Source: Diplonema japonicum (Eukaryota > Protista > Euglenozoa: Diplonemea). Taken from it: a DNA stretch of 64,000 nt. The notes beneath the pieces are model-generated. The model was not told where the DNA came from. It did not search any database and saw nothing but the letters and a program-made list of their open reading frames with translations. The stretch is from assembly GCA_964019335.1 (NCBI GenBank), contig OZ025650.1:744001-808000 (forward strand). Reading direction: 5' to 3'. The position numbers and the translations under genes were made by a program. This document shows positions 1-64,000 of this stretch, one piece after another. Numbering within the stretch: position 1 is the stretch's first letter; each line of letters starts with the position of its first letter.

Positions 1-24
1 CCCTCCTAAAAAATTCTCAAACAG

Positions 25-192
25 GGCGAGAAGGCTGAGAAGGTTGAGCTTCCCGAGAACAAGAAGAAGGCCCAGGCGACCGTTGACGAGCAGATCATGA
101 AGCTCCTCTCCGGCAACGAGGACATGACCAAGTACCTCGGTTCCATCTTCACCCTCCGTGACCGTGACCACCCCCACGCCATGAAGTTCTAG
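25..192 (+). CDS. RPL6: 60S ribosomal protein L6 (eL6), last exon of upstream tandem copy
   Basis: Near-identical to exon 3 (736-903) of the adjacent copy; preceded by acceptor AAACAG; ends ...HPHAMKF*. Confidence 0.9.
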   Translation, partial: GEKAEKVELPENKKKAQATVDEQIMKLLSGNEDMTKYLGSIFTLRDRDHPHAMKF

Positions 193-334
193 ATCACTCA
201 CACGATGATTGTGCTTTTTTTTCAGTAGGTTTTTTTTTCCGCTTGTTACTCTTATACATCGATGTGAAAAGGGAAACCACGCACCCACACCTGAAAACAG
301 CTGTATTTCGCACCCCCTTTAAAAAAAATATATA

Positions 335-903
335 ATGCCGAAGGCAGCAAAGTTGAGGTCTTCCCTTGAGGATGCCACCGGTGTGAAGGCCGGTACCGTG
401 TGCATCTTGGTTGCTGGGCGCTTCCGTGGCCGCCGTGTTGTGTTGTTGAAGAAGGACACCAAGACCAACACCCTTGTTGTGACTGGGCCCTACAAGGTAC
501 GTTTACTTAGCTTACTTTCAACAACTTTTTCTGCAGGTGAACGGTGTCCCCATCCGTCGTGTGGACCCCGCCTACGTCATTGCCACTTCCACCAAGATCG
601 ACCTCTCCAAGGTGGACACCTCTGCCATCACTGACGACTTCTTCGCGAGGGCCAAGAAGGACCGCAAGAGGGGTGAGGACGGTTTCTTCAAGAAGGTATG
701 ACTCGTGAGGGAATGAAGAAAAAATTCTCAAACAGGGCGAGAAGGCTGAGAAGGTTGAGCTCCCCGAGAACAAGAAGAAGGCCCAGGCGACCGTTGACGA
801 GCAGATCATGAAGCTCCTCTCCGGCAACGAGGACATGACCAAGTACCTCGGTTCCATCTTCACCCTCCGTGACCGTGACCACCCCCACGCCATGAAGTTC
901 TAG
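335..903 (+). CDS. RPL6: 60S ribosomal protein L6 (eL6); exons 335-496, 537-695, 736-903
   Basis: [20 protein letters not shown]...VTGPYK|[22 protein letters not shown]; two 40-nt GT-AG introns restore the frame. Confidence 0.95.
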
Positions 904-1034
904 AGCGAGAAGGAGAAAAAAAAAAATAGCTTTATATCGTTCTTGTAGGTCGTTTCAGATTACTAATCAAAAATTCATTTTTTTTTCTTCATAGTGTTAC
1001 CGGTCGTTGGGGAACTACGGTTTATTCGCCACCC

Positions 1035-3454
1035 GTGAGCACATGCCAGGAAGGGGGATACATAAAAATGCCAACGGCACGGATCTCCCTGACAGTGAAT
1101 GGCAACATCAACCCCATGAGAATAGTGGAACTAGTGGTGCAGCTGTGCATGGCGGGGCACACGGTGACGTTGTTTGTGTTTGCTATCATCGCGGCGTGGT
1201 TTGCGGTCACAATGGCCAACGCTTGCTTGAATGCCCCTTCGGTGCCTGTTCCATACACACAACTGAGGGAGTTGCCTTGCGAAGAAGACGAACCTGTGAT
1301 ATGGTTCTCGTCAAAGAGGCATGTCGGGAGGCACATCTCCCGATCTGACACGATGTCAGCAACACTGCTGCGGTCAGCAGCTGGGAGTCAAACCTTACAA
1401 AACACTTCTGGCAACGGAGTTCTAGCGAACCTAACCTTTGCAGAAGACCTGTGGACGGGACTGTCTTATGAAAAGAGGCGAGGCCAGCTGTTCCTGACCG
1501 TCGTTGAGCCGTCCAAGTGTGCAGTGAGGAGGTACTTTTCACGGATACAGCCGCTTTTCAGCGAGAAATTTCTGTCGGAAGAACACACTACGATACCTAT
1601 GAATGTGGAAGGGACTACTGACTGGACAATCTTCACGCCAGAACAAGTCCTTGCAGGCCCATGCTCCTGCATCGCCACTTCAGGCGACAAGACCCACATC
1701 GCAGTAGTCTACAGCACAACAGCCAACGAGTCGTCCATCCACACTGTCCGCATGTTCTACCCCAACAATTTGAAGCCCTTTGCGGATGACCTTCTGAATG
1801 AACAGGAGGAACAGCCTGACTTTATTCTCCCTATTGAAGAGTACACAAACACCTCCGCGGAGTTCCGGTTAAGAGGCGATCTCAATGTCAAATCCTTGGA
1901 ATGGACAGACGAGAACCGCTGCTTGACATACAGCAGGTCGGGTGACGTGGTGGACTACCGAAGGGTGTGCGTGGTGCAGGACGACAAGGGAGGGTATTTT
2001 ATGGTTCCAAAGGGAGTCAGCAAGCCGGCTTGGGGGAACTTGATACTGACGCATGTTGTGAACTCCACAGGAAGTGCTTATGAGGTGCCAAATTTGGTCG
2101 TTGCGGTCAGGTACTCACCTGGTGTGATTTTCGTCAATGTAGAATGGGTCAAGGAAGGGGGAGAAGAGACGGTACCAGAAAAGAACAACACCTTATCAAA
2201 ATACTGGGAGACCCCTCTACTCCCACACTGGAACGCAAGCTGCAACGTCGTCCAGCTTGCCGTCGGTGGCGTCCGCCTCCACGATCGATGGCTGAAGGCG
2301 GTGAGCCAAAGGGGCGGGGTCATGGCCCTCCCTTTCATAGACGACACTCTAGTGGTGTTCGACTTTGATAAGATTGTTTCAAACCAATCGAAGAGGTGCG
2401 ACGAAAACGAGAAAGGGGTATGTTAAGACAAAGAAAAAAAAAAAAAAAAAGAGGAACCAATAATCCTAGATCGCTTCTGAAGGCAGCGTTGCCATCATCC
2501 CTGACACCTCTGTTCAAGGATCAATTTATTGGATGGTATATCCTTTTATTCCCCTCTTATTAAAAAAAAAAAAAAAAAAAAAACGTACCTTTCTTTTTTT
2601 TAAAACAGCTGTCCCCTCCAGGACTTCGCAGGAACCTGGATATTCTGTACCAGTACAAGGGTGAGGCTTACCCGCCAAGGTCGCAGAAGGCAGATATCAG
2701 TGGTATGTATGCTAAGGGTGTTGATTGTAATCTTAAAACAGACGACGAGCAATTTATCAGCCTTGTAACAAGTTATGCGGTTCAAGTCTTTTACAAGAGG
2801 TCGAGTAGAGGTTTGCTAGATCTATGGACAGAGCCAGGGGAAGACGTGGAAGAGTGGAAGCTGGGATGGAGGCTCCCGAGAGATGGTAGCCGGGTGGGGT
2901 TGGGGAAGAAGCTCGATATCATAGACGTGCAGATAGTAAAGGAAGGGGAAAGGTGGTTCTTGACAGTACTGTACGAAAAGGGAACGGTGGTGGTCTACCT
3001 GCTTGAGGAAAACAACCATTTAGTAAGAATCTTGGCTGCTGTTGTGAATGTTGTCTTCGCTACCTTAGCGACGTGCTTTGTGCTGTACTTCTTGCCTTCT
3101 CGTTCTTCCTTCAGCTCTATCTTTCTTATCCTCGCACCGATCCTCTTCCTTCTCTTCTTCGACGTTTTCATTCTCGACACATTCCACACCGAATCCCTTC
3201 ACGATCTCTCTGACACCCCTGCCTCTCTTCTCTATCACTTTAATCGGTACCGGTCTTGCCCCGTCCCGTCACACCCTGTCCCCAATTTTAAATCGAGTTT
3301 GAAGTCGTTGCTTTCTCAACAGAAGCATCTGACCTTCAGGGACTACCCTGGCATCTGGTCAGGTCCTTTATCTGCTTTATCCCCCGCGCACTTGACATGC
3401 CTTGGGATACCCTTTCTGGCGGTTGTGGTGCCGGCCACCATGTTGATGTTTTGA
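1035..3454 (+). CDS. Hypothetical multi-exon membrane protein (start and exon boundaries uncertain)
   Basis: 463-aa ORF ending at a GTATGT donor (~2418), then a 249-aa ORF with hydrophobic TM-like segments. Confidence 0.5.
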
Positions 3455-3560
3455 CAAAAGGAAAGAAATTCCTTTCTTCGGCTTTCTTAAAAGTTACTTT
3501 TCGGGGGCACTGTATTGATGGTTTTGTTCCCTTCTTTTTCATTCCAAGCAAAGGGTTCCT

Positions 3561-4460
3561 ATGGACAGCGTCGATGAGGACGAGGAGCCCCAGTGGTGGC
3601 GGGCAAAGGACGAGAATTCCTCAGTCATAGAGGTGGAGCAAAGCATCGAAGATGCAACCCGCGTGATCGAAGAGGGAAAGGAAGCCACGCTGGACATGAG
3701 CTACAGGTTGATAGGCGAGAAGGGGCTGCAGTCTTTCTACAAGAAAATCAATCTGAACACAGCGTTGACGAAAGTTGACCTGACCTGCAACATGCTAGGG
3801 GACGATGGTGCGAAGATGTTCTTTGGAGCGATCGCCAAGCTCCCTGCAGTGTCGAGAGTCGACGTTGCGGGGAACATGATCGGGGTTGTGGGCGCAGAGG
3901 CCGTGGCCGCCTGTTTGTCATCCAACAAGTCGCTGACAAAACTTTCTCTTTTCCACAATGAGATTCAGGATGAAGGTGCCACTGCCATTGCCAAAGCCTT
4001 ACAGATGAACACGACCCTCCACTCACTTAACCTCAGAGAGAACAAGATCACCGACATAGGTGCCTCTGAGCTGTGCTCGACCCTTTGCAACCAGAACCAA
4101 ACTCTTTTTGTCTTATGGCTGCGCAACAACACTGTCACCACAAACCCTGAAGACCTTACCCCTTTACTCCCCGACTCCTTGAAGCAAAAACTCCCCCTTC
4201 TTGCCCAAGAACAAGGTCTCTTTTATAACACGGTCAGCGAGTCTGTCCTCCAGCAGATCAAGCAGGCGCTCATCGAGCGGAACGCGGCTCTGCTGCAAGA
4301 AACAGGCGGTGGGAAAAAGCAAAGCTCCCACGCAGCCAAAAAGGGGAAAGGTTCTTCGGACAAGGCTAAAAAGACTTTTTGGACCCCGCCAGCATCACCA
4401 GAACCGCAAGACACTGAGGAAAACGAGAAGCCTGCTGGAAAAGGGAAGAAGAAGAAGTGA
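3561..4460 (+). CDS. Leucine-rich repeat protein (RNI/NLRC3-like repeats)
   Basis: Repeated LxxLxLxxNxIxDxGAxxLxxxL motifs; Lys-rich C-terminal tail. Confidence 0.85.
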   Translation: MDSVDEDEEPQWWRAKDENSSVIEVEQSIEDATRVIEEGKEATLDMSYRLIGEKGLQSFYKKINLNTALTKVDLTCNMLGDDGAKMFFGAIAKLPAVSRVDVAGNMIGVVGAEAVAACLSSNKSLTKLSLFHNEIQDEGATAIAKALQMNTTLHSLNLRENKITDIGASELCSTLCNQNQTLFVLWLRNNTVTTNPEDLTPLLPDSLKQKLPLLAQEQGLFYNTVSESVLQQIKQALIERNAALLQETGGGKKQSSHAAKKGKGSSDKAKKTFWTPPASPEPQDTEENEKPAGKGKKKK

Positions 4461-4765
4461 TTCTTTAGTACTTCCGAGCCGGCAATACGCGCAGCAGCTC
4501 TGCACATCTCGGGCCAGGTGTGCAGCCCGTAAAGGGCGCCGGCTTACTTGATGGGAATAGTGAAGTAGGTGAGTGGACGTACAGGGAGCAAACGTTCCCT
4601 GCGGAAGTCATTGTAGCCGTTCAAGTGCGTTCTTAAATCATGTTTACAAATAAACTATTTAACCTCACCTTACGGTGCTTTCTTCTTGTCCTTTTTTTCA
4701 ACCTCCTTCTTTTTCACTCCCAAGATCGCAGCAATTCCATAAAGTGACTTTAAAAAAAGGGGGAA

Positions 4766-5707
4766 ATGGTAAACCTATGCACTGTCCCCACCGAGGCCAT
4801 CATCAATGTCTTGACGGCCGGAGCTGTGGTAAAGGTGTCTCAGAAAGGCGGGAAGATGTTGGTCCTTTTGGTGCTTGCTTACGAACTGGTTAGAATTATC
4901 CGATTGAGGATGTTCAAGAAATCGTTAAAGGGGAAGAGGGTGCTGATCACAGGCGGAGGCAGCGGGTTGGGAAGAAAGATGGCACTGATGGCGTCGAAGA
5001 AGGGAGCGGAGGTGATCTTGTGGGACGTGAACGAGGCCGGGCTAACGAAGGTGAAGGGGGAGATAACCACAAAGTGCTCGACACATCTTGTGGATGTAAC
5101 CGACAGGGAGCGGGTGTATGAGGTGGCGAAGCTTGTGGGTGACATTGATGTCTTGGTGAACAATGCAGGGATTGTGACAGGGAAGCCGTTCGGGATGGCG
5201 GAAGACCGTCTTATGGAGAAGACAGTGCAAGTGAATACAATTGCTCACTTCTGGACCTGCAGGGCGTTCCTCCCTTCAATGATCGAGAAGAAGTCGGGAC
5301 ATATTGTGTCCATTGCTTCTCAGGCCGGGTGCTGTGGTGTGACAGGCCTTGCTGACTACTGTGCTTCCAAGTTCGGTGCTGTTGGTTTCGCAGAATCTCT
5401 CCGCATGGAGATGGTCAACAAGGGCACCGGTGTGGATGTCCTTACTATCAACCCTTTCTACATCAACACCGGCATGTTTGAAGGCTGCAAGTCGAAGACT
5501 GTTTTACTCCCCATGCTGGAAGAAGACCATGTTGCCGCGCGTACCATCTCTGCCATCGAGTCTAGGGAACAGGTTGTCAACCTCCCGGCGACCTGTGGGA
5601 TCCTTCCTGTTGCGAGACTCTTCCCTGTCTCCACCTTCAATTCTCTTTTCAAGATCCTTGGCATTTCTTCATCCATGGACGAGTTCCGGGGCCGTGCTGC
5701 ACAGTGA
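4766..5707 (+). CDS. Short-chain dehydrogenase/reductase (RDH10/SDR16C-like)
   Basis: TGGGSGLG cofactor motif, LVNNAG, catalytic YCASK. Confidence 0.92.
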   Translation: MVNLCTVPTEAIINVLTAGAVVKVSQKGGKMLVLLVLAYELVRIIRLRMFKKSLKGKRVLITGGGSGLGRKMALMASKKGAEVILWDVNEAGLTKVKGEITTKCSTHLVDVTDRERVYEVAKLVGDIDVLVNNAGIVTGKPFGMAEDRLMEKTVQVNTIAHFWTCRAFLPSMIEKKSGHIVSIASQAGCCGVTGLADYCASKFGAVGFAESLRMEMVNKGTGVDVLTINPFYINTGMFEGCKSKTVLLPMLEEDHVAARTISAIESREQVVNLPATCGILPVARLFPVSTFNSLFKILGISSSMDEFRGRAAQ

Positions 5708-6179
5708 TCAAAAAATCCTTGTCCCCCGATTTTGATTTTCCCACCCCCTTTTTTTTTTTGATTCTTTTTTTAGGGTTCACCTCCAATACCAGGGGGTAAC
5801 ACTACTGCATCAGTGGTACCGCTGTAACTTGTCTACAAGAGAGCCGAAATGCAAGTTTCTCTCGCAAAACCGCACGAACGCTCGTCTTTTCAGAATCTTG
5901 TAGTTGTTTGGTCTTTTTCCTCAGAGCTCAACTACGAGACGTGAGCTGGTCCCTCCCCCAAGTCCCATATTTTTTTATGTCACTTTACCAGACAAAAAAA
6001 AAAAAAGAAAGAAAACCAGCCACATTATTCGCCCCTTTTTTTTTTGGAATGAATTGTGTCCATTTTCTTTTCTACTCTTCTCCAACGTCTTTCTCGTTTT
6101 CTTTTTAGATGTCATTTCGGTACTTTTTTCGCGCCTCCATACAGAAAGTGAACCAACACAGGCAACCCACACGATATGA

Positions 6180-9100
6180 ATGCACACCATACCTGCTGAC
6201 CATCTTTCTGGGTGTACAATCGTGAACTGGTGTGGCAAACATTTGATTGGCATTGCAGAGGATGGAAGGGTGTGGAAAACACGTGAGAACAAGGCAAAAT
6301 GGCGGCCAGTCGGAACGGAGCACAGGCTGCAAAAAGGCTGGGCTGCCACCGTCTTCGACGAAAAGCTAATAAACTACGGCCAGGACGGGTTGTACGTCTT
6401 CTCCTTGGAAAGTGGCCACACAGATTGGATAAAAGTGAAAATTATGGGCCACCCTGTCCCACTGCGCGACCATGCTATAACCGCAGGGCCTGACGGTATT
6501 ATCTTCACAGGAGGGCTCAGTCCAGAAGGATTCAACACACGTTCATATTTGCTGCCGTACAACGGTGACCCTTGGCAGGTTCTGAACTTCCCCCCTATTC
6601 AGCTCACTCACCACTGCATGTCTATCCATGGCTTGGTTCTCAACATCTTTGGTGGTTTTACCTCAACAGGCGACGCCTCCCACGAGGTCACCTCGGTGCC
6701 CCTTGACGGGGGGGAGCCTGCCGTCATGACACACGACCCGCCGCCCTTGGGATACGGCTCACTCGTTATGTATAAAAGCAATCTGTACTCGTTGGGCATT
6801 ACGAAGATATACCGTTGGGTTGATTCTGAATCAGAATGGGAAGATCTTGACCCGGCGGCGCCCAGCGTGATGACAGAACCGTCAATGGTGGTAATGAATG
6901 AAACGAGTGGTGCAGCCGTGGTTTCGCGGGACCTCAAGGTGATCACTCGATATGATTTGGAAAAGGGGGTGAGGCTGGGTGGGCTAGTGCCGCAGCCACC
7001 TGCTGCAGAGCAGTCGCGTAGACGACGTGTCCGTACCCAGCCAGGGGTGCTTCCAAGCGTGAAGAAAAAAGTCGTTGAGCAGACCTTAAAAGGTCTTTCA
7101 TCACAGAGCAAAGTGAAGGCTGCCGTTGAAACTGCTTCAAGTGGTGTCCTCGATCTGCGGAACTGCGATCTGCAATGCGGCGACCTCTACATCTTAGCCA
7201 TGTGCGTCAGCTGTTCTAAAATATGCCACATCAGGCTGGGCGGAAACCCCACCCTACCGAGGGTCGCAGCTCAGACATTACTAAACATCCTGCAGACGAA
7301 CAGCAGCATAACTTCCTTGGACTTTGGAACCACTGCAGTTGAGTCGCCTGTCATTTCGAAACTGATCCAGCAACAGCTTTCCTTGAACGCGGTCAAATCG
7401 GATCACAAAACAGCTGCAAGGGTTAACAAAAAGAGGAGACAAGAGATACGAAAGCAGCTGACGAAAGACCGTTCTTTGCGAGAGTGGAAGTGGGCAAGGT
7501 ACTCCGACAGACTGCGTGTTGAAGAAGCGTGGGGGGTTGGGGTTTTTCTGAATGAAGCCGAATGGGGGAGAGACGTTATTGTTCTAGGATGGGGTGAGGT
7601 TTTCGACAGGCTAAAAGTATCGGAGATGTTTGGGTTGTCCGTTGTTGAAGCCACAGTGAAGCTCCGAGAAGATTTGCTTCAGGAAAGGGTCGACTTCATG
7701 ACCCAAGAGGAACCCGCACGGCAATCTATCGAAACTCAGCAAGAACGAAACTGGGACAACCTTGAACGTGGTAGGTACGAGTCTAAACGCGACACCGAAG
7801 CACTTCTAAAGGAACGCGCCCGTCGGGAGCGTGCCCACCGCGATGATGTCTGCATAGCTGAAAAGCAAGACAGGACAAAACTAAAAGATACGGAAATAAC
7901 GACCGTTCTGGAAATGGTGAAGCACTTCAAGATGGTATATGCCAAGCTGGAGCAAGCTTGGAGGAAGTGTTTGCATGACAAAGCAGAAACAGAACGTAAA
8001 AAGCGCGAAGAGAAATTACAGCGAGAACGGGAAGAAGCACGACGGTTGGAGATGCAGGAGCGGTGGGAGGAGCAGAAAAAGAAAGCCCAGGCCGATCTGT
8101 ACAAGAAGGAAAACTCAGTAAGGTTCACAATAGGCAGCGTCGCGCAAGACGAGCGAACAGAGTTAGCGAACTTTGAGGTACGTGAAAGAGCAAAGCATCT
8201 TCAATACGAGCGAGAAGGCAAAGCACGGAGGGAGCTCGCTAAGTTAAACTGGATCCCTCCAATGCTTTCCGTCACAAACGTAGCAGATTGTAAAAGCTAC
8301 GTCGGCTCTGTCTCGCCTACCACGTGCATTTCACAAATCATAGTGGAATGCGAAACCCCTGTCCCATCACATTTAGAACAGGGCCTCCAGTACCCCTGCG
8401 ACACCGAGGACCTCGAACAGTACCTTGCCCGAAAATCCGAAATCTTATCTGGAGTTGCGAGGGTGTACCTCTCCAACACGTACTACCACCCTTCTTGCGT
8501 GGTTTCGTTCATACCTGACATCGAAGACTCTACGAAAGCCATGCAGTTTGGAAATGATCAACCCAACACCATTGTGGTTGGGAAAACCCAAATCGCAGTT
8601 ATACAACAGGAGCTTACTGCAGCAGACATTCAGGGAATCGAAAACCCATTCTGCGATAACGATGAGGGACCGGACTTTATCCACACCGATACTTCGACAA
8701 GGGGTCTGGAAATCTTTTTCGAAGAGGGTACGAAATTGCAAGACTATCAAGGGGTGCTGTCTAGAATCGGGGTGCTGTGTGAACGGCAGACCCCGTTGCA
8801 GGAGAAGCTCCCCCTGTCGATTTCTCTTGAGATCAATTTCTCCGCTCCGCTGCCACGCGAGGATGACGGGGATCGGGAGTGGCCGTCGTCCCTTCGCGGC
8901 AGTGTCATCACGTCGATGCTCGAACAAGACGTGCGCATCTCTGTGTTGTTGTCACCGTTCATCATTCCGACTGCGTGTAAAAAATATTGCTTCGCGGAAG
9001 GATCAATGGCGCTGAAAATCTTTAAAGGAACGGTTGTCAGGATTGCCCCAGAAAGCTTTTCCATTACAATACTACGGGCGGGGGAAATGGACGTGTTGTC

Positions 9101-12100
9101 TTCCAAAGGCGTCGGGAAGAACAACCCGTTGAAAATAATAAAAAAGACGAATTCCGTAATAGAGATTTCGGTGGACAAGCAGGCGACGGCTTCACAGGTC
9201 ACAACGTTCATTGAATCGATTTCCTTTGAAAATTGCTCCGAGGATCCGGAACCACATGACCGCACGGTTCAACTTGTCTTTAAAATGAAAATGGATGCGG
9301 ACCACACTTCGGAAGCTGTCTACAACTCAACCATTTCGGTCATACCAGAAGATGACTTGACACTCGTCGACTTTGGATGCCCTTCCATGCCGTTTAGGAA
9401 GCACTGCGGAACTCTTATAGACACTCTGCCAGATCCAACCCAGCCATCTCTCCGTTTTACCCAACAGTCGTCTGTGACAGATGTCGATACAAACGAGTTC
9501 ACATCGGGGTACCTAGTGGTTAAGACGGGCATGTGGGTCAAGGGTGACGATATACTTATTGAACCCAGCGTTGATAGTCTTATAAAACGAGAAGGATGCA
9601 ACATTCTTCATGATGGCAAGATATTCGGGGTGCTTGAAGGTGTGGAGGACCATCCCGAAGGGCTGACCGTTGTGTTCGAAGCAGGCCACTGCCCGTCGAT
9701 ACCGAAGATTGACGCGTTGTTGAAATGTGTTGTTTTTACAACAACTTCGGGTAAGGAAGGGGTGCGTGTTGTGTGGGCCACTTTAGTGGTGGATCAATGC
9801 GAGCCGGTCACAACAAGCTGCGAGGTCAAGGTTACCGGACCTTTGATACTGATCCAACCGGAACATCAATCCGTTACATACAGAGAACAATCAGGGCATA
9901 TCAAGCTGGGTCCTTTTGAGTTCCTTGCGCCCGACGACGGGTGGGACGGTGGCTTCGTCCATGTGGAAATTTCCCGTGGAGCAACCCCTGACGATGTTTT
10001 ACTAATATCCCAAGGTGAGTTTTCTGTGGTTGAATACAGTGAGGACCAGGCGGGGAGCATCTCACCTCTGATAAAACCAGGTTTAACGGTACCTGCTTCG
10101 GGTGTGAAATTATCGTTGAAAGACAAGTTGAAAGCAAAGATCAAGGAAGGGATCACTGCTAGAAATGCTGCTAAGATACAGATGAAGAAGAACATCTTGG
10201 ACGAGGTAAGGCGGAGGGGTTTGGGAAAGCACGGCGACGTCAAGGAGATCAGAGCAGCGGGCGGGCAACGGATTGGAACCTTCACACAGCTTGACCATGG
10301 CATCCTGGTGCACCTCACAACAAGCCTTGCAATTGCACAGAGCGAGTCAGGGTCTGACATTGGCCGCTGCGAAACCTGTTCAATACGCAAACAGCAAGTC
10401 GCTGCTTTGCTGCGTCAAGTCACCTACACAAACTCTGGTGAGAACCCAAAACCCTGTCGGAAGGTCATCTGCATCACGGTCAACGACGGCCTCCCTCACT
10501 CTTCCTGCGCCCTCATAGAGCTAAACCTCCAGCCAAGGTCCGACACTATCATCGTTAAGAGGAAATCATCGGACCCACTGCTCTTCCGACAAGGGCAGCT
10601 CTCCGGTGTCGACATCCCTCTCTTCCAAGAATGTTTTATCCCCGATCTCCAATTTTTACCCTTCACGAGAGGGTATATGATAGTGGAGCCTGTTTCGGGC
10701 GGGGACTGCTTGGGTGACCAGCTTGGATTCCTGTCGAAGGAGCATCAAGAATTATACTTCAACCGAGACAAGAAAATCCTGGATGCGGCATTAGGTGTCG
10801 GGACGGGAGGCACTGGGCTCAGCGCTAAAAAACTGGGACCAAACTCGCCTGCAATCAGGCGAAAAATAGCCATGAAGTCTAACTCTTTTTATGCTGACGC
10901 AAATAAATTCCTTGGGAACATTCCGGAAAAAAGAAGGCTGATGGCAGAAGACCCTTCGCAGAGACGGTATATACAAAAATTAGAGGCTGGCGGGCTAGCT
11001 TTTGAAGGAGTGAAGTTTGGAACGTTGATCCAGGATGAAATGATGAATTCCAGTGGGATCTCATGTCTGAAAATCGTGTTTGACGAGGAATGCGAACAAA
11101 GCCCCGCAGAGCTTCTCGAGCTGTGCATGTGGTGCGTGGGGTACACCAACACCTCGACAAAGGTGAAGCAAAGCACTATAACGTATCAGCTCAGAATAGT
11201 ATCGGACACCCGTCACTCTGAAGGCCGCTTGAAGATCGCATTGACAAGCCTACCGCCGTATCTATGGGCTCCCGAATACTCAAAATCGCGATCGTATACC
11301 GAAGGAGAGGGCTGGGTTGTAGTCAATCAAAAGATAACTGCATTTTATTCGCACATTCAGGAAGGGGGCCGGTTTGAAGCCATTCTTCGTAAGGGAGTCG
11401 GACAGGACGAGATCAAATGGCAGTTCGCTGACACCGGTTTCATACACAAGAACGAGATTCTATACCACAACAAGGATCTCGTGGGGAACACAACGACGAG
11501 CCCGGAACAAGGGCTGCTCCGCGTGGATATCCCTGCAACCAGCAAGATCTCATCGAAGGTTGTTACTGCATTGCTGAAGTGTCTAGTCTTCCGCAGCACC
11601 GATCAGGTCCTGACCTCCGAGTCACGGCAGCGCTACGTCGACATGAGCTTCATAGACATGGAGGACGACCCTATAAAGGTTACAACAGGGATTTATAAAA
11701 CCCAAGCGGAAGAAGCTATTGTGAGCGTTTGTTTAAACATCAAGAAACAGCCTGTCAGTGTCATACTGTCGACGGGTTGGCACCATATTTGTCCTGACGC
11801 GACGGTGAAGCACCCGAATTCGCACCATTTCAACCCCAGAACTATCAGAGTTTACATGAGAAACATGGTTCCTGGCGATGAGCTTGGTTTCAAAGAAGGT
11901 TTAGGTGTTTCAGTGTGCAAGGAAACGAGCGAGCTGACCGTTGAAAACAGGGTGGTGGGGATGATGACCGGGGACGATGGGCTGGAAATTGTGTTGGGCG
12001 AACCAAGCTACAAAGAAGAAGTTGAACGTATACTGCAGGCAGTTGCATACCAAAACAAGGCGCAAAGAGAGAGGAACACCAAGCGCTGCGTGTCGATCCG

Positions 12101-12569
12101 CATCGACAGTGGAGAGACCAAGGTTGTTCAGATTGATCTCATGCAGGCGCCTATTCTGTTCGCTTCCCAGTCTGTGAAGCTTTCCCCTTCGCAAAACCCA
12201 GCCCCACTGTTCCCGGGGCTTTCTTGTTCGGTGTTCGACGCCCCTTCTGCCACCATCACAATCACTTCCAGCTCTCCGCTCTTTTTTTCTATATCGACAA
12301 AGTACAACCTCCACATCGAAAACTCAGTCGTCGTTTCAAACGGGAAAAATAGAATCGCAACTGTTGAAGCTACCGAACCAGGGTCGATGAAGCTTGTCGT
12401 GACGGGGGCTGCAAAGGTCTGTTTTGAAGCGAAACGGGGGGAGAGGGGAGGGGGTATCAATGCAACAATATCCACAGCTTGCAACCGAAACGTTCGTCTC
12501 GCGTATCTTCAACTCAATCTTTGTGTCCTCTTCGCAAGAGGAGAACGAAGAGAAAACCGTTGAGGTGTC

Positions 12570-12617
<48 letters not shown>

Positions 12618-12684
12618 AAAAAAACAGGTGGTCTTTAACAAGAGCGATCTGACGCAAAAGTTTTCTGTTTCGTTGTTGCCTTAG
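6180..12684 (+). CDS. Giant (>2100 aa) protein: Kelch-like N-terminus, LRR, coiled coil, repeated beta-rich modules; short 3' introns likely
   Basis: Continuous 2127-aa ORF; Kelch-like IIFTGG/NIFGG, LRR-like LDLRNCDL/ITSLDF, E/R/K coiled coil, recurring 'LLxxVxYxN' modules. Confidence 0.7.
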
Positions 12685-12822
12685 GGGTTTTTTCTACTTG
12701 GAATTTGTGTAACTTTCTAGTTACATTGAAGACATGGTGCCTTACTTCTTTTTATTTCATAAGTTGATTACAGTAGCCCTAAGAACAAACAGGATTCGAC
12801 ACACTCTTTTTTTCTACACAAA

Positions 12823-13089
12823 ATGGGCTCCGTGAAGCTTACTGGCAGGCACGTGGTCGCGTCCAGCGGCAGCTGCAGAACATACCACCACAGAAACACC
12901 CACGCTGGTATCACCCGCATCACGTGTCCCAGCGGCTTCCAGATGACCGGCGGAGGCATGATCAACAAGCACAGGAGATTCGATGCCAAGTCTGGTTTCG
13001 AGGAGAGCATGCCCGAGGGCAACGGGTGGAGGTGTGACTCCGGGTTCGGACCTGGAAGCAACGACTGCTTTGTGAGATGCTGCAAATAA
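12823..13089 (+). CDS. Small Cys/His-rich protein, paralog 1 of 3
   Basis: CPxGxxMTGGGMxN...FEESMPEGNGWRCDSGxGxGxNxCxVRCC shared with 15918 and 16347. Confidence 0.85.
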   Translation: MGSVKLTGRHVVASSGSCRTYHHRNTHAGITRITCPSGFQMTGGGMINKHRRFDAKSGFEESMPEGNGWRCDSGFGPGSNDCFVRCCK

Positions 13090-13249
13090 GGTGACATTAG
13101 GTCACTCCCTTCTCCAGACACACTTTTTTTTTTCCTTTTCGTTTTCTTTTTTTTCCTTTCTTTTTACACTATATACCATGTTTCTTCTTTTGTTCTTTTT
13201 TTGATGATTTTCTTTTCTATCTGCAACCATCGAAAAGGTTTAAACGAAA

Positions 13250-15636
13250 ATGACAATGATGCGAACAATGCTGGCCCTGCTGCTGGCTGGCTCGACACAG
13301 GCGATGCAATGGGCCTCCATCAACTGCCCATCTGGAAGCGGGAACTGCAACTACCGGAACACCGGCAGTGCGGATGAGGCGGTGAGCCTTTTCTTCCAGG
13401 TGGAACTTGCATCTGGAGAGACGGAGGGGTCGTTCAGCTGCAGTGACGGACAGATGACGTACTGCAGCAGGAAGTGGTCAGCAGCGGACTCTGGGAGCGC
13501 GGGGGGCTGCTATTTCCTCCTCCCTGCGGGGGGGCAATTCCAGTGCCAGACGCAGGGGACGATCCATTTCATCGGGGCGCATTCCGCCCCCCTCAGTGGC
13601 TCGGTACTCTCGACAGAGCAGAAGCAGGTCCCTTGTTCCGGCGGCTCGTGCACCTTCACTAACACCGAGTCCGCTGACATGTGGGTGGCGCAGTCTTTCG
13701 AGACTTCCGGGAGCTCCCGGAACACCTACGACTGCACTTACAACAACGCTGGGTCGACGATGACGCTGTGCAGCTACGCCGTGAACGGGACCGGAGGCTA
13801 CTCCTGTGGATACATCCTCCCCGCAAAAGCATCGATGACCTGCCGTGCCCAAGGCAGCATAAGCATGCGCACCTCAGCCGCTTTGTCCTTTAAGCAGCCC
13901 TACCTCGCCCCCAGCGCTGCTGTAGAGACCAAGTGGGACTGCCCCCTGGTGTCCTACCCGAAGCCCAACATGTGCGACTGTGCCTACACAAACAACCACA
14001 ACGACCAGGACCTCATCGTGATGGTGACCTCGTCCAGCACGGACAACGGCTACAACTCCTTCCACTGTGGGATTGGCGGCGCAAACGTCTGTGCTTGGGG
14101 GTCGAACCAGAATGACTATGGAAACAAAGGTGGTTGCTACTTCATCCTCCCCCCCAACACGGAGTTCAGCTGTCAGATGGAGTGGGGTGCCGCCTCCTTC
14201 TCCATCAGCACAGCCATCTCCACGAAGAGGTCTATCTTCGGTACCTCAAAGCAGGTACCTGACTGGAGAAAGAGGCCCGCCACCTCGGAAGAGCCTATCG
14301 ATCGCACCTACTCTCTTAACAAGCACCAGGAGATGTTCCAAAAGTGGAAGGCTCACCACAACAAGCAGTACGCAAACTCCGTTGAGGCAGCGCAGAGGTT
14401 CGAGAACTTCAGGAAGCACCTCAGCGCTTTTCTCAAAAAGAACAAGGCAACAGACATGCCCAACAGCCTTGCTGATTGGTCTAAGGCTGAATACGAGCTT
14501 CACTACAGGGACTGTGCCAGGACTACGCCCGAAGGTGCAGTACCGCCCCTTCCTAAAGAGCTCACCATCACGGATGAGGACATCAGGAGCCTTCCCGAAT
14601 CAATTGATTGGAGGACGAAGGGTGTCGTCACTCCTGTGAAGAACCAGGCACAGTGCGGGAGGTATGCATTGTTGACATTATAACACCCATTTACAGCTGC
14701 TGGTCGTTCAGCACCACCGGTGTGATTGAGGGTGCGTGGGCAATGGCGGGGAACTCCCTGCAGAGCCTTTCGGAGCAGGAGCTGGTGAGCTGTGAGAAGA
14801 ACTGCGATGGGTGCGACGGTGGGTGGCCGTACCTCGCCATCGAATATGTGAAACAGAACGGCGACGCTACTGAGGAGAGCTACCCATACGTATCTGGGCA
14901 GGGCAACGTCCCCCCGTGCACCGCAGGCCACACCATGGCTGACGTGAAGGTGACCGGCTACTACGCAGTGAACAACAGTGAGGACGCCATGGCAGCCGCC
15001 CTTGTTAAATACGGCCCTGTGTCCATCACGGTGGACGCGATGACGCAGCTGTGGTGGCCGTACACAGGGGGCATCATGACGGGGTGCTGCAACCACGCAC
15101 CTGACCACGCAGTGCTGCTGGTGGGGTACGGTGTGGACCAAGGAACCAAGTATTGGCTCATCAAGAACTCGTGGGGAGCAGACTGGGGTGAGGACGGGTA
15201 CATCAGGTTGGAGAGGGGCAGCAACCAGTGCGGGATCACTTCAGCGCCTACGCTGGCCTTCGTGCAGGGCGGACCCCCCATGCCGCAGCCCACGTGCCCT
15301 CCTGAAACCGTGGTCACTAATAACACCGACGGGACGCGCACCTGTGAGTGGAGAAACAACACTAAGGGCGTTATCATTCCTCCCCCGCAGTCCCTGAACG
15401 CTGACTGCAGCTACTGGCCTAAGGAGAACTCATTTAGCTACATCTGGGACGGGAGCGTGTCGCCCCCTGCGAACTACCCCTGCCCGCCCTCGTCAGAGCA
15501 CCAGGAGCAGGGCGCTGCTGAAAACTTCTGTGTTTTCTACAACGGTGCCAAGGGCCTCCACATCCCTACCACAGCCACTGTCGACTGCTCTAACCTCATT
15601 TCCCAAGGGAGATTCTCCTACACTTTCAGGCCGTAG
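13250..15636 (+). CDS. Secreted papain-family (C1A, cathepsin L-like) cysteine protease with N- and C-terminal extensions; intron 14662-14696
   Basis: Signal peptide; I29-like prodomain; LPESIDWR; spliced QCGSCW catalytic Cys; DHAV His; WLIKNSWG Asn. Confidence 0.93.
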
Positions 15637-15917
15637 AGGTGATATTCAAAAAAGAATCTACTTTGTTGTGACCCAGAGTGCGCATTGTATACCTATCTAA
15701 CAACTGTTATTTCTTTTTCCGTTGTTCAAATTACTCCCACCCTCTTCCTTCCTTCACAAAGTGCAATGGCGGACCCAAGGTACTGCCGTGGTTTGTTTTG
15801 TTCTTCTTTTCAAAAAGATTTTTTTTATTCTTTCGCATTTTTTTCTTCTTCTAGAAATAAAAGCCACCGAAGGAACTACACTATATTTTAAAAAAAAACA
15901 CACAAATTTAAAAAAAA

Positions 15918-16160
15918 ATGGGCCGCACCCACAACTGTACTACTGTCAGCCACTCCATCGGAAACAAACAGGGCCACACCCATGTTAGCTGCCCGCGTGG
16001 GTACGAGATGACCAGCGGTGGCATGATCAACTACAACAGAAGGTTCAACAAACACTCTATCTTCGAGGAGAGCATGCCTGAAGGCAACGGCTGGAGGTGT
16101 GACAGCGGCATCGGCAGGGGGCACAACCGCTGCTACGTGAGGTGCTGCAGGCAGAGGTGA
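15918..16160 (+). CDS. Small Cys/His-rich protein, paralog 2
   Basis: Same motif as 12823. Confidence 0.85.
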   Translation: MGRTHNCTTVSHSIGNKQGHTHVSCPRGYEMTSGGMINYNRRFNKHSIFEESMPEGNGWRCDSGIGRGHNRCYVRCCRQR

Positions 16161-16346
16161 TAAAAAGAAGTATTAAAAAAACCCTCCCTTTTTTTTTCGA
16201 TTTTCTTTTTTTTTTTGTTCCCCCTTTTTACACAAATAAACAAAATATGAATTGATACTTTTTTATTTATTTTTTTTTTTTTTCGCAAGAAAAAAAAAAA
16301 AAAAAAAAAAGTCTACACTAAAAAAAAAACCTAAACAAAAAAAAAA

Positions 16347-16610
16347 ATGGTCACCGTTACCGGCCGCAACCCGATCGCCAGCTCCGCTCACTGCAAGACG
16401 TACTCTCAGTACGAGGGCAGGGCTAACCGCGTCACGTACCTGAACTGTCCCAGCGGCACACACATGACTGGTGGTGGTATGAAGAATCATGTGAGGCACT
16501 TCAACAAACTGTCCGGCTTCGAGGACTCCGCCCCGCATGGAAACGGGTGGAGGTGCGACAGTGGGTTTGGGCCTGGCAAGAACCACTGTTACGTCAGATG
16601 CTGCAAATAA
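16347..16610 (+). CDS. Small Cys/His-rich protein, paralog 3
   Basis: Same motif as 12823. Confidence 0.85.
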   Translation: MVTVTGRNPIASSAHCKTYSQYEGRANRVTYLNCPSGTHMTGGGMKNHVRHFNKLSGFEDSAPHGNGWRCDSGFGPGKNHCYVRCCK

Positions 16611-16840
16611 GGTGGACATTGTGAACCGAAGGAGGATTTTCTGGAGACTTTTTTTTTTTTTTTTTGAACCTTTTTTCTTTTTTTTCTTTTTCTTTTTACA
16701 CAATTGAGAAGAAAAAAAAACAACGACACATCCCCTTACAAACATATGAAAATTTTTGTTCGCTGCTTCATGATTTGTTTAAAATATCTTTCAGGAGAGG
16801 GGAAGAAGAGGGGGGGGGGAGAAACAAACGGAACAAAAAA

Positions 16841-18563
16841 ATGTATGTTCAAAAGATGCCGGGTCAGCAATGGCAGCAAAGAGATGTATGTGTTCAAAAT
16901 AATATTAAAAAAAAAAAAACCACAGAGTCCCAACCAAGGGGGTCTATACCGAAAGGAAAGTATGGAGTACGGGCATGGGAACAATCAGGGGTTTGTCAGC
17001 GGAAACCCGGCAAAAAGCAGGCCAAGCCCTGTGAGGGGGCAGAGCCCGCAAGATATCGGGCCGCCAATTGCAACATTTCCAAACCAACCACAAGTGAGGA
17101 GAAACACGCCGGGAGGAGTGAGAAGAACAAGTGCGGACCGCAGAGGGAACTCTCCCTCTACGCAGCACCATGACCAAATTGACGAGTGGCTGTGTCCGCA
17201 CTGCAGAAAGAAGAACCCGAGGAGGACGGACAATGCAAGCTGTCATTACTGCCATCGTCCAAGACCCATGAACTCGGTGAATTCACAATGGCAGGGCACA
17301 CCGACAACAGCAATGGGGAAAATGGGAACCCCTGAGAGACGACACCCGCCAAGCACCACCACAGCACCAGTTGACGATGAAAAGACAAAAGCAGCAGCGC
17401 AAGCTACACAAGAGAAACAACAAGAACTCGACAAAATCCTCGCGGTTCTCATCAAACAGCACATTGCGGAGCCAGACTATGCGGCGCTCGGCCCGCACCA
17501 CGAGGAAAAGAACATCATCCAAATCATGAAGCAAATCGAGAAGGCGTTCTGGATGTACCTTGACGACTACGCCACCAACCCGGCTTACCCGAAAGCGCAT
17601 AAATTTGAGAAGGGTTTGCTGAAGGAGTTCACGTACGAGGTGCTGAAAAAACTGCCCAACTTGTGCGGGTTGCTGTCCGTGGTGCCAAGGGGTGGCCTCG
17701 ACTGCGAGAAAGGCGAGATTAACGTGAAATCCGTCGCCGGTAGCTTTTTCAAAACACTCTGTGAGTATAAAATGACAGAACCTGTTGCAGGCGGTGTTCT
17801 CGTCACGCCAGACCTCAAGAAAATGCTGCTCGTGAAGAACAAGCTCTGTGGGAACATCTGGACGCTCCCCAAGGGCAAGGTCACAAAGGATGACATCGAA
17901 GCAGCTGCCATCCACCACACATTCGACCAGACAGGGATCTCAATTGCCCCGCAAATTTCAAAATCCAAAAAGGTTACAATTACAATCGACCGTGGGAACG
18001 TCAAACAGCAGCAGACCCTGTTTATCGTGCTTGTCGATGAAATGGAGTTTCCTGGCAAAGACGCCGCGTGGAAGCCACTGTCAGTCCTCCCGCATGTGGA
18101 GAACATCCATCTGAAGCAGCCTGCTTTGAACAAAAAGCCGACGCAAGAATTCGAGAATGTGTCGATTTTCCTGAAAAGGCTTGCAGATCCACTGGGCCAG
18201 ATGGTGCAGAATTTGGTAATTTTTTTTTTTTTTTTTTTTCCGTCGTAACTTTTTTTTTTTTTCTCTTACAGAAAGCCGGTCGTGCACCTGAAGGTCCTGC
18301 CGTGGAGCTGACGGAAACTCCTACCCCGGTGCTCCATTATATGCAGCAGCGGGAAAAAATGTTGCAGTCGCATCAGTTTGGGGAAAGGTATGGGAGGGGA
18401 GCAAAAAAAAAAAAAAAAAAAAAAAAACAGATGGAAGAGGTTGACAAGTAAAGCCCCCACAGTATCAACCAGCGATCATCTATTTGTTAACAAGCGAAAT
18501 GCTGTGAAAACAAAGCTCTTCGCGGAGCTTGCGAAAATTAACCTAGTCGGTGTGGATGCGTGA
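16841..18563 (+). CDS. Dcp2-like protein (RanBP2-type Zn finger + Box A + degenerate Nudix); introns 16886-16925, 18216-18271, 18388-18430
   Basis: WLCPHC..N......CHYC; Box A-like IEKAFWMYLDDY; WTLPKGKV; introns restore the frame. Confidence 0.75.
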
Positions 18564-19059
18564 TTTATACAAAAAAAAATGACGACAAGAAGGAGAAAAA
18601 AGTGATTTTATTTTATTTATTTTATTTTTATTTTTTATTCCTTGAAGGGGGGGACTGGGGGGAACAGGTGGGTAGTAGGTGCGAGAGTGAGAGAGAGAAC
18701 ATCGATGAGGAAAGAAAAAAAAAAGAAAAAAAAAGAAAGACTATTGCATTTTTTTTTTTCCTTCACCTCGTGCGCTTCACTTTATTTAACACAAACAAAA
18801 GCCTTCTCTACCTCTTCTTTTTCTTTTTCTTTTTTTTTCCTTCATCCCCCCCCTTTTTTTTTCCTTCACCTGCCCTACCTGTTACATTCTTTCTTTCTTT
18901 TCCTCCCCTCTTTATCTCTTTCTGTTTTTTGTTTTTGTTTTTTTTTTTTTCTTCATTTTTATAGAGGATTTTAAATACAACTGTTAACAAAATGTTTTTT
19001 TTTTCCTTTTTGTTTTAAAGGAAACGGGGTATTTTAAAAAAAAAAAAGAGAGAGAGAAA

Positions 19060-21096
19060 ATGGAAGAAATCAGTCTGTGGGACTGTGTAGTGACGAGTTC
19101 GAAAGAAGCGAAGGCAGTGAAGAACATTCTGGAAGGTAAAAAGTTAATCGACAAAGCAGTCCAGTTGGTGGAAAAGCCGTCTGGAGGGGTCGCGTTTCCG
19201 TTGGTAAAGGGAAAGGAAGCCGAAACAAAAGCACTGGAAGGTGTTGTGATACAGCAACTCAGAGTCAAGGTGAAACAACGGCCTGTCCCCCCACCCCAAC
19301 CGATTGCTTCGCAAGCACCAGTTTATAACGAACTCCCTGGTGACAGCTTTTTTGGAGTAGACGAAATCGAAAAAATCACTCTCTCATCTGAACCCGAAAC
19401 CGCATGTCTGCAACTAGAAAAAATCGTCAAAAAAGGCGTCCCGGTTCTTATGGAAAACCTCCCTGTTGGAAGCTGCCTCGAAAAATGGACGGTGGATTTT
19501 TTAAAAGGGATAGACAGAACCGTGAACGCGCAGGTCTGCAGGGGAGAGAAGGTCGATCTGGCAGGGCACCGCACCAAGAACACAAAAGGGAACTTTACAT
19601 TCCACCCGATGAAGTTCTCGGAGCTAGTAGAACGGTGTTCAAATCCCGGGTCCGTTCCCTTTTTACACCAACCAGACGAGAGGTATTACCTGAGGAGTGT
19701 TGTGGAAGGGAGGATGACGAAGCCTTCTCACTTCCCTGACATTTTCCCTGAAATCGGAGACGACTTTGATATAAGTGCCTTGGCAAGGCTCATGGAGCCT
19801 ACCTGCGGGTATCACTCTAGCGCCCTTCGCGTCACAGCTCCGTGCACTCAGCTGTGGACGCACTACGACACACTCCCAAACCTTTTGACGCAAGTTCTTG
19901 GGGAAAAGACGTGTACCCTGCACCCTCCAGCCTGCGATGGCGACCTTTATGTGGAGGGCACCTCTTCAAGAGTTAATGACCTCGTTGACCCTAGCCCTGA
20001 GCTTTACCCGAATGCCGTAAAAGCCCAAAGTCATGCACTCACCATAAAGCTTTGCAAGGGCCAGACCTTGTTCATCCCCCCACTGTGGTTCCACCACACC
20101 ATGTCGGCGGAGGGCATTAGCGTCGCTGTGAACGTCTTCTTCGAACGCAAAACGGTAAAAAAGTTCTACCAACCGAAAGATCTCTACGGGAACAAAGACC
20201 TTCCTTTAGGGTTGAAGCTCGTTGAGAAGGGAGAGAAGCTCATCTCGGACATGGAAAGCTTGCCGCAACCTTATAAGGCATTTTATGCACGGAAGCTGAT
20301 ACAGGTCATCGAGAAGAAAACGTTTTGTGTCCATCGTGAAAGATATGCAGGCGAGAAGAAGGTTGCTGTTGTAACCGGAGGGACGGGGGTCATCGGGAAG
20401 GAGATCGTTAAAGGACTTCTTGCTAAAAACATGCATGTTGTTGTGATATCAAGAAGGGCTGAGGCAGAAGTCGAACAGGGGGCCGTTGTAAGGGTAGCGG
20501 ACTTGAGCAACATGGGGAGCATTGAGGCTTGTGTCGAGAACTTGCTGTATGAGTTTAATGGGAATATCGAGGTCCTGGTGAACAATGCAGCGGTTGTTGG
20601 AAAGGAGAAAATCATGACCGGTGAAGGGCTCGAACTGCAGTTCGCGGTAAACGTAGCGTCCTACTACAAATTTATCAGAGGCCTTTCTAAAGGCAATGTG
20701 AAGAATATTGTGAATGTGGCCTCAAACTGGGCAGGGGGGCACGACCCCAATGACCCATTCTTCGCTACCCGAAAGTACACTCCTTCAGCAGCCTACCGTG
20801 CGTCTAAGCAAGCCAATCGGATCCTAACACACGCTCTTGCACCCTTGCTCACCCCAACCATTATCAACGCGTGCCATCCTGGCGTCGTTTGTGACACCGC
20901 TGTCTCCAACTCCCTCAACCTGAAGTCCGGTTCCCACACCCCCGCAGAAGCTGCCGCCGTGCCTTTGTACCTCGCGACATCCCCGCCTTCCTTCACTGGA
21001 AAATATCTTGCGGGTGGGATCGATGTCCCTCCTGTCGAGGACCTTGAATGGACCGATCTGGAGCAACCGCTTTTAGACCTTTTGGAAGGGTATTGA
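19060..21096 (+). CDS. TYW5-like JmjC hydroxylase fused to a C-terminal SDR domain
   Basis: QLWTHYD...LFIPPLWFH...DLYGNKD (TYW5-like); TGGTGVIG, LVNNAA, YRASK (SDR). Confidence 0.85.
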   Translation: MEEISLWDCVVTSSKEAKAVKNILEGKKLIDKAVQLVEKPSGGVAFPLVKGKEAETKALEGVVIQQLRVKVKQRPVPPPQPIASQAPVYNELPGDSFFGVDEIEKITLSSEPETACLQLEKIVKKGVPVLMENLPVGSCLEKWTVDFLKGIDRTVNAQVCRGEKVDLAGHRTKNTKGNFTFHPMKFSELVERCSNPGSVPFLHQPDERYYLRSVVEGRMTKPSHFPDIFPEIGDDFDISALARLMEPTCGYHSSALRVTAPCTQLWTHYDTLPNLLTQVLGEKTCTLHPPACDGDLYVEGTSSRVNDLVDPSPELYPNAVKAQSHALTIKLCKGQTLFIPPLWFHHTMSAEGISVAVNVFFERKTVKKFYQPKDLYGNKDLPLGLKLVEKGEKLISDMESLPQPYKAFYARKLIQVIEKKTFCVHRERYAGEKKVAVVTGGTGVIGKEIVKGLLAKNMHVVVISRRAEAEVEQGAVVRVADLSNMGSIEACVENLLYEFNGNIEVLVNNAAVVGKEKIMTGEGLELQFAVNVASYYKFIRGLSKGNVKNIVNVASNWAGGHDPNDPFFATRKYTPSAAYRASKQANRILTHALAPLLTPTIINACHPGVVCDTAVSNSLNLKSGSHTPAEAAAVPLYLATSPPSFTGKYLAGGIDVPPVEDLEWTDLEQPLLDLLEGY

Positions 21097-21191
21097 TCAT
21101 CCTTTCCCCCCTTTTTTTCTCGAAATTTTATTCCCCCCCTCCAAAAAAAACAATTCTCAATTTTTTTCTCTTCTTTCTTTAGTCAGGAAGT

Positions 21192-21584
21192 ATGAGAAAG
21201 GGACAGGTTCTGAATGGCTGGTCCTCGCGAACACCGTTGGGGTTGTGGGAGATCGTCAAAAGCCACAAGCGACATGAAGAGAATCTGATGCAGATAAAAA
21301 AACGCAATCCGGTGTATTGCGCAAAGCCGAAGCTGCAGGATGTAAACACAAGCGGCAAACAAAAAAGTGGAAAACGCTCGAACTCAAAAAAACACACCTT
21401 CCCTGGGATCAAACTGGAGCTGAACAAGAGTGCTTTTCGGGTTCGGTACGAGATGCAGGACGAGGAGTATGCTGTGTATAAGAATTTTGTAACGTTGCTA
21501 ACGGAGCTCCCGGAGGGGGACATCGTGCGTGTGGCGGAAGCGGCCATAAACGCGTTCAGTAAGATGTCCACATCTTGCGAATGA
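21192..21584 (+). CDS. Hypothetical protein
   Basis: 130-aa ATG ORF with coding-like composition between T-rich intergenic tracts. Confidence 0.5.
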   Translation: MRKGQVLNGWSSRTPLGLWEIVKSHKRHEENLMQIKKRNPVYCAKPKLQDVNTSGKQKSGKRSNSKKHTFPGIKLELNKSAFRVRYEMQDEEYAVYKNFVTLLTELPEGDIVRVAEAAINAFSKMSTSCE

Positions 21585-21775
21585 TGCACAATGCCAAGGT
21601 GGTTGTGGTTTTTTTAAAAGAATATCTCAGAAGATGCGCTTCCGTACATCTCTTGTTTTTTTTTTCCTTCTTCTTCTTCTTTTCTTTTTTTTTTTCCCCC
21701 TCCTCTTTTCCTTTTTTAACAAATGTGCTACCACAACAGGTACACTCAAGAAAAAGAAAAAAAAAACCCATAAAA

Positions 21776-22936
21776 ATGCCTGATACAGAAACGCGAACCC
21801 CTGTTCGTGTCATCACCGGGTTCCTCGGCTCGGGGAAAACAACCCTCTTGAACTATATCCTGTCGGAGCCCCACAACCTAGGTAGAATAGGAGTGATCGA
21901 GAATGAGTACGGAGAAGAAGGTGTTGACGGTAAGATCTTAGCAGTGAAACACGATGAACGCACAATCATAGAAGTGAGCAATGGGTGTCTGTGCTGCACT
22001 GTCAGAGGTGATTTGAAGGAGGCTATTCTGGACATGCTAGGGCAAACCCCACCGGTGGAGAGCATCATCGTGGAGACGAGCGGGGTTGCGGACCCGGCCC
22101 CTGTTGTGCAGACTTTTTTGGGAGACGATGACATTGCGGGGAAGTGTGTTTTGAAAGGTGTGATCACATTGGTTGACGCGAAACATGTTATTTCGCATTT
22201 GGACACCGACCCGCAGGTAGGAGCGCAGATAGCATCTGCAGACGTGATACTTTTAAACAAATCGGATTTGGTTACGAACAGCTGGCTGCAGAGGGTGGAG
22301 TCCATGGTGAAGGCGATCAACAGCCACCCGGACATCATAAGGTGCATTAAAGGGAAAGTCGATTTGAGTACTCTTCTTTCAACCACGTGGTTCGGGAAGG
22401 AGATTCCCGAGAAAACCACCGACGATAAGAAACCAAACAAACACGGCATCGCTGTCACCACCATCACCGTCCCCGGCGCGCTTTCCCTGGGCGATCTTGA
22501 GCTTTTCCTCTCCCGTTTGACTTCGGAAAAATCTGCTGATCTTTATCGTTACAAAGGCGTGCTTCCTATCAAAGGCCACGAGCAGCAACGCTACATCTTC
22601 CAAGGTGTTCATGGTATCTTCGGTGGGGAGATCGTTCCCGGCGGCTGGCCGTCTGACACCCCCCTCACCGCCAAGATGGTCTTCATAGGGAAAAACCTTG
22701 ACAAGGCAGAGCTTCAAAAAGGCTTGGAATCCTGTGTAGCGAAAGATCTTAGGTTTAAAACAGGCGACCTCGTGCAATGCTCAACCCCTGTAGGGTGGCA
22801 GGACGGCGCTATCCTTGATACATGGAACGCGGGGTGTCCTTACCTAATCGAAGTTATCTCCGGGATACCGAACATACCTGGAAGGAGGCTGTTTGCACCC
22901 GCCGATACAGAGTCTTTTGTGAAGTCAAGGGGGTGA
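21776..22936 (+). CDS. COG0523/CobW-family (ZNG1-like) metallochaperone GTPase
   Basis: ITGFLGSGKTT, GCLCC, VETSGVADP, LLNKSDL, YRYKG. Confidence 0.93.
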   Translation: MPDTETRTPVRVITGFLGSGKTTLLNYILSEPHNLGRIGVIENEYGEEGVDGKILAVKHDERTIIEVSNGCLCCTVRGDLKEAILDMLGQTPPVESIIVETSGVADPAPVVQTFLGDDDIAGKCVLKGVITLVDAKHVISHLDTDPQVGAQIASADVILLNKSDLVTNSWLQRVESMVKAINSHPDIIRCIKGKVDLSTLLSTTWFGKEIPEKTTDDKKPNKHGIAVTTITVPGALSLGDLELFLSRLTSEKSADLYRYKGVLPIKGHEQQRYIFQGVHGIFGGEIVPGGWPSDTPLTAKMVFIGKNLDKAELQKGLESCVAKDLRFKTGDLVQCSTPVGWQDGAILDTWNAGCPYLIEVISGIPNIPGRRLFAPADTESFVKSRG

Positions 22937-23273
22937 CGTCTCCCCCCCTCCCCCCATAATACGATATGGTTAGTACGAAGAAGCTGAAGATCTCATTTTT
23001 TAAATCTTCTTTGAAAACGTGACAAAGATCATATAATAACGTACGAGTAAAACGAGAGAAAGTAACGGGTCTGTCGACCCCCCTTTTATTTATTTCACTG
23101 TTTTATTTCCGACCCTGTAACGCTAAAAGCCATTGCTTATAGTTAGCTTCGCGAGGCACAAGAACATTCCTCGGCACAAGTTGCCTCTGTAGCAAAAAAA
23201 AAAAAAAAAAAAAAAAAAAGGAAGTGGGGACAGTCGGCGGGGCGGGAGAAGGGGAGGAAGTTTAAATAACAAA

Positions 23274-24392
23274 ATGCCCCAGACCGCAAGAATATGCCAT
23301 GCTGCTATACTGCTCCTTTTTCTTTTTTCCCATTGCGGTATCTGTGACACTGTGGCAGACCCGCCAATCGACGAAGGTAACTCCGGAGTTGATCTGAAAA
23401 CCGTGGTATGGTGTGTGGGGGATGGTGAATGCGTGGCCAAAGGAGATGCTGGCGCGAAATGCGTCAATAAAGCCTGCAACTGCAGCAACGGGTTTGTAAA
23501 TTCTGTAGACAACGGAAATGGGCAAGGTGCACCGTGCGTGCAGGAAGGGATACGAAGTAATTCTACTGATGAGTATCACTTCAGCGTGAAGTTCACAGAC
23601 GGCAACTGCGATGCGTTGCTGCGCTCTGCAGGAGAGGTTGTTGGGAACGCAAAACGGTGGTTTACAGTTCATTTCCAGACCGACTTACGAAACATACGGT
23701 TCGAATGCGGCTCCATCATATTCTATTTCTCTGTTTCTCTCACTCCCGAGCAGCTCGTTGACAAGACGGCACATCTTAATACATTCGTTTCTGATTCTGT
23801 TGCATCGGCATCTCTTGAGTCTGTCTTCGGCACAGCTGTCGACTCGACCTTCACGCCCTCTGTTCTGCAGTGCAACCCCTCTGCTTCAAATATTTCTGTT
23901 CTCTCTCCAACAGGCAGTTGTGTTGTTCTGTCTTGTAACGGTGAGTATTTACCGTCGTGGTCCTCGTCAGGAGCAGCTACATGCGAGCTTCAGACTCAAT
24001 TATCATCATCGAGTGACGGGCTTGCTGCGTCGCAAACTGCAGGTGTTATTCTTGCAGGGTTGTTTTTCTGCTGTTGTTGTCTTGCTGGAGGTGTGTATTT
24101 CATTATGTTCAAGTTGGACAGCGGGAATGACGAAAATCAAACGCATGGGAAAATTGAGCAACGGCGGGAATCCCCCTTGAACCCCCTTCCTGCTATCCAC
24201 GAGCCGTACGCCCAACCGTTCGATGATCCTCACCAGCAGGACAGTACCCCGTGGTCCAATCAGCGAAACCCTTCGTCCCCAACCCACCTTCCTGCCAAAA
24301 CGCAGCTTCCTCCTCCTGCATATTCCACTCACGATGAAGCTTTCAGTGATAGCGATGTCCATACCCCCACTTCTCGCCACAGAGATCTTTGA
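23274..24392 (+). CDS. Type I membrane protein with Cys-rich EGF/EB-like module
   Basis: Signal peptide, CxxDxEC...CVNKACNCxxGF, TM helix with Cys cluster, Pro-rich tail. Confidence 0.7.
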   Translation: MPQTARICHAAILLLFLFSHCGICDTVADPPIDEGNSGVDLKTVVWCVGDGECVAKGDAGAKCVNKACNCSNGFVNSVDNGNGQGAPCVQEGIRSNSTDEYHFSVKFTDGNCDALLRSAGEVVGNAKRWFTVHFQTDLRNIRFECGSIIFYFSVSLTPEQLVDKTAHLNTFVSDSVASASLESVFGTAVDSTFTPSVLQCNPSASNISVLSPTGSCVVLSCNGEYLPSWSSSGAATCELQTQLSSSSDGLAASQTAGVILAGLFFCCCCLAGGVYFIMFKLDSGNDENQTHGKIEQRRESPLNPLPAIHEPYAQPFDDPHQQDSTPWSNQRNPSSPTHLPAKTQLPPPAYSTHDEAFSDSDVHTPTSRHRDL

Positions 24393-24645
24393 AAGAACAA
24401 AATACAAAAATTACATTAAAAAGAACATTTTTTTTTTCATTTTTCTTTGAGAGTGCCCAATTGGTGAATCGAGACTCGCCTGTCGCCCTCCAAGAAGGTT
24501 TCTACCTAGCTTTTGCATCCATTTTTATCTTTTTTTCTTTCTTTCAAATTCTGTGTATCCAATTGTTTTTTTTCTCTCTCTTTTTACTCTTGTTCTTCGT
24601 CAGAACAAAGCACCCCATAGGCCTTTGAAAAGAAAACAACCTAAC

Positions 24646-26001
24646 ATGTCCACTGACCACGCTACGTTTGATGAGAAGGTGTGTATGGCGTACGAGGAGC
24701 TTGACATGAGGAAGGCGCGTGCCGTGTCCCCTGACAACTTCATGCAGGTTTTGACCAGACTGCAAATCGGATTTTCTAGTGCCACCATTCAGGATCTCTT
24801 CGTGAAAGGTGACACCAACAAGGACGGTGTTCTCTCGTTCACAGAGTTCCAGAAGTTCTCCGACCACTACCCCACTCTTCTCGACGTGATCTACTACAGG
24901 TCCAAGGACTATTGGGTGGACATCAAGCAGATGGAGGGCATTGAAGGTTCCAAGCAGCAGTTACTGGAACTCCAGTCACGCGAGCAAGCTGCGCAGAGAA
25001 CCGTAGGCGGGGCCAGGCGGGAAACCGAGGCCCAGGAGCATGCTTTGCAGTTGGCCGTGCAGGACATCCAAGATGCAGAGGGTAGGGAAAGGGAGGCACG
25101 TTCTGCACTGGACCGCAGCCATGCTGAAACAGATGCCTGTCGCAACGAGCTGAGGGCCAGGTCGAGCGATTTGTCTGCAGCAAGAGATGAATCCAGGGCG
25201 AAGCAGAACCAGCTAGGCGAGGCTAGGAAAGAGACGGAGCAGCAGCAGCAGCGCATTGAGGCTAGTGACATGGAAGTCACCAGGGCGGAGGAGCGCTTGA
25301 GGGAGATCGAGAGGATGTTCGCAGAGCAGAGGAGGGTGCTCGACGAGTGCATCTCCTCTTCGGCACGTTCGAGGGACGAACTGTCGGCGGCCCAGATCCG
25401 GGAGGACTCAGCAAGGGCTTCGGTTGAGGACGCGACGAGGGAGGTTGAGGCGTGCAGCGAGGCTGTGTCGCAGTCGGAGCGTGGGCTTGTCGAGCAGCAG
25501 GAGAGGGAGGCACAGACAGCGAACCTGCTGAGGGAGGCGTCGGGCGAGACATCCAAAGCGCTGACGAAGAGAGATGTCGAGCAGAGGGAGCTGACCAAGG
25601 TGAGGGATGCTGAAGCAAGAACAATCAAGGATCATGAGCACGCAGTGAAGATGGTGGATTCCCAACAACAGCAGCTGGACGCACAAATGACGGAAAACCA
25701 GGAGCATAACGCTAGGAGGGCTACTGTGATGGAGGAAGAGAGGCCCCTCTTGGAACAGGAGGTCCGCTTGAAAGAACAGAGAGACTGTCTCGAAGCGAAA
25801 GAAGGCGAACTCAGGAGCAGGTTCAACGAGTTTTCCCAGACAAGAGTTTCTGCCCCACGCAACGGCTCCACTTCCCCCCTAAACCGCACTGCTTCACCTA
25901 CCGCCTCTTCCCCTTACCAAGCTCAGAGGTCTTCTCACAGCCCTGCCTACTCCGGTTCCACGGGACGTGCCGCCAGCCCCTCCTACAACCCCCGCTACTG
26001 A
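24646..26001 (+). CDS. EF-hand + long coiled-coil protein
   Basis: DTNKDGVLSFTEF EF-hand; E/Q/R-rich heptads. Confidence 0.85.
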   Translation: MSTDHATFDEKVCMAYEELDMRKARAVSPDNFMQVLTRLQIGFSSATIQDLFVKGDTNKDGVLSFTEFQKFSDHYPTLLDVIYYRSKDYWVDIKQMEGIEGSKQQLLELQSREQAAQRTVGGARRETEAQEHALQLAVQDIQDAEGREREARSALDRSHAETDACRNELRARSSDLSAARDESRAKQNQLGEARKETEQQQQRIEASDMEVTRAEERLREIERMFAEQRRVLDECISSSARSRDELSAAQIREDSARASVEDATREVEACSEAVSQSERGLVEQQEREAQTANLLREASGETSKALTKRDVEQRELTKVRDAEARTIKDHEHAVKMVDSQQQQLDAQMTENQEHNARRATVMEEERPLLEQEVRLKEQRDCLEAKEGELRSRFNEFSQTRVSAPRNGSTSPLNRTASPTASSPYQAQRSSHSPAYSGSTGRAASPSYNPRY

Positions 26002-26349
26002 GATTAAATATAAAATCCTGAGCTCACTTTTGTATCTCCCCTATCCCCATGTTGTAAACCTTTATTTCCCCCTTTCCTACACTTTTATATAAAAGGGTGC
26101 AAACAACGAGGAAATGATTCCTTCGAAAAAAAAAAAAAAAGAAGAACACCCAGCTCGTTTTTTTTTTTTTTTATTCTCTCCCTTTGTATCGTATATTTCC
26201 CCTTTCACACTTCCCACCCCCTTTATCGTGATAGTTGTTGTTACTTTATCTTCCCCTCACAAGATTTCCCCGTTCACCCTTGTCTTCTTCCTTCGTTCAC
26301 TGTTTTTTCGAGCCATCGCTATTTCAGGGGGGAAAGGAGAAAAAGAAAG

Positions 26350-28190
26350 ATGAAGAAAATCGTCGATGTAAGGCGAGCATGGAGAGCAGGACGACGATAT
26401 GCAACAGATTTTCAGAAAGGATTCACGGGGGCAGAAAGGTTTGAAAAGGACATGGGAGATACACAGGAGGCTGCCGTCGACTGGACAAAGCAGTACATTA
26501 AAAATCTTAATTTCGACAAGGAGGAGGTCAAGACAGGACGCAAGGGTATTATTAAGGAGGCCCCGGACCACCTCTTGAGGGTAGGATTGTTCGGTGCCCC
26601 GAATGTGGGGAAAAGCAAGCTTTACAATTTACTCACGGACAACCCGGATCATCAGCTTTCGTTAAAAATCCAGGGAACGACTTCCGACTGCAAAACTGCC
26701 GAGGCACTCCTTGGTAGGATGTACTTCACAGCTATCGACACCCCTGCGATAGAAGAAGTCTTCTTACCTCAAATCCTGCACATGATGACCAGCGTCGATC
26801 TTGCCTTCTTCATCATAAACGTGAAGAAAGGCGTCACTGAGAACGATATGGCCATAGCAGCCAAACTCCATGAGCTCAAAATCCCAACTGTCATACTTGC
26901 CAACAAGGCAGACAATGGGAAAGAAGCTCTATCAGATGAAGACCTTCTTCGCATATCCATCCTCGGGGCACCGCTCTACATATCTGCCTCACGCCGAACC
27001 GGCCTTGGGCAGCTGCAAGATCTGATCGCGCCTCTCCACGCCCTCCGCGAGGCTGAAAGGAAGTACGAAGAATGGGGCTTGGAAGACGCCGTCATCGCAG
27101 GGGACGGTGGTGCGAAGGATGAGCTCGCCGACAGGCGTCGGTTGGACAGACCGCTGCGGATCGCATTGGTAGGACAGACAAACGTCGGGAAATCGACTCT
27201 GATGAATTCTCTATTGGGTTACAGCAGGGTATGGTTCAGCACATAATATGTATAATTTTTTTTTAAAAAAAAACCTAGGCTCACGTAACCCCGATCTCAG
27301 GCACGACCCGTGACAACATCACCGTGTCCGGACGGTATCAAACGCTGTCTGTCACTGTAACGGACACTCCCGGGTTCTCTTTCTCTAAAAAGAATCGGTG
27401 GTTGGCACGCGACCCAGCAAACGACCCGAATGCGGTGATGGACCAAGTTGGGTACTGGATGCATAGGAGTACATTGGATGCCTGTAGGTGGTCTTACGTC
27501 ACTGTATTTGTGATCGATGCAAGGGTGGGTCTCACAAAGCGTATTGTCGAATCGGTAGAGGCAACGATGGACTTGGGGCGGCCTGTTATATTGGTGGCGA
27601 ATAAGTGGGATGAGGTGGAGGACAAGACGGCGACTGTACAGGCGTTTGAGGATGCGATGAAGAACACAGCAGAATGCAAGCATTGCACGCTTGTTTGCGT
27701 GTCTGCAAAAAATGGGACGAACATGGGGTTGCTGATGGATACCATTGTGGACCACTACCGACGGTGGCACACGAAGATCTCATCGGGGAAACTGAACGTC
27801 TTTTGGCACAAGGTCCAGCATGCACTGCACATCCCGAAAACCCGTTCCAAAGCCCGTCACATAGTCCAGCTTGCCTCGAGCCCTCCAACTTTCGTTATTT
27901 TCCTCGATAAAACTACGATTCTTCAAACAAACCTGGCACGCTTCATGATTCGAAAATTCCGAGCCGAGTTCAACTTAAAAGGAATCCCTATCAGGCTGAT
28001 ACAACGTAGAAAGCCTCCTTCCGTGTTCAAGCTGCTCGGGTACACGAACCCATCGAAGGTCTACAAGAACCCACCGACCCAGATGAGCGTACAATGGAAG
28101 AAATGGGAGAAGGGTCCGCTGACCCCTGACCGTGTGAAGCCACAGAGCGACCTCAGGAAGGAAGTGGGAGTACCGAATCACATCAACTAG
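26350..28190 (+). CDS. EngA/Der double GTPase (probably mitochondrial); intron 27229-27278
   Basis: Two GxxNVGKS P-loops, spliced GTTRD, DTPG, NKAD/NKWD, C-terminal PPTFV...GIPIRL KH-like domain. Confidence 0.9.
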
Positions 28191-28315
28191 GATTATTTCT
28201 ACAATCTCTCGTTCTTTCACCTTCACACCCCCCCCCCCCCCCCCCCCCAACATTTCTTTTTTCAATCCATCTTCTAAACCCCAGCGATGTGAAAAAGAAA
28301 GAAGCGGAATCAAAA

Positions 28316-31300
28316 ATGTATAAGACCTCCGCCAATTCTCGCTCCGGCCGGGGGTACGGGATGACTCGCATCACAGATATCGTATCGAAAGTGAAGGCGT
28401 TGCAAAAGAAAGTTATAAGCCACGAGGAAGAGTACGATGACACACAAAGAAGGCAGAGTCAGAGATTGTCAAGGCTGTCGCTGTCCGGCTCAAGCATGCA
28501 GTTAGGTTTACATAGGAGGAATAGTACAGAGGAGGAGGAATTGAATCTCGAAGCATTCGCTGGGAAACCTGTCTCTGAAGTTACGTACAAAAACGCTGTA
28601 GAAGAAGTGCTGAGGCAGCCGAACAGCAGGAAGCAATCCCTGATCCCCTCTCCCATGTGCAATGTTGCAGAGTTGGATGAGTACGAAGACCACTTCGCTG
28701 ATGACATGTCTGCAAAAGAAATTGCACAGACAGTCGAGGCCGTCCTCGACGAGACCGACACCCTTGCCTCCCCGGCCTCTGACCTTGAGACACTCATTCT
28801 TAAAGCTAAGGCTATCGTCGTCAACTTCGGGCTCATCCAAGACGAGGAGCCTCCCAAGAAAAAGGAAGACTGCAACGCGAAGTACCGTGGCTTCTGGAAA
28901 GCTTTCAAAGACGTCTCGGACCACCTTTTAAAAGCCTCTTTCCTCTGCGGCAGAGTCGTCAAAAGCATGGATGTTAAAACAGAAAAACAAGCCCAACTCC
29001 ATACCCGTGCTTCCCTTGCCGAAGACAAAGCCCACATGCTTCAAAAGACAATACAGGACAAAAATGCGGAAATCACAGCACGTGACGAAAAGCTTTTAGA
29101 ACGGGACCGGCAGCTGGCAGAATCGAAGCAGTCCGCACGGCAAAAAGCAGACGAAGAACGGCAATGGTGGCAAGAAAGGCTGGAAGAGGCATCATCCGCG
29201 GCTGGGAAAATGAGGGAAGAAATGGAAATGGAGATGAAATATCTTTTGGAAGAAGCGAGGAAAGAAGCCACCAGTGAACAGGTACAGGGACTAATGTTGA
29301 GAATAGCTGAAGCTGAGACGGAATGCTCTAAAACGCGAGCAGTTAACGCACAGCAAAAGGAGACAATTGAGAGCCAGAAACGGGTTATAACAACGCAAGA
29401 CTCAGATCTAAAAGAGGCGATGGGAGAGCTACGGACCTTGAAAGACTCAATGATGAACAACCATGAGACATGCATCAAGCAACAAGCGGAGATTGCACAC
29501 TACATGACCGTAGTAGACGAACAGTATAGAAAGCTGACAGAGTTGCAAGACGAGCTGGCTTCAGCGCAAGAAGCTTCATATTCAACACAAGAAAGAATCG
29601 AAGCGTTGCTGATGGAAGCTGAGCAGGCACAAGCACAGGCACAGGTTGCCGAAAACAAAATCTATGATCTCACAGAAGAGCTCGCTGAACTGACCGAAGC
29701 GCACAACGCACTGCGGGACGAGCATGCGTCTTTCGAACTCGAAAAGGAACGGATGGAGCAGGAGCGGGCAGAGTTTGCACGACAACTCAGCGAAAAAGAA
29801 GACAACCTCCTACGAATCAGCGACGAATACGAAGAGAAGCTCTTCTCGCAGAAAGAAGAGCTTACGAACGACAAACTGAAAGCTATCGAAGAATTCAGCG
29901 GCAGAGCACGACTGGTGGTGGCCCAAGCGTTGTTATCATTTACAACGACGGGGTCTATGCGGGTTGCATTTGCAGTCCTGTTGAAGAACAGATACCTACG
30001 TCAATTCGAAAAGAAACACCAGAAAGAGCTCGTTGCTTTAGGCCACGCATGGGAGACACAAACAGATGGGCTGAAGGAAAAGATAGCAGAAGACACGGAG
30101 ACAATCACGAAGCTGAAAAAGGCTTGCGAAGATACGAAGAGGGCGGTAAACAGTGCTGATCAGAGAGTGGCATCGTTAGAAGCGACCATTAAGGGGCAGC
30201 GAGAAAGGGTAACAGAATTGATGCAAAATCTCAAACAAGTCAGGGCGCAGCAGAGGTCGCAGCAGCCGTTTGTGAAGGAGGTGTCCAGGGTGTCTAGCAA
30301 ATTGCATGGAAACTTACGCGAGTTCGCAGAGCTTTTTACGTCCAGGTTCCGCATGAAGAAATATAACGCAGTGACCGTAACAGAGGTAGACGAGTCACTC
30401 CCTATGTTGCCTGCAATGCAGATGATGCAGAGTTGCAACACTGTTATTGCGACCTTCACGCAGCTTCTGCAGGTGGAAAGAGATCTACGGCACCTCAAGC
30501 GGGACATCATCTTTTACACAGTGGCGGAGAAAATCAAGCTGCAGAGAATGAAAGAGAAAGCAAAAACCGTCCGGCTGTCCCCGAGCCTCGCACGATTTTT
30601 CGAACGGCAAGAAGAATTTGCGAAGAGAAAGATCGACGGTTCGCAAGCTGTTAGCCGCATGCTCCGAAGGAAAGTGCGGACTGTATTCAGACAGACGTCA
30701 GCGACAGGCGAGCACGAGACTGCAGAAAACACATGTCAAATGGTGCAGGAACGAAGGAAAGAGATACGGAAAGAAGAACATAAACTTAACGTTGAGTTTA
30801 CGAAAACGGTGCTAGAGGAAATCAAAATGGGGACATGGGCGTACCCTGCTGAGGTGACCAATCAAGACGATAAATCTATCAGGCTGAACGTGCAATCCTT
30901 GACCTCAATGACTTCCCCCAGGGAACAGAGAAAGCTCGTTAAGGCAAAGGCAACATTCATTACACTACCAGCAGCACCTGAGGCCTCCCCCGTGAAGAAG
31001 GATCCCTACCCAATCAATGCGAAAAAACTCTTCCAACTTCTCAACAGCATGTCAGGCATGGGCCCCAAGACACCGTCCCCACGGAAAGCGAGCCCCAGAG
31101 AGTCGCCCCGTTTGGTGGAAGACAACCCGATCAATGTTTTAAACAACACTATCAACAAAACAAAAGTACCACCCCTCATCAAGAAGCAGCCCCCCCAGCG
31201 GCCCATAACCTCCCCCTTTGTCTTTCACAGACCGCAGAGTGCAGCAATTGTCTCAGCTGTTGTTCCTCCTTATCGACCGTCCTCCGCAGAGCGGTGCCAA

Positions 31301-31375
31301 GGCAAGCTGACACACAGGATGGAGATTGTGCGGACAAAAGCCCCGAGCTTGGGCATCGGCAATTTGCCTTGGTGA
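28316..31375 (+). CDS. Long coiled-coil protein
   Basis: ~1020-aa ORF with E/K/Q heptads. Confidence 0.75.
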   Translation: MYKTSANSRSGRGYGMTRITDIVSKVKALQKKVISHEEEYDDTQRRQSQRLSRLSLSGSSMQLGLHRRNSTEEEELNLEAFAGKPVSEVTYKNAVEEVLRQPNSRKQSLIPSPMCNVAELDEYEDHFADDMSAKEIAQTVEAVLDETDTLASPASDLETLILKAKAIVVNFGLIQDEEPPKKKEDCNAKYRGFWKAFKDVSDHLLKASFLCGRVVKSMDVKTEKQAQLHTRASLAEDKAHMLQKTIQDKNAEITARDEKLLERDRQLAESKQSARQKADEERQWWQERLEEASSAAGKMREEMEMEMKYLLEEARKEATSEQVQGLMLRIAEAETECSKTRAVNAQQKETIESQKRVITTQDSDLKEAMGELRTLKDSMMNNHETCIKQQAEIAHYMTVVDEQYRKLTELQDELASAQEASYSTQERIEALLMEAEQAQAQAQVAENKIYDLTEELAELTEAHNALRDEHASFELEKERMEQERAEFARQLSEKEDNLLRISDEYEEKLFSQKEELTNDKLKAIEEFSGRARLVVAQALLSFTTTGSMRVAFAVLLKNRYLRQFEKKHQKELVALGHAWETQTDGLKEKIAEDTETITKLKKACEDTKRAVNSADQRVASLEATIKGQRERVTELMQNLKQVRAQQRSQQPFVKEVSRVSSKLHGNLREFAELFTSRFRMKKYNAVTVTEVDESLPMLPAMQMMQSCNTVIATFTQLLQVERDLRHLKRDIIFYTVAEKIKLQRMKEKAKTVRLSPSLARFFERQEEFAKRKIDGSQAVSRMLRRKVRTVFRQTSATGEHETAENTCQMVQERRKEIRKEEHKLNVEFTKTVLEEIKMGTWAYPAEVTNQDDKSIRLNVQSLTSMTSPREQRKLVKAKATFITLPAAPEASPVKKDPYPINAKKLFQLLNSMSGMGPKTPSPRKASPRESPRLVEDNPINVLNNTINKTKVPPLIKKQPPQRPITSPFVFHRPQSAAIVSAVVPPYRPSSAERCQGKLTHRMEIVRTKAPSLGIGNLPW

Positions 31376-31525
31376 TTTGTTTTGGTGGGTCCCATAATCC
31401 ATTTTCAAAGTTTCAACCCCGAGATGCTCCTTATCAGGGGTCGGTCTCGTTTTTAGTTTCTTCTTTTCTTTACTCGTGCGTCTACCTATCGAAGCTTACA
31501 ATTGTATAGGGCATTAGAAATGTAG

Positions 31526-32800
31526 ATGAAGCAAGCCTTTTCGCTGCCAAAAGTGCTGAAGGGCACACGGGACTTTGTGGACTATGTAGAGGTTTTGTCA
31601 CCTAAACACGTGACCCATGTTGCTAACGAGACGCAGAACACATTGTGGAGAATGGCACAAGCTGTGGACACGAGGAGCGAGCCAACGGGGGTTGCGGACT
31701 TCAAACTCTTTGAAGTTGTGAAGGTGGTGGAAGGTTATGCAAGGGCGGCGGTTGCTGCGGAGGGGTTTCTATTTAAAATTATGAAGCAGCAGGAAACAAA
31801 CCTGACGGGGGATGTCCTGAAGAGGCTCTTGAAGGCATGCAGCAAACTACACTCCATCATCCCAACCAAAGTCTTACTGCAAAAAGGTTCTACGGCTTCT
31901 TGCCATCCATACCACATCCTGCAATACTTGCAACATTCCACGACTTTCCCAGAAGGAATCTTGAAAGACAACCTCGGTTCGGTTTCCAGTGACAGAAGAA
32001 TTGTTGGCGTTCATAAATACCACAACCTTGTTGTGGGGTGGGTGAAGTTAAAGGGGAAAGGTTGTCATGTGCCTCAGTTCGAGTTGGTTGCTAACAATCT
32101 TTTAAAGCAGTCTCTTCAGGATCCTGTTATCTGTTCTGAAGGCTGGATTGGTCTGATGTATTGTTGCTCTGAACTGGGCAACAAATGCGACAAAGGGACC
32201 TTCGCGGGCTTGGCCCAGCGGTGTGCGAAAGAGGTTGATGATTACAAAGTTATTGGTTCTGTTCTATCTGCAGCGGGAAATGTGGGTGATATTCAATATG
32301 TGGAAGGCTGTTACAGCGAGATTTTACCAGAGAGTTATATAAGGGAGGAAAAGATCCCCTGCTGGGGTTTGAGTTTGAATCTCCTTATACATAAAGCAAC
32401 TGTTCATCGAGCAAGTTCCCCAATTCGAGACGATCACACATCAGTGAATATTGCATGGGCGCTTGTGATGTTAGGATTTCGAAATTATGCGGTTTGCCGT
32501 CCCTTTTTGGACCGTGTTAATTCCGTGCCCTTAAACTTGATTTATATCCTCCGTCTTACGTGGGTTTACCTTTCTCTCCAGACCACTCCACCATCGGAGT
32601 TGACAAAAACTGTGCAGAGAACGATGGTGAAGCTGAAGCATCGTGGGAAACTTGATGGGAAGAGTGATGCGATGATGAAGGAGTATTTAGAATGGGAGGG
32701 GGCAGACGACGAAACGAAAAAAATGTTGGTGGGAAAAAGAAAGCAGGGACCTCCGAGATGTTGGGTTGACTCCCCGAAGAAATTCAAGTTGGCGTGGTGA
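31526..32800 (+). CDS. Hypothetical helical protein
   Basis: 424-aa ATG ORF, no recognised motif. Confidence 0.65.
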   Translation: MKQAFSLPKVLKGTRDFVDYVEVLSPKHVTHVANETQNTLWRMAQAVDTRSEPTGVADFKLFEVVKVVEGYARAAVAAEGFLFKIMKQQETNLTGDVLKRLLKACSKLHSIIPTKVLLQKGSTASCHPYHILQYLQHSTTFPEGILKDNLGSVSSDRRIVGVHKYHNLVVGWVKLKGKGCHVPQFELVANNLLKQSLQDPVICSEGWIGLMYCCSELGNKCDKGTFAGLAQRCAKEVDDYKVIGSVLSAAGNVGDIQYVEGCYSEILPESYIREEKIPCWGLSLNLLIHKATVHRASSPIRDDHTSVNIAWALVMLGFRNYAVCRPFLDRVNSVPLNLIYILRLTWVYLSLQTTPPSELTKTVQRTMVKLKHRGKLDGKSDAMMKEYLEWEGADDETKKMLVGKRKQGPPRCWVDSPKKFKLAW

Positions 32801-32891
32801 TGTCTTCGATTTTTTTTTTTTCTTTTTTTTTTTGACGAGAATCTTGAGCTTACAATTTGAAAGAAAAAAGGCATTAAAAGAGAAAAAGAAA

Positions 32892-33262
32892 ATGATGCGC
32901 CGTACCGCCATGCGCCTCTGCCAGGAGGCAAAAAAGAGACCCGGTGAGGTTCAGGTGGGCGTGAGTGACTGGGTCCAGACCTTCGTCAACCCCTTCTACC
33001 ACGCCTCCAGGCTCTCGGCAATTGAGGAGGACGTTGACTCCACCAAGGTCCGCAAGTGGATCATCATGTCTCTCATTGTGTATGTAAAAAAAAAAGAAAA
33101 AAGGAAATGAGGATAATAAATAAATAAACAAATAGTCTCTACCCCGTGTGGTTCATGACCTACGGTCTTTGGGACTCCGATCTCATTAGGGGCCCTACCA
33201 TCACCAACGGTGTGCGCCCCCCTGTGCAGTGGAACGACGAGACTGCGGGCAAGAAGGCGTGA
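32892..33262 (+). CDS. Small single-TM protein with mitochondrial-type presequence; intron 33080-33135
   Basis: MMRRTAMRLCQ N-terminus; splicing joins WIIMSLIV to LYPVWFMTYGLW; C-ending codon bias. Confidence 0.7.
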
Positions 33263-33551
33263 AGCATTGTAGCAAGTTAAGGAGAGAGGGGGGAAAAAAA
33301 AAAGAAGATCTCACCTGCTCCCCCAGCATTTCTTTTTTATTTATTTATTTATTTTCTAGTGTTTTTTTTTTCCCCCTTCTTTTTTTTTTCCTCATTTCGG
33401 GCCCCTTTTTTTTTCACTCCCAGGGTTTTTTTTTGTTTTTGTTGTCTTTTTTCCACTCATTTAATCCACTTTATTGTCCCCCCGCTTTCGTGAGGGAGAA
33501 AAAAAAAGAAGAAATCTGTCGCAGCACTGAAAGGGATCGGGTGGGTTCGAC

Positions 33552-34310
33552 ATGGAACCAGTACTGGAAGTACGGATTTCGTTCAATGGCCTCTCCTCGT
33601 CACGAGAAAAAATGAGCGAAGAGGCTGCAGACTTAATGATGAAAGAGCTGACACGAAAAGTGAAGGTAAGAGGAGGGGTAGCTGGATTGATGAAAGAAAT
33701 AGGAGGGAGAGGAGAAGTCGGGATCGTTATGAAGGAACTGACCCGGATCGGGGTCCGAACAAAGATGCAGTTTTTGGCGAGGGGACAGGTTATGGCTGAA
33801 CACATGGTGGGGGGCCTGCGTGATGAGGAAATAATACATTGTGTTGTGACAGTGGACCAAGGCGAAGGTTCTGATAGGGGATCATTTGTGCTCCCGACAC
33901 GGGGGTTTGACAGACTTTTAGAAGCCGGTTTTTCGTCAGAAGATGTTTCCACCATGCGGGATCAATTTCTTTCTTCGCGCTCTTTTCCACAACTTACTGA
34001 CACTCTCTCCTTAGAGGACGCCTGGCTTGACGCTCTCGAGAACCAGCCTCCCGCCCCCGCTCCCCAGTACATTGTCCCTATGGAGGGACATGATGATACT
34101 GAAGTCGAAGTTTTAGTTAACCCACCTGAGAACCAGCCGGTTATCTACCAGGAAGATCTTTTCATAGGTTGGATCGTGGGCTTTTTCTTTGGTGTTACTT
34201 CAGTGCTTCTTTTGCACCCCAAACCAAAAAAACCACTTCAGTTGGGGGTATTCCTAGGTATCCTGGCCAATATCGTGATGGGTGTAGTTGCATACAATAC
34301 AACAAGATGA
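33552..34310 (+). CDS. Dsc3-like (DUF2407) ubiquitin-like membrane protein
   Basis: Ubl-like N-terminus, RGFDRLLEAGFS...MRDQF, two C-terminal TM helices. Confidence 0.75.
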   Translation: MEPVLEVRISFNGLSSSREKMSEEAADLMMKELTRKVKVRGGVAGLMKEIGGRGEVGIVMKELTRIGVRTKMQFLARGQVMAEHMVGGLRDEEIIHCVVTVDQGEGSDRGSFVLPTRGFDRLLEAGFSSEDVSTMRDQFLSSRSFPQLTDTLSLEDAWLDALENQPPAPAPQYIVPMEGHDDTEVEVLVNPPENQPVIYQEDLFIGWIVGFFFGVTSVLLLHPKPKKPLQLGVFLGILANIVMGVVAYNTTR

Positions 34311-34442
34311 GTTTTTTTTCTCCTTTTTTTTTCCCGATGCCCCCTTGCCCCCAATTCTAAAAAAAAAACGAAATATTCTACAGGAGAGAAGAGCCCAAGT
34401 TCTAATTATTTTCTTCAAATTCTTTTTCTTTTGAATGCTTGA

Positions 34443-36563
34443 ATGGGATGTGGTGCTTCGAACGATTCTGATGCGAAGGAAGGCAGCGTTACCTCTTTAG
34501 AGAATGGCAAGGTTTGTAAAAAAGAAAAAAAAAAGATAAAAAATCCTTCCGTTCAAAGGTGTTGGATATTGTGCCGTCGGAACGAAAGGGCCTCCATTCA
34601 CCAAGAGACGCAGTGCCATACAATGAATTCAAAGGTATAAAAAAAAATTTTTTTTTAAATCCTATTCCCTCACTTAGTGAATTCAGACAACGTTACAGTC
34701 GACCCGCAGCAGCAGACCCCCGTTCTCCCGATGAAGCCCTTCGGCCGAGTCACAAAACTGTTCAATACAAATCGAATGACCTGCAATTTCGACGAAGGGG
34801 GAAACCCCGAGAAAGAAGTCATGTGGGAACTAATGAAGGGAGAACGCATACTGAGATGGCACGTCCCTACCCCTGAAACGATGAACAAGAACGATGAAGA
34901 TTGCCCGCCTGCCGTAGTTATAGGGTCTGACCTGGGAAAGTACACAGTGCAGTTGTCAAAAGAAGAAGCTTCGGTGATACCAAGGCAAGCTAAAAACAGT
35001 GTGAACAAAGTGATCGACATTGAAGAGGGACTTGATTTGTCGGCCTTGTCAGCACCAACTCTTCTAAAAAACCGATGGAAGCACACCCGACTCAAAGACT
35101 TCAAGGTACGAATGCTGATAGGTCACGGCAGGGCGATCCGCATCGTTGGCCTTTCGAGTGATAACCGTCTACTCGTCACTGGCGATGGAATCGAGGGACG
35201 ACAGATGCTACTCCGTTGTGCCGATCCGAGTTCTGGCAAGCGGATTGGGTCACTGTCAGGTCGGGGTGGAACTGGTGAGGCTCCTTGTGACCTGTGCTTC
35301 TCGACCAACGGACAACTCTTAGCAACATGCGACCAAAGCGACACAGTTCTAATCTGGGACATGACAACTTTCAGATGCAAAAAGAGCGTACAGTTCGAAG
35401 GTGCCGAGGGTTCTGAGCTTTTTGTTGTCGGCGTGAAACTTTCCCCAGATGGGAAACTCGCCATCGCCGCCGCGGAACAATCCACCGATGAAGGGATGAA
35501 CCGAGGAAGAGTTGTCATATGGGACTTCATTCAAAAGAAACAACGACTCGTCTTCAAGGAGCACACCGCAACCGTTCTCTGCGTGGCACTGACACCGAAC
35601 TCCGAAATGATAATGTCAGGTGGGAGAGACGGTATGCTGCTGGTGTGGAAGGTGTCTGACGGCGAAGTTGTGTATAGATTACAAGGACACCCGAGCGGGA
35701 TAAGAAGCTGCAGCTTCAACCACAACTGCACAATGATGCTTTCTCTTGACGCGAAGGTGTTCGCATTGTGGAGTGTGAATACAGGGAAGTGTTTCTTCTC
35801 CCGGCACATCGATGGATCGGTCATGGAGGGGGAAGTTGTGCCGACTCTCCCTTCCCCACGAGCGGAAAGACCAAGCAAGCTGAGGTTCACTGCTGCCCAG
35901 TTCGCACCCTCTGGGTTAATTCTTTTAGCCTCCAGCGACAGAATCGTGCGGTTGATCGCACCTCACGATCAGAGTGAATCTTTCTCCTTTATGTCACGTG
36001 CGCCAATAAGCTGTGCATCTGCCGGCTCCAAGAATATCGCACTTGGCGACATGTACGGGAATGTGTACATTATTGACATGATCCTCACAGCGTGTGACTC
36101 ACTGCCTCCGTTGCCGCCTGAACCGAAACCCTGGGACGAAGAAGACGAGGAAGAGGACGAAGAAGCAGAAGACCCGCATTCGGATTTTGAACCCCAACCC
36201 TACCCAACCCTCAACACCGATCTTAATGATGAAGAAGAAGAAGAAGAAGAGGAAGAAGAAGCTATATCAGCGACTTCCATCGAGTCACCTGTTGCCGTTG
36301 ACAGTGATCTTCTTACCACTGCTCTTGAACAAGCCTCTTCGCGTGTCAAAACAAGAGAGACTGAGATTTCTCCACCTTCATCTCCATTCAGGCAGGGCAC
36401 AAAGGGCGTTATCCCTAGTCCTTTATCGCGGACTGGGTTGCTTCAGGGCAGGCGGCGTTCTTTGGGTGAACATGAAATGGCGGAGCGAAAAAGCTCACTT
36501 AACAAAAGAATTATACACGCAGATGATGATGACGAGGAAGAAGAAAAGAAAAGCCAGGAATGA
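34443..36563 (+). CDS. WD40-repeat protein with N-terminal acylation motif (short 5' introns)
   Basis: MGCGAS start; GH...WD/WK repeats; acidic C-terminus. Confidence 0.8.
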
Positions 36564-37052
36564 AGACGAAAAAAAAAAGAAGAAAAGCATTTACATGCAT
36601 TTCACAAATGAGAAGAAAAAAAAGCGAAATGCCTACCGCAAGGTAAGGGGGGTGTACAAAAAAAAAGGGGGGGGTAATCCATACTTCCGTTCCTCTTGCC
36701 TCGTGTGATTTAAATCTGGCGCAGTTCTTAAAATTTCCTCTTTTTTGTTATCCTTTGTTATTCATTCACCTTTAATTTTATTCCTCTCTTCCTTTTCCTT
36801 TTTTTTTTTCTATTTCTTTTCCTTTTTATTCCCCTTCTACTTGCACCCTTCTCTGCACTCCCTTTATTCCTGTTTCCAACGCATTACTTTTTTCAAGTAT
36901 TTTTCTTCTCAGTGCAACAAAAGGCTGGCGTTTTGAAAAGTTAGGAACAAAAAAGCTTTCCTTTTGCTCCCTGGTGACTGATTTTGCACTCCTCGACTAT
37001 CGTGTCTTAGAAAAAGAAGGCAAAAAAAAAAAAAAGAAAGAAAAGAAAAAAC

Positions 37053-37672
37053 ATGGCTGAGCTCGAAGTAACTGAGGAGGTGAAGACCGGTGACGCTTTC
37101 GACGAGGAGATTGAAGAGATGAGGCTGAAAGTTCTGCAGATGGAAGAGAAATTGAAAGGCCAACAGACTGAGCTGGCAGAGGAGGCCAAAGATGACGATG
37201 CTGAGGCTGGGGACGATGCAGCTTCCATCTACATTGGACAGGTATGCAAAAAAACTCTTCTGAACATTTCGCATTAGGTCGACTATCAGACGACCCCCTC
37301 AGATCTTGCAGGCCACTTTAACGAGTGCGGCACAGTGAAGCGTGTTACCATCCTTTGCGACAAACTCTCTGGCCACCCCAAGGGCTACGCCTACATGGAG
37401 TTTGAGGACCCCGCGTCTGTTGACAACGCAGTCCTCCTCCACGACACTATCCTTAACGGCCGAAAGCTCAAGGTCTCTCCTAAACGGACGAACTATCCTG
37501 GCATGGCAGTCAAGGGCAAAGGAGGCAAAAAGGGCGCCTTCAAGGGCTATAAGGTATAAATAGTCTTTTTTTGTTTACCTCAACAGGGGAGCTGGTGGGG
37601 CGACATGTACAGCAGTGTCTACAGCCCATATGCTGCTTCTGGCAAAGGGGGAAAGAAAGGAAAGAAAGGATG
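37053..37672 (+). CDS. PABPN1: Nuclear poly(A)-binding protein (PABPN1/PABP2-like); introns 37242-37277, 37554-37586; 3' end uncertain
   Basis: Spliced SIYIGQVDYQTTP...CGTVKRVTILCDKLSGHPKGYAYMEF...KVSPKRTNYPG. Confidence 0.88.
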
Positions 37673-37699
37673 GTATGCCATTTTTGCAGTTTTTTGTAT

Positions 37700-38911
37700 T
37701 TCGCCTGGGTTTCGCCAGACATCAGACTGGTCCAGCAAAGTCGCGGTTATCACCGCAAAAAAAAGTATGTGGGTACGTCCACGCCGGCCAAAACCGCCTC
37801 AGACACCTGGGAGGAGAAGCGGGTCTCGCTGGTCCCCGAACTATGGGACGGCGAAGTGGTACACCCAGAGAAGACAGGGGGGAAATCCCGAGGGGTCATC
37901 CTAACAAGGAATCCGGAGACAGTGCTCTCACTGAAACCCTTTCCAGGGTCCTCATCTGCCACCTTGTTCACCAAACAGGGTATCAAGACAATGCACCTTA
38001 TTGAGCTTAAGGGCGACGGTCCACCACCCCCGAAGTACACTGCTCCTAGAACAGTCCAGACAACCGCGACCACCGAGGCCGTCATCCTGGGCAAACGGAC
38101 AAGTCCCGGACACGTGGAAACAGGCGTTGGTCGTCCCGATTCCGAAGCCAAGCAAAGACCCCACTGAGATGGAGTCCTACCGCCCCTTCAGCCTGACAAG
38201 CTACCTAGGTAAACTCATGGAAAGGATGGTTGAGGCCCGCGTAACGTTCCTCCTCGACTCCCCAACGACGACGGTTGAAGGACTTCACCCCGCCCAAGCC
38301 GGATTCAGGAAGGGGAGGTCCACCGAAGAGCAAGTCGCTGCCATCGTACAACACGTAGCGACGAAGAGAGATGCGGACGTAAAGGAGGCCAGCCTCACCA
38401 TACTTTTCGAAGGCGTTCGACAGAGTCAACCACAAAGCCCTGATACAGAAGATGACGCAGAAGCGCTTCCCTGCAGCCTACAGTGGGTTGCCTCCTTCCT
38501 GGAGTTCAGGACAGCAAGAGTGATCGTAGAAGGTGTCAAGGGGTCCCCCTACAAAGTCAAGAGCGGCGTTCCGCAGGGTTCGGTGCTCGGTCCGGTCCTA
38601 TTCACCATTCGTCGAAGACCTTGCGAGGGAGCTCGAGGGAATGGCTGGTCTCGCCACGATCTACGCCGACGACCCGTCGTATCACAGGGTGCGTCAAAAA
38701 CACCTCCACCTCAGCCGTCATGTGCGAAGCCCGCTTGCGCCCCCTCGACCTGATGGCTGATCAGCGTCTGCTGTCCTATGGCAGAGGGTGCTAAGATGGG
38801 AAGGGACCCGGTGAACAAGGTGGCGCCCAAGGTGGAGCCCAAAATTGACAGACAAAAGACTGGAACACCTCCCCGTTTCCCCCCAGTGGTTATTATTGCA
38901 AAAAAAAAAAA
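37700..38911 (+). mobile_element. Degenerate, internally deleted non-LTR retrotransposon (RT remnant) ending 3 bp upstream of tRNA-Cys
   Basis: WKQALVVPIPKP..SYRPFSLTS, QAGFRKGRST, GVPQGSVLGP, IYADD across frameshifts; tail GTTTCCCCCCAGTGGTTATTATTGC(A)12. Confidence 0.85.
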
Positions 38912-38914
38912 TGT

Positions 38915-38986
38915 GGGTACGTAGCTCAGTGGTAGAGCGTTCGGCTGCAGTCCGATTGGTCCCTGGTTCGAACCCGGGCGTGCCCT
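38915..38986 (+). tRNA. tRNA-Cys(GCA)
   Basis: Acceptor GGGTACG/CGTGCCC, U73, anticodon loop CT-GCA-GT, GTTCGAA T-loop, T5 terminator. Confidence 0.95.
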
Positions 38987-39032
38987 ATTTTTCAAATTGT
39001 GAAGGAAAGAAATTTGTCCGGTAGGGAAAAAT

Positions 39033-39104
39033 AGGGCACGCCCGGGTTCGAACCAGGGACCAATCGGACTGCAGCCGAACGCTCTACCACTGAGCTACGT
39101 ACCC
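39033..39104 (-). tRNA. tRNA-Cys(GCA), inverted identical copy
   Basis: Reverse complement of 38915-38986. Confidence 0.95.
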
Positions 39105-39107
39105 ACA

Positions 39108-40660
39108 TTTTTTTTTTTGCAATAATGACCACTGCTTTTTAATATTTGTTCCACTGCCAGTGGGGGAGACAAAAGGAAAATTCTGAGCTAATAATAATAT
39201 CTGTTCCACTGCCGGGTCGGGAGCATCAGAGAAGGTTTGAAAAGGATAAAGGAAAATGGGGAAAGGAAGAAAAAATCAACAAAGATGAGTTGAAAAGCAG
39301 AGCTCGAGAAATCAAAAATCAAAGTGAAGGTATCATGAGCCTTTCGCCCAAGAAGAGAACAAACAGCACCATAGGTGGCGGGTCCTTTTTTTTCTTTAAA
39401 AAGCTTCTGTGTGGCCACTTACCAACAGAGAGGAGCGGTGAGTACTGGGACACTGTCCTTTTATCATTTCTTTTTTCTCTCCCTCTTCATTCCCTCCCAC
39501 CCTTATTAACATTACCCCTTTCCTTATTGTTTCACCCCTTTTTATTGAACGCCGAAGGCCCGCCCAGTCTGGTTCTCACCCCCTAATAAATTCCTTTGAC
39601 TGGACGTCCTTGGCCAACTCCGCACATTCCCCGCCAACAGCGCATCCTCCTCAAAAGGTTGGATCGTCTTAGGGATTTCAGGGCGACCATTGCTTAAACC
39701 AGCACGAGACCGTCCCCTTGCTGGATTTGTTGGGTCGGTGGGGCGCTAGATAATTAAAACATAAAATGAAAAGAAAAGGGGAAGAGAGAGGAATAGCAAC
39801 AGAAAAGACCTGGTAGCAGAACAGGGGAAAGATGACTCTACTCTTCTAAGTTCCCCATGTCGAGGGCCCCGGTCGTCGTCGTCGTCGGTGCTGGCGTCAG
39901 GCAACCAACGCGATGGAGCGGCAGGACCAACTTGTGAGAGGAAGGTAGGGGTTGGGAGAGGGATAGTTGATGTAGAGGGCCGGTCAGGGCCCGGATCAGC
40001 ACGAAAAACGCCCCCGGCTCCGCGCCACTCGAGAGAGATGCCTTTCCGGCTTCCGCTTCGTTCCCTCCCCGGCCAGAGCGTCAGCCTTCTCGTTCCCGTC
40101 CACCCCACAGTGGGAGGGCACAAACTGGAGGACCACCGTGTCCCCTGCGTGCGCGCCGCGGACACCAGCCGGCTCCACGTCTGGTGGTCGAGCTTCTCCC
40201 TCTGTCGCGTTGGGCCAGCTCGCAGCTGCTCGACGAGGGAGATCGACAGCGGGGACTTCGCCAGCGAAGGGTGTGTTTTTCGGAGGGTGGCCACCATATC
40301 CAGCGCCGTTTTCACAGCCATGCCCTCTGCCCGAAAAGATGAACAGAAGTCGTTGACGCCATGGCACACAGACACAGGGGTCAGGGGGGGAGGCAGCTGC
40401 AGATAAACCCCAGAGCCACCTTTCGCCTTCTGTCCGACCTGTACAACCGAGCCATCCGTGTAGGCATGGATGCCCGGGGGGAGGGCCGCAAGAGCAGCCT
40501 CGGCCGCCTTCCGCCTGTCCGCGAGCCCCTTCTTCCCCTTCCCTTTCCCTTTCCAGACACTGTCGTGTGTCGTCGTCGCCCCCGGTGTAGAGTCCCGTCG
40601 CCAGCGTGGCCGCCTGCGGTAGGAGGAATCGGAGCGTCGTCCGCAGGTCGGAGATCATCT
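39108..40660 (-). mobile_element. Degenerate non-LTR retrotransposon (RNase H remnant) pointing at the minus-strand tRNA-Cys
   Basis: FCSSFRAEGMAV and LQFVPSHCGVDGNEKADALA in shifted frames; tail CAGTGGTCATTATTGC(A)11 at 39108-39134. Confidence 0.75.
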
Positions 40661-40821
40661 CCTGCTGAGAGTCGATCGTCCTCTCAGCGCGGCGACGAGC
40701 TCAGTGAGAGCGGCGACCTCAGGCGAACTCTTTTTTGCGGTGATAACCGCAAATCTGCGGATTTTCTGGCAGCCTTTAAAAAGTTGCAGCATGGTTTCTT
40801 ATTATTGTCGGCTGTGGTGTA

Positions 40822-40838
40822 TCTCCTATGGTGTAGTG
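40822..40838 (+). pseudogene. 5' fragment (17 nt) of tRNA-Gln, left as a TSD
   Basis: TCTCCTATGGTGTAGTG identical to 42311-42327. Confidence 0.8.
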
Positions 40839-40857
40839 ACCGAGCGGTGCGAGAGGG

Positions 40858-41897
40858 ACAGAAAGAAAGAAGTGGCGATCATGAGGCTGAGGGTGGGGAA
40901 GAGCCCACTCACTTGCGGATACCTACTCATACCCCCAGTCGAGGAGGTCCCGTGCCATCTATGTTCGCAACCCCAGACTCTAAGCCACCTCCTACGGGAA
41001 TGCCAAGACGAAAAGAGGATCGACCAAAGGAGTCAGATCTTCGGTAGCTCCCTTCCTTCCCTCAAAGTCCTCCTGTCCACCGACGCCTGTAAGACCGCCC
41101 AGCTCTTGGAGCGGCAGGGAACATTGTGAAAAAACTTATAAATTATAATATATTATACTCTCCAAACATTGAGGTCTGAAGTTGTTATACGACTTCAGAC
41201 TGCAATTGTTTCTAACTCAATCTCTCGACTCTGGCTTCACTCCTATCCTTTCTTTTCACCTCCCTCCCCAGTGTCTTCCCTTATTTTCCATTACCAGGCC
41301 CCTGTCCCCCGCCCCCAGTGTTATTCAAATTTTCACTCACCTTTCATATAGAAAGAAAAAAGAAAAAAAAAAAAAAAAAAAGAAAAAAAAGGACAGATGA
41401 TTCAAGCTTCGGTGTACACAATCGAGCTTGATTTGAATTCCTTTATTTTGAGAAAAAAAAAAAAAAACTGAAGAACGAAACTTAATTGAATTGAATTTAT
41501 TGGCTCCCGAAAGCCCAACAAGTCCAGCAGACGGTGGAGTTTCACAGTCAGCTGGTTAATTTTTCACAATTGAAACTCCTCCAAAGTTCTTAAAATCTGG
41601 GAGGTCGTCTCTTGTTACTAGAGGCGGCTAATGCCTCGAGACCCAGGTGCTGCCTGGTGGGTGGGATCGGTTTTATTTTATTATGAAAAGAGCGTGGTGA
41701 GGGGGTCCAAGTAATTTACAACAGGGAGCAGCGGACCAGGACCCCTCGACCAATGGCTCAGTAACAGAGACTGCTTTTCACGAATCACTTTCAAACACCT
41801 CTCTTGGTTTGAAGTGATGTCCCTTTCCCTTTCCCTTGAATGGTTTTCTCTACTCCCCTTCGATCCTCCCGCCTGGTAGTGGAATATTTATTATTAT
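40858..41897 (+). mobile_element. 5'-truncated copy (A') of the full-length element
   Basis: Near-identical to 49940-51030; TSD TGCGAGAGGG (40848-40857 / 41898-41907); (TTA)n tail. Confidence 0.93.
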
Positions 41898-41912
41898 TGC
41901 GAGAGGGTCACC

Positions 41913-42297
41913 TTTTCCCTTCCTTTCCCTTCCTTCCCCTTCCTCTCACTGTTTCCCATTTCCTCTTTTTTTATTTTCACACTCACCAATGATTCGCTCA
42001 ATAGGAGCAACACCTCCCTGGGGGGCTTTCCGCCGGAGGTTCCAGCCAAAGAAGGACATCCAGCTGGAAGGTAGGCCCCCGTTTTTCTCTCACTTGACTG
42101 AGGGAATAATGTAATTCAGCCCTCTTCGGCTGTCCCAAAGCAGAGCACGGGTTGGTGGGGGACCAGGGCTCCTCCTGCTTGCAGAAGCCTGGTCCATTGC
42201 CCTCCCTATTTCCCCATGGTTTCCCTTCACCTTTTTTTCCCTTTTCTCAGGTGTTGCTCTCCATGGCGGCCCTGCATTGGTATTTTGAAAAAAAAAA
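41913..42297 (+). mobile_element. 385-bp non-coding poly(A)-tailed retroposed insertion (D)
   Basis: 12-bp TSD GAGAGGGTCACC (41901-41912 / 42298-42309); ends in A10. Confidence 0.75.
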
Positions 42298-42310
42298 GAG
42301 AGGGTCACCA

Positions 42311-42382
42311 TCTCCTATGGTGTAGTGGTTAGCACTCGGGACTCTGAATCCCGCGACCGCGGTTCGAATCCGCGTAGGAGAA
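42311..42382 (+). tRNA. tRNA-Gln(CTG)
   Basis: Acceptor TCTCCTA/TAGGAGA, anticodon stem CGGGA/TCCCG, loop CT-CTG-AA, GTTCGAA, T7 terminator. Confidence 0.93.
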
Positions 42383-42389
42383 TTTTTTT

Positions 42390-42626
42390 GCCAAGTCTTT
42401 GATGTGCGTCAAGCAGAGGACAATTACACCCTGGGAGAGCATGCAAAAGTGGTGGAAGGCGAAGGCCCTCCGGCTATCGAGGTGACGGTAGTCCACCCTT
42501 GCGCGGAGAGACAGGCGGAGGCATATCAGGCGAAGCGGATACGGTGACACGAAGAAGAGGAGTATGGTGTCACCTAGATGACCTGTCCAAGCGTATATCA
42601 CCATCACCTGACCGAGCGGTGCGAGA
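42390..42626 (+). mobile_element. 3' fragment of a distinct retroelement (E), possibly restriction-like-endonuclease type; continues at 43792-43799
   Basis: Ends ...TGACCGAGCGGTGCGAGAGGGTCACC (also at 40837-40857 + 41908-41912); encodes AIEVTVVHP...AYQAKR. Confidence 0.5.
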
Positions 42627-43784
42627 ATTTCGAGAAGTTTGAAGAGCTAAACAGGGAACAAGAAGTTGCGATCATGAGGCTGAGAGTGGGGAAGAGCCCC
42701 CTCATAAGCGGGTATCTACTCAATCCCCCGGCCGATGTGGTCACATGCCACCTTTGTTCGATGCCTCAGACGCTGAGCCACCTCCTGAAAGAATGCCAGG
42801 ACGATGGTAGAGCTGACCAGAGAAGTCAGATCTTCGGTTCCTCCCTTCCTTCGCTCAAGGCCCTACTGTCAACTGACGCCGGGAAAACCGTACAATTCCT
42901 GGAACAGCAGGGCCTGTTGTGACCGACCGTGAGATATAATCCCCTTTATAAATTATATTATAAACTAAACTTTACTTATATACTTTTCTCTCAAATTATC
43001 CTGAGTTTGAAGCTGTACTGTTGTTATACGACTTCAGACAGCAATTGTTTCTAACTCAATCTCTCGACTCTGGCTTCACTCCTATCCTTTCTTTTCACCT
43101 CCCTCCCCAGTGTCTTCCCTTATTTTCCATTACCAGGCCCCTGACCCCCGCCCCCAGTGTTATTCAAAATTTTCACTCACCTTTCATATAGAAAGAAAAA
43201 AGAAAAAAAAAAGAAAAAAAGAAGGACAGATGATTCAAGCTTCGGTGTACACGATCGAGCTTGATTTGAATTCCTTTATTTTTGAGAAAAAAAAAAAAAA
43301 GAAGAAAAAAAAAAAGAAGAATATATATAAAAAAAAAAAAAAAACTGTAGAACGAAACTTAATTGAATTGAATTTATTGGCTCCCGAAAGCCCAACAAGT
43401 CCAGCAGACGGTGGAGTTTCACAGTCAGCTGGTTAATTTTACACAATTGAAACTCCTCCAAAGTTCTTAAAATCTGGGAGGTCGTCTCTTGTTACTAGAG
43501 GCGGCTAATGCCTCGAGACCCAGGTGCTGCCTGGTGGGTGGGATCGGTTTTATTTTATTATGAAAAGAGCGTGGTGAGGGGGTCCAAGTAATTTACAACA
43601 GGGAGCAGCGGACCAGGACCCCTCGACCAATGGCTCAGTAACAGAGACTGCTTTTCACGAATCACTTTCAAACACCTCTCTTGGTTTGAAGTGATGTCCC
43701 TTTCCCTTTCCCTTGAATGGTTTTCTCTACTCCCCTTCGATCCTCCCGCCTGGTAGTGGAATATTTATTATTATTATTATTATT
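42627..43784 (+). mobile_element. 5'-truncated copy of a sister subfamily (B)
   Basis: EVAIMRLRVGKSPL...CHLC...HLLKEC, diverged from A; 3'UTR near-identical to A; TSD TGCGAGA (42620-42626 / 43785-43791). Confidence 0.9.
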
Positions 43785-43808
43785 TGCGAGAGGGTCACCA
43801 TCTCCTAT

Positions 43809-44250
43809 ACGACACTGGGCTGCCGCTCCACGCGCTGCTTTCCAAGCACTCCGCCGAGGTCTGCGCCTTCATCGAGGCCTCCGGGCTCTTATCATGGTCT
43901 GAGTGTGGGATCTTCCCCCCGGCCGACGCAGCACAAGGGTGATCGTGAGCCCATTATAGACCCCCCCCCCTCCCCCTTTGTCCCCCCCCCCCCCCCCCCA
44001 CACACACACTCACACGCAAATGGGCCAAGAAACAACCTCCCGGGAGGCAGCCACAGGGAAGGCCGGGAGGGCGCAGGGCGCAGCAAGAGAACGCCCCTGC
44101 GTTCAGCCTCGAGGGGACCGCCCCGAATGTAATCAGCCAGGTCGGCTGTCCCAGGAAGGGGGAACGGAGCACCGAAGGGAGGTTCAGCCCACGTGGTGGC
44201 CCTCCCCCCACCCCCAGTTTCCCCCCAGTGGTTATTATTGCAAAAAAAAA
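43809..44250 (+). mobile_element. 5'-truncated element of a third family (C)
   Basis: Encodes DTGLPLHALLSKHSAEVCAFIEASGLL (similar to the ORF2 C-terminus); 34-nt tail identical to 38875-38908; TSD CACC(A/C)TCTCCTAT (43796-43808 / 51041-51053). Confidence 0.75.
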
Positions 44251-44287
44251 CCAACGATTCTAAAGCTACAGTTTCTGTACTTTATTG
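44249..44287 (+). other. Complete 39-nt euglenozoan (Diplonema-type) spliced-leader exon at the 5' end of the retrotransposon
   Basis: AACCAACGATTCTAAAGCTACAGTTTCTGTACTTTATTG; AAC start and conserved CAGTTTCTGTACT.TATTG end; not followed by a GT donor. Confidence 0.92.
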
Positions 44288-44341
44288 GGTGGGGGGTCTG
44301 ATACACTATCACATAATAAATTTTAATAAAAATTTATAAAA

Positions 44342-45724
44342 ATGGATCAGCAGACCAGCGCGGACGCCTCCACGAGGCCCCCACTGGACAGCCTGCAGAT
44401 GCAGGTGGACGAAGACGCCGCGGCGATGCCAGAGTTAAATCTGGTATTCGAAGAAGAAGAAGAGAAGAAGAAGGAGAAAAAGGACGAGGTGCGGAAGGGC
44501 AACTGGATCATCGGTCCGCTGCCGAAGGGAGTGGAGGAGAAGGGCGCAGCTGCGATTCTCGCAGCAACGGTCTCAGAGCAGACCGAGAAGGTCGTCATCC
44601 TGACGACGGAAGGCGCGTCCTTCCTCCTCTACACCGCACGCACCCCCCCCCACCACACCTGCATCAAGGTGAACGGCGCCACGGCAGAAGTCCTGCCGGC
44701 GATAAAGGTGGCCGACCCCCTGGAGTCCAGGGCTGCAGGAGGGAAGAAGTGGTCGAGGAAGGGGGAAGAAAAAAAAAAAAGAACAAAAGTCCACCAAGAC
44801 AGGTACAGCCCAGAAGAATTTCTGGAATTCTACGGCCGGTCGGTAGGGTGGCAGCTCTACTGCAAGGCAGTAGAAGAGTGGAGGAAGAGGACCGCCACAC
44901 CCCAAAAAAACACACAGGAGCCCCCCCAACAACAGCAACAACAGGCAACAATCTCGCCAGATATGGTAGCCCAGATGCAGAATCTGCATCAAGAAGTTGC
45001 GGCGCAGAGGGCCGAACTCTCGGCGCAGAGACAGGAGATCACCGCGCAGAGAGAGGAACTGCAGAGACAGAGGACGTCTCTGGCAGAAGCACAGTCCAGT
45101 TACCCGGCCCTGCAGAAACAGGTCAGTGCGCAAGGGGAGGCGGTGCTGAAGCAGGGGGAAGGACTGGCAGCCGTCCAGACCAGCATCCAACCCCTGCAGA
45201 AACAGGTAAGTGTGCAGGGGGAGGAGCTGCGGAAGCAGGGAGAGGGTCTGGCAGAGATCAGGACCAGCCTCCCGGCTCTGATGGAGCAGCTGAGGAGTCA
45301 ACAGGAGGCTCTGGAGAAAGGGGTGCGTGCCATGATGGCCAAGCAGGAGGAGCGGGACGCGAGGGACACCGCCAGAAGAACGGCCCTAAAGGCCAAAAAG
45401 GCCCAAACCACCGCCACACCCACAGCCCCGACACCGTCCAAATTCATCGGACCGGAGCTGGAACCGAACACCCCACAGCAACACCAGCCATCCTCGGGCT
45501 CGGAAACGGAGTTGGAAGACACTCCCGCCGGAGCAAAACCAGGAAGGCGCAGGGGCCAGGAATGGGCCTCTGCAAAGGTGTCGCTGAAGGCAGCGCCCTA
45601 CGCACCAGGGGGCTCGAAGGGTTCGAAGGGGACAACCTCCTCCTCCACCTCGACATCGCCGACACCGAGCACACCGGACACAGCGAAGAAGTCCGGGAAA
45701 GGCGGAAAATCAAAGAAGAGGTGA
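44342..45724 (+). CDS. Retrotransposon ORF1 (coiled coil, no CCHC knuckle)
   Basis: 460-aa ATG ORF 54 nt after the SL; Q/E-rich coiled coil with two 25-aa repeats; basic C-terminus. Confidence 0.85.
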   Translation: MDQQTSADASTRPPLDSLQMQVDEDAAAMPELNLVFEEEEEKKKEKKDEVRKGNWIIGPLPKGVEEKGAAAILAATVSEQTEKVVILTTEGASFLLYTARTPPHHTCIKVNGATAEVLPAIKVADPLESRAAGGKKWSRKGEEKKKRTKVHQDRYSPEEFLEFYGRSVGWQLYCKAVEEWRKRTATPQKNTQEPPQQQQQQATISPDMVAQMQNLHQEVAAQRAELSAQRQEITAQREELQRQRTSLAEAQSSYPALQKQVSAQGEAVLKQGEGLAAVQTSIQPLQKQVSVQGEELRKQGEGLAEIRTSLPALMEQLRSQQEALEKGVRAMMAKQEERDARDTARRTALKAKKAQTTATPTAPTPSKFIGPELEPNTPQQHQPSSGSETELEDTPAGAKPGRRRGQEWASAKVSLKAAPYAPGGSKGSKGTTSSSTSTSPTPSTPDTAKKSGKGGKSKKR

Positions 45725-46227
45725 AAAAGGTGATAAGTTTTTTCCATTTTACCATAATAGATAAGAAAGAAAAAAAAAAGAAAAAAGAAAGTGTTTCCCT
45801 ATTAAGCCCCCAACCCCCCAATTCGTCTACAAAAAAAAAAATAATAAAAAAAAAAAAAAAAAAAAAAAACCATAAAAAAAAAAACAAAAACAAAAAAAAA
45901 AACATAAAGAAAATAAAAGAACAAGAGAAAAAAAAAAAAACAACAAAAAAAAAATATAAAAATAAAAAAAAAATAATACACGACGACGACGACGACGACG
46001 ACAACGGGTCACAGCAATGTCATCTCTCTGCGCGAAGGAAGCTCGTACGACTTGGCTACAACTCGCGGCTAAATCCTGGCCGGCCCCGCACGTATAGGGG
46101 TGTCCAAACGGGACAAGGCGTTAGTGGTGGCGACGTAAGGTCTGTTAGGGCCGGCCCCCCCCAAGTCGTACAACCCTATCTTCGAAGACCTGAAGGTAGG
46201 GGTGACCACAAAGGCAGAGTGACATAC

Positions 46228-49200
46228 ATGCTGAAACGACCCTCGACCACACCGAGAAAGATGCGCAAAGGTTGCGGACCACATGATATGGACATCTTGG
46301 CGTGCGGTGACGTCGAGCAGAACCCGGGGCCAGCCGCGAAAGACGGATGGCTGAAGATAGTCTCGCTGAACGTGAGGTCCCTCAGAGCTAGGAAGGCCGA
46401 AATCGAGAAGGCTATCGAAGAAACAGCGCCGGACATCCTGTGTCTCCAAGAGACACACCTAACATCAGACGATGCGATCCACGGCTGGTTCGAAGGGTAC
46501 AGAGCTTTCCGAAGAGACAGGACGCGACCGAGAAGGAGGAATTTCCCCATAAAAGGGGGCGGCTTACTGACTCTCGTGAAAGAAGGCATCAACGCTAGCG
46601 GTGTCGAAAGGAAGGAGAAGAAAAATGACGTGACGGAAAGACTGGACGTCAAAATATACCCGCCAGGTCAAAAGGAGATCCTCCTGGTGAACATCTACCT
46701 TCCACCAACATCGCCGTCAGATCCGAGCGATGACAGACCGAGCATCGACACCTACTTCAACCCGAACACACTCCCGACAGGGGACAGAACCTTAATCATG
46801 GGGGATTTCAACGCCCACCACCCTCTGTGGGACGGGAGAAGAAAGAAAGAGGACCTCATAGGTGACAAAGTCGCAAAGTGGATGATCGAGAAAGGGATGC
46901 GACCCTGGAATGACAAAGCCACACCGACACTATTGAACACAAGAGGTTCCTTATCATCACCGGACCTGGTGATAAGCGGGCCAGACATGGACTCTAGATC
47001 CTGGACAACCCTCGATTCATGGGGGTCTGACCACATACCCATGTCCATCCGGATAAGAACGAAATACGAAACCGGACCAACCATTAAGAAATTCAGCTTC
47101 AAAAAAGCTGACTGGGAGGGGTACAGAAATCATCTGGAGTACACCCTGAGGCACCTGCAGAGAACAGGAGACCCGGTCAGGCTAAACAAGCAGTTCACTG
47201 AAGCAGTCAAGGAGGCCGCCAGGCTCTTCATCCCAAGAGGGGGAGCGAGAGGCGGGAAAGCGTGGTGGACTGAAGAGCTGACGCAACTGGTTGGAAGAAG
47301 AAACGCTCTGAAGAAGGAGATTATGTCGGACATCGGCATCCCATCGATAGAACAATGCGAGAGGCTTGGTGAAATCAGCAGGCAAGTGCAGAAACAGATC
47401 GATGAAGGGAAGAAAAGAGCGTGGGCCGACTACATGAAGGAGCTGTCTCAGAAAAAGGACTTGGGACACGCTTTCAGGACGATAAAAACGCTCGATGGCA
47501 GGAAGGACAAAGATCCAGTAGCACCACTAATGGCAGGCGGCAAGCTACACACATCGGCGAAGCAAAAAGCAGACGTCCTTGTGGAGCACTACGCAAAGGC
47601 TTTTGCACCCCACCTTAACAAGGACACAAAGAAGATGCTGGACGGTGAAAACAGGAAGTCCAAAGTGATCAAGGACTTGAGGGACAGGGTCACTTGCCCA
47701 GGGATAAGCATGGAGGAACTGAAGCACGCGCTGAGGCAGTTGAAGAAGGGGAAATCCCCGGGCCCAGACGGTGTCTACAACGAGATGCTGAAACACCTGG
47801 GGGGGACGGCCATGGACACATTACTCCATCTGTTCAATATGTCATGGGAGAAGGGAGTGGTACCATCAGACTGGAGGTTCACGCACATAATCCCACTTTA
47901 CAAAGGAAAGGGCAAGTCAAGAAGTGATCCGGCATCGTACAGACCGATATCGCTAACCTCCAACATTTCAAAGACAATGGAGAGGATAGTAAAGATAAGG
48001 GTCGACTACCACCAAGACGTGGGAGATGTGAAGAGGGTGCACAAAATGCAGTCAGGTTTCAGGAAAGGGCGCTCCACAGAAGAGAACGTCCTGCAAGTGA
48101 CCACGAAACTGAACCGCATCAGAGACGATGAGTTCTGCGGCGGACTTTTGCTCTTCGACCTGAAAGGAGCCTTCGACACAGTGTGGCACAAGGGTCTAAA
48201 TGCGAAAATGAGGAGTAATGGCTACCCGCAAAGAATTACGGACTGGGTGGCCGCTTTCCTAGACCAGAGGATCGCTGCCGTCAAGGTGAGTGGCGAAACA
48301 GGGAAGCACGAACACATAACGGGTGGGGTTCCACAGGGAACCATCCTTGCCCCAACCCTCTTCTCGATCTACATGGACGACCTCTCAGAGACGTTCGAAA
48401 AGGAGGTCATTGATGCCGTGATGTACGCAGACGACATTGCGGTGGTGCTGCACGAAAAAGACCTGGACAGCTTGAATGGAAAACTGATGAAGATCCTGAG
48501 GGTTGTGGAGAGCTGGTGCTCGAGAAACTCGATGGTGATCTCCAAGGGAAAGACAGAGTTCCTTCCCGTTGCTGGCATCTCCTATCCGCAGAGAACACTG
48601 AAGGGGAAGATCAGAGCAACTTTCAAGACCGGCGAAGAACTCGAGGTGGTCGAAAAAACAAAGCTGCTCGGAGTCACCTTCGAGGAGGACATGCTTTTCT
48701 CCGAACACTCCAGAGACGTCTTGGAAAGAGGTGAAAGCAGGGTCAGGCTGCTGAGCTGCCTTGCGGGAACGAGATGGGGTTGCAAGAAGGTGGTGTTGAG
48801 GGCTCTATACCTCACATATGTGCAACCAGTCTTCAGATACTGCTTGGGCGTGTACGGGTCATTTCTCCCGAGCGGGAGGAACACGCCCCACGAAGGCATC
48901 AAGAAGCTTCAATACAGGGCAGCGGTGAAGATCACAGGCTGCATCGCGTCATCAGAGACATTCGCGACACTGAACGAAGCGGGGCTGTGGACCCTGGATG
49001 CGCTGATCGAACACGACAGCCTGTTGCTCTACGAGTCACTGATGAGAAAAGTGGACACCGCCGCATACCAGGCGACTCAGCCTCTGGAGGATCTGACCAG
49101 GTACGAGAAGCTCCTACCAAGGAGGACTTGGTCTGACAAACAGAGAGAGGCATCGAAAGCCTACAAACTCCCAGAGAGGACGGGCACACCTCACTCGGGC

Positions 49201-50211
49201 GCCGTCTTCATGAGGAGACTCGCGGTTGCACCCTGGCAAAGATTCGAGGGGCAACTCGTGCTCTCCCCCTTCCTAGACACGCAGGTGAAAAGGACGGACC
49301 CAAAAGAGGTCAGGAAAGAGGCAACAACGAACACCCTGAACAGGTTATGCGAGAAACACGGCCGGGCATTCTGCATGGTGTTCACAGACGGGTCCGTAAA
49401 GGATGGGAAAAACGGAGGCTCGGCCGCCATCCTGCTGCACAACGGGTCCGATGCTGCCTACGGGATCAGCGGTGGACTGTATTCGACATCCTACAAATGC
49501 GAACTCAGGGCCCTGAGGCTAGGGATCCGACTGGCGACAAGACTCTCAGAGAGGAAGCTTGCAAGCCAAGGGATGGTTCTGATATGCACAGATTCGCAGT
49601 CGGTGATACGGAAGATGTGCCAGGGACACATGTCGGCAGCCTCCAAAGATGACTTCGAACTCTGGCAGGAGGTCGCGAGCTTGACAGGCAGAGGCCACAA
49701 GCTAATCGTTCAATACGTCCCGAGTCACTGCGGGTACAAGTGGAACGAGAAGGCGGACCAGAAGGCAAAAGAGGCGAGCGAAAGACTGGCCCACACCCGT
49801 GAGACAGACATTGAGGTGGTTAAAACTCTGGTGAGGAAGCATGTCATCAGAAGCCACCTCCGCCTATGGAAGGATACTGGCGTCACAAAGACGTACAGGG
49901 AGCAGTTTGCCGGAAGTTACGAGAAGTTCGAGGAGCTGGACAGAAAGAAAGAAGTGGCGATCATGAGGCTGAGGGTGGGGAAGAGCCCACTCACTTGCGG
50001 ATACCTACTCATACCCCCAGTCGAGGAGGTCCCGTGCCATCTATGTTCGCAACCCCAGACTCTAAGCCACCTCCTACGGGAATGCCAAGACGGAAAGAGG
50101 ATCGACCAAAGGAGTCAGATCTTCGGTAGCTCCCTTCCTTCCCTCAAAGTCCTCCTGTCCACCGACGCCTGTAAGACCGCCCAGCTCTTGGAGCGGCAGG
50201 GAACATTGTGA
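46228..50211 (+). CDS. Retrotransposon ORF2: 2A peptide, AP endonuclease, reverse transcriptase, RNase H, CCHC finger (start codon uncertain)
   Basis: GDVEQNPGP; SLNVRS, CLQET, GDFNAH, SDH (APE); YRPISLTS, QSGFR, FDLKGAFD, GVPQG, YADD (RT); FTDGS, ELRAL, TDSQS, VPSHCG..NEKAD (RNase H); CHLC..HLLREC. Confidence 0.95.
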   Translation: MLKRPSTTPRKMRKGCGPHDMDILACGDVEQNPGPAAKDGWLKIVSLNVRSLRARKAEIEKAIEETAPDILCLQETHLTSDDAIHGWFEGYRAFRRDRTRPRRRNFPIKGGGLLTLVKEGINASGVERKEKKNDVTERLDVKIYPPGQKEILLVNIYLPPTSPSDPSDDRPSIDTYFNPNTLPTGDRTLIMGDFNAHHPLWDGRRKKEDLIGDKVAKWMIEKGMRPWNDKATPTLLNTRGSLSSPDLVISGPDMDSRSWTTLDSWGSDHIPMSIRIRTKYETGPTIKKFSFKKADWEGYRNHLEYTLRHLQRTGDPVRLNKQFTEAVKEAARLFIPRGGARGGKAWWTEELTQLVGRRNALKKEIMSDIGIPSIEQCERLGEISRQVQKQIDEGKKRAWADYMKELSQKKDLGHAFRTIKTLDGRKDKDPVAPLMAGGKLHTSAKQKADVLVEHYAKAFAPHLNKDTKKMLDGENRKSKVIKDLRDRVTCPGISMEELKHALRQLKKGKSPGPDGVYNEMLKHLGGTAMDTLLHLFNMSWEKGVVPSDWRFTHIIPLYKGKGKSRSDPASYRPISLTSNISKTMERIVKIRVDYHQDVGDVKRVHKMQSGFRKGRSTEENVLQVTTKLNRIRDDEFCGGLLLFDLKGAFDTVWHKGLNAKMRSNGYPQRITDWVAAFLDQRIAAVKVSGETGKHEHITGGVPQGTILAPTLFSIYMDDLSETFEKEVIDAVMYADDIAVVLHEKDLDSLNGKLMKILRVVESWCSRNSMVISKGKTEFLPVAGISYPQRTLKGKIRATFKTGEELEVVEKTKLLGVTFEEDMLFSEHSRDVLERGESRVRLLSCLAGTRWGCKKVVLRALYLTYVQPVFRYCLGVYGSFLPSGRNTPHEGIKKLQYRAAVKITGCIASSETFATLNEAGLWTLDALIEHDSLLLYESLMRKVDTAAYQATQPLEDLTRYEKLLPRRTWSDKQREASKAYKLPERTGTPHSGAVFMRRLAVAPWQRFEGQLVLSPFLDTQVKRTDPKEVRKEATTNTLNRLCEKHGRAFCMVFTDGSVKDGKNGGSAAILLHNGSDAAYGISGGLYSTSYKCELRALRLGIRLATRLSERKLASQGMVLICTDSQSVIRKMCQGHMSAASKDDFELWQEVASLTGRGHKLIVQYVPSHCGYKWNEKADQKAKEASERLAHTRETDIEVVKTLVRKHVIRSHLRLWKDTGVTKTYREQFAGSYEKFEELDRKKEVAIMRLRVGKSPLTCGYLLIPPVEEVPCHLCSQPQTLSHLLRECQDGKRIDQRSQIFGSSLPSLKVLLSTDACKTAQLLERQGTL

Positions 50212-50535
50212 AAAAACTTATAAATTATAATATGTTATACTCTCCAAACATTGAGGTCTGAAGTTGTTAAACGACTTCAGACAGCAATTGTTTCTAACTC
50301 AATCTCTCGACTCTGGCTTCACTCCTATCCTTTCTTTTCACCTCCCTCCCCAGTGTCTTCCCTTATTTTCCATTACCAGGCCCCTGTCCCCCGCCCCCAG
50401 TGTTATTCAAATTTTTCACTCACCTTTCATATAGAAAGAAAAAAGAAAAAAAAAAAAAGAAAAAAAAGAAGGACAGATGATTCAAGCTTCGGTGTACACA
50501 ATCGAGCTTGATTTGAATTCCTTTATTTTGAGAAA

Positions 50536-50595
<60 letters not shown>

Positions 50596-51045
50596 GAAGA
50601 ACGAAACTTAATTGAATTGAATTTATTGGCTCCCGAAAGCCCAACAAGTCCAGCAGACGGTGGAGTTTCACAGTCAGCTGGTTAATTTTTCACAATTGAA
50701 ACTCCTCCAAAGTTCTTAAAATCTGGGAGGTCGTCTCTTGTTACTAGAGGCGGCTAATGCCTCGAGACCCAGGTGCTGCCTGGTGGGTGGGATCGGTTTT
50801 ATTTTATTATGAAAAGAGCGTGGTGAGGGGGTCCAAGTAATTTACTACAGGGAGCAGCGGACCAGGACCCCTCGACCAATGGCTCAGTAACAGAGACTGC
50901 TTTTCACGAATCACTTTCAAACACCTCTCTTGGTTTGAAGTGATGTCCCTTTCCCTTTCCCTTGAATGGTTTTCTCTACTCCCCTTCGATCCTCCCGCCT
51001 GGTAGTGGAATATTTATTATTATTATTATTCAAAAAAAAACACCC

Positions 51046-51117
51046 TCTCCTATGGTGTAGTGGTTAGCACTCGGGACTCTGAATCCCGCGACCGCGGTTC
51101 GAATCCGCGTAGGAGAA
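51046..51117 (+). tRNA. tRNA-Gln(CTG), identical to 42311-42382
   Basis: Same cloverleaf; T7 terminator. Confidence 0.93.
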
Positions 51118-51897
51118 TTTTTTTAGTCTTGTCAGAATTTAACTGTCTGTTCCTTGATTTCTTCGGTCTTAGCAGCTTCACGGCGATCTCTCTGGTTGGT
51201 GAGCTGACATATTTCTTGAAATCTTGGCTGTCAGGACATTGCTCCTTGATTGGCTTTGGACTAACATTATTTTAACACAGGCGATCGATGCTGCTGGGCT
51301 GAACAGAAGAGACAAGAAATAACCTCCTACCAATCTTCGGTTTTTTTGTTCAGGGTTTTTCCTGATCACCCAACCCAAAAGGAACCAGACAGGGAAATCA
51401 ATTCCCCTCCCCCTTTTTGTATCGATTTTTATTCTTTTTTTTTCCTTTTCCCTTCCTTCTTGCCACGGCCTGTTTCACATACTCTCCTCCGCATCCACAC
51501 CCACAGGATGACAGCAAAGGGCGCTGGTCGCTGGATGTGATAATAAGAAGAAATTTCCTCCTGAAAGACAAAATGATTGAATTCAAGAAAATGTTCCATT
51601 TTTCTGTGATTTTATTTTACCCAGTCTTGCAAAGTGTTTTCCATTATTTATATTACCTTAAGTAAATTTTTCTGCCTGGTTATTAAATGGGTTTGGCCCT
51701 CCTATACCCTTCTCTTCCTTTTTTTTTCCTGCACTTGTTGAGTAATTTTACTTTACACCCATTTCTTTTTGTTTTATCTCTTTCTTTTTTGTTTTGTGTT
51801 TGTCGAAAAAAAAAATATCAAAAAAAAGAACAAAAAAAATAAAAAAAACAAAACAAAAAGAGGGTTTAAAAAAAAAAAAAGCGACAATACAAGAACG

Positions 51898-51929
<32 letters not shown>

Positions 51930-52069
51930 AAAAAAAAAAAAATATATATTAAAAAAAAACAATAAAAAAAACAAAAAACAAAAAAAAAAAATCCCTCATG
52001 ACCAAAAGAGAACAAGTATTTGATATTGTTGACACCATTAAAGCAATGTAATAATTTCCATTCAGGAGA

Positions 52070-53600
52070 GATGCAAACGAAAAGATGTGGTTCGTGAATC
52101 AGTCGCGATGACGTTGAGAAAATGGAGTCTGACTTTGTACACCAGTTCAAGTCAATGTTCTCACTTGGAACATCGGTCCCCCTTCACACAACCCTTTCGA
52201 GTTCTGGATGTCCGGCAGCAACGATGCCATCGCTGCCGCTATCGAACCCACCCTGTCCTCTGCAATGGTCTCCGATGTGTTTACCACAGATATGTACTCT
52301 CAGTTCAAGGACACCATAGCCGCAGTTGACAAAATCCCCTCTTGTCTCGAAGTATTCTGGGCTGCAATTAGGGGAATGACCATCCTGGCCTTTCTTGCCT
52401 ATATTGAAGAAAAAAACCACCTCCAGCAGATCGACCCCTTGACTCTCTCCTTGTTCAAAAGGATGGCGTGCACTATCGTCCGTCCCCTGTGACCTGCAGC
52501 GATATGAATCAAACCGCGGTGGGTCCATGGTGGGGTGCGTGGAAGGAGTTTATGTTCAAAACAGACATCACACATGACGGGCGCACAGGGTCCCTCTTCG
52601 GCCTCCTCAAGTCGAAAACCTGCACAGGTGTCGATATCCTTTCCCTTGCAGTCTACGACGCTGCCATGGTCCATGCCTTCGGGAAATCGCAAGCCGATTG
52701 GCCCAGTGCAAGAGACAGCATCTGCAAGCACATCAAAGACCCCAGCGCTAAGGTTCTGGAGGTCCTGTCCAGCAACAAGCAAAATCCACCAGACATTATC
52801 TTCCTCCAGGGCGTGTCCAAAAAAGGTGGTGGACGCCCTACGTGGAGACATCTTGGGGAAGGTGAAGTACGAGGTGAAGATTCGATCCCGACAGGCCCAT
52901 TAACACTGCAGTGCTTCTAAGGATAAGAGGATTCCACCACGGCCATACAGATTTGACTTCGGAGATCTTCCCTGATGCGTCTGGTTCCGCCATTGTCCTC
53001 TTGACAACAAGGTAAATTCCAAGATGATGCTCTCATCCTTCTCGCATCAGCTCGAGACCCTTCATAACTACGTTGTGAAGTCACCGACACCGTGCAAGAT
53101 GCTCGTTGGCTGCTCTGCGAAGCTCGACGACCTGCTAGAAAGCGACCTGCACAACCTTCGGAAGCTCAACACCGTCAACGCCTTCCCACACGGTGCACTA
53201 TGCGAAGACGATGGCACAACAGCGTGTGTCCGAGGCCGTGAAGAAGGTCGACAAGACTCGTGGCGCGACGAAAGAGGTTTCTGATTATGTTGTGTACTCG
53301 CCTGTGGACTGCACAGAGCAGGGAGCGACGGTTGATATGAACGGGAAGGGGGGTAAAGAGGTGACTATGCCGACCATGGAGTTCCCCGTACTACACGGAA
53401 TTCTAACGGCTGCGCTCAATTTGACTAGTGCAACAGACGAGGAGATGATAGCAAGTGTGGCACTGCTGAGGAACCAGCTAGCACCAGCGACGCCTGTTCC
53501 CGCGAAAGCAGCCAAGCCAGTGGTGATGAGGCTGGCAGTCAGGAACCCGTGTCGACAGCCGCGAACCAAACCGCAAATCAAACCACGGCCGGGCCGCCGA
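52070..53600 (+). pseudogene. Fragmented coding-like region (frameshifted or unusually spliced gene)
   Basis: Coding-like composition split across overlapping ORFs at 52122, 52208, 52468, 53024 and 53193. Confidence 0.45.
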
Positions 53601-53664
53601 GACGAATGCACCTCAGGCCTTAGTAGCAAATGTGAGCGAAGCGCTGCAGCTTCCACCAGTCGGA

Positions 53665-54856
53665 ATGGCACACTACATAAACCTTCCAGAGGGTGCGTTG
53701 TACCCAAAGCACGCTGTGGAGTCAAAAGAAGACATTACAGTGACAGCAGTTTGCGACAACGGACTGGGTGACAGGTTTGGGAGTCTGTATTCGGCGGTGG
53801 TGTTGGCGCATCAGTTAAAAGCGAAACTCCACATCATCTGGAACGTGAACAACGAGTGCCAAGCAAGGCTGTCCGTTCTCTTGAGCTTCACAGGCACTTC
53901 CTCCAGCGTTACCAATGTGTCTGTCAGCGACAACCTCGAGACTAGAATGTACGGCAAGGCAGCTGACTTTGATGCCATCCTCACCCTGAAGCATCATTTC
54001 TCTACTGGCCATCTCGTTGGTGCCAATCTAGGCAGCCCGACGCCCCCTGCAAGCAACGAGCAATGGCTCTGTGGTGAAGTGCGTAAAGTGCCATTGGGTG
54101 CGAGTAGTCAGGTTTTGTCATGCACAAGACAGGCAGAGGTATGTGTTCTTACGTTTTGATGATTTTCTTCTTCACAGGAAAGGGTTACGATCACATATAC
54201 TGCACCACATTGACAGGCTGGCACAGGGGTTAAACCTGAAGATGGTACGCTTTTTTTTCTCGGCGGGAAAAAAAAAAAAAAAAAAAAATCCCTTTTAGGT
54301 CACCGCGGCACTGGCGCACCACAACTTCAAGATCAACCCACAGATCATGGCGAGGGTTAACATGTTCACGGAAAGACATAAGATTACCCCAAAGACCACG
54401 GTGGGAGTGCATCTGAGGGGAACGGACGCGAGGATTCCTTTGAGGATGCCTGCTGTGATCATCGATGTGAGGATCAGGTTCGGCACAAGAACGTTTTTCG
54501 TGTGTTCGGATGATAAGGAAGCAGAGCTGACGTTCCTTTCAGCGTTTGTAGGGAGGGCTGTGAACAACACGATGAAGACGCACTACCCTGGGAAGAAGAA
54601 CGAATCAATTGGATTCAGGAACCAGGGGAAGCCTGGAGCAGAGCGCTTCAATGTAGTTAGAGATGAACCCTCCGTGGTGGACGCGCTCACTGACATGGCT
54701 ATCCTCTCTCGCACAGAGCGACCAATCATCGATGGTGTGCTTCGTGATTCCTCTTTCGGGAAGATTTCAACAACGCTCTGCGTCGTACGCTTGTCATGCG
54801 ACGAAGAACTCGCAAAGGTTGCGGAATCTGTCCCTGCTGCTGCACGTCCTGGATAG
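53665..54856 (+). CDS. Fucosyltransferase-like (GT11/GT23/NodZ-like) glycosyltransferase; introns 54139-54177, 54245-54298; apparent frameshift near 54070
   Basis: NGLGDRF, VGVHLRGTD, FFVCSDD, ALTDMAILS motifs. Confidence 0.65.
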
Positions 54857-55380
54857 GGGGGGTTTTTTTTCTGTCACAAAATTGTATCTTTCAAAAAAAA
54901 TTTTTTTATGCAGAGATTTGACTTGTACAGAGCAGAAAAACCATTACTTCTTTTTATAGTAATTTGTATCTCAGACCTTACAGATAACAAGAATCTAAAA
55001 GGTAATTTTAAAGAGCCCGCTTTTTTTTTTTTCTAGCACCCACCCGCACACCGAAATTTATCAATTTTTTTAGCTTTTTTTTTACGATGAGCACCTATCC
55101 GCACCGAAATTTGAAAAATTTTCTTTTCTTACAGCAGGAAGAAAGGGGGGGGGGAGAAAACTCTTGCTCACAGAATTTTTAAAGTTAGGATGATTTTGCT
55201 TAGAAAAAAAAAAAAAAAAAAAAAAACGAGGAAAGACTTATGAGGAAAAGAAAGAGTGAAACAAAAAAAAAACCTAGCTTAAGAAAAGAAATTTCCATTT
55301 TCTTAACCCCCCCCCCCCCCATTCGTTCCCTGTTAAAAACCTAAACGGGAAAGGAAGAGAAATAAGAAAAAAAAAGAAAG

Positions 55381-55659
55381 ATGTCAGACACGCCACAAAC
55401 TTCAGGAAACAAAGTTTCCTTCAAAATTATATTAACCTCTGACAAGAAGCAGCCGTACAAGGTAGTGTCGGTTCCTGAGGAGGCCCCCTTCACGGCGGTC
55501 TTGCGGTTTGCAGCGAAGCAGTTCGGGATCGACAACGCAGATAGCATGGCGGCAACTACTAAGGATGGAACCGGGATCAACCCCGCACAGAACAGCGGTC
55601 TTGTGTTCATGAAATACGGCCAGGAAATACGATTGATCCCAAGAGACAAGGTGGGATGA
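55381..55659 (+). CDS. UFM1: Ubiquitin-fold modifier 1
   Basis: [29 protein letters not shown]...GINPAQ...RLIPRDKVG. Confidence 0.95.
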
Positions 55660-55784
55660 GGAAATCTATTTTTTCTTCCCCCCCCCCCCGTACTTTGCCC
55701 GTACTTTTTCAACAGTCTCCCCTGATTTCCTTTTAACTTTCTTTCCTTCCCACCCGAGAGAGAAAAAAAAATGAAACGGGCACG

Positions 55785-56456
55785 ATGAGTCCTCCAAATA
55801 CCAAAATAGCTGTGTTCCTATTTGTTGTTCATGCGTTACAGGAAGCAACATGCCTCCTAACGGTCCCGTGTGTTGCTGAGCAGGTTAATGGGACAGAATG
55901 GATGGAAGACCCTTGGGTGCCCAAGTGTGAGAATGGTGCGTGGGAGTCAGTACAGTGCAGCTTGGATAAGGAATGGTGTTGGTGTGTAAACACACAAGGA
56001 GAGGTTGAAAAGGGAAGCCAGTTACAAAACTCAGAAAGCGCCCCCGATTGCGGAGGGGACCCCGACACGGGTGTGGCCATCTTTGTCATCATCGGTGTGA
56101 TGATAGTGGTGTCTTTTGCCATTACCTTGTTCTGCCTCGTGAAGCGGTCACACATTCAGGCCGCGCATATTAATGAGGTATTGGTGGACGAGGACTCGAT
56201 GCAGTCTTACTCTCCTTCTTATGTTAACGACTCGTTCACAGCACCTACCATCCAAGAGACGCCTCAGCAACCCCTTGCCACTAACCCTCCTACTCCTCCC
56301 ATTCCAAAAATACCTGCCTGTTTCCTCCCCTCCCCTCTCGTTCCCATTGCTGCTATTGCAAGCACCACCCCTCGTGGTGTAGCAGCCACCACCCCGAGGG
56401 GCACCTCACTGACTCAGACATCAAGTTCGGCTACGAACCAGAGATTGATTGGATGA
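55785..56456 (+). CDS. Single-pass membrane protein with thyroglobulin type-1 domain
   Basis: Signal peptide; PKC.NG.W..VQC....WCWCVN..G; TM helix; Pro/Thr-rich tail. Confidence 0.8.
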   Translation: MSPPNTKIAVFLFVVHALQEATCLLTVPCVAEQVNGTEWMEDPWVPKCENGAWESVQCSLDKEWCWCVNTQGEVEKGSQLQNSESAPDCGGDPDTGVAIFVIIGVMIVVSFAITLFCLVKRSHIQAAHINEVLVDEDSMQSYSPSYVNDSFTAPTIQETPQQPLATNPPTPPIPKIPACFLPSPLVPIAAIASTTPRGVAATTPRGTSLTQTSSSATNQRLIG

Positions 56457-57622
56457 AGGAGGTCAAAAATGTGTGTGTGGGGGGGGGGGGGGGGGGGGAG
56501 TGTTTTCTGTTGCGTATTAGTATTAAATGCAAATAAAGAAAAGGAAAAAAAAAAAAAAAAAGGAATGCAATGATAAGAGTGCACACAGCATTGTAAGCTT
56601 TATCGGGGTTTATTCAATATCCTCCTTCAAAAACCCCACGGGAAAAGGAAAAAAAAGAGGGCAAAGAAGAAAATATCAGTGCTGTTAGCCTCATAAGGAC
56701 AGTTCGCCTAAAGCGGGGGGGGGGGGGGGGGATGATTTAGAAACTCATGCCTTGGTCCCTAACTTCGCAAGTTGCACCCAACATGTGGTTTATTTAATAC
56801 TTTTTGTAGTATTCATCCGTAAGGTTATGCTTCCTTTACCCCTTTAACCCCTTTTAAAAGTTTTATTGGCAGAAGTATTTGAAAAAGGGCAAACCGCCGT
56901 GTGTTGAATTGTGGATATGAGGCTTGAGATCTGGCCTTAACAATGGACCTCAGTCAAACGCAAAAAGATTTTTTTTTTTTTTTTTTTTTTTTTGCACGTT
57001 ATGTTCGGTTCTTTATGTTCCCGCAACCCCCCTCATTCTTTTCCACTTTTCTCTTCTTTCCATTTTTTTTTTTTTAATGTCTCTCTTTTTTTTTCTATAT
57101 TGACATACACTTCTCTTTTGTTTCATTCCCATTCTGCTGCCCTTTCGCTATTTGTCACAAGTCTCGTGTCACTGGGAGAAAAGAAAAGAAGAAAAGGGAG
57201 GAGGGGGGGACACCAATCATTTTTTCTTCGTGAAGCACGATTGCTATCAAAAAGAATAATGAATGACGCAGATTAGAGGGACGGGCTTTGATTCCAAACG
57301 ACTGCAGTGTGTCGTGGGTTCTCTTACCATTACGAGGTGGTTTGTGAGCAAGGGGCGTATCTTTTTTTTTTTTTTTTTTTTTTTTTTTTGCCACGAAAAA
57401 AAAAAAAAAACACAGAAATAACGGAAAAAAAAAAAAAAAAAAAAACCATTCTTTATTATCCTTATTAGTTTCTTTCCCCCCCCTCCTTTTAAACTTCTAT
57501 TACATATCACTCAACAGGGGGGGCGGGGGAGGAGGGTGGTATAAAACACACACAAACCCCCCCTTTTTTTAATTCATTCCTTTTACCCCCCTTTTTTTGG
57601 TGTACTTTGATGTGCAACAAAA

Positions 57623-59176
57623 ATGTCTGATGAGCAGAGTATAAATACTGCAGAGGACCGACAAGGAGCCGTAGGCGCGGTCGTCTTGGCAGGGGTATCA
57701 ACCGTGTTTCATAGTGTGGGGACTGTATTTGTGTTTTGGTTGGGACATTTAAAATGGAGTTCGGGTCAATATTCTGAGTCTGCCTCTGTTGCAGCACCGG
57801 TACACGTTGCCAACCAAAGTGATGAGTTTACTGATTCTGCGTTAACAGGCGTGCAAATAATGTTTTGGCAATGCTTGTTGGAAGGAATATTTATGTCGGG
57901 TGTTGTGGGTGTACCGACCATGCTTGCGTACTTAGCACGCAAAGCAGAAGATACGCGTGCGGCTGAGATGTCTTCTGGGATACAGTTACAAGCAGCGGAG
58001 CTTACGCTTACAACCTCTTCAGGAGAGGAGAAGAGAAGGAACTCTGTCGACACACTGACATCCAATGAACTGAAAAATATTTTAGTAGGAGACGCTTGGT
58101 GTGATGTCGACGAAGATCAAATCTCAGCCGGGGAACACAGCCTGCCCCCTATGAGGCGGAGAAGGGTAACCTTTAATCACCGCATCGAGTATGACCCACC
58201 GCCACCCCCGCCGATCCCTTTTGAAAATATTACTTCCCGGTTAAAGAGAGAGACAAGACCTTCGCATAGAATGAGCACATCAGCTTTCATTGCAGCTGCT
58301 GTTCTAGTCTCCTCTACAGCAGTTCGACAGGTTATCCAAGAGAAGCAGAGAACTCCGATGCCAATCCAGCTCCCTCCTAAACGCGCTGCCTTTTTATGCA
58401 TCCTGTACGGGTTCGCACGGGCTGTTTCCGTACTCGGCAACTACATGGGCCTCGCGTCTGATCTTGGGCTTTGTTCCGTTGCTATTTTATTTTCTTCGAC
58501 ACCTATGTTCTCGATGGTGCTGCGGGTGGCGTTGCTCGGGGAGTCGTTCACAGCCTCGCATCTTCCTGGGGTGATTCTCATGCTTGTCGGCTGTGCTATG
58601 GTGGTCATGAACTCTCCTGCCTTCACCTCCTTCGTCGTGCTTATCATGGGCGGGCTCGGCGGTGCTGTGGCTCACTTTTTCCACAATGTGATCCGTACCC
58701 AGGTGCATCCGTACTTCATCGCTGTGTCGATGACGGTGGCTGGGTGTTTGAGTTGCGGGATTGTGTTGTTGGCACAAGGTGCAGGCTCACCTTCGGGAGA
58801 GCAATGGGGTTACATTATGGGGCTTTGCGTCTGTTGTTTGCTTTCAGACACCACGCAGGCAGCAGGGTCGCCTGAGAGCCCTCATGTCCCAGCCGGGTTC
58901 GCTCGTGCCTTGGCCATTGCCCTTGCGCTTGGGTTGCAAACAGTTGTCATCGACCAGCCCCCTGCAACCCCCACCTCTTTAGCTGCGATATTCACCTTCT
59001 CCGCCACCATCTTGCTCGAAGTCAAGCGGATGTCCACGGTGTACCTTCCCTACCTCCCGCTCTCAACAGTCCCTATTGACGAGCCACCTGAGCTTCCCGA
59101 CACACCGCCGGAACCTCGACCTCCTACACCGCCTCCCCCACGAGTGAGACGGTCTGCACGCGCTCTTGAAGTTTGA
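57623..59176 (+). CDS. DMT/EamA-family membrane transporter
   Basis: ~10 hydrophobic helices; STPMF...LLGESF EamA-like motif; large cytosolic insert. Confidence 0.7.
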   Translation: MSDEQSINTAEDRQGAVGAVVLAGVSTVFHSVGTVFVFWLGHLKWSSGQYSESASVAAPVHVANQSDEFTDSALTGVQIMFWQCLLEGIFMSGVVGVPTMLAYLARKAEDTRAAEMSSGIQLQAAELTLTTSSGEEKRRNSVDTLTSNELKNILVGDAWCDVDEDQISAGEHSLPPMRRRRVTFNHRIEYDPPPPPPIPFENITSRLKRETRPSHRMSTSAFIAAAVLVSSTAVRQVIQEKQRTPMPIQLPPKRAAFLCILYGFARAVSVLGNYMGLASDLGLCSVAILFSSTPMFSMVLRVALLGESFTASHLPGVILMLVGCAMVVMNSPAFTSFVVLIMGGLGGAVAHFFHNVIRTQVHPYFIAVSMTVAGCLSCGIVLLAQGAGSPSGEQWGYIMGLCVCCLLSDTTQAAGSPESPHVPAGFARALAIALALGLQTVVIDQPPATPTSLAAIFTFSATILLEVKRMSTVYLPYLPLSTVPIDEPPELPDTPPEPRPPTPPPPRVRRSARALEV

Positions 59177-59982
59177 GCGTTTCTCCCTATTCCCGGGAAA
59201 GAAAAACAAAAAGAAGAAGAAGAAAAAAACGGAAGAAAATTGAGAACACAGAAAAAAAAAAAAAAAAAGAAAGAAAAATTATACTGATATGTTCCTGTTT
59301 GTTCGGTCCCCCCCTCCTCTCCCCCCCCCCCCCCCCCCCCCCCTTCTGCTTCTCCCCCCTCCTCCAAGGCGCGGTGTGCATGCGGGTCGGGTTTTACGCT
59401 TGCGAGTCGTGCTCGTATCCATCCGTGCTTTGCCGTTATTCTAGTAAGTGATGAGTACAATACAAGTGATAGACAAAACGTGGCTCAGAGATGCTTGACA
59501 TGAGTGCCCGGTTCCTTTTGATTAAGACTAAATGAGAACGAGTGAGATCCGACTCGTATGCACAGGTCTGGGGATTGAAAGATTGCGCCAGTGGCTTTTT
59601 TTCCATACATGAAACCATTAAAGCAGGTTGTTCCGTGGTGGCTGTCTCATAGTCTGAATTGTGCTGTGGGATGACAAGGAGTCGGAACTGGTATTCCGAA
59701 CTCCGGTCCGCCCGGAGGAGATTCAGGGGGGGAAAAAAAACCAAAATCACGTGCTCTTTTTACCCCCTCCCCTATCCCCTTCACCCTTTTAAAAAAGAAT
59801 TCTCATACACAGCCACCCCACCACCACACGCCACTGCCCCGACCCCTCCTCCCCATATTCCCCGTGCTTCCCCTTTTCAAAAAAGATATTTATGATGTTT
59901 TTTTTATACTTCATTTCCCATTTACTTGTTAATACCTGACACTACTACTATTCAAAAAAGGGCGAAGGAAAAAAAAAAAAAA

Positions 59983-61724
59983 ATGCCGGCACGAGGACGT
60001 GGTAGAGGAAGGGGGCGGGGGAGGGGAGGGGTCGGGGCAGCCACGAGAAGCGTTGTAAAAAAGTGGAAGGAAGAGATTGTTAAAGAGAGCAGCAGCAGCT
60101 GTACAGAGGAGGAGGACGAAGCAATGCGGATAGAATCGGAAACGGAAACAGAGACGGAGACGGAAAGCGATACTGAGAGTGAATTCCAGGACAATGCGGG
60201 TTTTGACGCGCAGAATGTAAAGGGACACGGGAAAGGCAAAAAAGGCTCAGGTAAGAAAGGTTTCGGAAAAGGTGTGAAAAGTGTGCCTTTCACCCCTTAC
60301 CCTGGTGGTGGGTTCGGTGGATTCGGCAGTGGCTTTGCGATGCATCCACAGCACTCAGGTTCTGTCGATCTTCCCGACTGGCTTCAAGAGGAACCTGATG
60401 TAGATTGGGCAAAGCTCGTCTCAGCAGTTTCTGAAATCGACCAGTACTACAAAGATCAAAAGCTCACCGACGACCTCCAAGGAGCATGTCAGAAACTAAG
60501 AGAACACGACCCCATCTCGCAGACGACGAAAGATCTCCTCCTAGCATGCTACCACCACATCCTCAAAGAATTTTCTAAAGAAGGATACAGACTCCTCTAC
60601 GGGAGCCAGCCTCATGAACTCGCGCATTTCCACATCCAACCAGGGCAGCCTGTCCCATCTTACTATGCAAACGTGCAAGACGGCTCGATTTACGAAAGGA
60701 AACTTCTTTCACTACTTGGTTTGCGGAATTTAGTAGGAGTTGGAACACGGGTGTTTTCTGATCTGCACGAGAAGTTGTTCACTTCCGACCCTGGTGCATA
60801 CAGCAGGGGGAAGGGCGTGTCGCTCATGAGGGAAATGACAGGAAACGCAGTGGACTTGGACACGTGCGTGCTGCGCTGCAGCGACGGAGCTGTCATCAAG
60901 ACGATTAACGTGATGAACGAAAGAGTGGGCTTGGAGCCCTTCTCAAACGTCCAGGAGTTTGGGAACTCACAACAGGCGAAGGAGATGGCCGTCCAAGCGG
61001 CCAAACCGTTGTTGGTTACTTTCTGCGAAGCGTTGAAACTGGACTCCAAGACTAAAAAAAAGCGCAGAGCTGACCCAAAGTCCCTCTCCACGAAGAAGAT
61101 CCCCGTCGCAACTCACAACGCCGACAGAGGCAAGCACCCTCTATGGCAATACATCAATGTGGGCCAGAACTCCTACCACGCTAATGTGCCGAACCTCCCT
61201 GACGTCATCGGCTCCCTTCTCCTCGCCCCCCTGCACCTTGCCTCTGCGTATGCCACCGTGATGCTCCGTACGGATCGCAAGGAGACACTCATCACGGACT
61301 TCTTCGAAGACTGTGTCATCGACGCTTGCTTCAACCTGAAATGGAAAGCCATCGAAGAGTTCCACCGTGTGCTGTCGTCCCTCAATACTATCGGCACCTA
61401 TCTCTCGAATCTCGAGAAGGAGCACCAGGTACCCGGGAGGGGAAAAAGAATGAAAAAAAAGAATGCTCTAATGTTCCAATCATATGAACTCACAGAAACT
61501 TTTCGCCAAGATACTAGACGACACCACCCTCACGGAGGACCAGCAGACCACAGCGGAGATCGATGCACTTTGGAACCTGGCCGTCGGGCACCACGCCCGT
61601 GATGCGCGTACAAACACCACCAGGGCTGTCAACAAGTATGGTCAACAAGTATGGGGAGGAAGAACAATCCTTTTTCAGGGGCGACGTTGCTTCCTGGGTG
61701 GCCGACCCTTCTGATGTCCTGTGA
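59983..61724 (+). CDS. Hypothetical protein with RG-rich and acidic N-terminus; introns 61429-61495, 61636-61678
   Basis: MPARGRGRGRG; splicing gives ...RAVNKGDVASWVADPSDVL*. Confidence 0.7.
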
Positions 61725-61864
61725 CTACCTACTGATGACACTGACTAGCACCTTATTGGGGCCTCTTAGAGAGGGGCCTCTTACTCTTATTTATATTTTG
61801 TGTCGGAGTTGTTAAAGATAGCAAACAAGACGACAGGAAGGAAAAAGAAAGAAGAAACAAAAGA

Positions 61865-62491
61865 ATGTCACAGACCGGTGTCGTGAAGAGCTGGAGGGGT
61901 GCCTACGGGTTTGCCGAGGTTGCTGAAGGCCCCCTCGTGTGGATCCACACGGACGAGATCGACGGCGGGAGGCTGAGGGTGGGGCTCACCGTTAACTTTG
62001 ACATCGAGGAGGTGGAGGGACACGAGGGGAGGGTGAAGGGGACAAACGTCTCTGGTGAGGCTGTCCTTGCCAAGGGCGTGAAGCTGGTGTGTTCAACAAA
62101 ACAACAACAAAACACACAACCCACAGTCCGACGAGGAGATGGAGAAGGAGAAGGAGAGGCTGAACAGCCTGAGGGAGGAGAAGAAGGAGAAGCTCCAGGA
62201 GGAGTTCGCACCCGTGTGGGACATGGTGAAGGACCTTGGCAGGAGCCAAAAGTATGTTTCTTTGTTCAAGGCACACCACACAATCCCACCATCAGGATGC
62301 ACCTTGTGAAGCAGCTTGCGAAGGAGCTGGATGTGAACGTGAACAGGCCCGATGAGAAGAGGGCTGACCCCACTCAGAGGAACGGGAAGACCTACACGAA
62401 GGAGGAATTCATGGCCTTCTACGGGAAGAAGGACGGCAACAGGATGTGGAACGCCGCCAAGGGTGGGAAGGGCAGGAGGCCCAGGAAGTGA
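61865..62491 (+). CDS. Cold-shock-domain RNA-binding protein, copy 1 (two short introns)
   Basis: GVVKSWRGAYGF...VWIH...VNFDI CSD; intron 62087-62126 and ~62252-62295. Confidence 0.85.
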   Translation: MSQTGVVKSWRGAYGFAEVAEGPLVWIHTDEIDGGRLRVGLTVNFDIEEVEGHEGRVKGTNVSGEAVLAKGVKLVCSTKQQQNTQPTVRRGDGEGEGEAEQPEGGEEGEAPGGVRTRVGHGEGPWQEPKVCFFVQGTPHNPTIRMHLVKQLAKELDVNVNRPDEKRADPTQRNGKTYTKEEFMAFYGKKDGNRMWNAAKGGKGRRPRK

Positions 62492-63133
62492 GACTTAATC
62501 GACCGATCGTTTGAGGGAGAAATGAATAACAAAGACGAAACCTTATTTTTATAACTACGTTACCCTTTCCCCCTTGACCCCCTGTTGTCTTTCCATTTTT
62601 TCCCCTACTTCTTTCTTTCATATATATATTTTTTTTTTTTTTGCCACCCCTATCTCACGAGAGGGAATCCTTTTCTTTTCCAATGACTGGGTCATTAAGG
62701 TCTGTGGCACCTGACCCGTTTGTGTGGCGGCTTTCCTACCTCACTCGAGGCGGAAGCACACCCCCATCTGTGTGGGGGTGTGTTCACATTTGGCGCACTC
62801 ACCGATCCTGAGCTGCACGCCTTTGGTAACGGCTCCCCCCCTTTGTCCCAGGTATTTTTTGGGGACATGGTTTTTTCTTCTTCTTTTAAGATATTTTTTG
62901 GATTTTTAAAAAATAAAAAAAATGATAAAAAATTGGGGGAAAATATTAGCACACATTCTGGGATTCAATTTTAGAAAATAAAATAAAAAAGAACCCATGA
63001 AAAGGCAGGATGAAAGCTGTCCCCCCCAGCTCTTTGGAGAGAAGGGGACAAGCACAAAGCACTTGCCTGTTTCTGCTGCATGCAATGTGGTGTCACTTGG
63101 TGGCACCGCAGGTGAAAAGAAGTGTATTCTCTT

Positions 63134-63249
<116 letters not shown>

Positions 63250-63308
63250 TTTTTTTTTTCCCTCGAACTTTTCATTTCTTTTCTATTTTTGTTTCGTCTT
63301 CACCTCTG

Positions 63309-63353
<45 letters not shown>

Positions 63354-63376
63354 CGAAGAAAAAAAAAAAAAAAAGA

Positions 63377-64000
63377 ATGTCACAGACCGGTGTCGTGAAG
63401 AGCTGGAGGGGTGCCTACGGGTTTGCCGAGGTTGCTGAAGGTCCCCTCGTGTGGATCCACACGGACGAGATCGACGGCGGGAGGCTGAGAGTGGGGCTCA
63501 CCGTTAACTTTGACATCGAGGAGGTGGAGGGACACGAGGGGAGGGTGAAGGGGACAAACGTCTCTGGTGAGGCTGTCCTTGCCAAGGGCGTGAAGCTGGT
63601 GTGTTCAACAAAACAACAACAAACACACAACCCACAGTCCGACGAGGAGATGGAGAAGGAGAAGGAGAGGCTGAACAGCCTGAGGGAGGAGAAGAAGGAG
63701 AAGCTCCAGGAGGAGTTCGCACCCGTGTGGGACATGGTGAAGGACCTTGGCAGGAACAACAAGTATGGACTATTCTATTCTTTACGTCGCTCCATCATTT
63801 TACACCACCCACAGGATGCACCTTCTGAGAGAGCTTGCGAAGGAGCTGAAGATGATGGACAGCATTGACTTCAAGAACGGGAAGAGCTCCGAGAAGAGGG
63901 CTGATCCCACTCAGAGGAACGGGAAGACCTACACGAAGGAGGAATTCATGGCCTTCTACGGGAAGAAGGACGGCGACAGGATGTGGAGCGCCGCCAAGGG
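63377..64000 (+). CDS. Cold-shock-domain protein, tandem copy 2 (runs off the window)
   Basis: Near-identical first exon and intron positions to copy 1. Confidence 0.85.

Follow-up and report, generated by a model that had tools for sequence, protein, structure and literature searches.

Probable layered integration of APE-type non-LTR retrotransposons at family-specific distances upstream of tRNA genes in Diplonema japonicum

Introduction

Positions 40,822–51,124 of the window, by which we mean the whole 64,000-nucleotide stretch of DNA analysed from the marine protist Diplonema japonicum, contain five non-LTR retrotransposon copies, namely A', D, B, C, and an intact full-length A, together with two tRNA-Gln(CTG) genes. 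The locus raises the question of whether such a stack reflects targeted integration upstream of tRNA genes, untargeted insertion, or an artefact of assembly. Most probably, it records layer upon layer of insertions by a guild of APE-type non-LTR elements that integrate at family-specific distances upstream of tRNA genes.

Anatomy of the tRNA stacks

All five copies are on the strand of both tRNA-Gln genes, and each can be assigned a target site duplication (TSD) and a distance to tRNA +1 once later insertions are peeled off (Table 1). Direct reading and string search recovered the offsets, the TSDs, and the shared orientation just as the initial annotation had given them. The two tRNA-Gln copies are identical over 79 nt, T-run included. 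A' is 94.8% identical to the 3' end of A, and B is 87% identical to A at the nucleotide level and 76% at the amino acid level. The D family is young and present in high copy number (172 first-look candidates, identity 99–100%). The TSD of C, with 1 mismatch between its two copies, spans −5 to +8 of tRNA-Gln. The spliced leader at the 5' end of A begins with the final 3 nt of the A TSD, which may therefore be only 8 nt long.

A further element, E, had been proposed to have inserted twice at −1, which was not borne out as retrotransposition. The only match of the 241-nt E body in the 62.5-Mb genome is the sequence itself, and this body has no significant similarity to A ORF2; E was therefore rejected as a repeat or retrotransposon family. 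Both junctions share the same 25 nt and thus cannot be counted as independent targeted insertions. Beyond B, spacer E2 resumes as TGCGAGAGGGTCACCA (43785–43800).

A second and a third stack of the window border the neighbouring tRNA-Cys pair. The C-family copy upstream of the plus-strand gene stops 3 nt before it, with a TSD that spans −3 to +8 of tRNA-Cys. The RNase_H match in the minus-strand stack is weak (E 0.005, under the Pfam cut-off).

Table 1. Elements, tRNA genes, and associated features of the three stacks (positions in the window)
Feature	Position	Strand	3' end to tRNA +1 (nt)	TSD and its positions	Remarks
C-family copy, 5'-truncated	37779–38911	+	3	TGTGGGTACGT, 37768–37778 and 38912–38922	decayed RT (RVT_1, E 8e-12), A12 tail
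tRNA-Cys(GCA)	38915–38986	+
tRNA-Cys(GCA)	39033–39104	-			convergent with plus-strand tRNA-Cys, 46 bp apart
Stack upstream of tRNA-Cys(−)	39108–40730	-
C-type mini-tail	39108–39135	-			A11; in tRNA-Cys(−) stack
Short G-type tail fragment	39139–39189	-			in tRNA-Cys(−) stack
G-family element, 5'-truncated	39190–about 40730	-			RNase H remnant, (TTA)n tail
Orphan tRNA-Gln 5' fragment t17	40822–40838	+			17 nt
E1 leader (25 nt), first part	40839–40857	+			matches 3' end of spacer E2 exactly; contains 5' TSD copy of A' (40848–40857)
A', 5'-truncated A-family copy	40858–41897	+	16 (D removed)	TGCGAGAGGG, 40848 and 41898	C-terminal ORF2 codons, 3' UTR, (TTA)n
D, short element	41913–42297	+	13	GAGAGGGTCACC, 41901 and 42298	385 bp, poly(A)-tailed
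tRNA-Gln(CTG) copy 1	42311–42382	+			T7 terminator 42383–42389
E2 spacer between both tRNA-Gln genes	42390–42626	+			single-copy; 241-nt E body at 42386–42626
B, older 5'-truncated relative of A	42627–43784	+	16	TGCGAGA, 42620 and 43785
Orphan tRNA-Gln 5' fragment	43801–43808	+			8 nt, within 5' TSD copy of C
C, 5'-truncated C-family copy	43809–44250	+	5	CACCnTCTCCTAT, 43796 and 51041	tail CAGTGGTTATTATTGC(A)9
Spliced leader	44249–44287	+			complete, 39 nt; 5' end of A
A, full-length element	44252–51030	+	15	CAAAAAAAAAC, 44241 and 51031
A ORF1	44342–45724				460 aa
A ORF2	46228–50211				1327 aa
tRNA-Gln(CTG) copy 2	51046–51117	+			followed by T7 terminator

Genome-wide association with tRNA genes

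Tails were sampled across the 62.5-Mb genome irrespective of tRNA genes (37 independent A tails, 20 C tails, and 20 D tails). Fourteen of the 37 A tails directly adjoin a same-strand tRNA gene at 12–19 nt (P about 1e-39, even assuming 1,600 tRNA genes), as do 6/20 C tails at 3–7 nt and 6/20 D tails at 4–12 nt (P about 5e-17 for each). Pooled distances are 12–19 nt with a median of 15 for A (17 cases), 13–18 for F (6 cases), 3–7 for C (13 cases), and 1–13 for D (22 cases). In all direct cases the 3' end of the element faces tRNA +1 on the same strand. The genome-wide mapping of tails that the initial annotation had called for, run here on samples, thus gave narrow family-specific distances and one orientation. 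At least 20 isoacceptor types are targeted, including tRNAs with quite unlike 5' halves (Leu, Ser, SeC, and intron-containing Tyr), and the fixed offsets of A, C, and D tails across many isoacceptors uphold the proposal that targeting is by distance and independent of sequence. Paralogous empty and filled tRNA genes have the proximal 12–15 nt in common and diverge beyond.

Of the 51 tails without an adjacent tRNA gene, 40 lead into other element copies, recognised as sequence that recurs within the small data set, and RT- or APE-like coding sequence of other families follows at least 4 more; tails abutting another element are what would be expected of older stack layers. The converse test, made on a partial list (63 tRNA genes scored of about 1,600 rough candidates), found a recognisable tail within 20 nt upstream of 22 of the 60 top-scoring genes, and integration of several diplonemid non-LTR families upstream of tRNA genes therefore holds beyond the window. 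Among other Pol III genes, one of 12 5S rRNA genes is occupied (by a D tail 8 nt upstream) and none of 6 U6 genes is, the U6 result not being significant at such numbers; the range of targets may not extend to every Pol III gene. On another contig, the TSD of a D copy measures 45 bp and spans −6 to +39 of tRNA-Asp.

Many (TTA)n tails are followed by A-runs, which, if owned by the element, would make the A-family distances bimodal (4–6 and 12–19 nt). The TSD in the window takes in the C before the A-run, which argues, from one copy only, that the A-runs are target DNA.

Some loci in the data set are duplicates with identical flanks (L010/L011, L034/L035, and L122/L123).

Structure of element A and its spliced leader

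ORF1 of element A has no Pfam match and no recognisable domain. It is separated by an A-rich spacer of about 500 nt from ORF2, in which the order is 2A–APE–RT–RNase H–CCHC (C-terminal), with the 2A motif DVEQNPGP at residues 28–35, Pfam matches to Exo_endo_phos, RVT_1, and RNase_H (residues 1050–1184), and PDB matches to LINE-1 ORF2p and R2. The 3' UTR (820 nt) ends with GGTAGTGGAATATTTA(TTA)n. The presence of APE and RT, the lack of LTRs, and the 5'-truncated copies A', B, and C with TSDs together constitute an autonomous APE-type non-LTR structure. Signs of recent activity are the many 3' ends that are 99–100% identical and the match of A ORF2 to a D. japonicum transcript (100% identity in the transcriptome comparison). 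The conserved 3' motif of the elements, YAGTGG, looks like an A box.

Between the 39-nt spliced leader with which A begins and the published Diplonema leader there are 2 nt of difference, and this likeness, like the transcript match, marks the host as a diplonemid; in genuine SL RNA genes the same 39 nt are followed by a GT intron. The leader also stands at the 5' end of at least two other tRNA-associated families and of further retro-copied families. Since full-length copies begin with a complete spliced leader, their template was a trans-spliced mRNA. Leader-tagged retrogenes are known from dinoflagellates, where DNA copies that start with the leader, sometimes with a relic second one, prove reverse transcription of trans-spliced mRNA (PMC12014239, PMC5585692). 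Those are retro-copied host genes, whereas in D. japonicum autonomous retrotransposons themselves bear the leader.

Alternative explanations

Repeats collapsed around tRNA-Gln could in principle produce a chimeric stack, and in public runs the short-read contigs do break inside every repeat, none of them spanning the region. However, the unique junctions 40700–40881 and 42361–42654 are present in independent short-read runs, the copies differ among themselves (95%, 87%), a matching TSD is found at every junction, the same architecture recurs at dozens of loci, and the published assembly is based on PacBio HiFi plus Hi-C (PMC13598402). A chimera is hardly conceivable, and the stack is genuine. 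Very improbable, too, is an account without targeting, in which elements insert at random and survive selectively near tRNA genes, or are co-amplified segmentally with them. The genome is gene-dense and polycistronic, the flanking genes being all on one strand; duplicated loci such as those named above occur, and both tRNA-Gln genes here may be a local duplication. Selection, however, cannot yield distances that are exact to the nucleotide and particular to each family, nor a single orientation; loci vary in their flanks, tRNA species, and TSDs, it is the element rather than the tRNA that the TSDs enclose, and the distance distributions already contradict such an account.

If targeting is accepted, the distance could be set by the element itself, its own protein reading tRNA gene DNA directly (for instance the A box at +8 to +19, or DNA shape) through a DNA-binding domain beside the endonuclease and without contact to the Pol III machinery. 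We regard this as unlikely. It is true that every tRNA gene has its A box at one set distance from +1, that the six U6 genes, which depend on promoter elements located upstream, are all unoccupied, and that the A-box-like YAGTGG motif hints at some relation to tRNA sequence. Against this, the 5' halves of the targeted tRNAs are quite dissimilar, the occupied 5S rRNA gene has a different internal promoter, and in all known cases put to the test (TRE5-A, Ty3, and Ty1) targeting operates via protein contacts (PMC5911963).

Relation to known elements

Compared by description, the closest analogue is NLTR-A of Dictyostelium purpureum, an APE-type non-LTR element with two ORFs and RNase H after RT (PMC5006619, PMC5911963) that sits 2–6 bp upstream of tRNA genes (PMC5006619). 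It was missing from the initial list of analogues, whose members Ty3, TRE5, and DGLT-A do share the targeting of Pol III genes. The host of NLTR-A is an amoebozoan, the element is not reported to have a 2A peptide, (TTA)n tail, or spliced-leader cap, and D. japonicum differs in having several coexisting, stacking families with different offsets. TRE5-A and TRE3-A of Dictyostelium discoideum are likewise non-LTR elements; their targets, tRNA genes and a 5S gene, are hit at a set distance independently of sequence, and 61% of D. discoideum tRNA genes are occupied as compared with about 37% of those sampled in D. japonicum. TRE5 lies about 44–54 bp upstream in the opposite orientation and TRE3 40–150 bp downstream; both fall under L1, with a zinc finger after RT instead of RNase H and an oligo(A) tail (PMC5911963). 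The D. japonicum elements, 1–19 nt upstream in the same orientation and with RNase H, were therefore rejected as TRE5/TRE3 by descent. Ty3 of yeast integrates a few bases at most from the Pol III start site and DGLT-A of Dictyostelium 13–33 bp upstream of tRNA, windows that match the −5 and −15 classes of D. japonicum, but these are LTR elements with an integrase, short fixed TSDs, and no target-primed reverse transcription.

Among elements of euglenozoan hosts, ingi/L1Tc share the APE–RT–RNase H order. Heras and colleagues are said to have described, in 2006, a self-cleaving 2A motif at the N-terminus of L1Tc, and element A has both an N-terminal 2A motif and RNase H after RT. Both traits also occur in other clades and so give no verdict on Ingi membership. 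Ingi/L1Tc have a single long ORF, a poly(A) tail, and no tRNA association, whereas A combines two ORFs with a (TTA)n tail and a spliced-leader cap. Their transcripts are unspliced and they carry the internal promoter Pr77 (PMC1874656); upstream of A ORF1 there are only the 39-nt leader and a 54-nt UTR, which, judged by length alone, would offer no space for the 77-nt hallmark. Among the best 120 RT matches of A ORF2, none is named as a trypanosomatid protein; the best named ones are D. papillatum proteins automatically named "jockey", "X-element", and "BS", together with unnamed bird reverse-transcriptase proteins. The Drosophila I factor resembles A in its APE–RT–RNase H order, its ORF1, and a trinucleotide-repeat 3' tail, which in the I factor is (TAA)n. 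It differs in having an internal promoter and no Pol III gene targeting, and the repeat in D. japonicum is (TTA)n.

Proposed mechanism and implications

Integration would proceed by target-primed reverse transcription, always in the orientation of the tRNA. The first nick falls on the tRNA-templating strand, about 15 nt (12–19) before +1 in families A and F, whose tails are (TTA)n, and 3–7 nt (C) or 1–13 nt (D) before +1 in the poly(A)-tailed ones. The second nick follows 7 to 45 nt further downstream, at times inside the tRNA, so that the TSD restores both the leader and the beginning of the tRNA, while an orphan tRNA 5' fragment stays behind at the 5' junction of the element. Because every new copy enters between the intact tRNA and the copies already there, the older ones are displaced outward and the stack grows. 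The junction sequence is not conserved. By analogy with TRE5-A and Ty3, the transcription machinery assembled on the gene (TFIIIB/TFIIIC/Pol III) may set the distance via ORF1p or ORF2p. TRE5-A, whose ORF1p binds TFIIIB, provides the model for such tethering of the elements to the Pol III complex. The elements' AT-rich tails, whether (TTA)n or A-runs, would come to lie at the TFIIIB/TBP binding place and may keep the gene active and re-targetable.

In the literature searched we found no report of tRNA-targeted retrotransposons in Euglenozoa. Targeting of this kind is already known from TRE5, NLTR-A, and Ty3, and is the safe-harbour strategy of yeast and slime moulds.

Layered Insertions Upstream of tRNA Genes

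Four tRNA genes were identified in the window by both ARAGORN and Rfam. The two tRNA-Gln(CTG) genes are identical over 79 nt, their T7 terminators included. Six non-LTR retrotransposon insertions with target-site duplications (TSDs) had been described around them in the initial annotation; junction reading and string search confirmed five, the copies A', D, B, C, and A, whereas the sixth, E, did not hold. With later layers removed, the 3' ends of the five lie at the claimed distances from the first base of the tRNA gene (+1), i.e., 16 nt for A' and B, 15 nt for A, 13 nt for D, and 5 nt for C, and all five share the orientation of the tRNA. Self-comparison of the region revealed two copies of the 3' end of the long element ending at 51030, at 40856-41898 (94.8% identical) and 42628-43781 (87.1% identical).

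Coordinates of tRNA genes, elements, and spliced-leader-associated copies in the window and at other genomic loci (L numbers)
Feature	Position	Strand	Remarks
tRNA-Cys(GCA)	38915-38986	+	ARAGORN, Rfam
tRNA-Cys(GCA)	39033-39104	-	ARAGORN, Rfam
tRNA-Gln(CTG) copy 1	42311-42382	+	ARAGORN, Rfam
tRNA-Gln(CTG) copy 2	51046-51117	+	ARAGORN, Rfam
A'	40858-41897	+	TSD TGCGAGAGGG at 40848 / 41898
D	41913-42297	+	TSD GAGAGGGTCACC at 41901 / 42298
B	42627-43784	+	TSD TGCGAGA at 42620 / 43785
C	43809-44250	+	TSD CACCnTCTCCTAT at 43796 / 51041
A (full length)	44252-51030	+	TSD CAAAAAAAAAC at 44241 / 51031
ORF1 of A	44342-45724	+	460 aa
ORF2 of A	46228-50211	+	1327 aa
Spliced-leader-headed retrotransposon copies	window 44249-44287; L184, L176, L179, L177/L185, L030		
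Contig-end arrays	L156, L160, L169-L174, L178, L180, L183		

Within each sub-stack the younger-looking copy is the one closest to the tRNA, which is the age order predicted by repeated insertion beside an intact tRNA. A is intact, B has diverged the furthest, and dozens of other copies match D at 99-100% identity. With respect to the assembly of the stack, public short-read contigs support no more than two unique junctions and break in every repeat.

Upstream of the plus-strand tRNA-Cys gene, a copy of C ends at a distance of 3 nt, its TSD TGTGGGTACGT spanning -3 to +8, and three nested minus-strand tails are located upstream of the minus-strand gene. Host DNA forms an inverted repeat on either side of the entire tRNA-Cys double stack (37743-37756 and 40737-40750; GCGGTTATCACCGC followed by an A-run), which suggests that the pair is an inverted duplication predating the element insertions. 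Convergent, tail-to-tail tRNA pairs occur commonly in the genome, separated by about 45 bp (window 38915-39104; L012, L015, L018, L020, L063, L066, L067, L134, and L135), and this arrangement keeps the upstream side of each gene open for insertion. The long ORFs on both sides of the tRNA/element island (1-36600 and 55700-64000) all lie on the plus strand, matching the layout of a euglenozoan polycistronic unit. The island lies inside this unit-like region, and each stack follows the orientation of its tRNA, not that of the unit.

Genome-Wide Association of Element Tails With tRNA Genes

Element 3' ends (tails) were taken in the order returned by the search, blind to tRNAs, and their downstream flanks were then read. 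A same-strand tRNA gene directly adjoins 14 of 37 A tails, all outside the window, at 12-19 nt after the (TTA)n run, as well as 6 of 20 C tails (3-7 nt after the poly(A)) and 6 of 20 D tails (4-12 nt). The chance expectation is ~0.01 per sample assuming a generous 1,600 tRNA genes (P ~1e-39 for A, 5e-17 for C, and 5e-17 for D), and the association seen in the window is thereby reproduced in a genome-wide sample. Among the 51 tails with no adjacent tRNA, 40 lead straight into sequences that recur in this small data set, namely other elements' 5' ends or truncated bodies, and at least 4 more lead into coding sequence from other families that resembles RT or APE. Judging from the adjoining sequence, these tails would be outer stack layers. 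In several cases (e.g., L008 and L102), the expected footprint of a few leader bases and approximately the first 8 tRNA bases precedes the next element. A search with Rfam for other non-coding RNA genes beside the tRNA-less tails yielded only one further tRNA. At one locus (L037, G000:C25:513674-515274), an A tail is followed, after the usual ~13 nt, by a sequence that resembles a tRNA and contains A-box-like and B-box-like motifs. It is called a tRNA by neither ARAGORN nor Rfam, and may represent the original target, a tRNA gene that has since decayed.

Distances were pooled over all loci gathered, the tails of the further families F and G being cross-checked by coordinates and within those loci. 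The 17 direct cases for A have a median of 15 nt, and the 6 cases for F, whose tail is CAGTGGTWCATTTA(TTA)n, fall at 13-18 nt; the 13 cases for C fall at 3-7 nt and the 22 for D at 1-13 nt. Many (TTA)n tails are followed by A-runs, which are best read as target DNA from earlier poly(A)-tailed insertions, since the TSD of A in the window includes the C preceding the run; read in this way, they give one distance mode, not two. More than 20 isoacceptor types are targeted, including tRNA-SeC and the intron-containing tRNA-Tyr, and the junction bases have no common motif. Together with the family-specific distances, this bears out the earlier proposal that insertion is tRNA-directed and based on distance rather than sequence.

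The converse test considered the 60 best-scoring tRNA genes of a covariance-model search, a partial list of the tRNAs. A recognizable tail lies at most 20 nt upstream of 22 of them (11 D, 7 (TTA)n-type, and 4 C; 21 found by regular expression and one G-type tail measured by eye). Paralogous tRNA copies provide natural pairs of empty and filled sites: at tRNA-Thr(AGT), empty and filled copies are nearly alike over the proximal 14 nt, directly beyond which the (TTA)n tail begins in the filled ones.

Other Pol III genes were also considered. A single 5S rRNA gene of 12 is occupied, by a D tail with A17 ending 8 nt upstream (L146, G000:C52:246942-247060, minus strand); no recognizable tail was found within ~20 nt upstream of the other 11. 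None of the six U6 genes has an upstream tail, which is not significant given the 37% occupancy of tRNA genes (P ~0.06). Five of the six (L138-L143) are preceded by unique DNA with a common PSE-like block (CACACSGCAGARACCC), and one copy (L143), with T- and A-runs upstream, may be a retro-copy.

Structure and Relatives of Element A

No Pfam family and no usable Atlas neighbor was found for the ORF1 product of A. The ORF2 product contains an APE endonuclease, an RT, an RNase H, and a C-terminal CCHC knuckle; a 2A-type motif, DVEQNPGP, occupies residues 28-35, terminating a 35-residue leader at the ORF2 start. The two ORFs are separated by ~500 nt of very A-rich low-complexity sequence (45725-46227), and the 3' UTR of ~820 nt terminates in GGTAGTGGAATATTTA(TTA)n. 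The ORF2 product is 100% identical to a complete ORF of the Diplonema japonicum EukProt transcriptome; transcripts of D. ambulator (40-43%) and then proteins of D. papillatum (31-36%) follow in similarity. Several of the APE-RT-RNase H families are divergent (28-64% amino acid identity).

In A, F, G, and C, the 3' ends have in common the motif YAGTGG(W)n, after which comes an AT-rich trinucleotide repeat (50960-51013; L044, L048, L058, L092, and L096). These are all that the families share there, and no conserved 3' RNA structure was apparent across them. In A, TTCGATCC precedes the YAGTGG motif, the two resembling tRNA B and A boxes in reversed order.

Membership of A in the Ingi clade is not established, in view of its two ORFs, the apparent lack of room for a Pr77 hallmark, the (TTA)n tail, and the RT matches, the best of which name no trypanosomatid protein. 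A and the Ingi clade have both an RNase H domain and a 2A motif in common, but neither feature is diagnostic.

Spliced-Leader 5' Ends

The 5' end of A carries a 39-nt sequence (44249-44287) that is 2 nt off the Diplonema spliced leader listed in PMC3795323. At three other loci (L158, L163, and L175), the same 39 nt occur downstream of a conserved promoter-like stretch and upstream of a GT intron, and these loci are therefore considered genuine SL RNA genes. Another copy of A and at least two further families from tRNA stacks likewise begin with the complete leader, and the same is true of additional retro-copied families close to contig ends; some copies retain a relic partial second leader. 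Since the DNA copies start with the spliced leader, their template was a trans-spliced mRNA, and the caps show that expression of the elements depends on host trans-splicing. In contrast, the trypanosome elements ingi and L1Tc are Pr77-driven and unspliced. Both recent activity and transcription of the Diplonema elements are evident. Head-to-tail arrays of another spliced-leader-capped family lie within ~10 kb of many contig ends, some of them inserted in CAAACCYG-like short repeats; they may be telomere-associated retrotransposons adjoining an unusual terminal repeat.

Spacer E and the Duplicated tRNA-Gln Gene

Two targeted insertions of E at -1 had been claimed in the initial annotation. E was rejected as a retrotransposon family, its body (42386-42626) matching the 62.5-Mb genome once, at itself, and showing no significant similarity to ORF2 of A; it was accordingly excluded from the targeting evidence. 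The order at 40822-40857 and 42383-42626 is an orphan 17-nt 5' tRNA-Gln fragment (40822-40838), the last 25 nt of E, the first tRNA-Gln copy, a unique 244-bp spacer (E2), and the second copy. This order fits the two RNA-mediated insertions at -1 proposed earlier, with TSDs of 17 and 79 nt, and it also fits both a local tandem array of three copies of tRNA plus spacer with an internal deletion and one old insertion with a 79-84-bp TSD by which the entire tRNA gene was duplicated; retro-copying of an RNA that ends at the RNase P cleavage site could produce it as well. Concerning the length of such TSDs, a 410-bp D insertion at a tRNA-Asp gene (L102/L134, G000:C15:260157-261071) has a 45-bp TSD spanning -6 to +39, with a 39-nt orphan half-tRNA upstream and the intact gene downstream, which shows only that long TSDs occur.

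Probable Mechanism of Targeting

The insertions described here demonstrate a target-primed process with a family-specific first nick, restoration of the tRNA by the TSD, stacking, and independence of sequence. The first nick falls on the tRNA-templating strand at a distance set by the family, and the second 7-45 nt downstream of it.

By likeness to TRE5-A and Ty3, we infer that the ruler is the Pol III initiation complex, to which the occupied 5S rRNA gene lends weak support. The main rival explanation is that an element protein reads the A box directly, and the shared 3' motif YAGTGG of the elements resembles that box. Once inserted, the (TTA)n and A-run tails cover approximately -15 to -45, the region in which TBP/TFIIIB is positioned in other eukaryotes; we therefore speculate that promoter function may be preserved by the tails and the site kept available for further targeting.

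A joint reading of the registers, tails, spliced leader, and long TSDs, which we put forward tentatively and consider rather improbable as a whole, is that diplonemids host a self-perpetuating Pol III-anchored LINE system. The families might then differ in which register of the tRNA pre-initiation complex they read, with positions near -5 and near -15. The AT-rich tails could conceivably rebuild the TFIIIB-binding region, every insertion recreating an active target. In the same conjectural scheme, the internal promoter would have been abandoned, and a spliced-leader-capped mRNA would be expressed and copied, its leader being written back to the genome. Long TSDs reaching through the tRNA could even duplicate whole genes, a possible origin of the tRNA-Gln pair.

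Comparison With Known Systems and Significance

The closest analogue is NLTR-A of D. purpureum, an RNase H-encoding element that inserts 2-6 bp upstream; TRE5-A and TRE3-A rank second, followed by the LTR elements Ty3 and DGLT-A. The ORF1p of TRE5-A binds TBP, Brf1, and Bdp1, and targeting by this element depends on the B box (PMC5911963); in that 2018 review, all non-LTR examples of tRNA targeting are dictyostelid. We found no report of tRNA-associated retrotransposons in Euglenozoa in the searchable literature. In the D. papillatum genome paper, LINE-like genes are listed but their targets are not analyzed, and the paper on the D. japonicum YPF1604 assembly (PacBio HiFi and Hi-C) is silent on transposable elements and nuclear tRNA genes. 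We regard the case for tRNA-gene-targeted non-LTR retrotransposition in this new lineage as real and strong; it combines the stacking of multiple families in two registers with copies capped by the spliced leader.

The targeting of tRNA genes by retrotransposons is a textbook case of convergent "safe-harbor" evolution, and to our knowledge it rests so far on fungi and dictyostelid amoebae. A third and very distant lineage, Discoba, would join them, with several coexisting families, nucleotide-sharp offsets, copies that were active recently, and occupancy of about one-third of the tRNA genes sampled. It would strengthen the argument that compact genomes drive the tRNA-targeting solution. The series of offsets would allow mapping of the little-known euglenozoan Pol III initiation complex, and the elements would provide a way to integrate transgenes site-specifically in diplonemids, which are abundant but, as a genetic model, young.

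Follow-up and report, generated by a model that had tools for sequence, protein, structure and literature searches.

The locus described here touches on several known systems. L1Tc and ingi of trypanosomatids, whose hallmark is Pr77 together with a single ORF, carry an HDV-like ribozyme, L1TcRz, in their first 77 nt (PMC3185411, PMC4035085); it cuts at +1, and upstream context modulates cleavage (PMC3185411). L1Tc transcripts are reported not to be trans-spliced. The L1Tc cDNA clone 55 keeps 110 nt of foreign 5’ sequence, showing that upstream sequence can stay attached, as the spliced leader (SL) has in the copies analysed below. CRE, SLACS and CZAR interrupt the exon of SL RNA genes, encode a restriction-like endonuclease located C-terminal to the reverse transcriptase (RT), and have SL gene sequence on both flanks. 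In dinoflagellates, retrogenes carry relict SLs (Slamovits and Keeling 2008, as relayed in PMC3229502 and PMC6050394), and our literature searches for SL relicts, or for SL-bearing RNAs reverse transcribed into the genome, returned dinoflagellates only. The same searches returned no SL-headed retrotransposon from diplonemids or kinetoplastids, and such elements are mentioned neither in the D. papillatum genome paper (PMC10161547) nor in the D. japonicum genome note (PMC13598402).

The window, a 64-kb stretch of Diplonema japonicum contig OZ025650.1, contains a young, intact APE-RT-RNase H LINE of this species, which we call family W. The element is headed by AACCAACGATTCTAAAGCTACAGTTTCTGTACTTTATTG, which matches the exon of this genome’s SL RNA genes at 39 of 39 positions, so the complete 39-nt exon recognised there by the initial annotation stands. 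The 3’ 19-mer of the SL occurs once in the window, in none of 100 shuffles, and 232 times genome-wide (62.5 Mb in 132 contigs, the scope of all genome-wide counts given here). Position 44287 is followed by GGTGGGGGGTCTG and then by an A/T-rich 54-nt UTR that leads to the ORF1 ATG. The annotation had also stated that the sequence after the leader is not the SL intron, and comparison with the SL RNA genes bears this out: GGTGGGGGGTCTGATAC differs from the intron, which starts GTACCCAATCTGATCC, except for a short TCTGAT, which was dismissed as too short to count as similarity. An 11-bp target site duplication (TSD), CAAAAAAAAAC, encloses the SL plus the element and runs into the leader with the 3-nt AAC overlap noted earlier, the first AAC of the SL lying inside the 5’ copy. 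Since the SL lies within the duplicated target, it arrived as part of the inserted cDNA; a search of the window found no SL sequence 3’ of the element. Because AAC is shared by TSD and SL, this copy fits reverse transcription up to the cap as well as a stop just short of it. Both the window copy and a second copy on contig C61 are cDNAs made from RNA that carried the mature SL exon fused straight to element nt 1. Coordinates are collected in Table 1.

Table 1. Features of the SL-headed family W copy, in window coordinates, and 5S rRNA chimeras of the same family elsewhere in the genome.
Feature	Position	Strand	Remarks
TSD, 5’ copy, CAAAAAAAAAC	44241..44251	+	last 3 nt double as SL nt 1-3; identical 11-mer at 51031-51041
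DNA-encoded 39-nt SL exon without SL intron	44249..44287	+	identity to SL RNA gene exon; 19-mer unique in window
Predicted HDV-like self-cleaving ribozyme	44288..44422	+	cut would fall 5’ of G44288; in silico
Predicted P1	44288-44294 with 44379-44385		GGUGGGG with CCCCACU, G1·U wobble
Predicted J1/2, 64 nt	44295-44358		A/T-rich UTR and ORF1 ATG
Predicted P2	44359-44363 with 44418-44422		CGCGG with CCGCG
Predicted P3	44366-44368 with 44376-44378		GCC with GGC
Predicted L3	44369-44375		UCCACGA
Predicted P1.1	44370-44371 with 44386-44387		GG after P1 paired with CC of L3
Predicted P4	44392-44396 with 44401-44405		CCUGC with GCAGG
Predicted J4/2			candidate catalytic C at 44410, within CGAA motif
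ORF1, 460 aa, intact	44342..45724	+	coiled-coil-like repeats, no Pfam domain
ORF2, 1327 aa from first ATG, intact	46228..50211	+	APE (PF03372/PF14529), RT (PF00078), RNase H (PF00075)
3’ UTR with internal A-runs, (ATT)n tail	50212..51030	+	same UTR and tail at 41120-41899 and 42920-43786
TSD, 3’ copy	51031..51041	+	directly after element tail; 4 nt upstream of tRNA-Gln (51046-51117)
5S chimera, L036	C61:82045		5S 3’ fragment + A5
5S chimera, L043	C61:52086		5S 3’ fragment + A5
5S chimera, L039	C52:176051		whole 5S + UUUU

ORF2 consists of a short leader, an APE endonuclease, RT, RNase H and a C-terminal CX2CX7HX4C motif. The leader is 35 aa long and ends in a 2A-like DVEQNPGP (46309-46332) just ahead of the APE domain; such ribosome-skipping motifs before APE are known from L1Tc and other APE-type LINEs. 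ORF2 is 99% identical (1322/1327) to the complete ORF of a EukProt Trinity transcript, showing that the family is transcribed. Its nearest relatives are 26–38% identical and either unnamed or automatically named ‘jockey’. By the order of its ORF2 domains, W would be grouped with the I/jockey-like APE-type LINEs that have RNase H. We rejected an element end at the internal A-runs (50440-50470 and 50533-50593) in favour of one at ~51030, after the (ATT)n tail; two truncated copies within the window have this 3’ UTR and tail as well. The surrounding region (40820-51124) is a stack of W-type and other retroelement fragments upstream of tRNA-Gln. It also contains a second, identical tRNA-Gln (42311-42382) and, at ~40820, the truncated 5’ part of a tRNA.

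To see where family W begins, we searched the genome for the pattern of its first bases, which gave 13 copies with an intact 5’ end. Only two of them carry the SL, the window copy and one at C61:~817-855, and their junctions are identical. The other 11 start at the same G, here called G1 (44288 in the window), preceded by 0–5 extra bases or by 5S rRNA. The non-5S fillers are AAAG, AAAA, AATA, GTTA (twice), AATC, TTA and TA. Most SL-less copies were inserted behind the poly(A) tail of another element, from which 2–5 filler bases separate them, six of the 11 behind a short, poly(A)-tailed ‘T’ repeat (...CATTGGTATTTTG-An). At three loci 5S rRNA is fused directly to W nt 1, the two chimeras on C61 probably being one duplicated event; as these template-switch joins fall at G1, the template RNAs concerned ended there. 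Over the first 2.2 kb, the part of each copy that was compared, W copies are near-identical. Position 44416 is C in the window SL copy, as in most copies, and T in the C61 SL copy, as in the C61 5S chimeras. Each SL-headed copy thus matches a different SL-less lineage, which suggests from sequence that there were two separate events and that the SL was probably gained twice. An SL-bearing RNA as transposition template, as initially proposed, therefore holds for these two copies; as the regular intermediate of the family it probably does not, given its trace on only 2 of 13.

The canonical start coincides with the 5’ end of a predicted HDV-like ribozyme. The 11 SL-less starts and both SL junctions lie at its putative cut site, and the in silico fold is a nested double pseudoknot (P1, P1.1, P2, P3 and P4) in which G1 marks the cut site and J4/2 contains a C, the arrangement of the HDV-like ribozymes that head the non-LTR elements R2, L1Tc/ingi and RTE. 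The predicted ribozyme extends over the UTR as well as codons 1–27 of ORF1, and its 3’ half is coding. In an alignment of ten sequences from three subfamilies, 97% of cells pair in the named fold versus 31–46% with the partners slid, and five pairs are changed on both sides (P1 position 7, GC to UA; three in P4; one in P2), a covariation that rests on those three subfamilies. We take the L3 and CGAA motifs to resemble those of HDV and CPEB3. A generic HDV-type descriptor, written after the candidate was seen, matched two sites on both strands of the window (128 kb), one of them starting exactly at 44288, compared with 0.73 sites per window (128 kb) in block-wise dinucleotide shuffles. It also matched at the same place in the other W copies scanned and in the subfamily-2 copies scanned (L048 and L049), as well as at the first G of L003, the one copy it hit of family V, which is unrelated and very abundant. 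The second site in the window, at 42021 (P1 GGGGGCT with AGCCCTC), is internal to the ‘T’ repeat and present in every copy of it; this match may be due to chance. Rfam returned no ribozyme or SL family, either for the whole window at the gathering threshold or at E<=10 for 44150-44750 and 44350-44430; a match to HDV may be masked by the pseudoknots and by the 64 nt inserted in J1/2.

These data bear on two further claims of the initial annotation. It had trans-splicing define the 5’ end of the element in place of a ribozyme, which is contradicted by the 11 of 13 intact 5’ ends that lack the SL and share a start G, and by the ribozyme predicted at that G; on this modelling, the ribozyme and not trans-splicing best explains the family W 5’ end. 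It had also considered that the new copy might be dead on arrival. This is unlikely, since by cutting any transcript that reads through the copy the predicted ribozyme would release a canonical RNA.

As a euglenozoan APE-RT-RNase H LINE whose (predicted) ribozyme cut site is element nt 1, W resembles L1Tc and ingi; a cut at this position means that the ribozyme is carried along at each transposition. Also common to both are the 2A-like NPGP before the endonuclease and a C-terminal zinc-finger-like motif in ORF2. Unlike L1Tc, W has a separate coiled-coil ORF1 and an (ATT)n tail, and its predicted ribozyme is 135 nt long, with the UTR and the start codon of ORF1 falling within a J1/2 of 64 nt. 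W combines two ORFs with the 2A-like motif, and whereas L1Tc transcripts reportedly escape trans-splicing, some W copies carry the SL complete.

The Diplonema SL RNA consists of a 39-nt exon and an intron of ~80 nt (PMC10161547), and the same layout is found here. Nine of the 232 genomic occurrences look like SL RNA genes or their retrocopies, with the 39-mer, GTACCCAATCTGATCC..., a stem-loop and a T-run; a conserved upstream block is common to the gene-like copies read (C4 and C15), and pairs ~350 bp apart occur at C15 and C59. The k-mer depth of the SL in a DNA-like run, X2, is ~1,600x that of the flank (60,089 vs 36), as against nine gene-like copies assembled; SL RNA arrays are probably collapsed in the assembly or missing from it.

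Six public sequencing runs contain the W stretch; none is on record as RNA, and the comparison was with their assembled contigs, which carry no RNA starts or strand. In the DNA-like runs X1, X2 and X4 unitigs break at 44288, as many genomic contexts predict. Run X3 looks like RNA: it holds ~1,000 different SL-headed contigs, the longest contig being 7.4 kb. One of its unitigs extends without a break from SL nt 19 across W past 45150, and position 44416 shows the T allele only. The corresponding contig has one 1-nt gap, so that SL+G1 and SL+G2 are indistinguishable in the RNA. RNA with the SL-W junction therefore probably exists; it may stem from trans-splicing or from the C61 locus, where SL-W is encoded in the DNA. 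Since RNAs starting at G1 leave no upstream k-mers, the X3 unitig is compatible with their presence.

SL-headed copies are found in other families too, at very different frequencies. In family V (GGTGGTGGGGATAACA...), 790 copies have an intact 5’ end, most of them right after T-runs with a (C)A filler. In most of the matches listed the junction reads ...TTTT(C)A/GGTGGTGG (the slash marks the element boundary), in which A(-1) and G1 make an AG; in sequence terms, this looks like a polypyrimidine tract followed by a CAG acceptor. The SL heads ~5% of V copies among the matches listed. At least three of these heads are SL+G2 (SL+GTGGTGG, at C1:890276, C2:842501 and C33:55479) and four sites are SL+G1 (SL+GGTGGTGG), which is what splicing at the junction AG predicts. 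At two places the whole SL RNA, from the exon through the intron to the 3’ end, is fused to a retroelement 5’ end: L004 (C2:150576) and C107:8788-8913, where the junction reads ...CACTTTT-AG-GGTGGTGG. Exon-only heads number two in W and at least seven in V, whereas such whole-RNA chimeras number none in W, one in V and one in another family; the predominance of the exon-only form points to spliced RNA. At the other extreme, a largely subtelomeric family, SL+GTCGTTCG (SL+GTCGTTCGTGTTCTGCTGG), has the SL on 77 of 80 intact 5’ ends, with many copies within ~10 kb of contig ends (e.g. C3:991882, C5:489 and C16:4886); a sister family starts SL+GTCGTCTGTGTTTTTG. Among 28 SL-headed copies outside SL RNA genes, SL position 1 is A in eight, five of which are uninformative. 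SL nt 2 is thus where most of these cDNAs end, which would fit a template with a modified cap, an expectation based on cap 4 of trypanosomatids.

A full SL followed by TTTCTGTACTTTATTG is found at seven places (C8:849421, C12:811877, C20:399044, C58:506925, C76:2342, C83:358325 and C102:195399). By analogy with dinoflagellates, we read this as re-trans-splicing at the CAG inside a DNA-encoded SL. The pattern that would follow from the re-splicing at the AG of the genomic SL envisaged for the window copy is thus seen in other families, and W itself holds no tandem relict cut at the internal AG. Our loci resemble the dinoflagellate relicts, as the sources above relay them, in that a DNA-encoded full SL heads a retrocopy and that SL relicts cut at the internal AG occur in the same genome. 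They differ in belonging to a diplonemid with a 39-nt SL, in that the retrocopied RNA is the full-length RNA of the retrotransposon itself and not a host mRNA, and in that W lacks the stacking described there for repeated cycles. Several single junctions were also recorded. L018/L019 (C9) consist of SL nt 1-30, GC and a full SL; L001 (C1:315926, SL+GGGTGGGCGGGTCTG) is a decayed relative. In L052 (C51:76263, SL+TGGGTGGACTG) and at C44:64551 (SL+TGGGGG), the SL meets a related element at its base 3, and SL junctions thus do not all fall at G1.

How, then, did the SL reach G1? We consider it reasonably likely, on a model built from these observations, that the predicted ribozyme normally sets the 5’ end of W and that the SL is an occasional passenger, acquired by trans-splicing at an AG before G1. 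The ribozyme would normally make the 5’ end of W RNA by cutting co-transcripts right 5’ of G1, which would explain why most new copies begin at G1, behind a few untemplated bases or 5S rRNA gained by template switching. As W inserts in A-rich tails, a source copy with an ...AAAG/G1 junction would present an A-rich tract and an AG, the 3’ splice-site context described in this species, and in a read-through transcript the SL could be trans-spliced at the element boundary. Should the capped RNA escape self-cleavage, target-primed reverse transcription would run through the SL to about nt 2, and the cDNA end would join the A-rich target by microhomology. The exact exon-G1 junction without filler in two copies favours splicing, which needs an AG before G1. 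Such an AG, at -2/-1, is present in one of the 11 SL-less copies, on C96, which reads A27-AAAG/GGTGGGG. In D. japonicum, the sequence ahead of 3’ splice sites is reported to be unusually rich in A (PMC12621601). A single base sets the C96 copy apart from the window copy, of which it is therefore not the direct parent; the assembly holds no T-lineage source with an AG before G1, and no SL+G2 head was found in W, although copies with A at -1 should yield them. In a variant that we regard as fairly unlikely, both systems would act in sequence, the SL capping the co-transcribed RNA for export and translation and the 5’ ribozyme later stripping the leader to regenerate the exact template end. Insertion in A-rich or T-rich tracts would make an AG with the G-rich first bases of the element, and in the SL+G2 form the last G of the leader would replace G1 and rebuild P1. 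If this is true, SL-headed copies would be the visible leak of an SL-then-ribozyme cycle shared by several diplonemid LINE families.

Other routes have to be weighed against the passenger reading. If an SL-capped mRNA were the regular intermediate and trans-splicing defined the 5’ end, SL-less copies would be incomplete cDNAs. The coincidence of the SL junction with the canonical 5’ end in both SL-headed W copies, the purely SL context upstream of W in RNA-like X3 and the family with its SL on 77 of 80 ends would all fit. We nevertheless hold this to be improbable: stops at one base in 11 of 13 copies are unlike random early termination, the 5S joins imply templates that ended at G1, a covarying fold sits exactly there, and X3 is compatible with RNAs starting at G1. 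About equally doubtful is a jump of the reverse transcriptase from a ribozyme-made G1 end onto the 3’ end of free SL exon, the intermediate left by the first step of trans-splicing, which would be seamless and need no AG. The W enzyme does use small RNAs (two independent 5S events among ~11 independent insertions), and a jump would suit the T-lineage SL copy, since in its known relatives G1 is preceded by A and not by AG. The 5S joins in W, and the whole SL RNA joins in other families, are indeed of the U6/L1 template-switch type. The SL head of W, unlike these, has neither SL intron nor filler bases, which makes splicing a better explanation than a template jump, and other such junctions carry extra bases. 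Moreover, free exon should be far scarcer than full-length SL RNA, whereas it is the exon-only heads that predominate, and the SL+G2 heads of V fit splicing at A(-1)G1.

Very improbable, in our view, is that the SL is a DNA-encoded head inherited within a W sublineage, one SL-headed copy descending from the other. The identical junctions are as this predicts, and the near-universal SL of the GTCGTTCG family shows that such a state exists; on the other side, only 2 of 13 W copies have the SL, the two have different bases at 44416 and both fall among SL-less copies, re-expression should leave SL+TTTCTGTACTTTATTG relicts that W lacks, and the ribozyme would remove an encoded SL. Finally, site-specific insertion into an SL RNA gene or SL relic, as in CRE, SLACS and CZAR, is refuted, and the initial annotation was right to set it aside. 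W shares with those elements that it is a euglenozoan non-LTR retrotransposon physically linked to SL sequence, and beyond that presence nothing speaks for such an origin. The TSD encloses the SL, which is at the head only, nothing SL-like lies 3’ of the element, the sequence downstream of the leader is not SL intron, the endonuclease is of the APE type, N-terminal to RT, and not restriction-like, and 11 sister copies occupy non-SL sites, the targets being dispersed and A-rich.

Altogether, the SL head is best explained as a record that the RNA of this LINE is trans-spliced, and not as the device that defines the 5’ end of W. The SL-headed copies provide direct genomic evidence in a euglenozoan that the full-length RNA of a LINE can itself be SL trans-spliced and that SL-bearing RNAs get reverse transcribed into the genome. 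In W a predicted HDV-like ribozyme and the host SL meet at the same nucleotide, which makes this a testable system for the long-standing question of how retrotransposons come by an RNA that can be translated and has the correct ends, in organisms whose nuclear mRNAs virtually all gain their cap via the SL.
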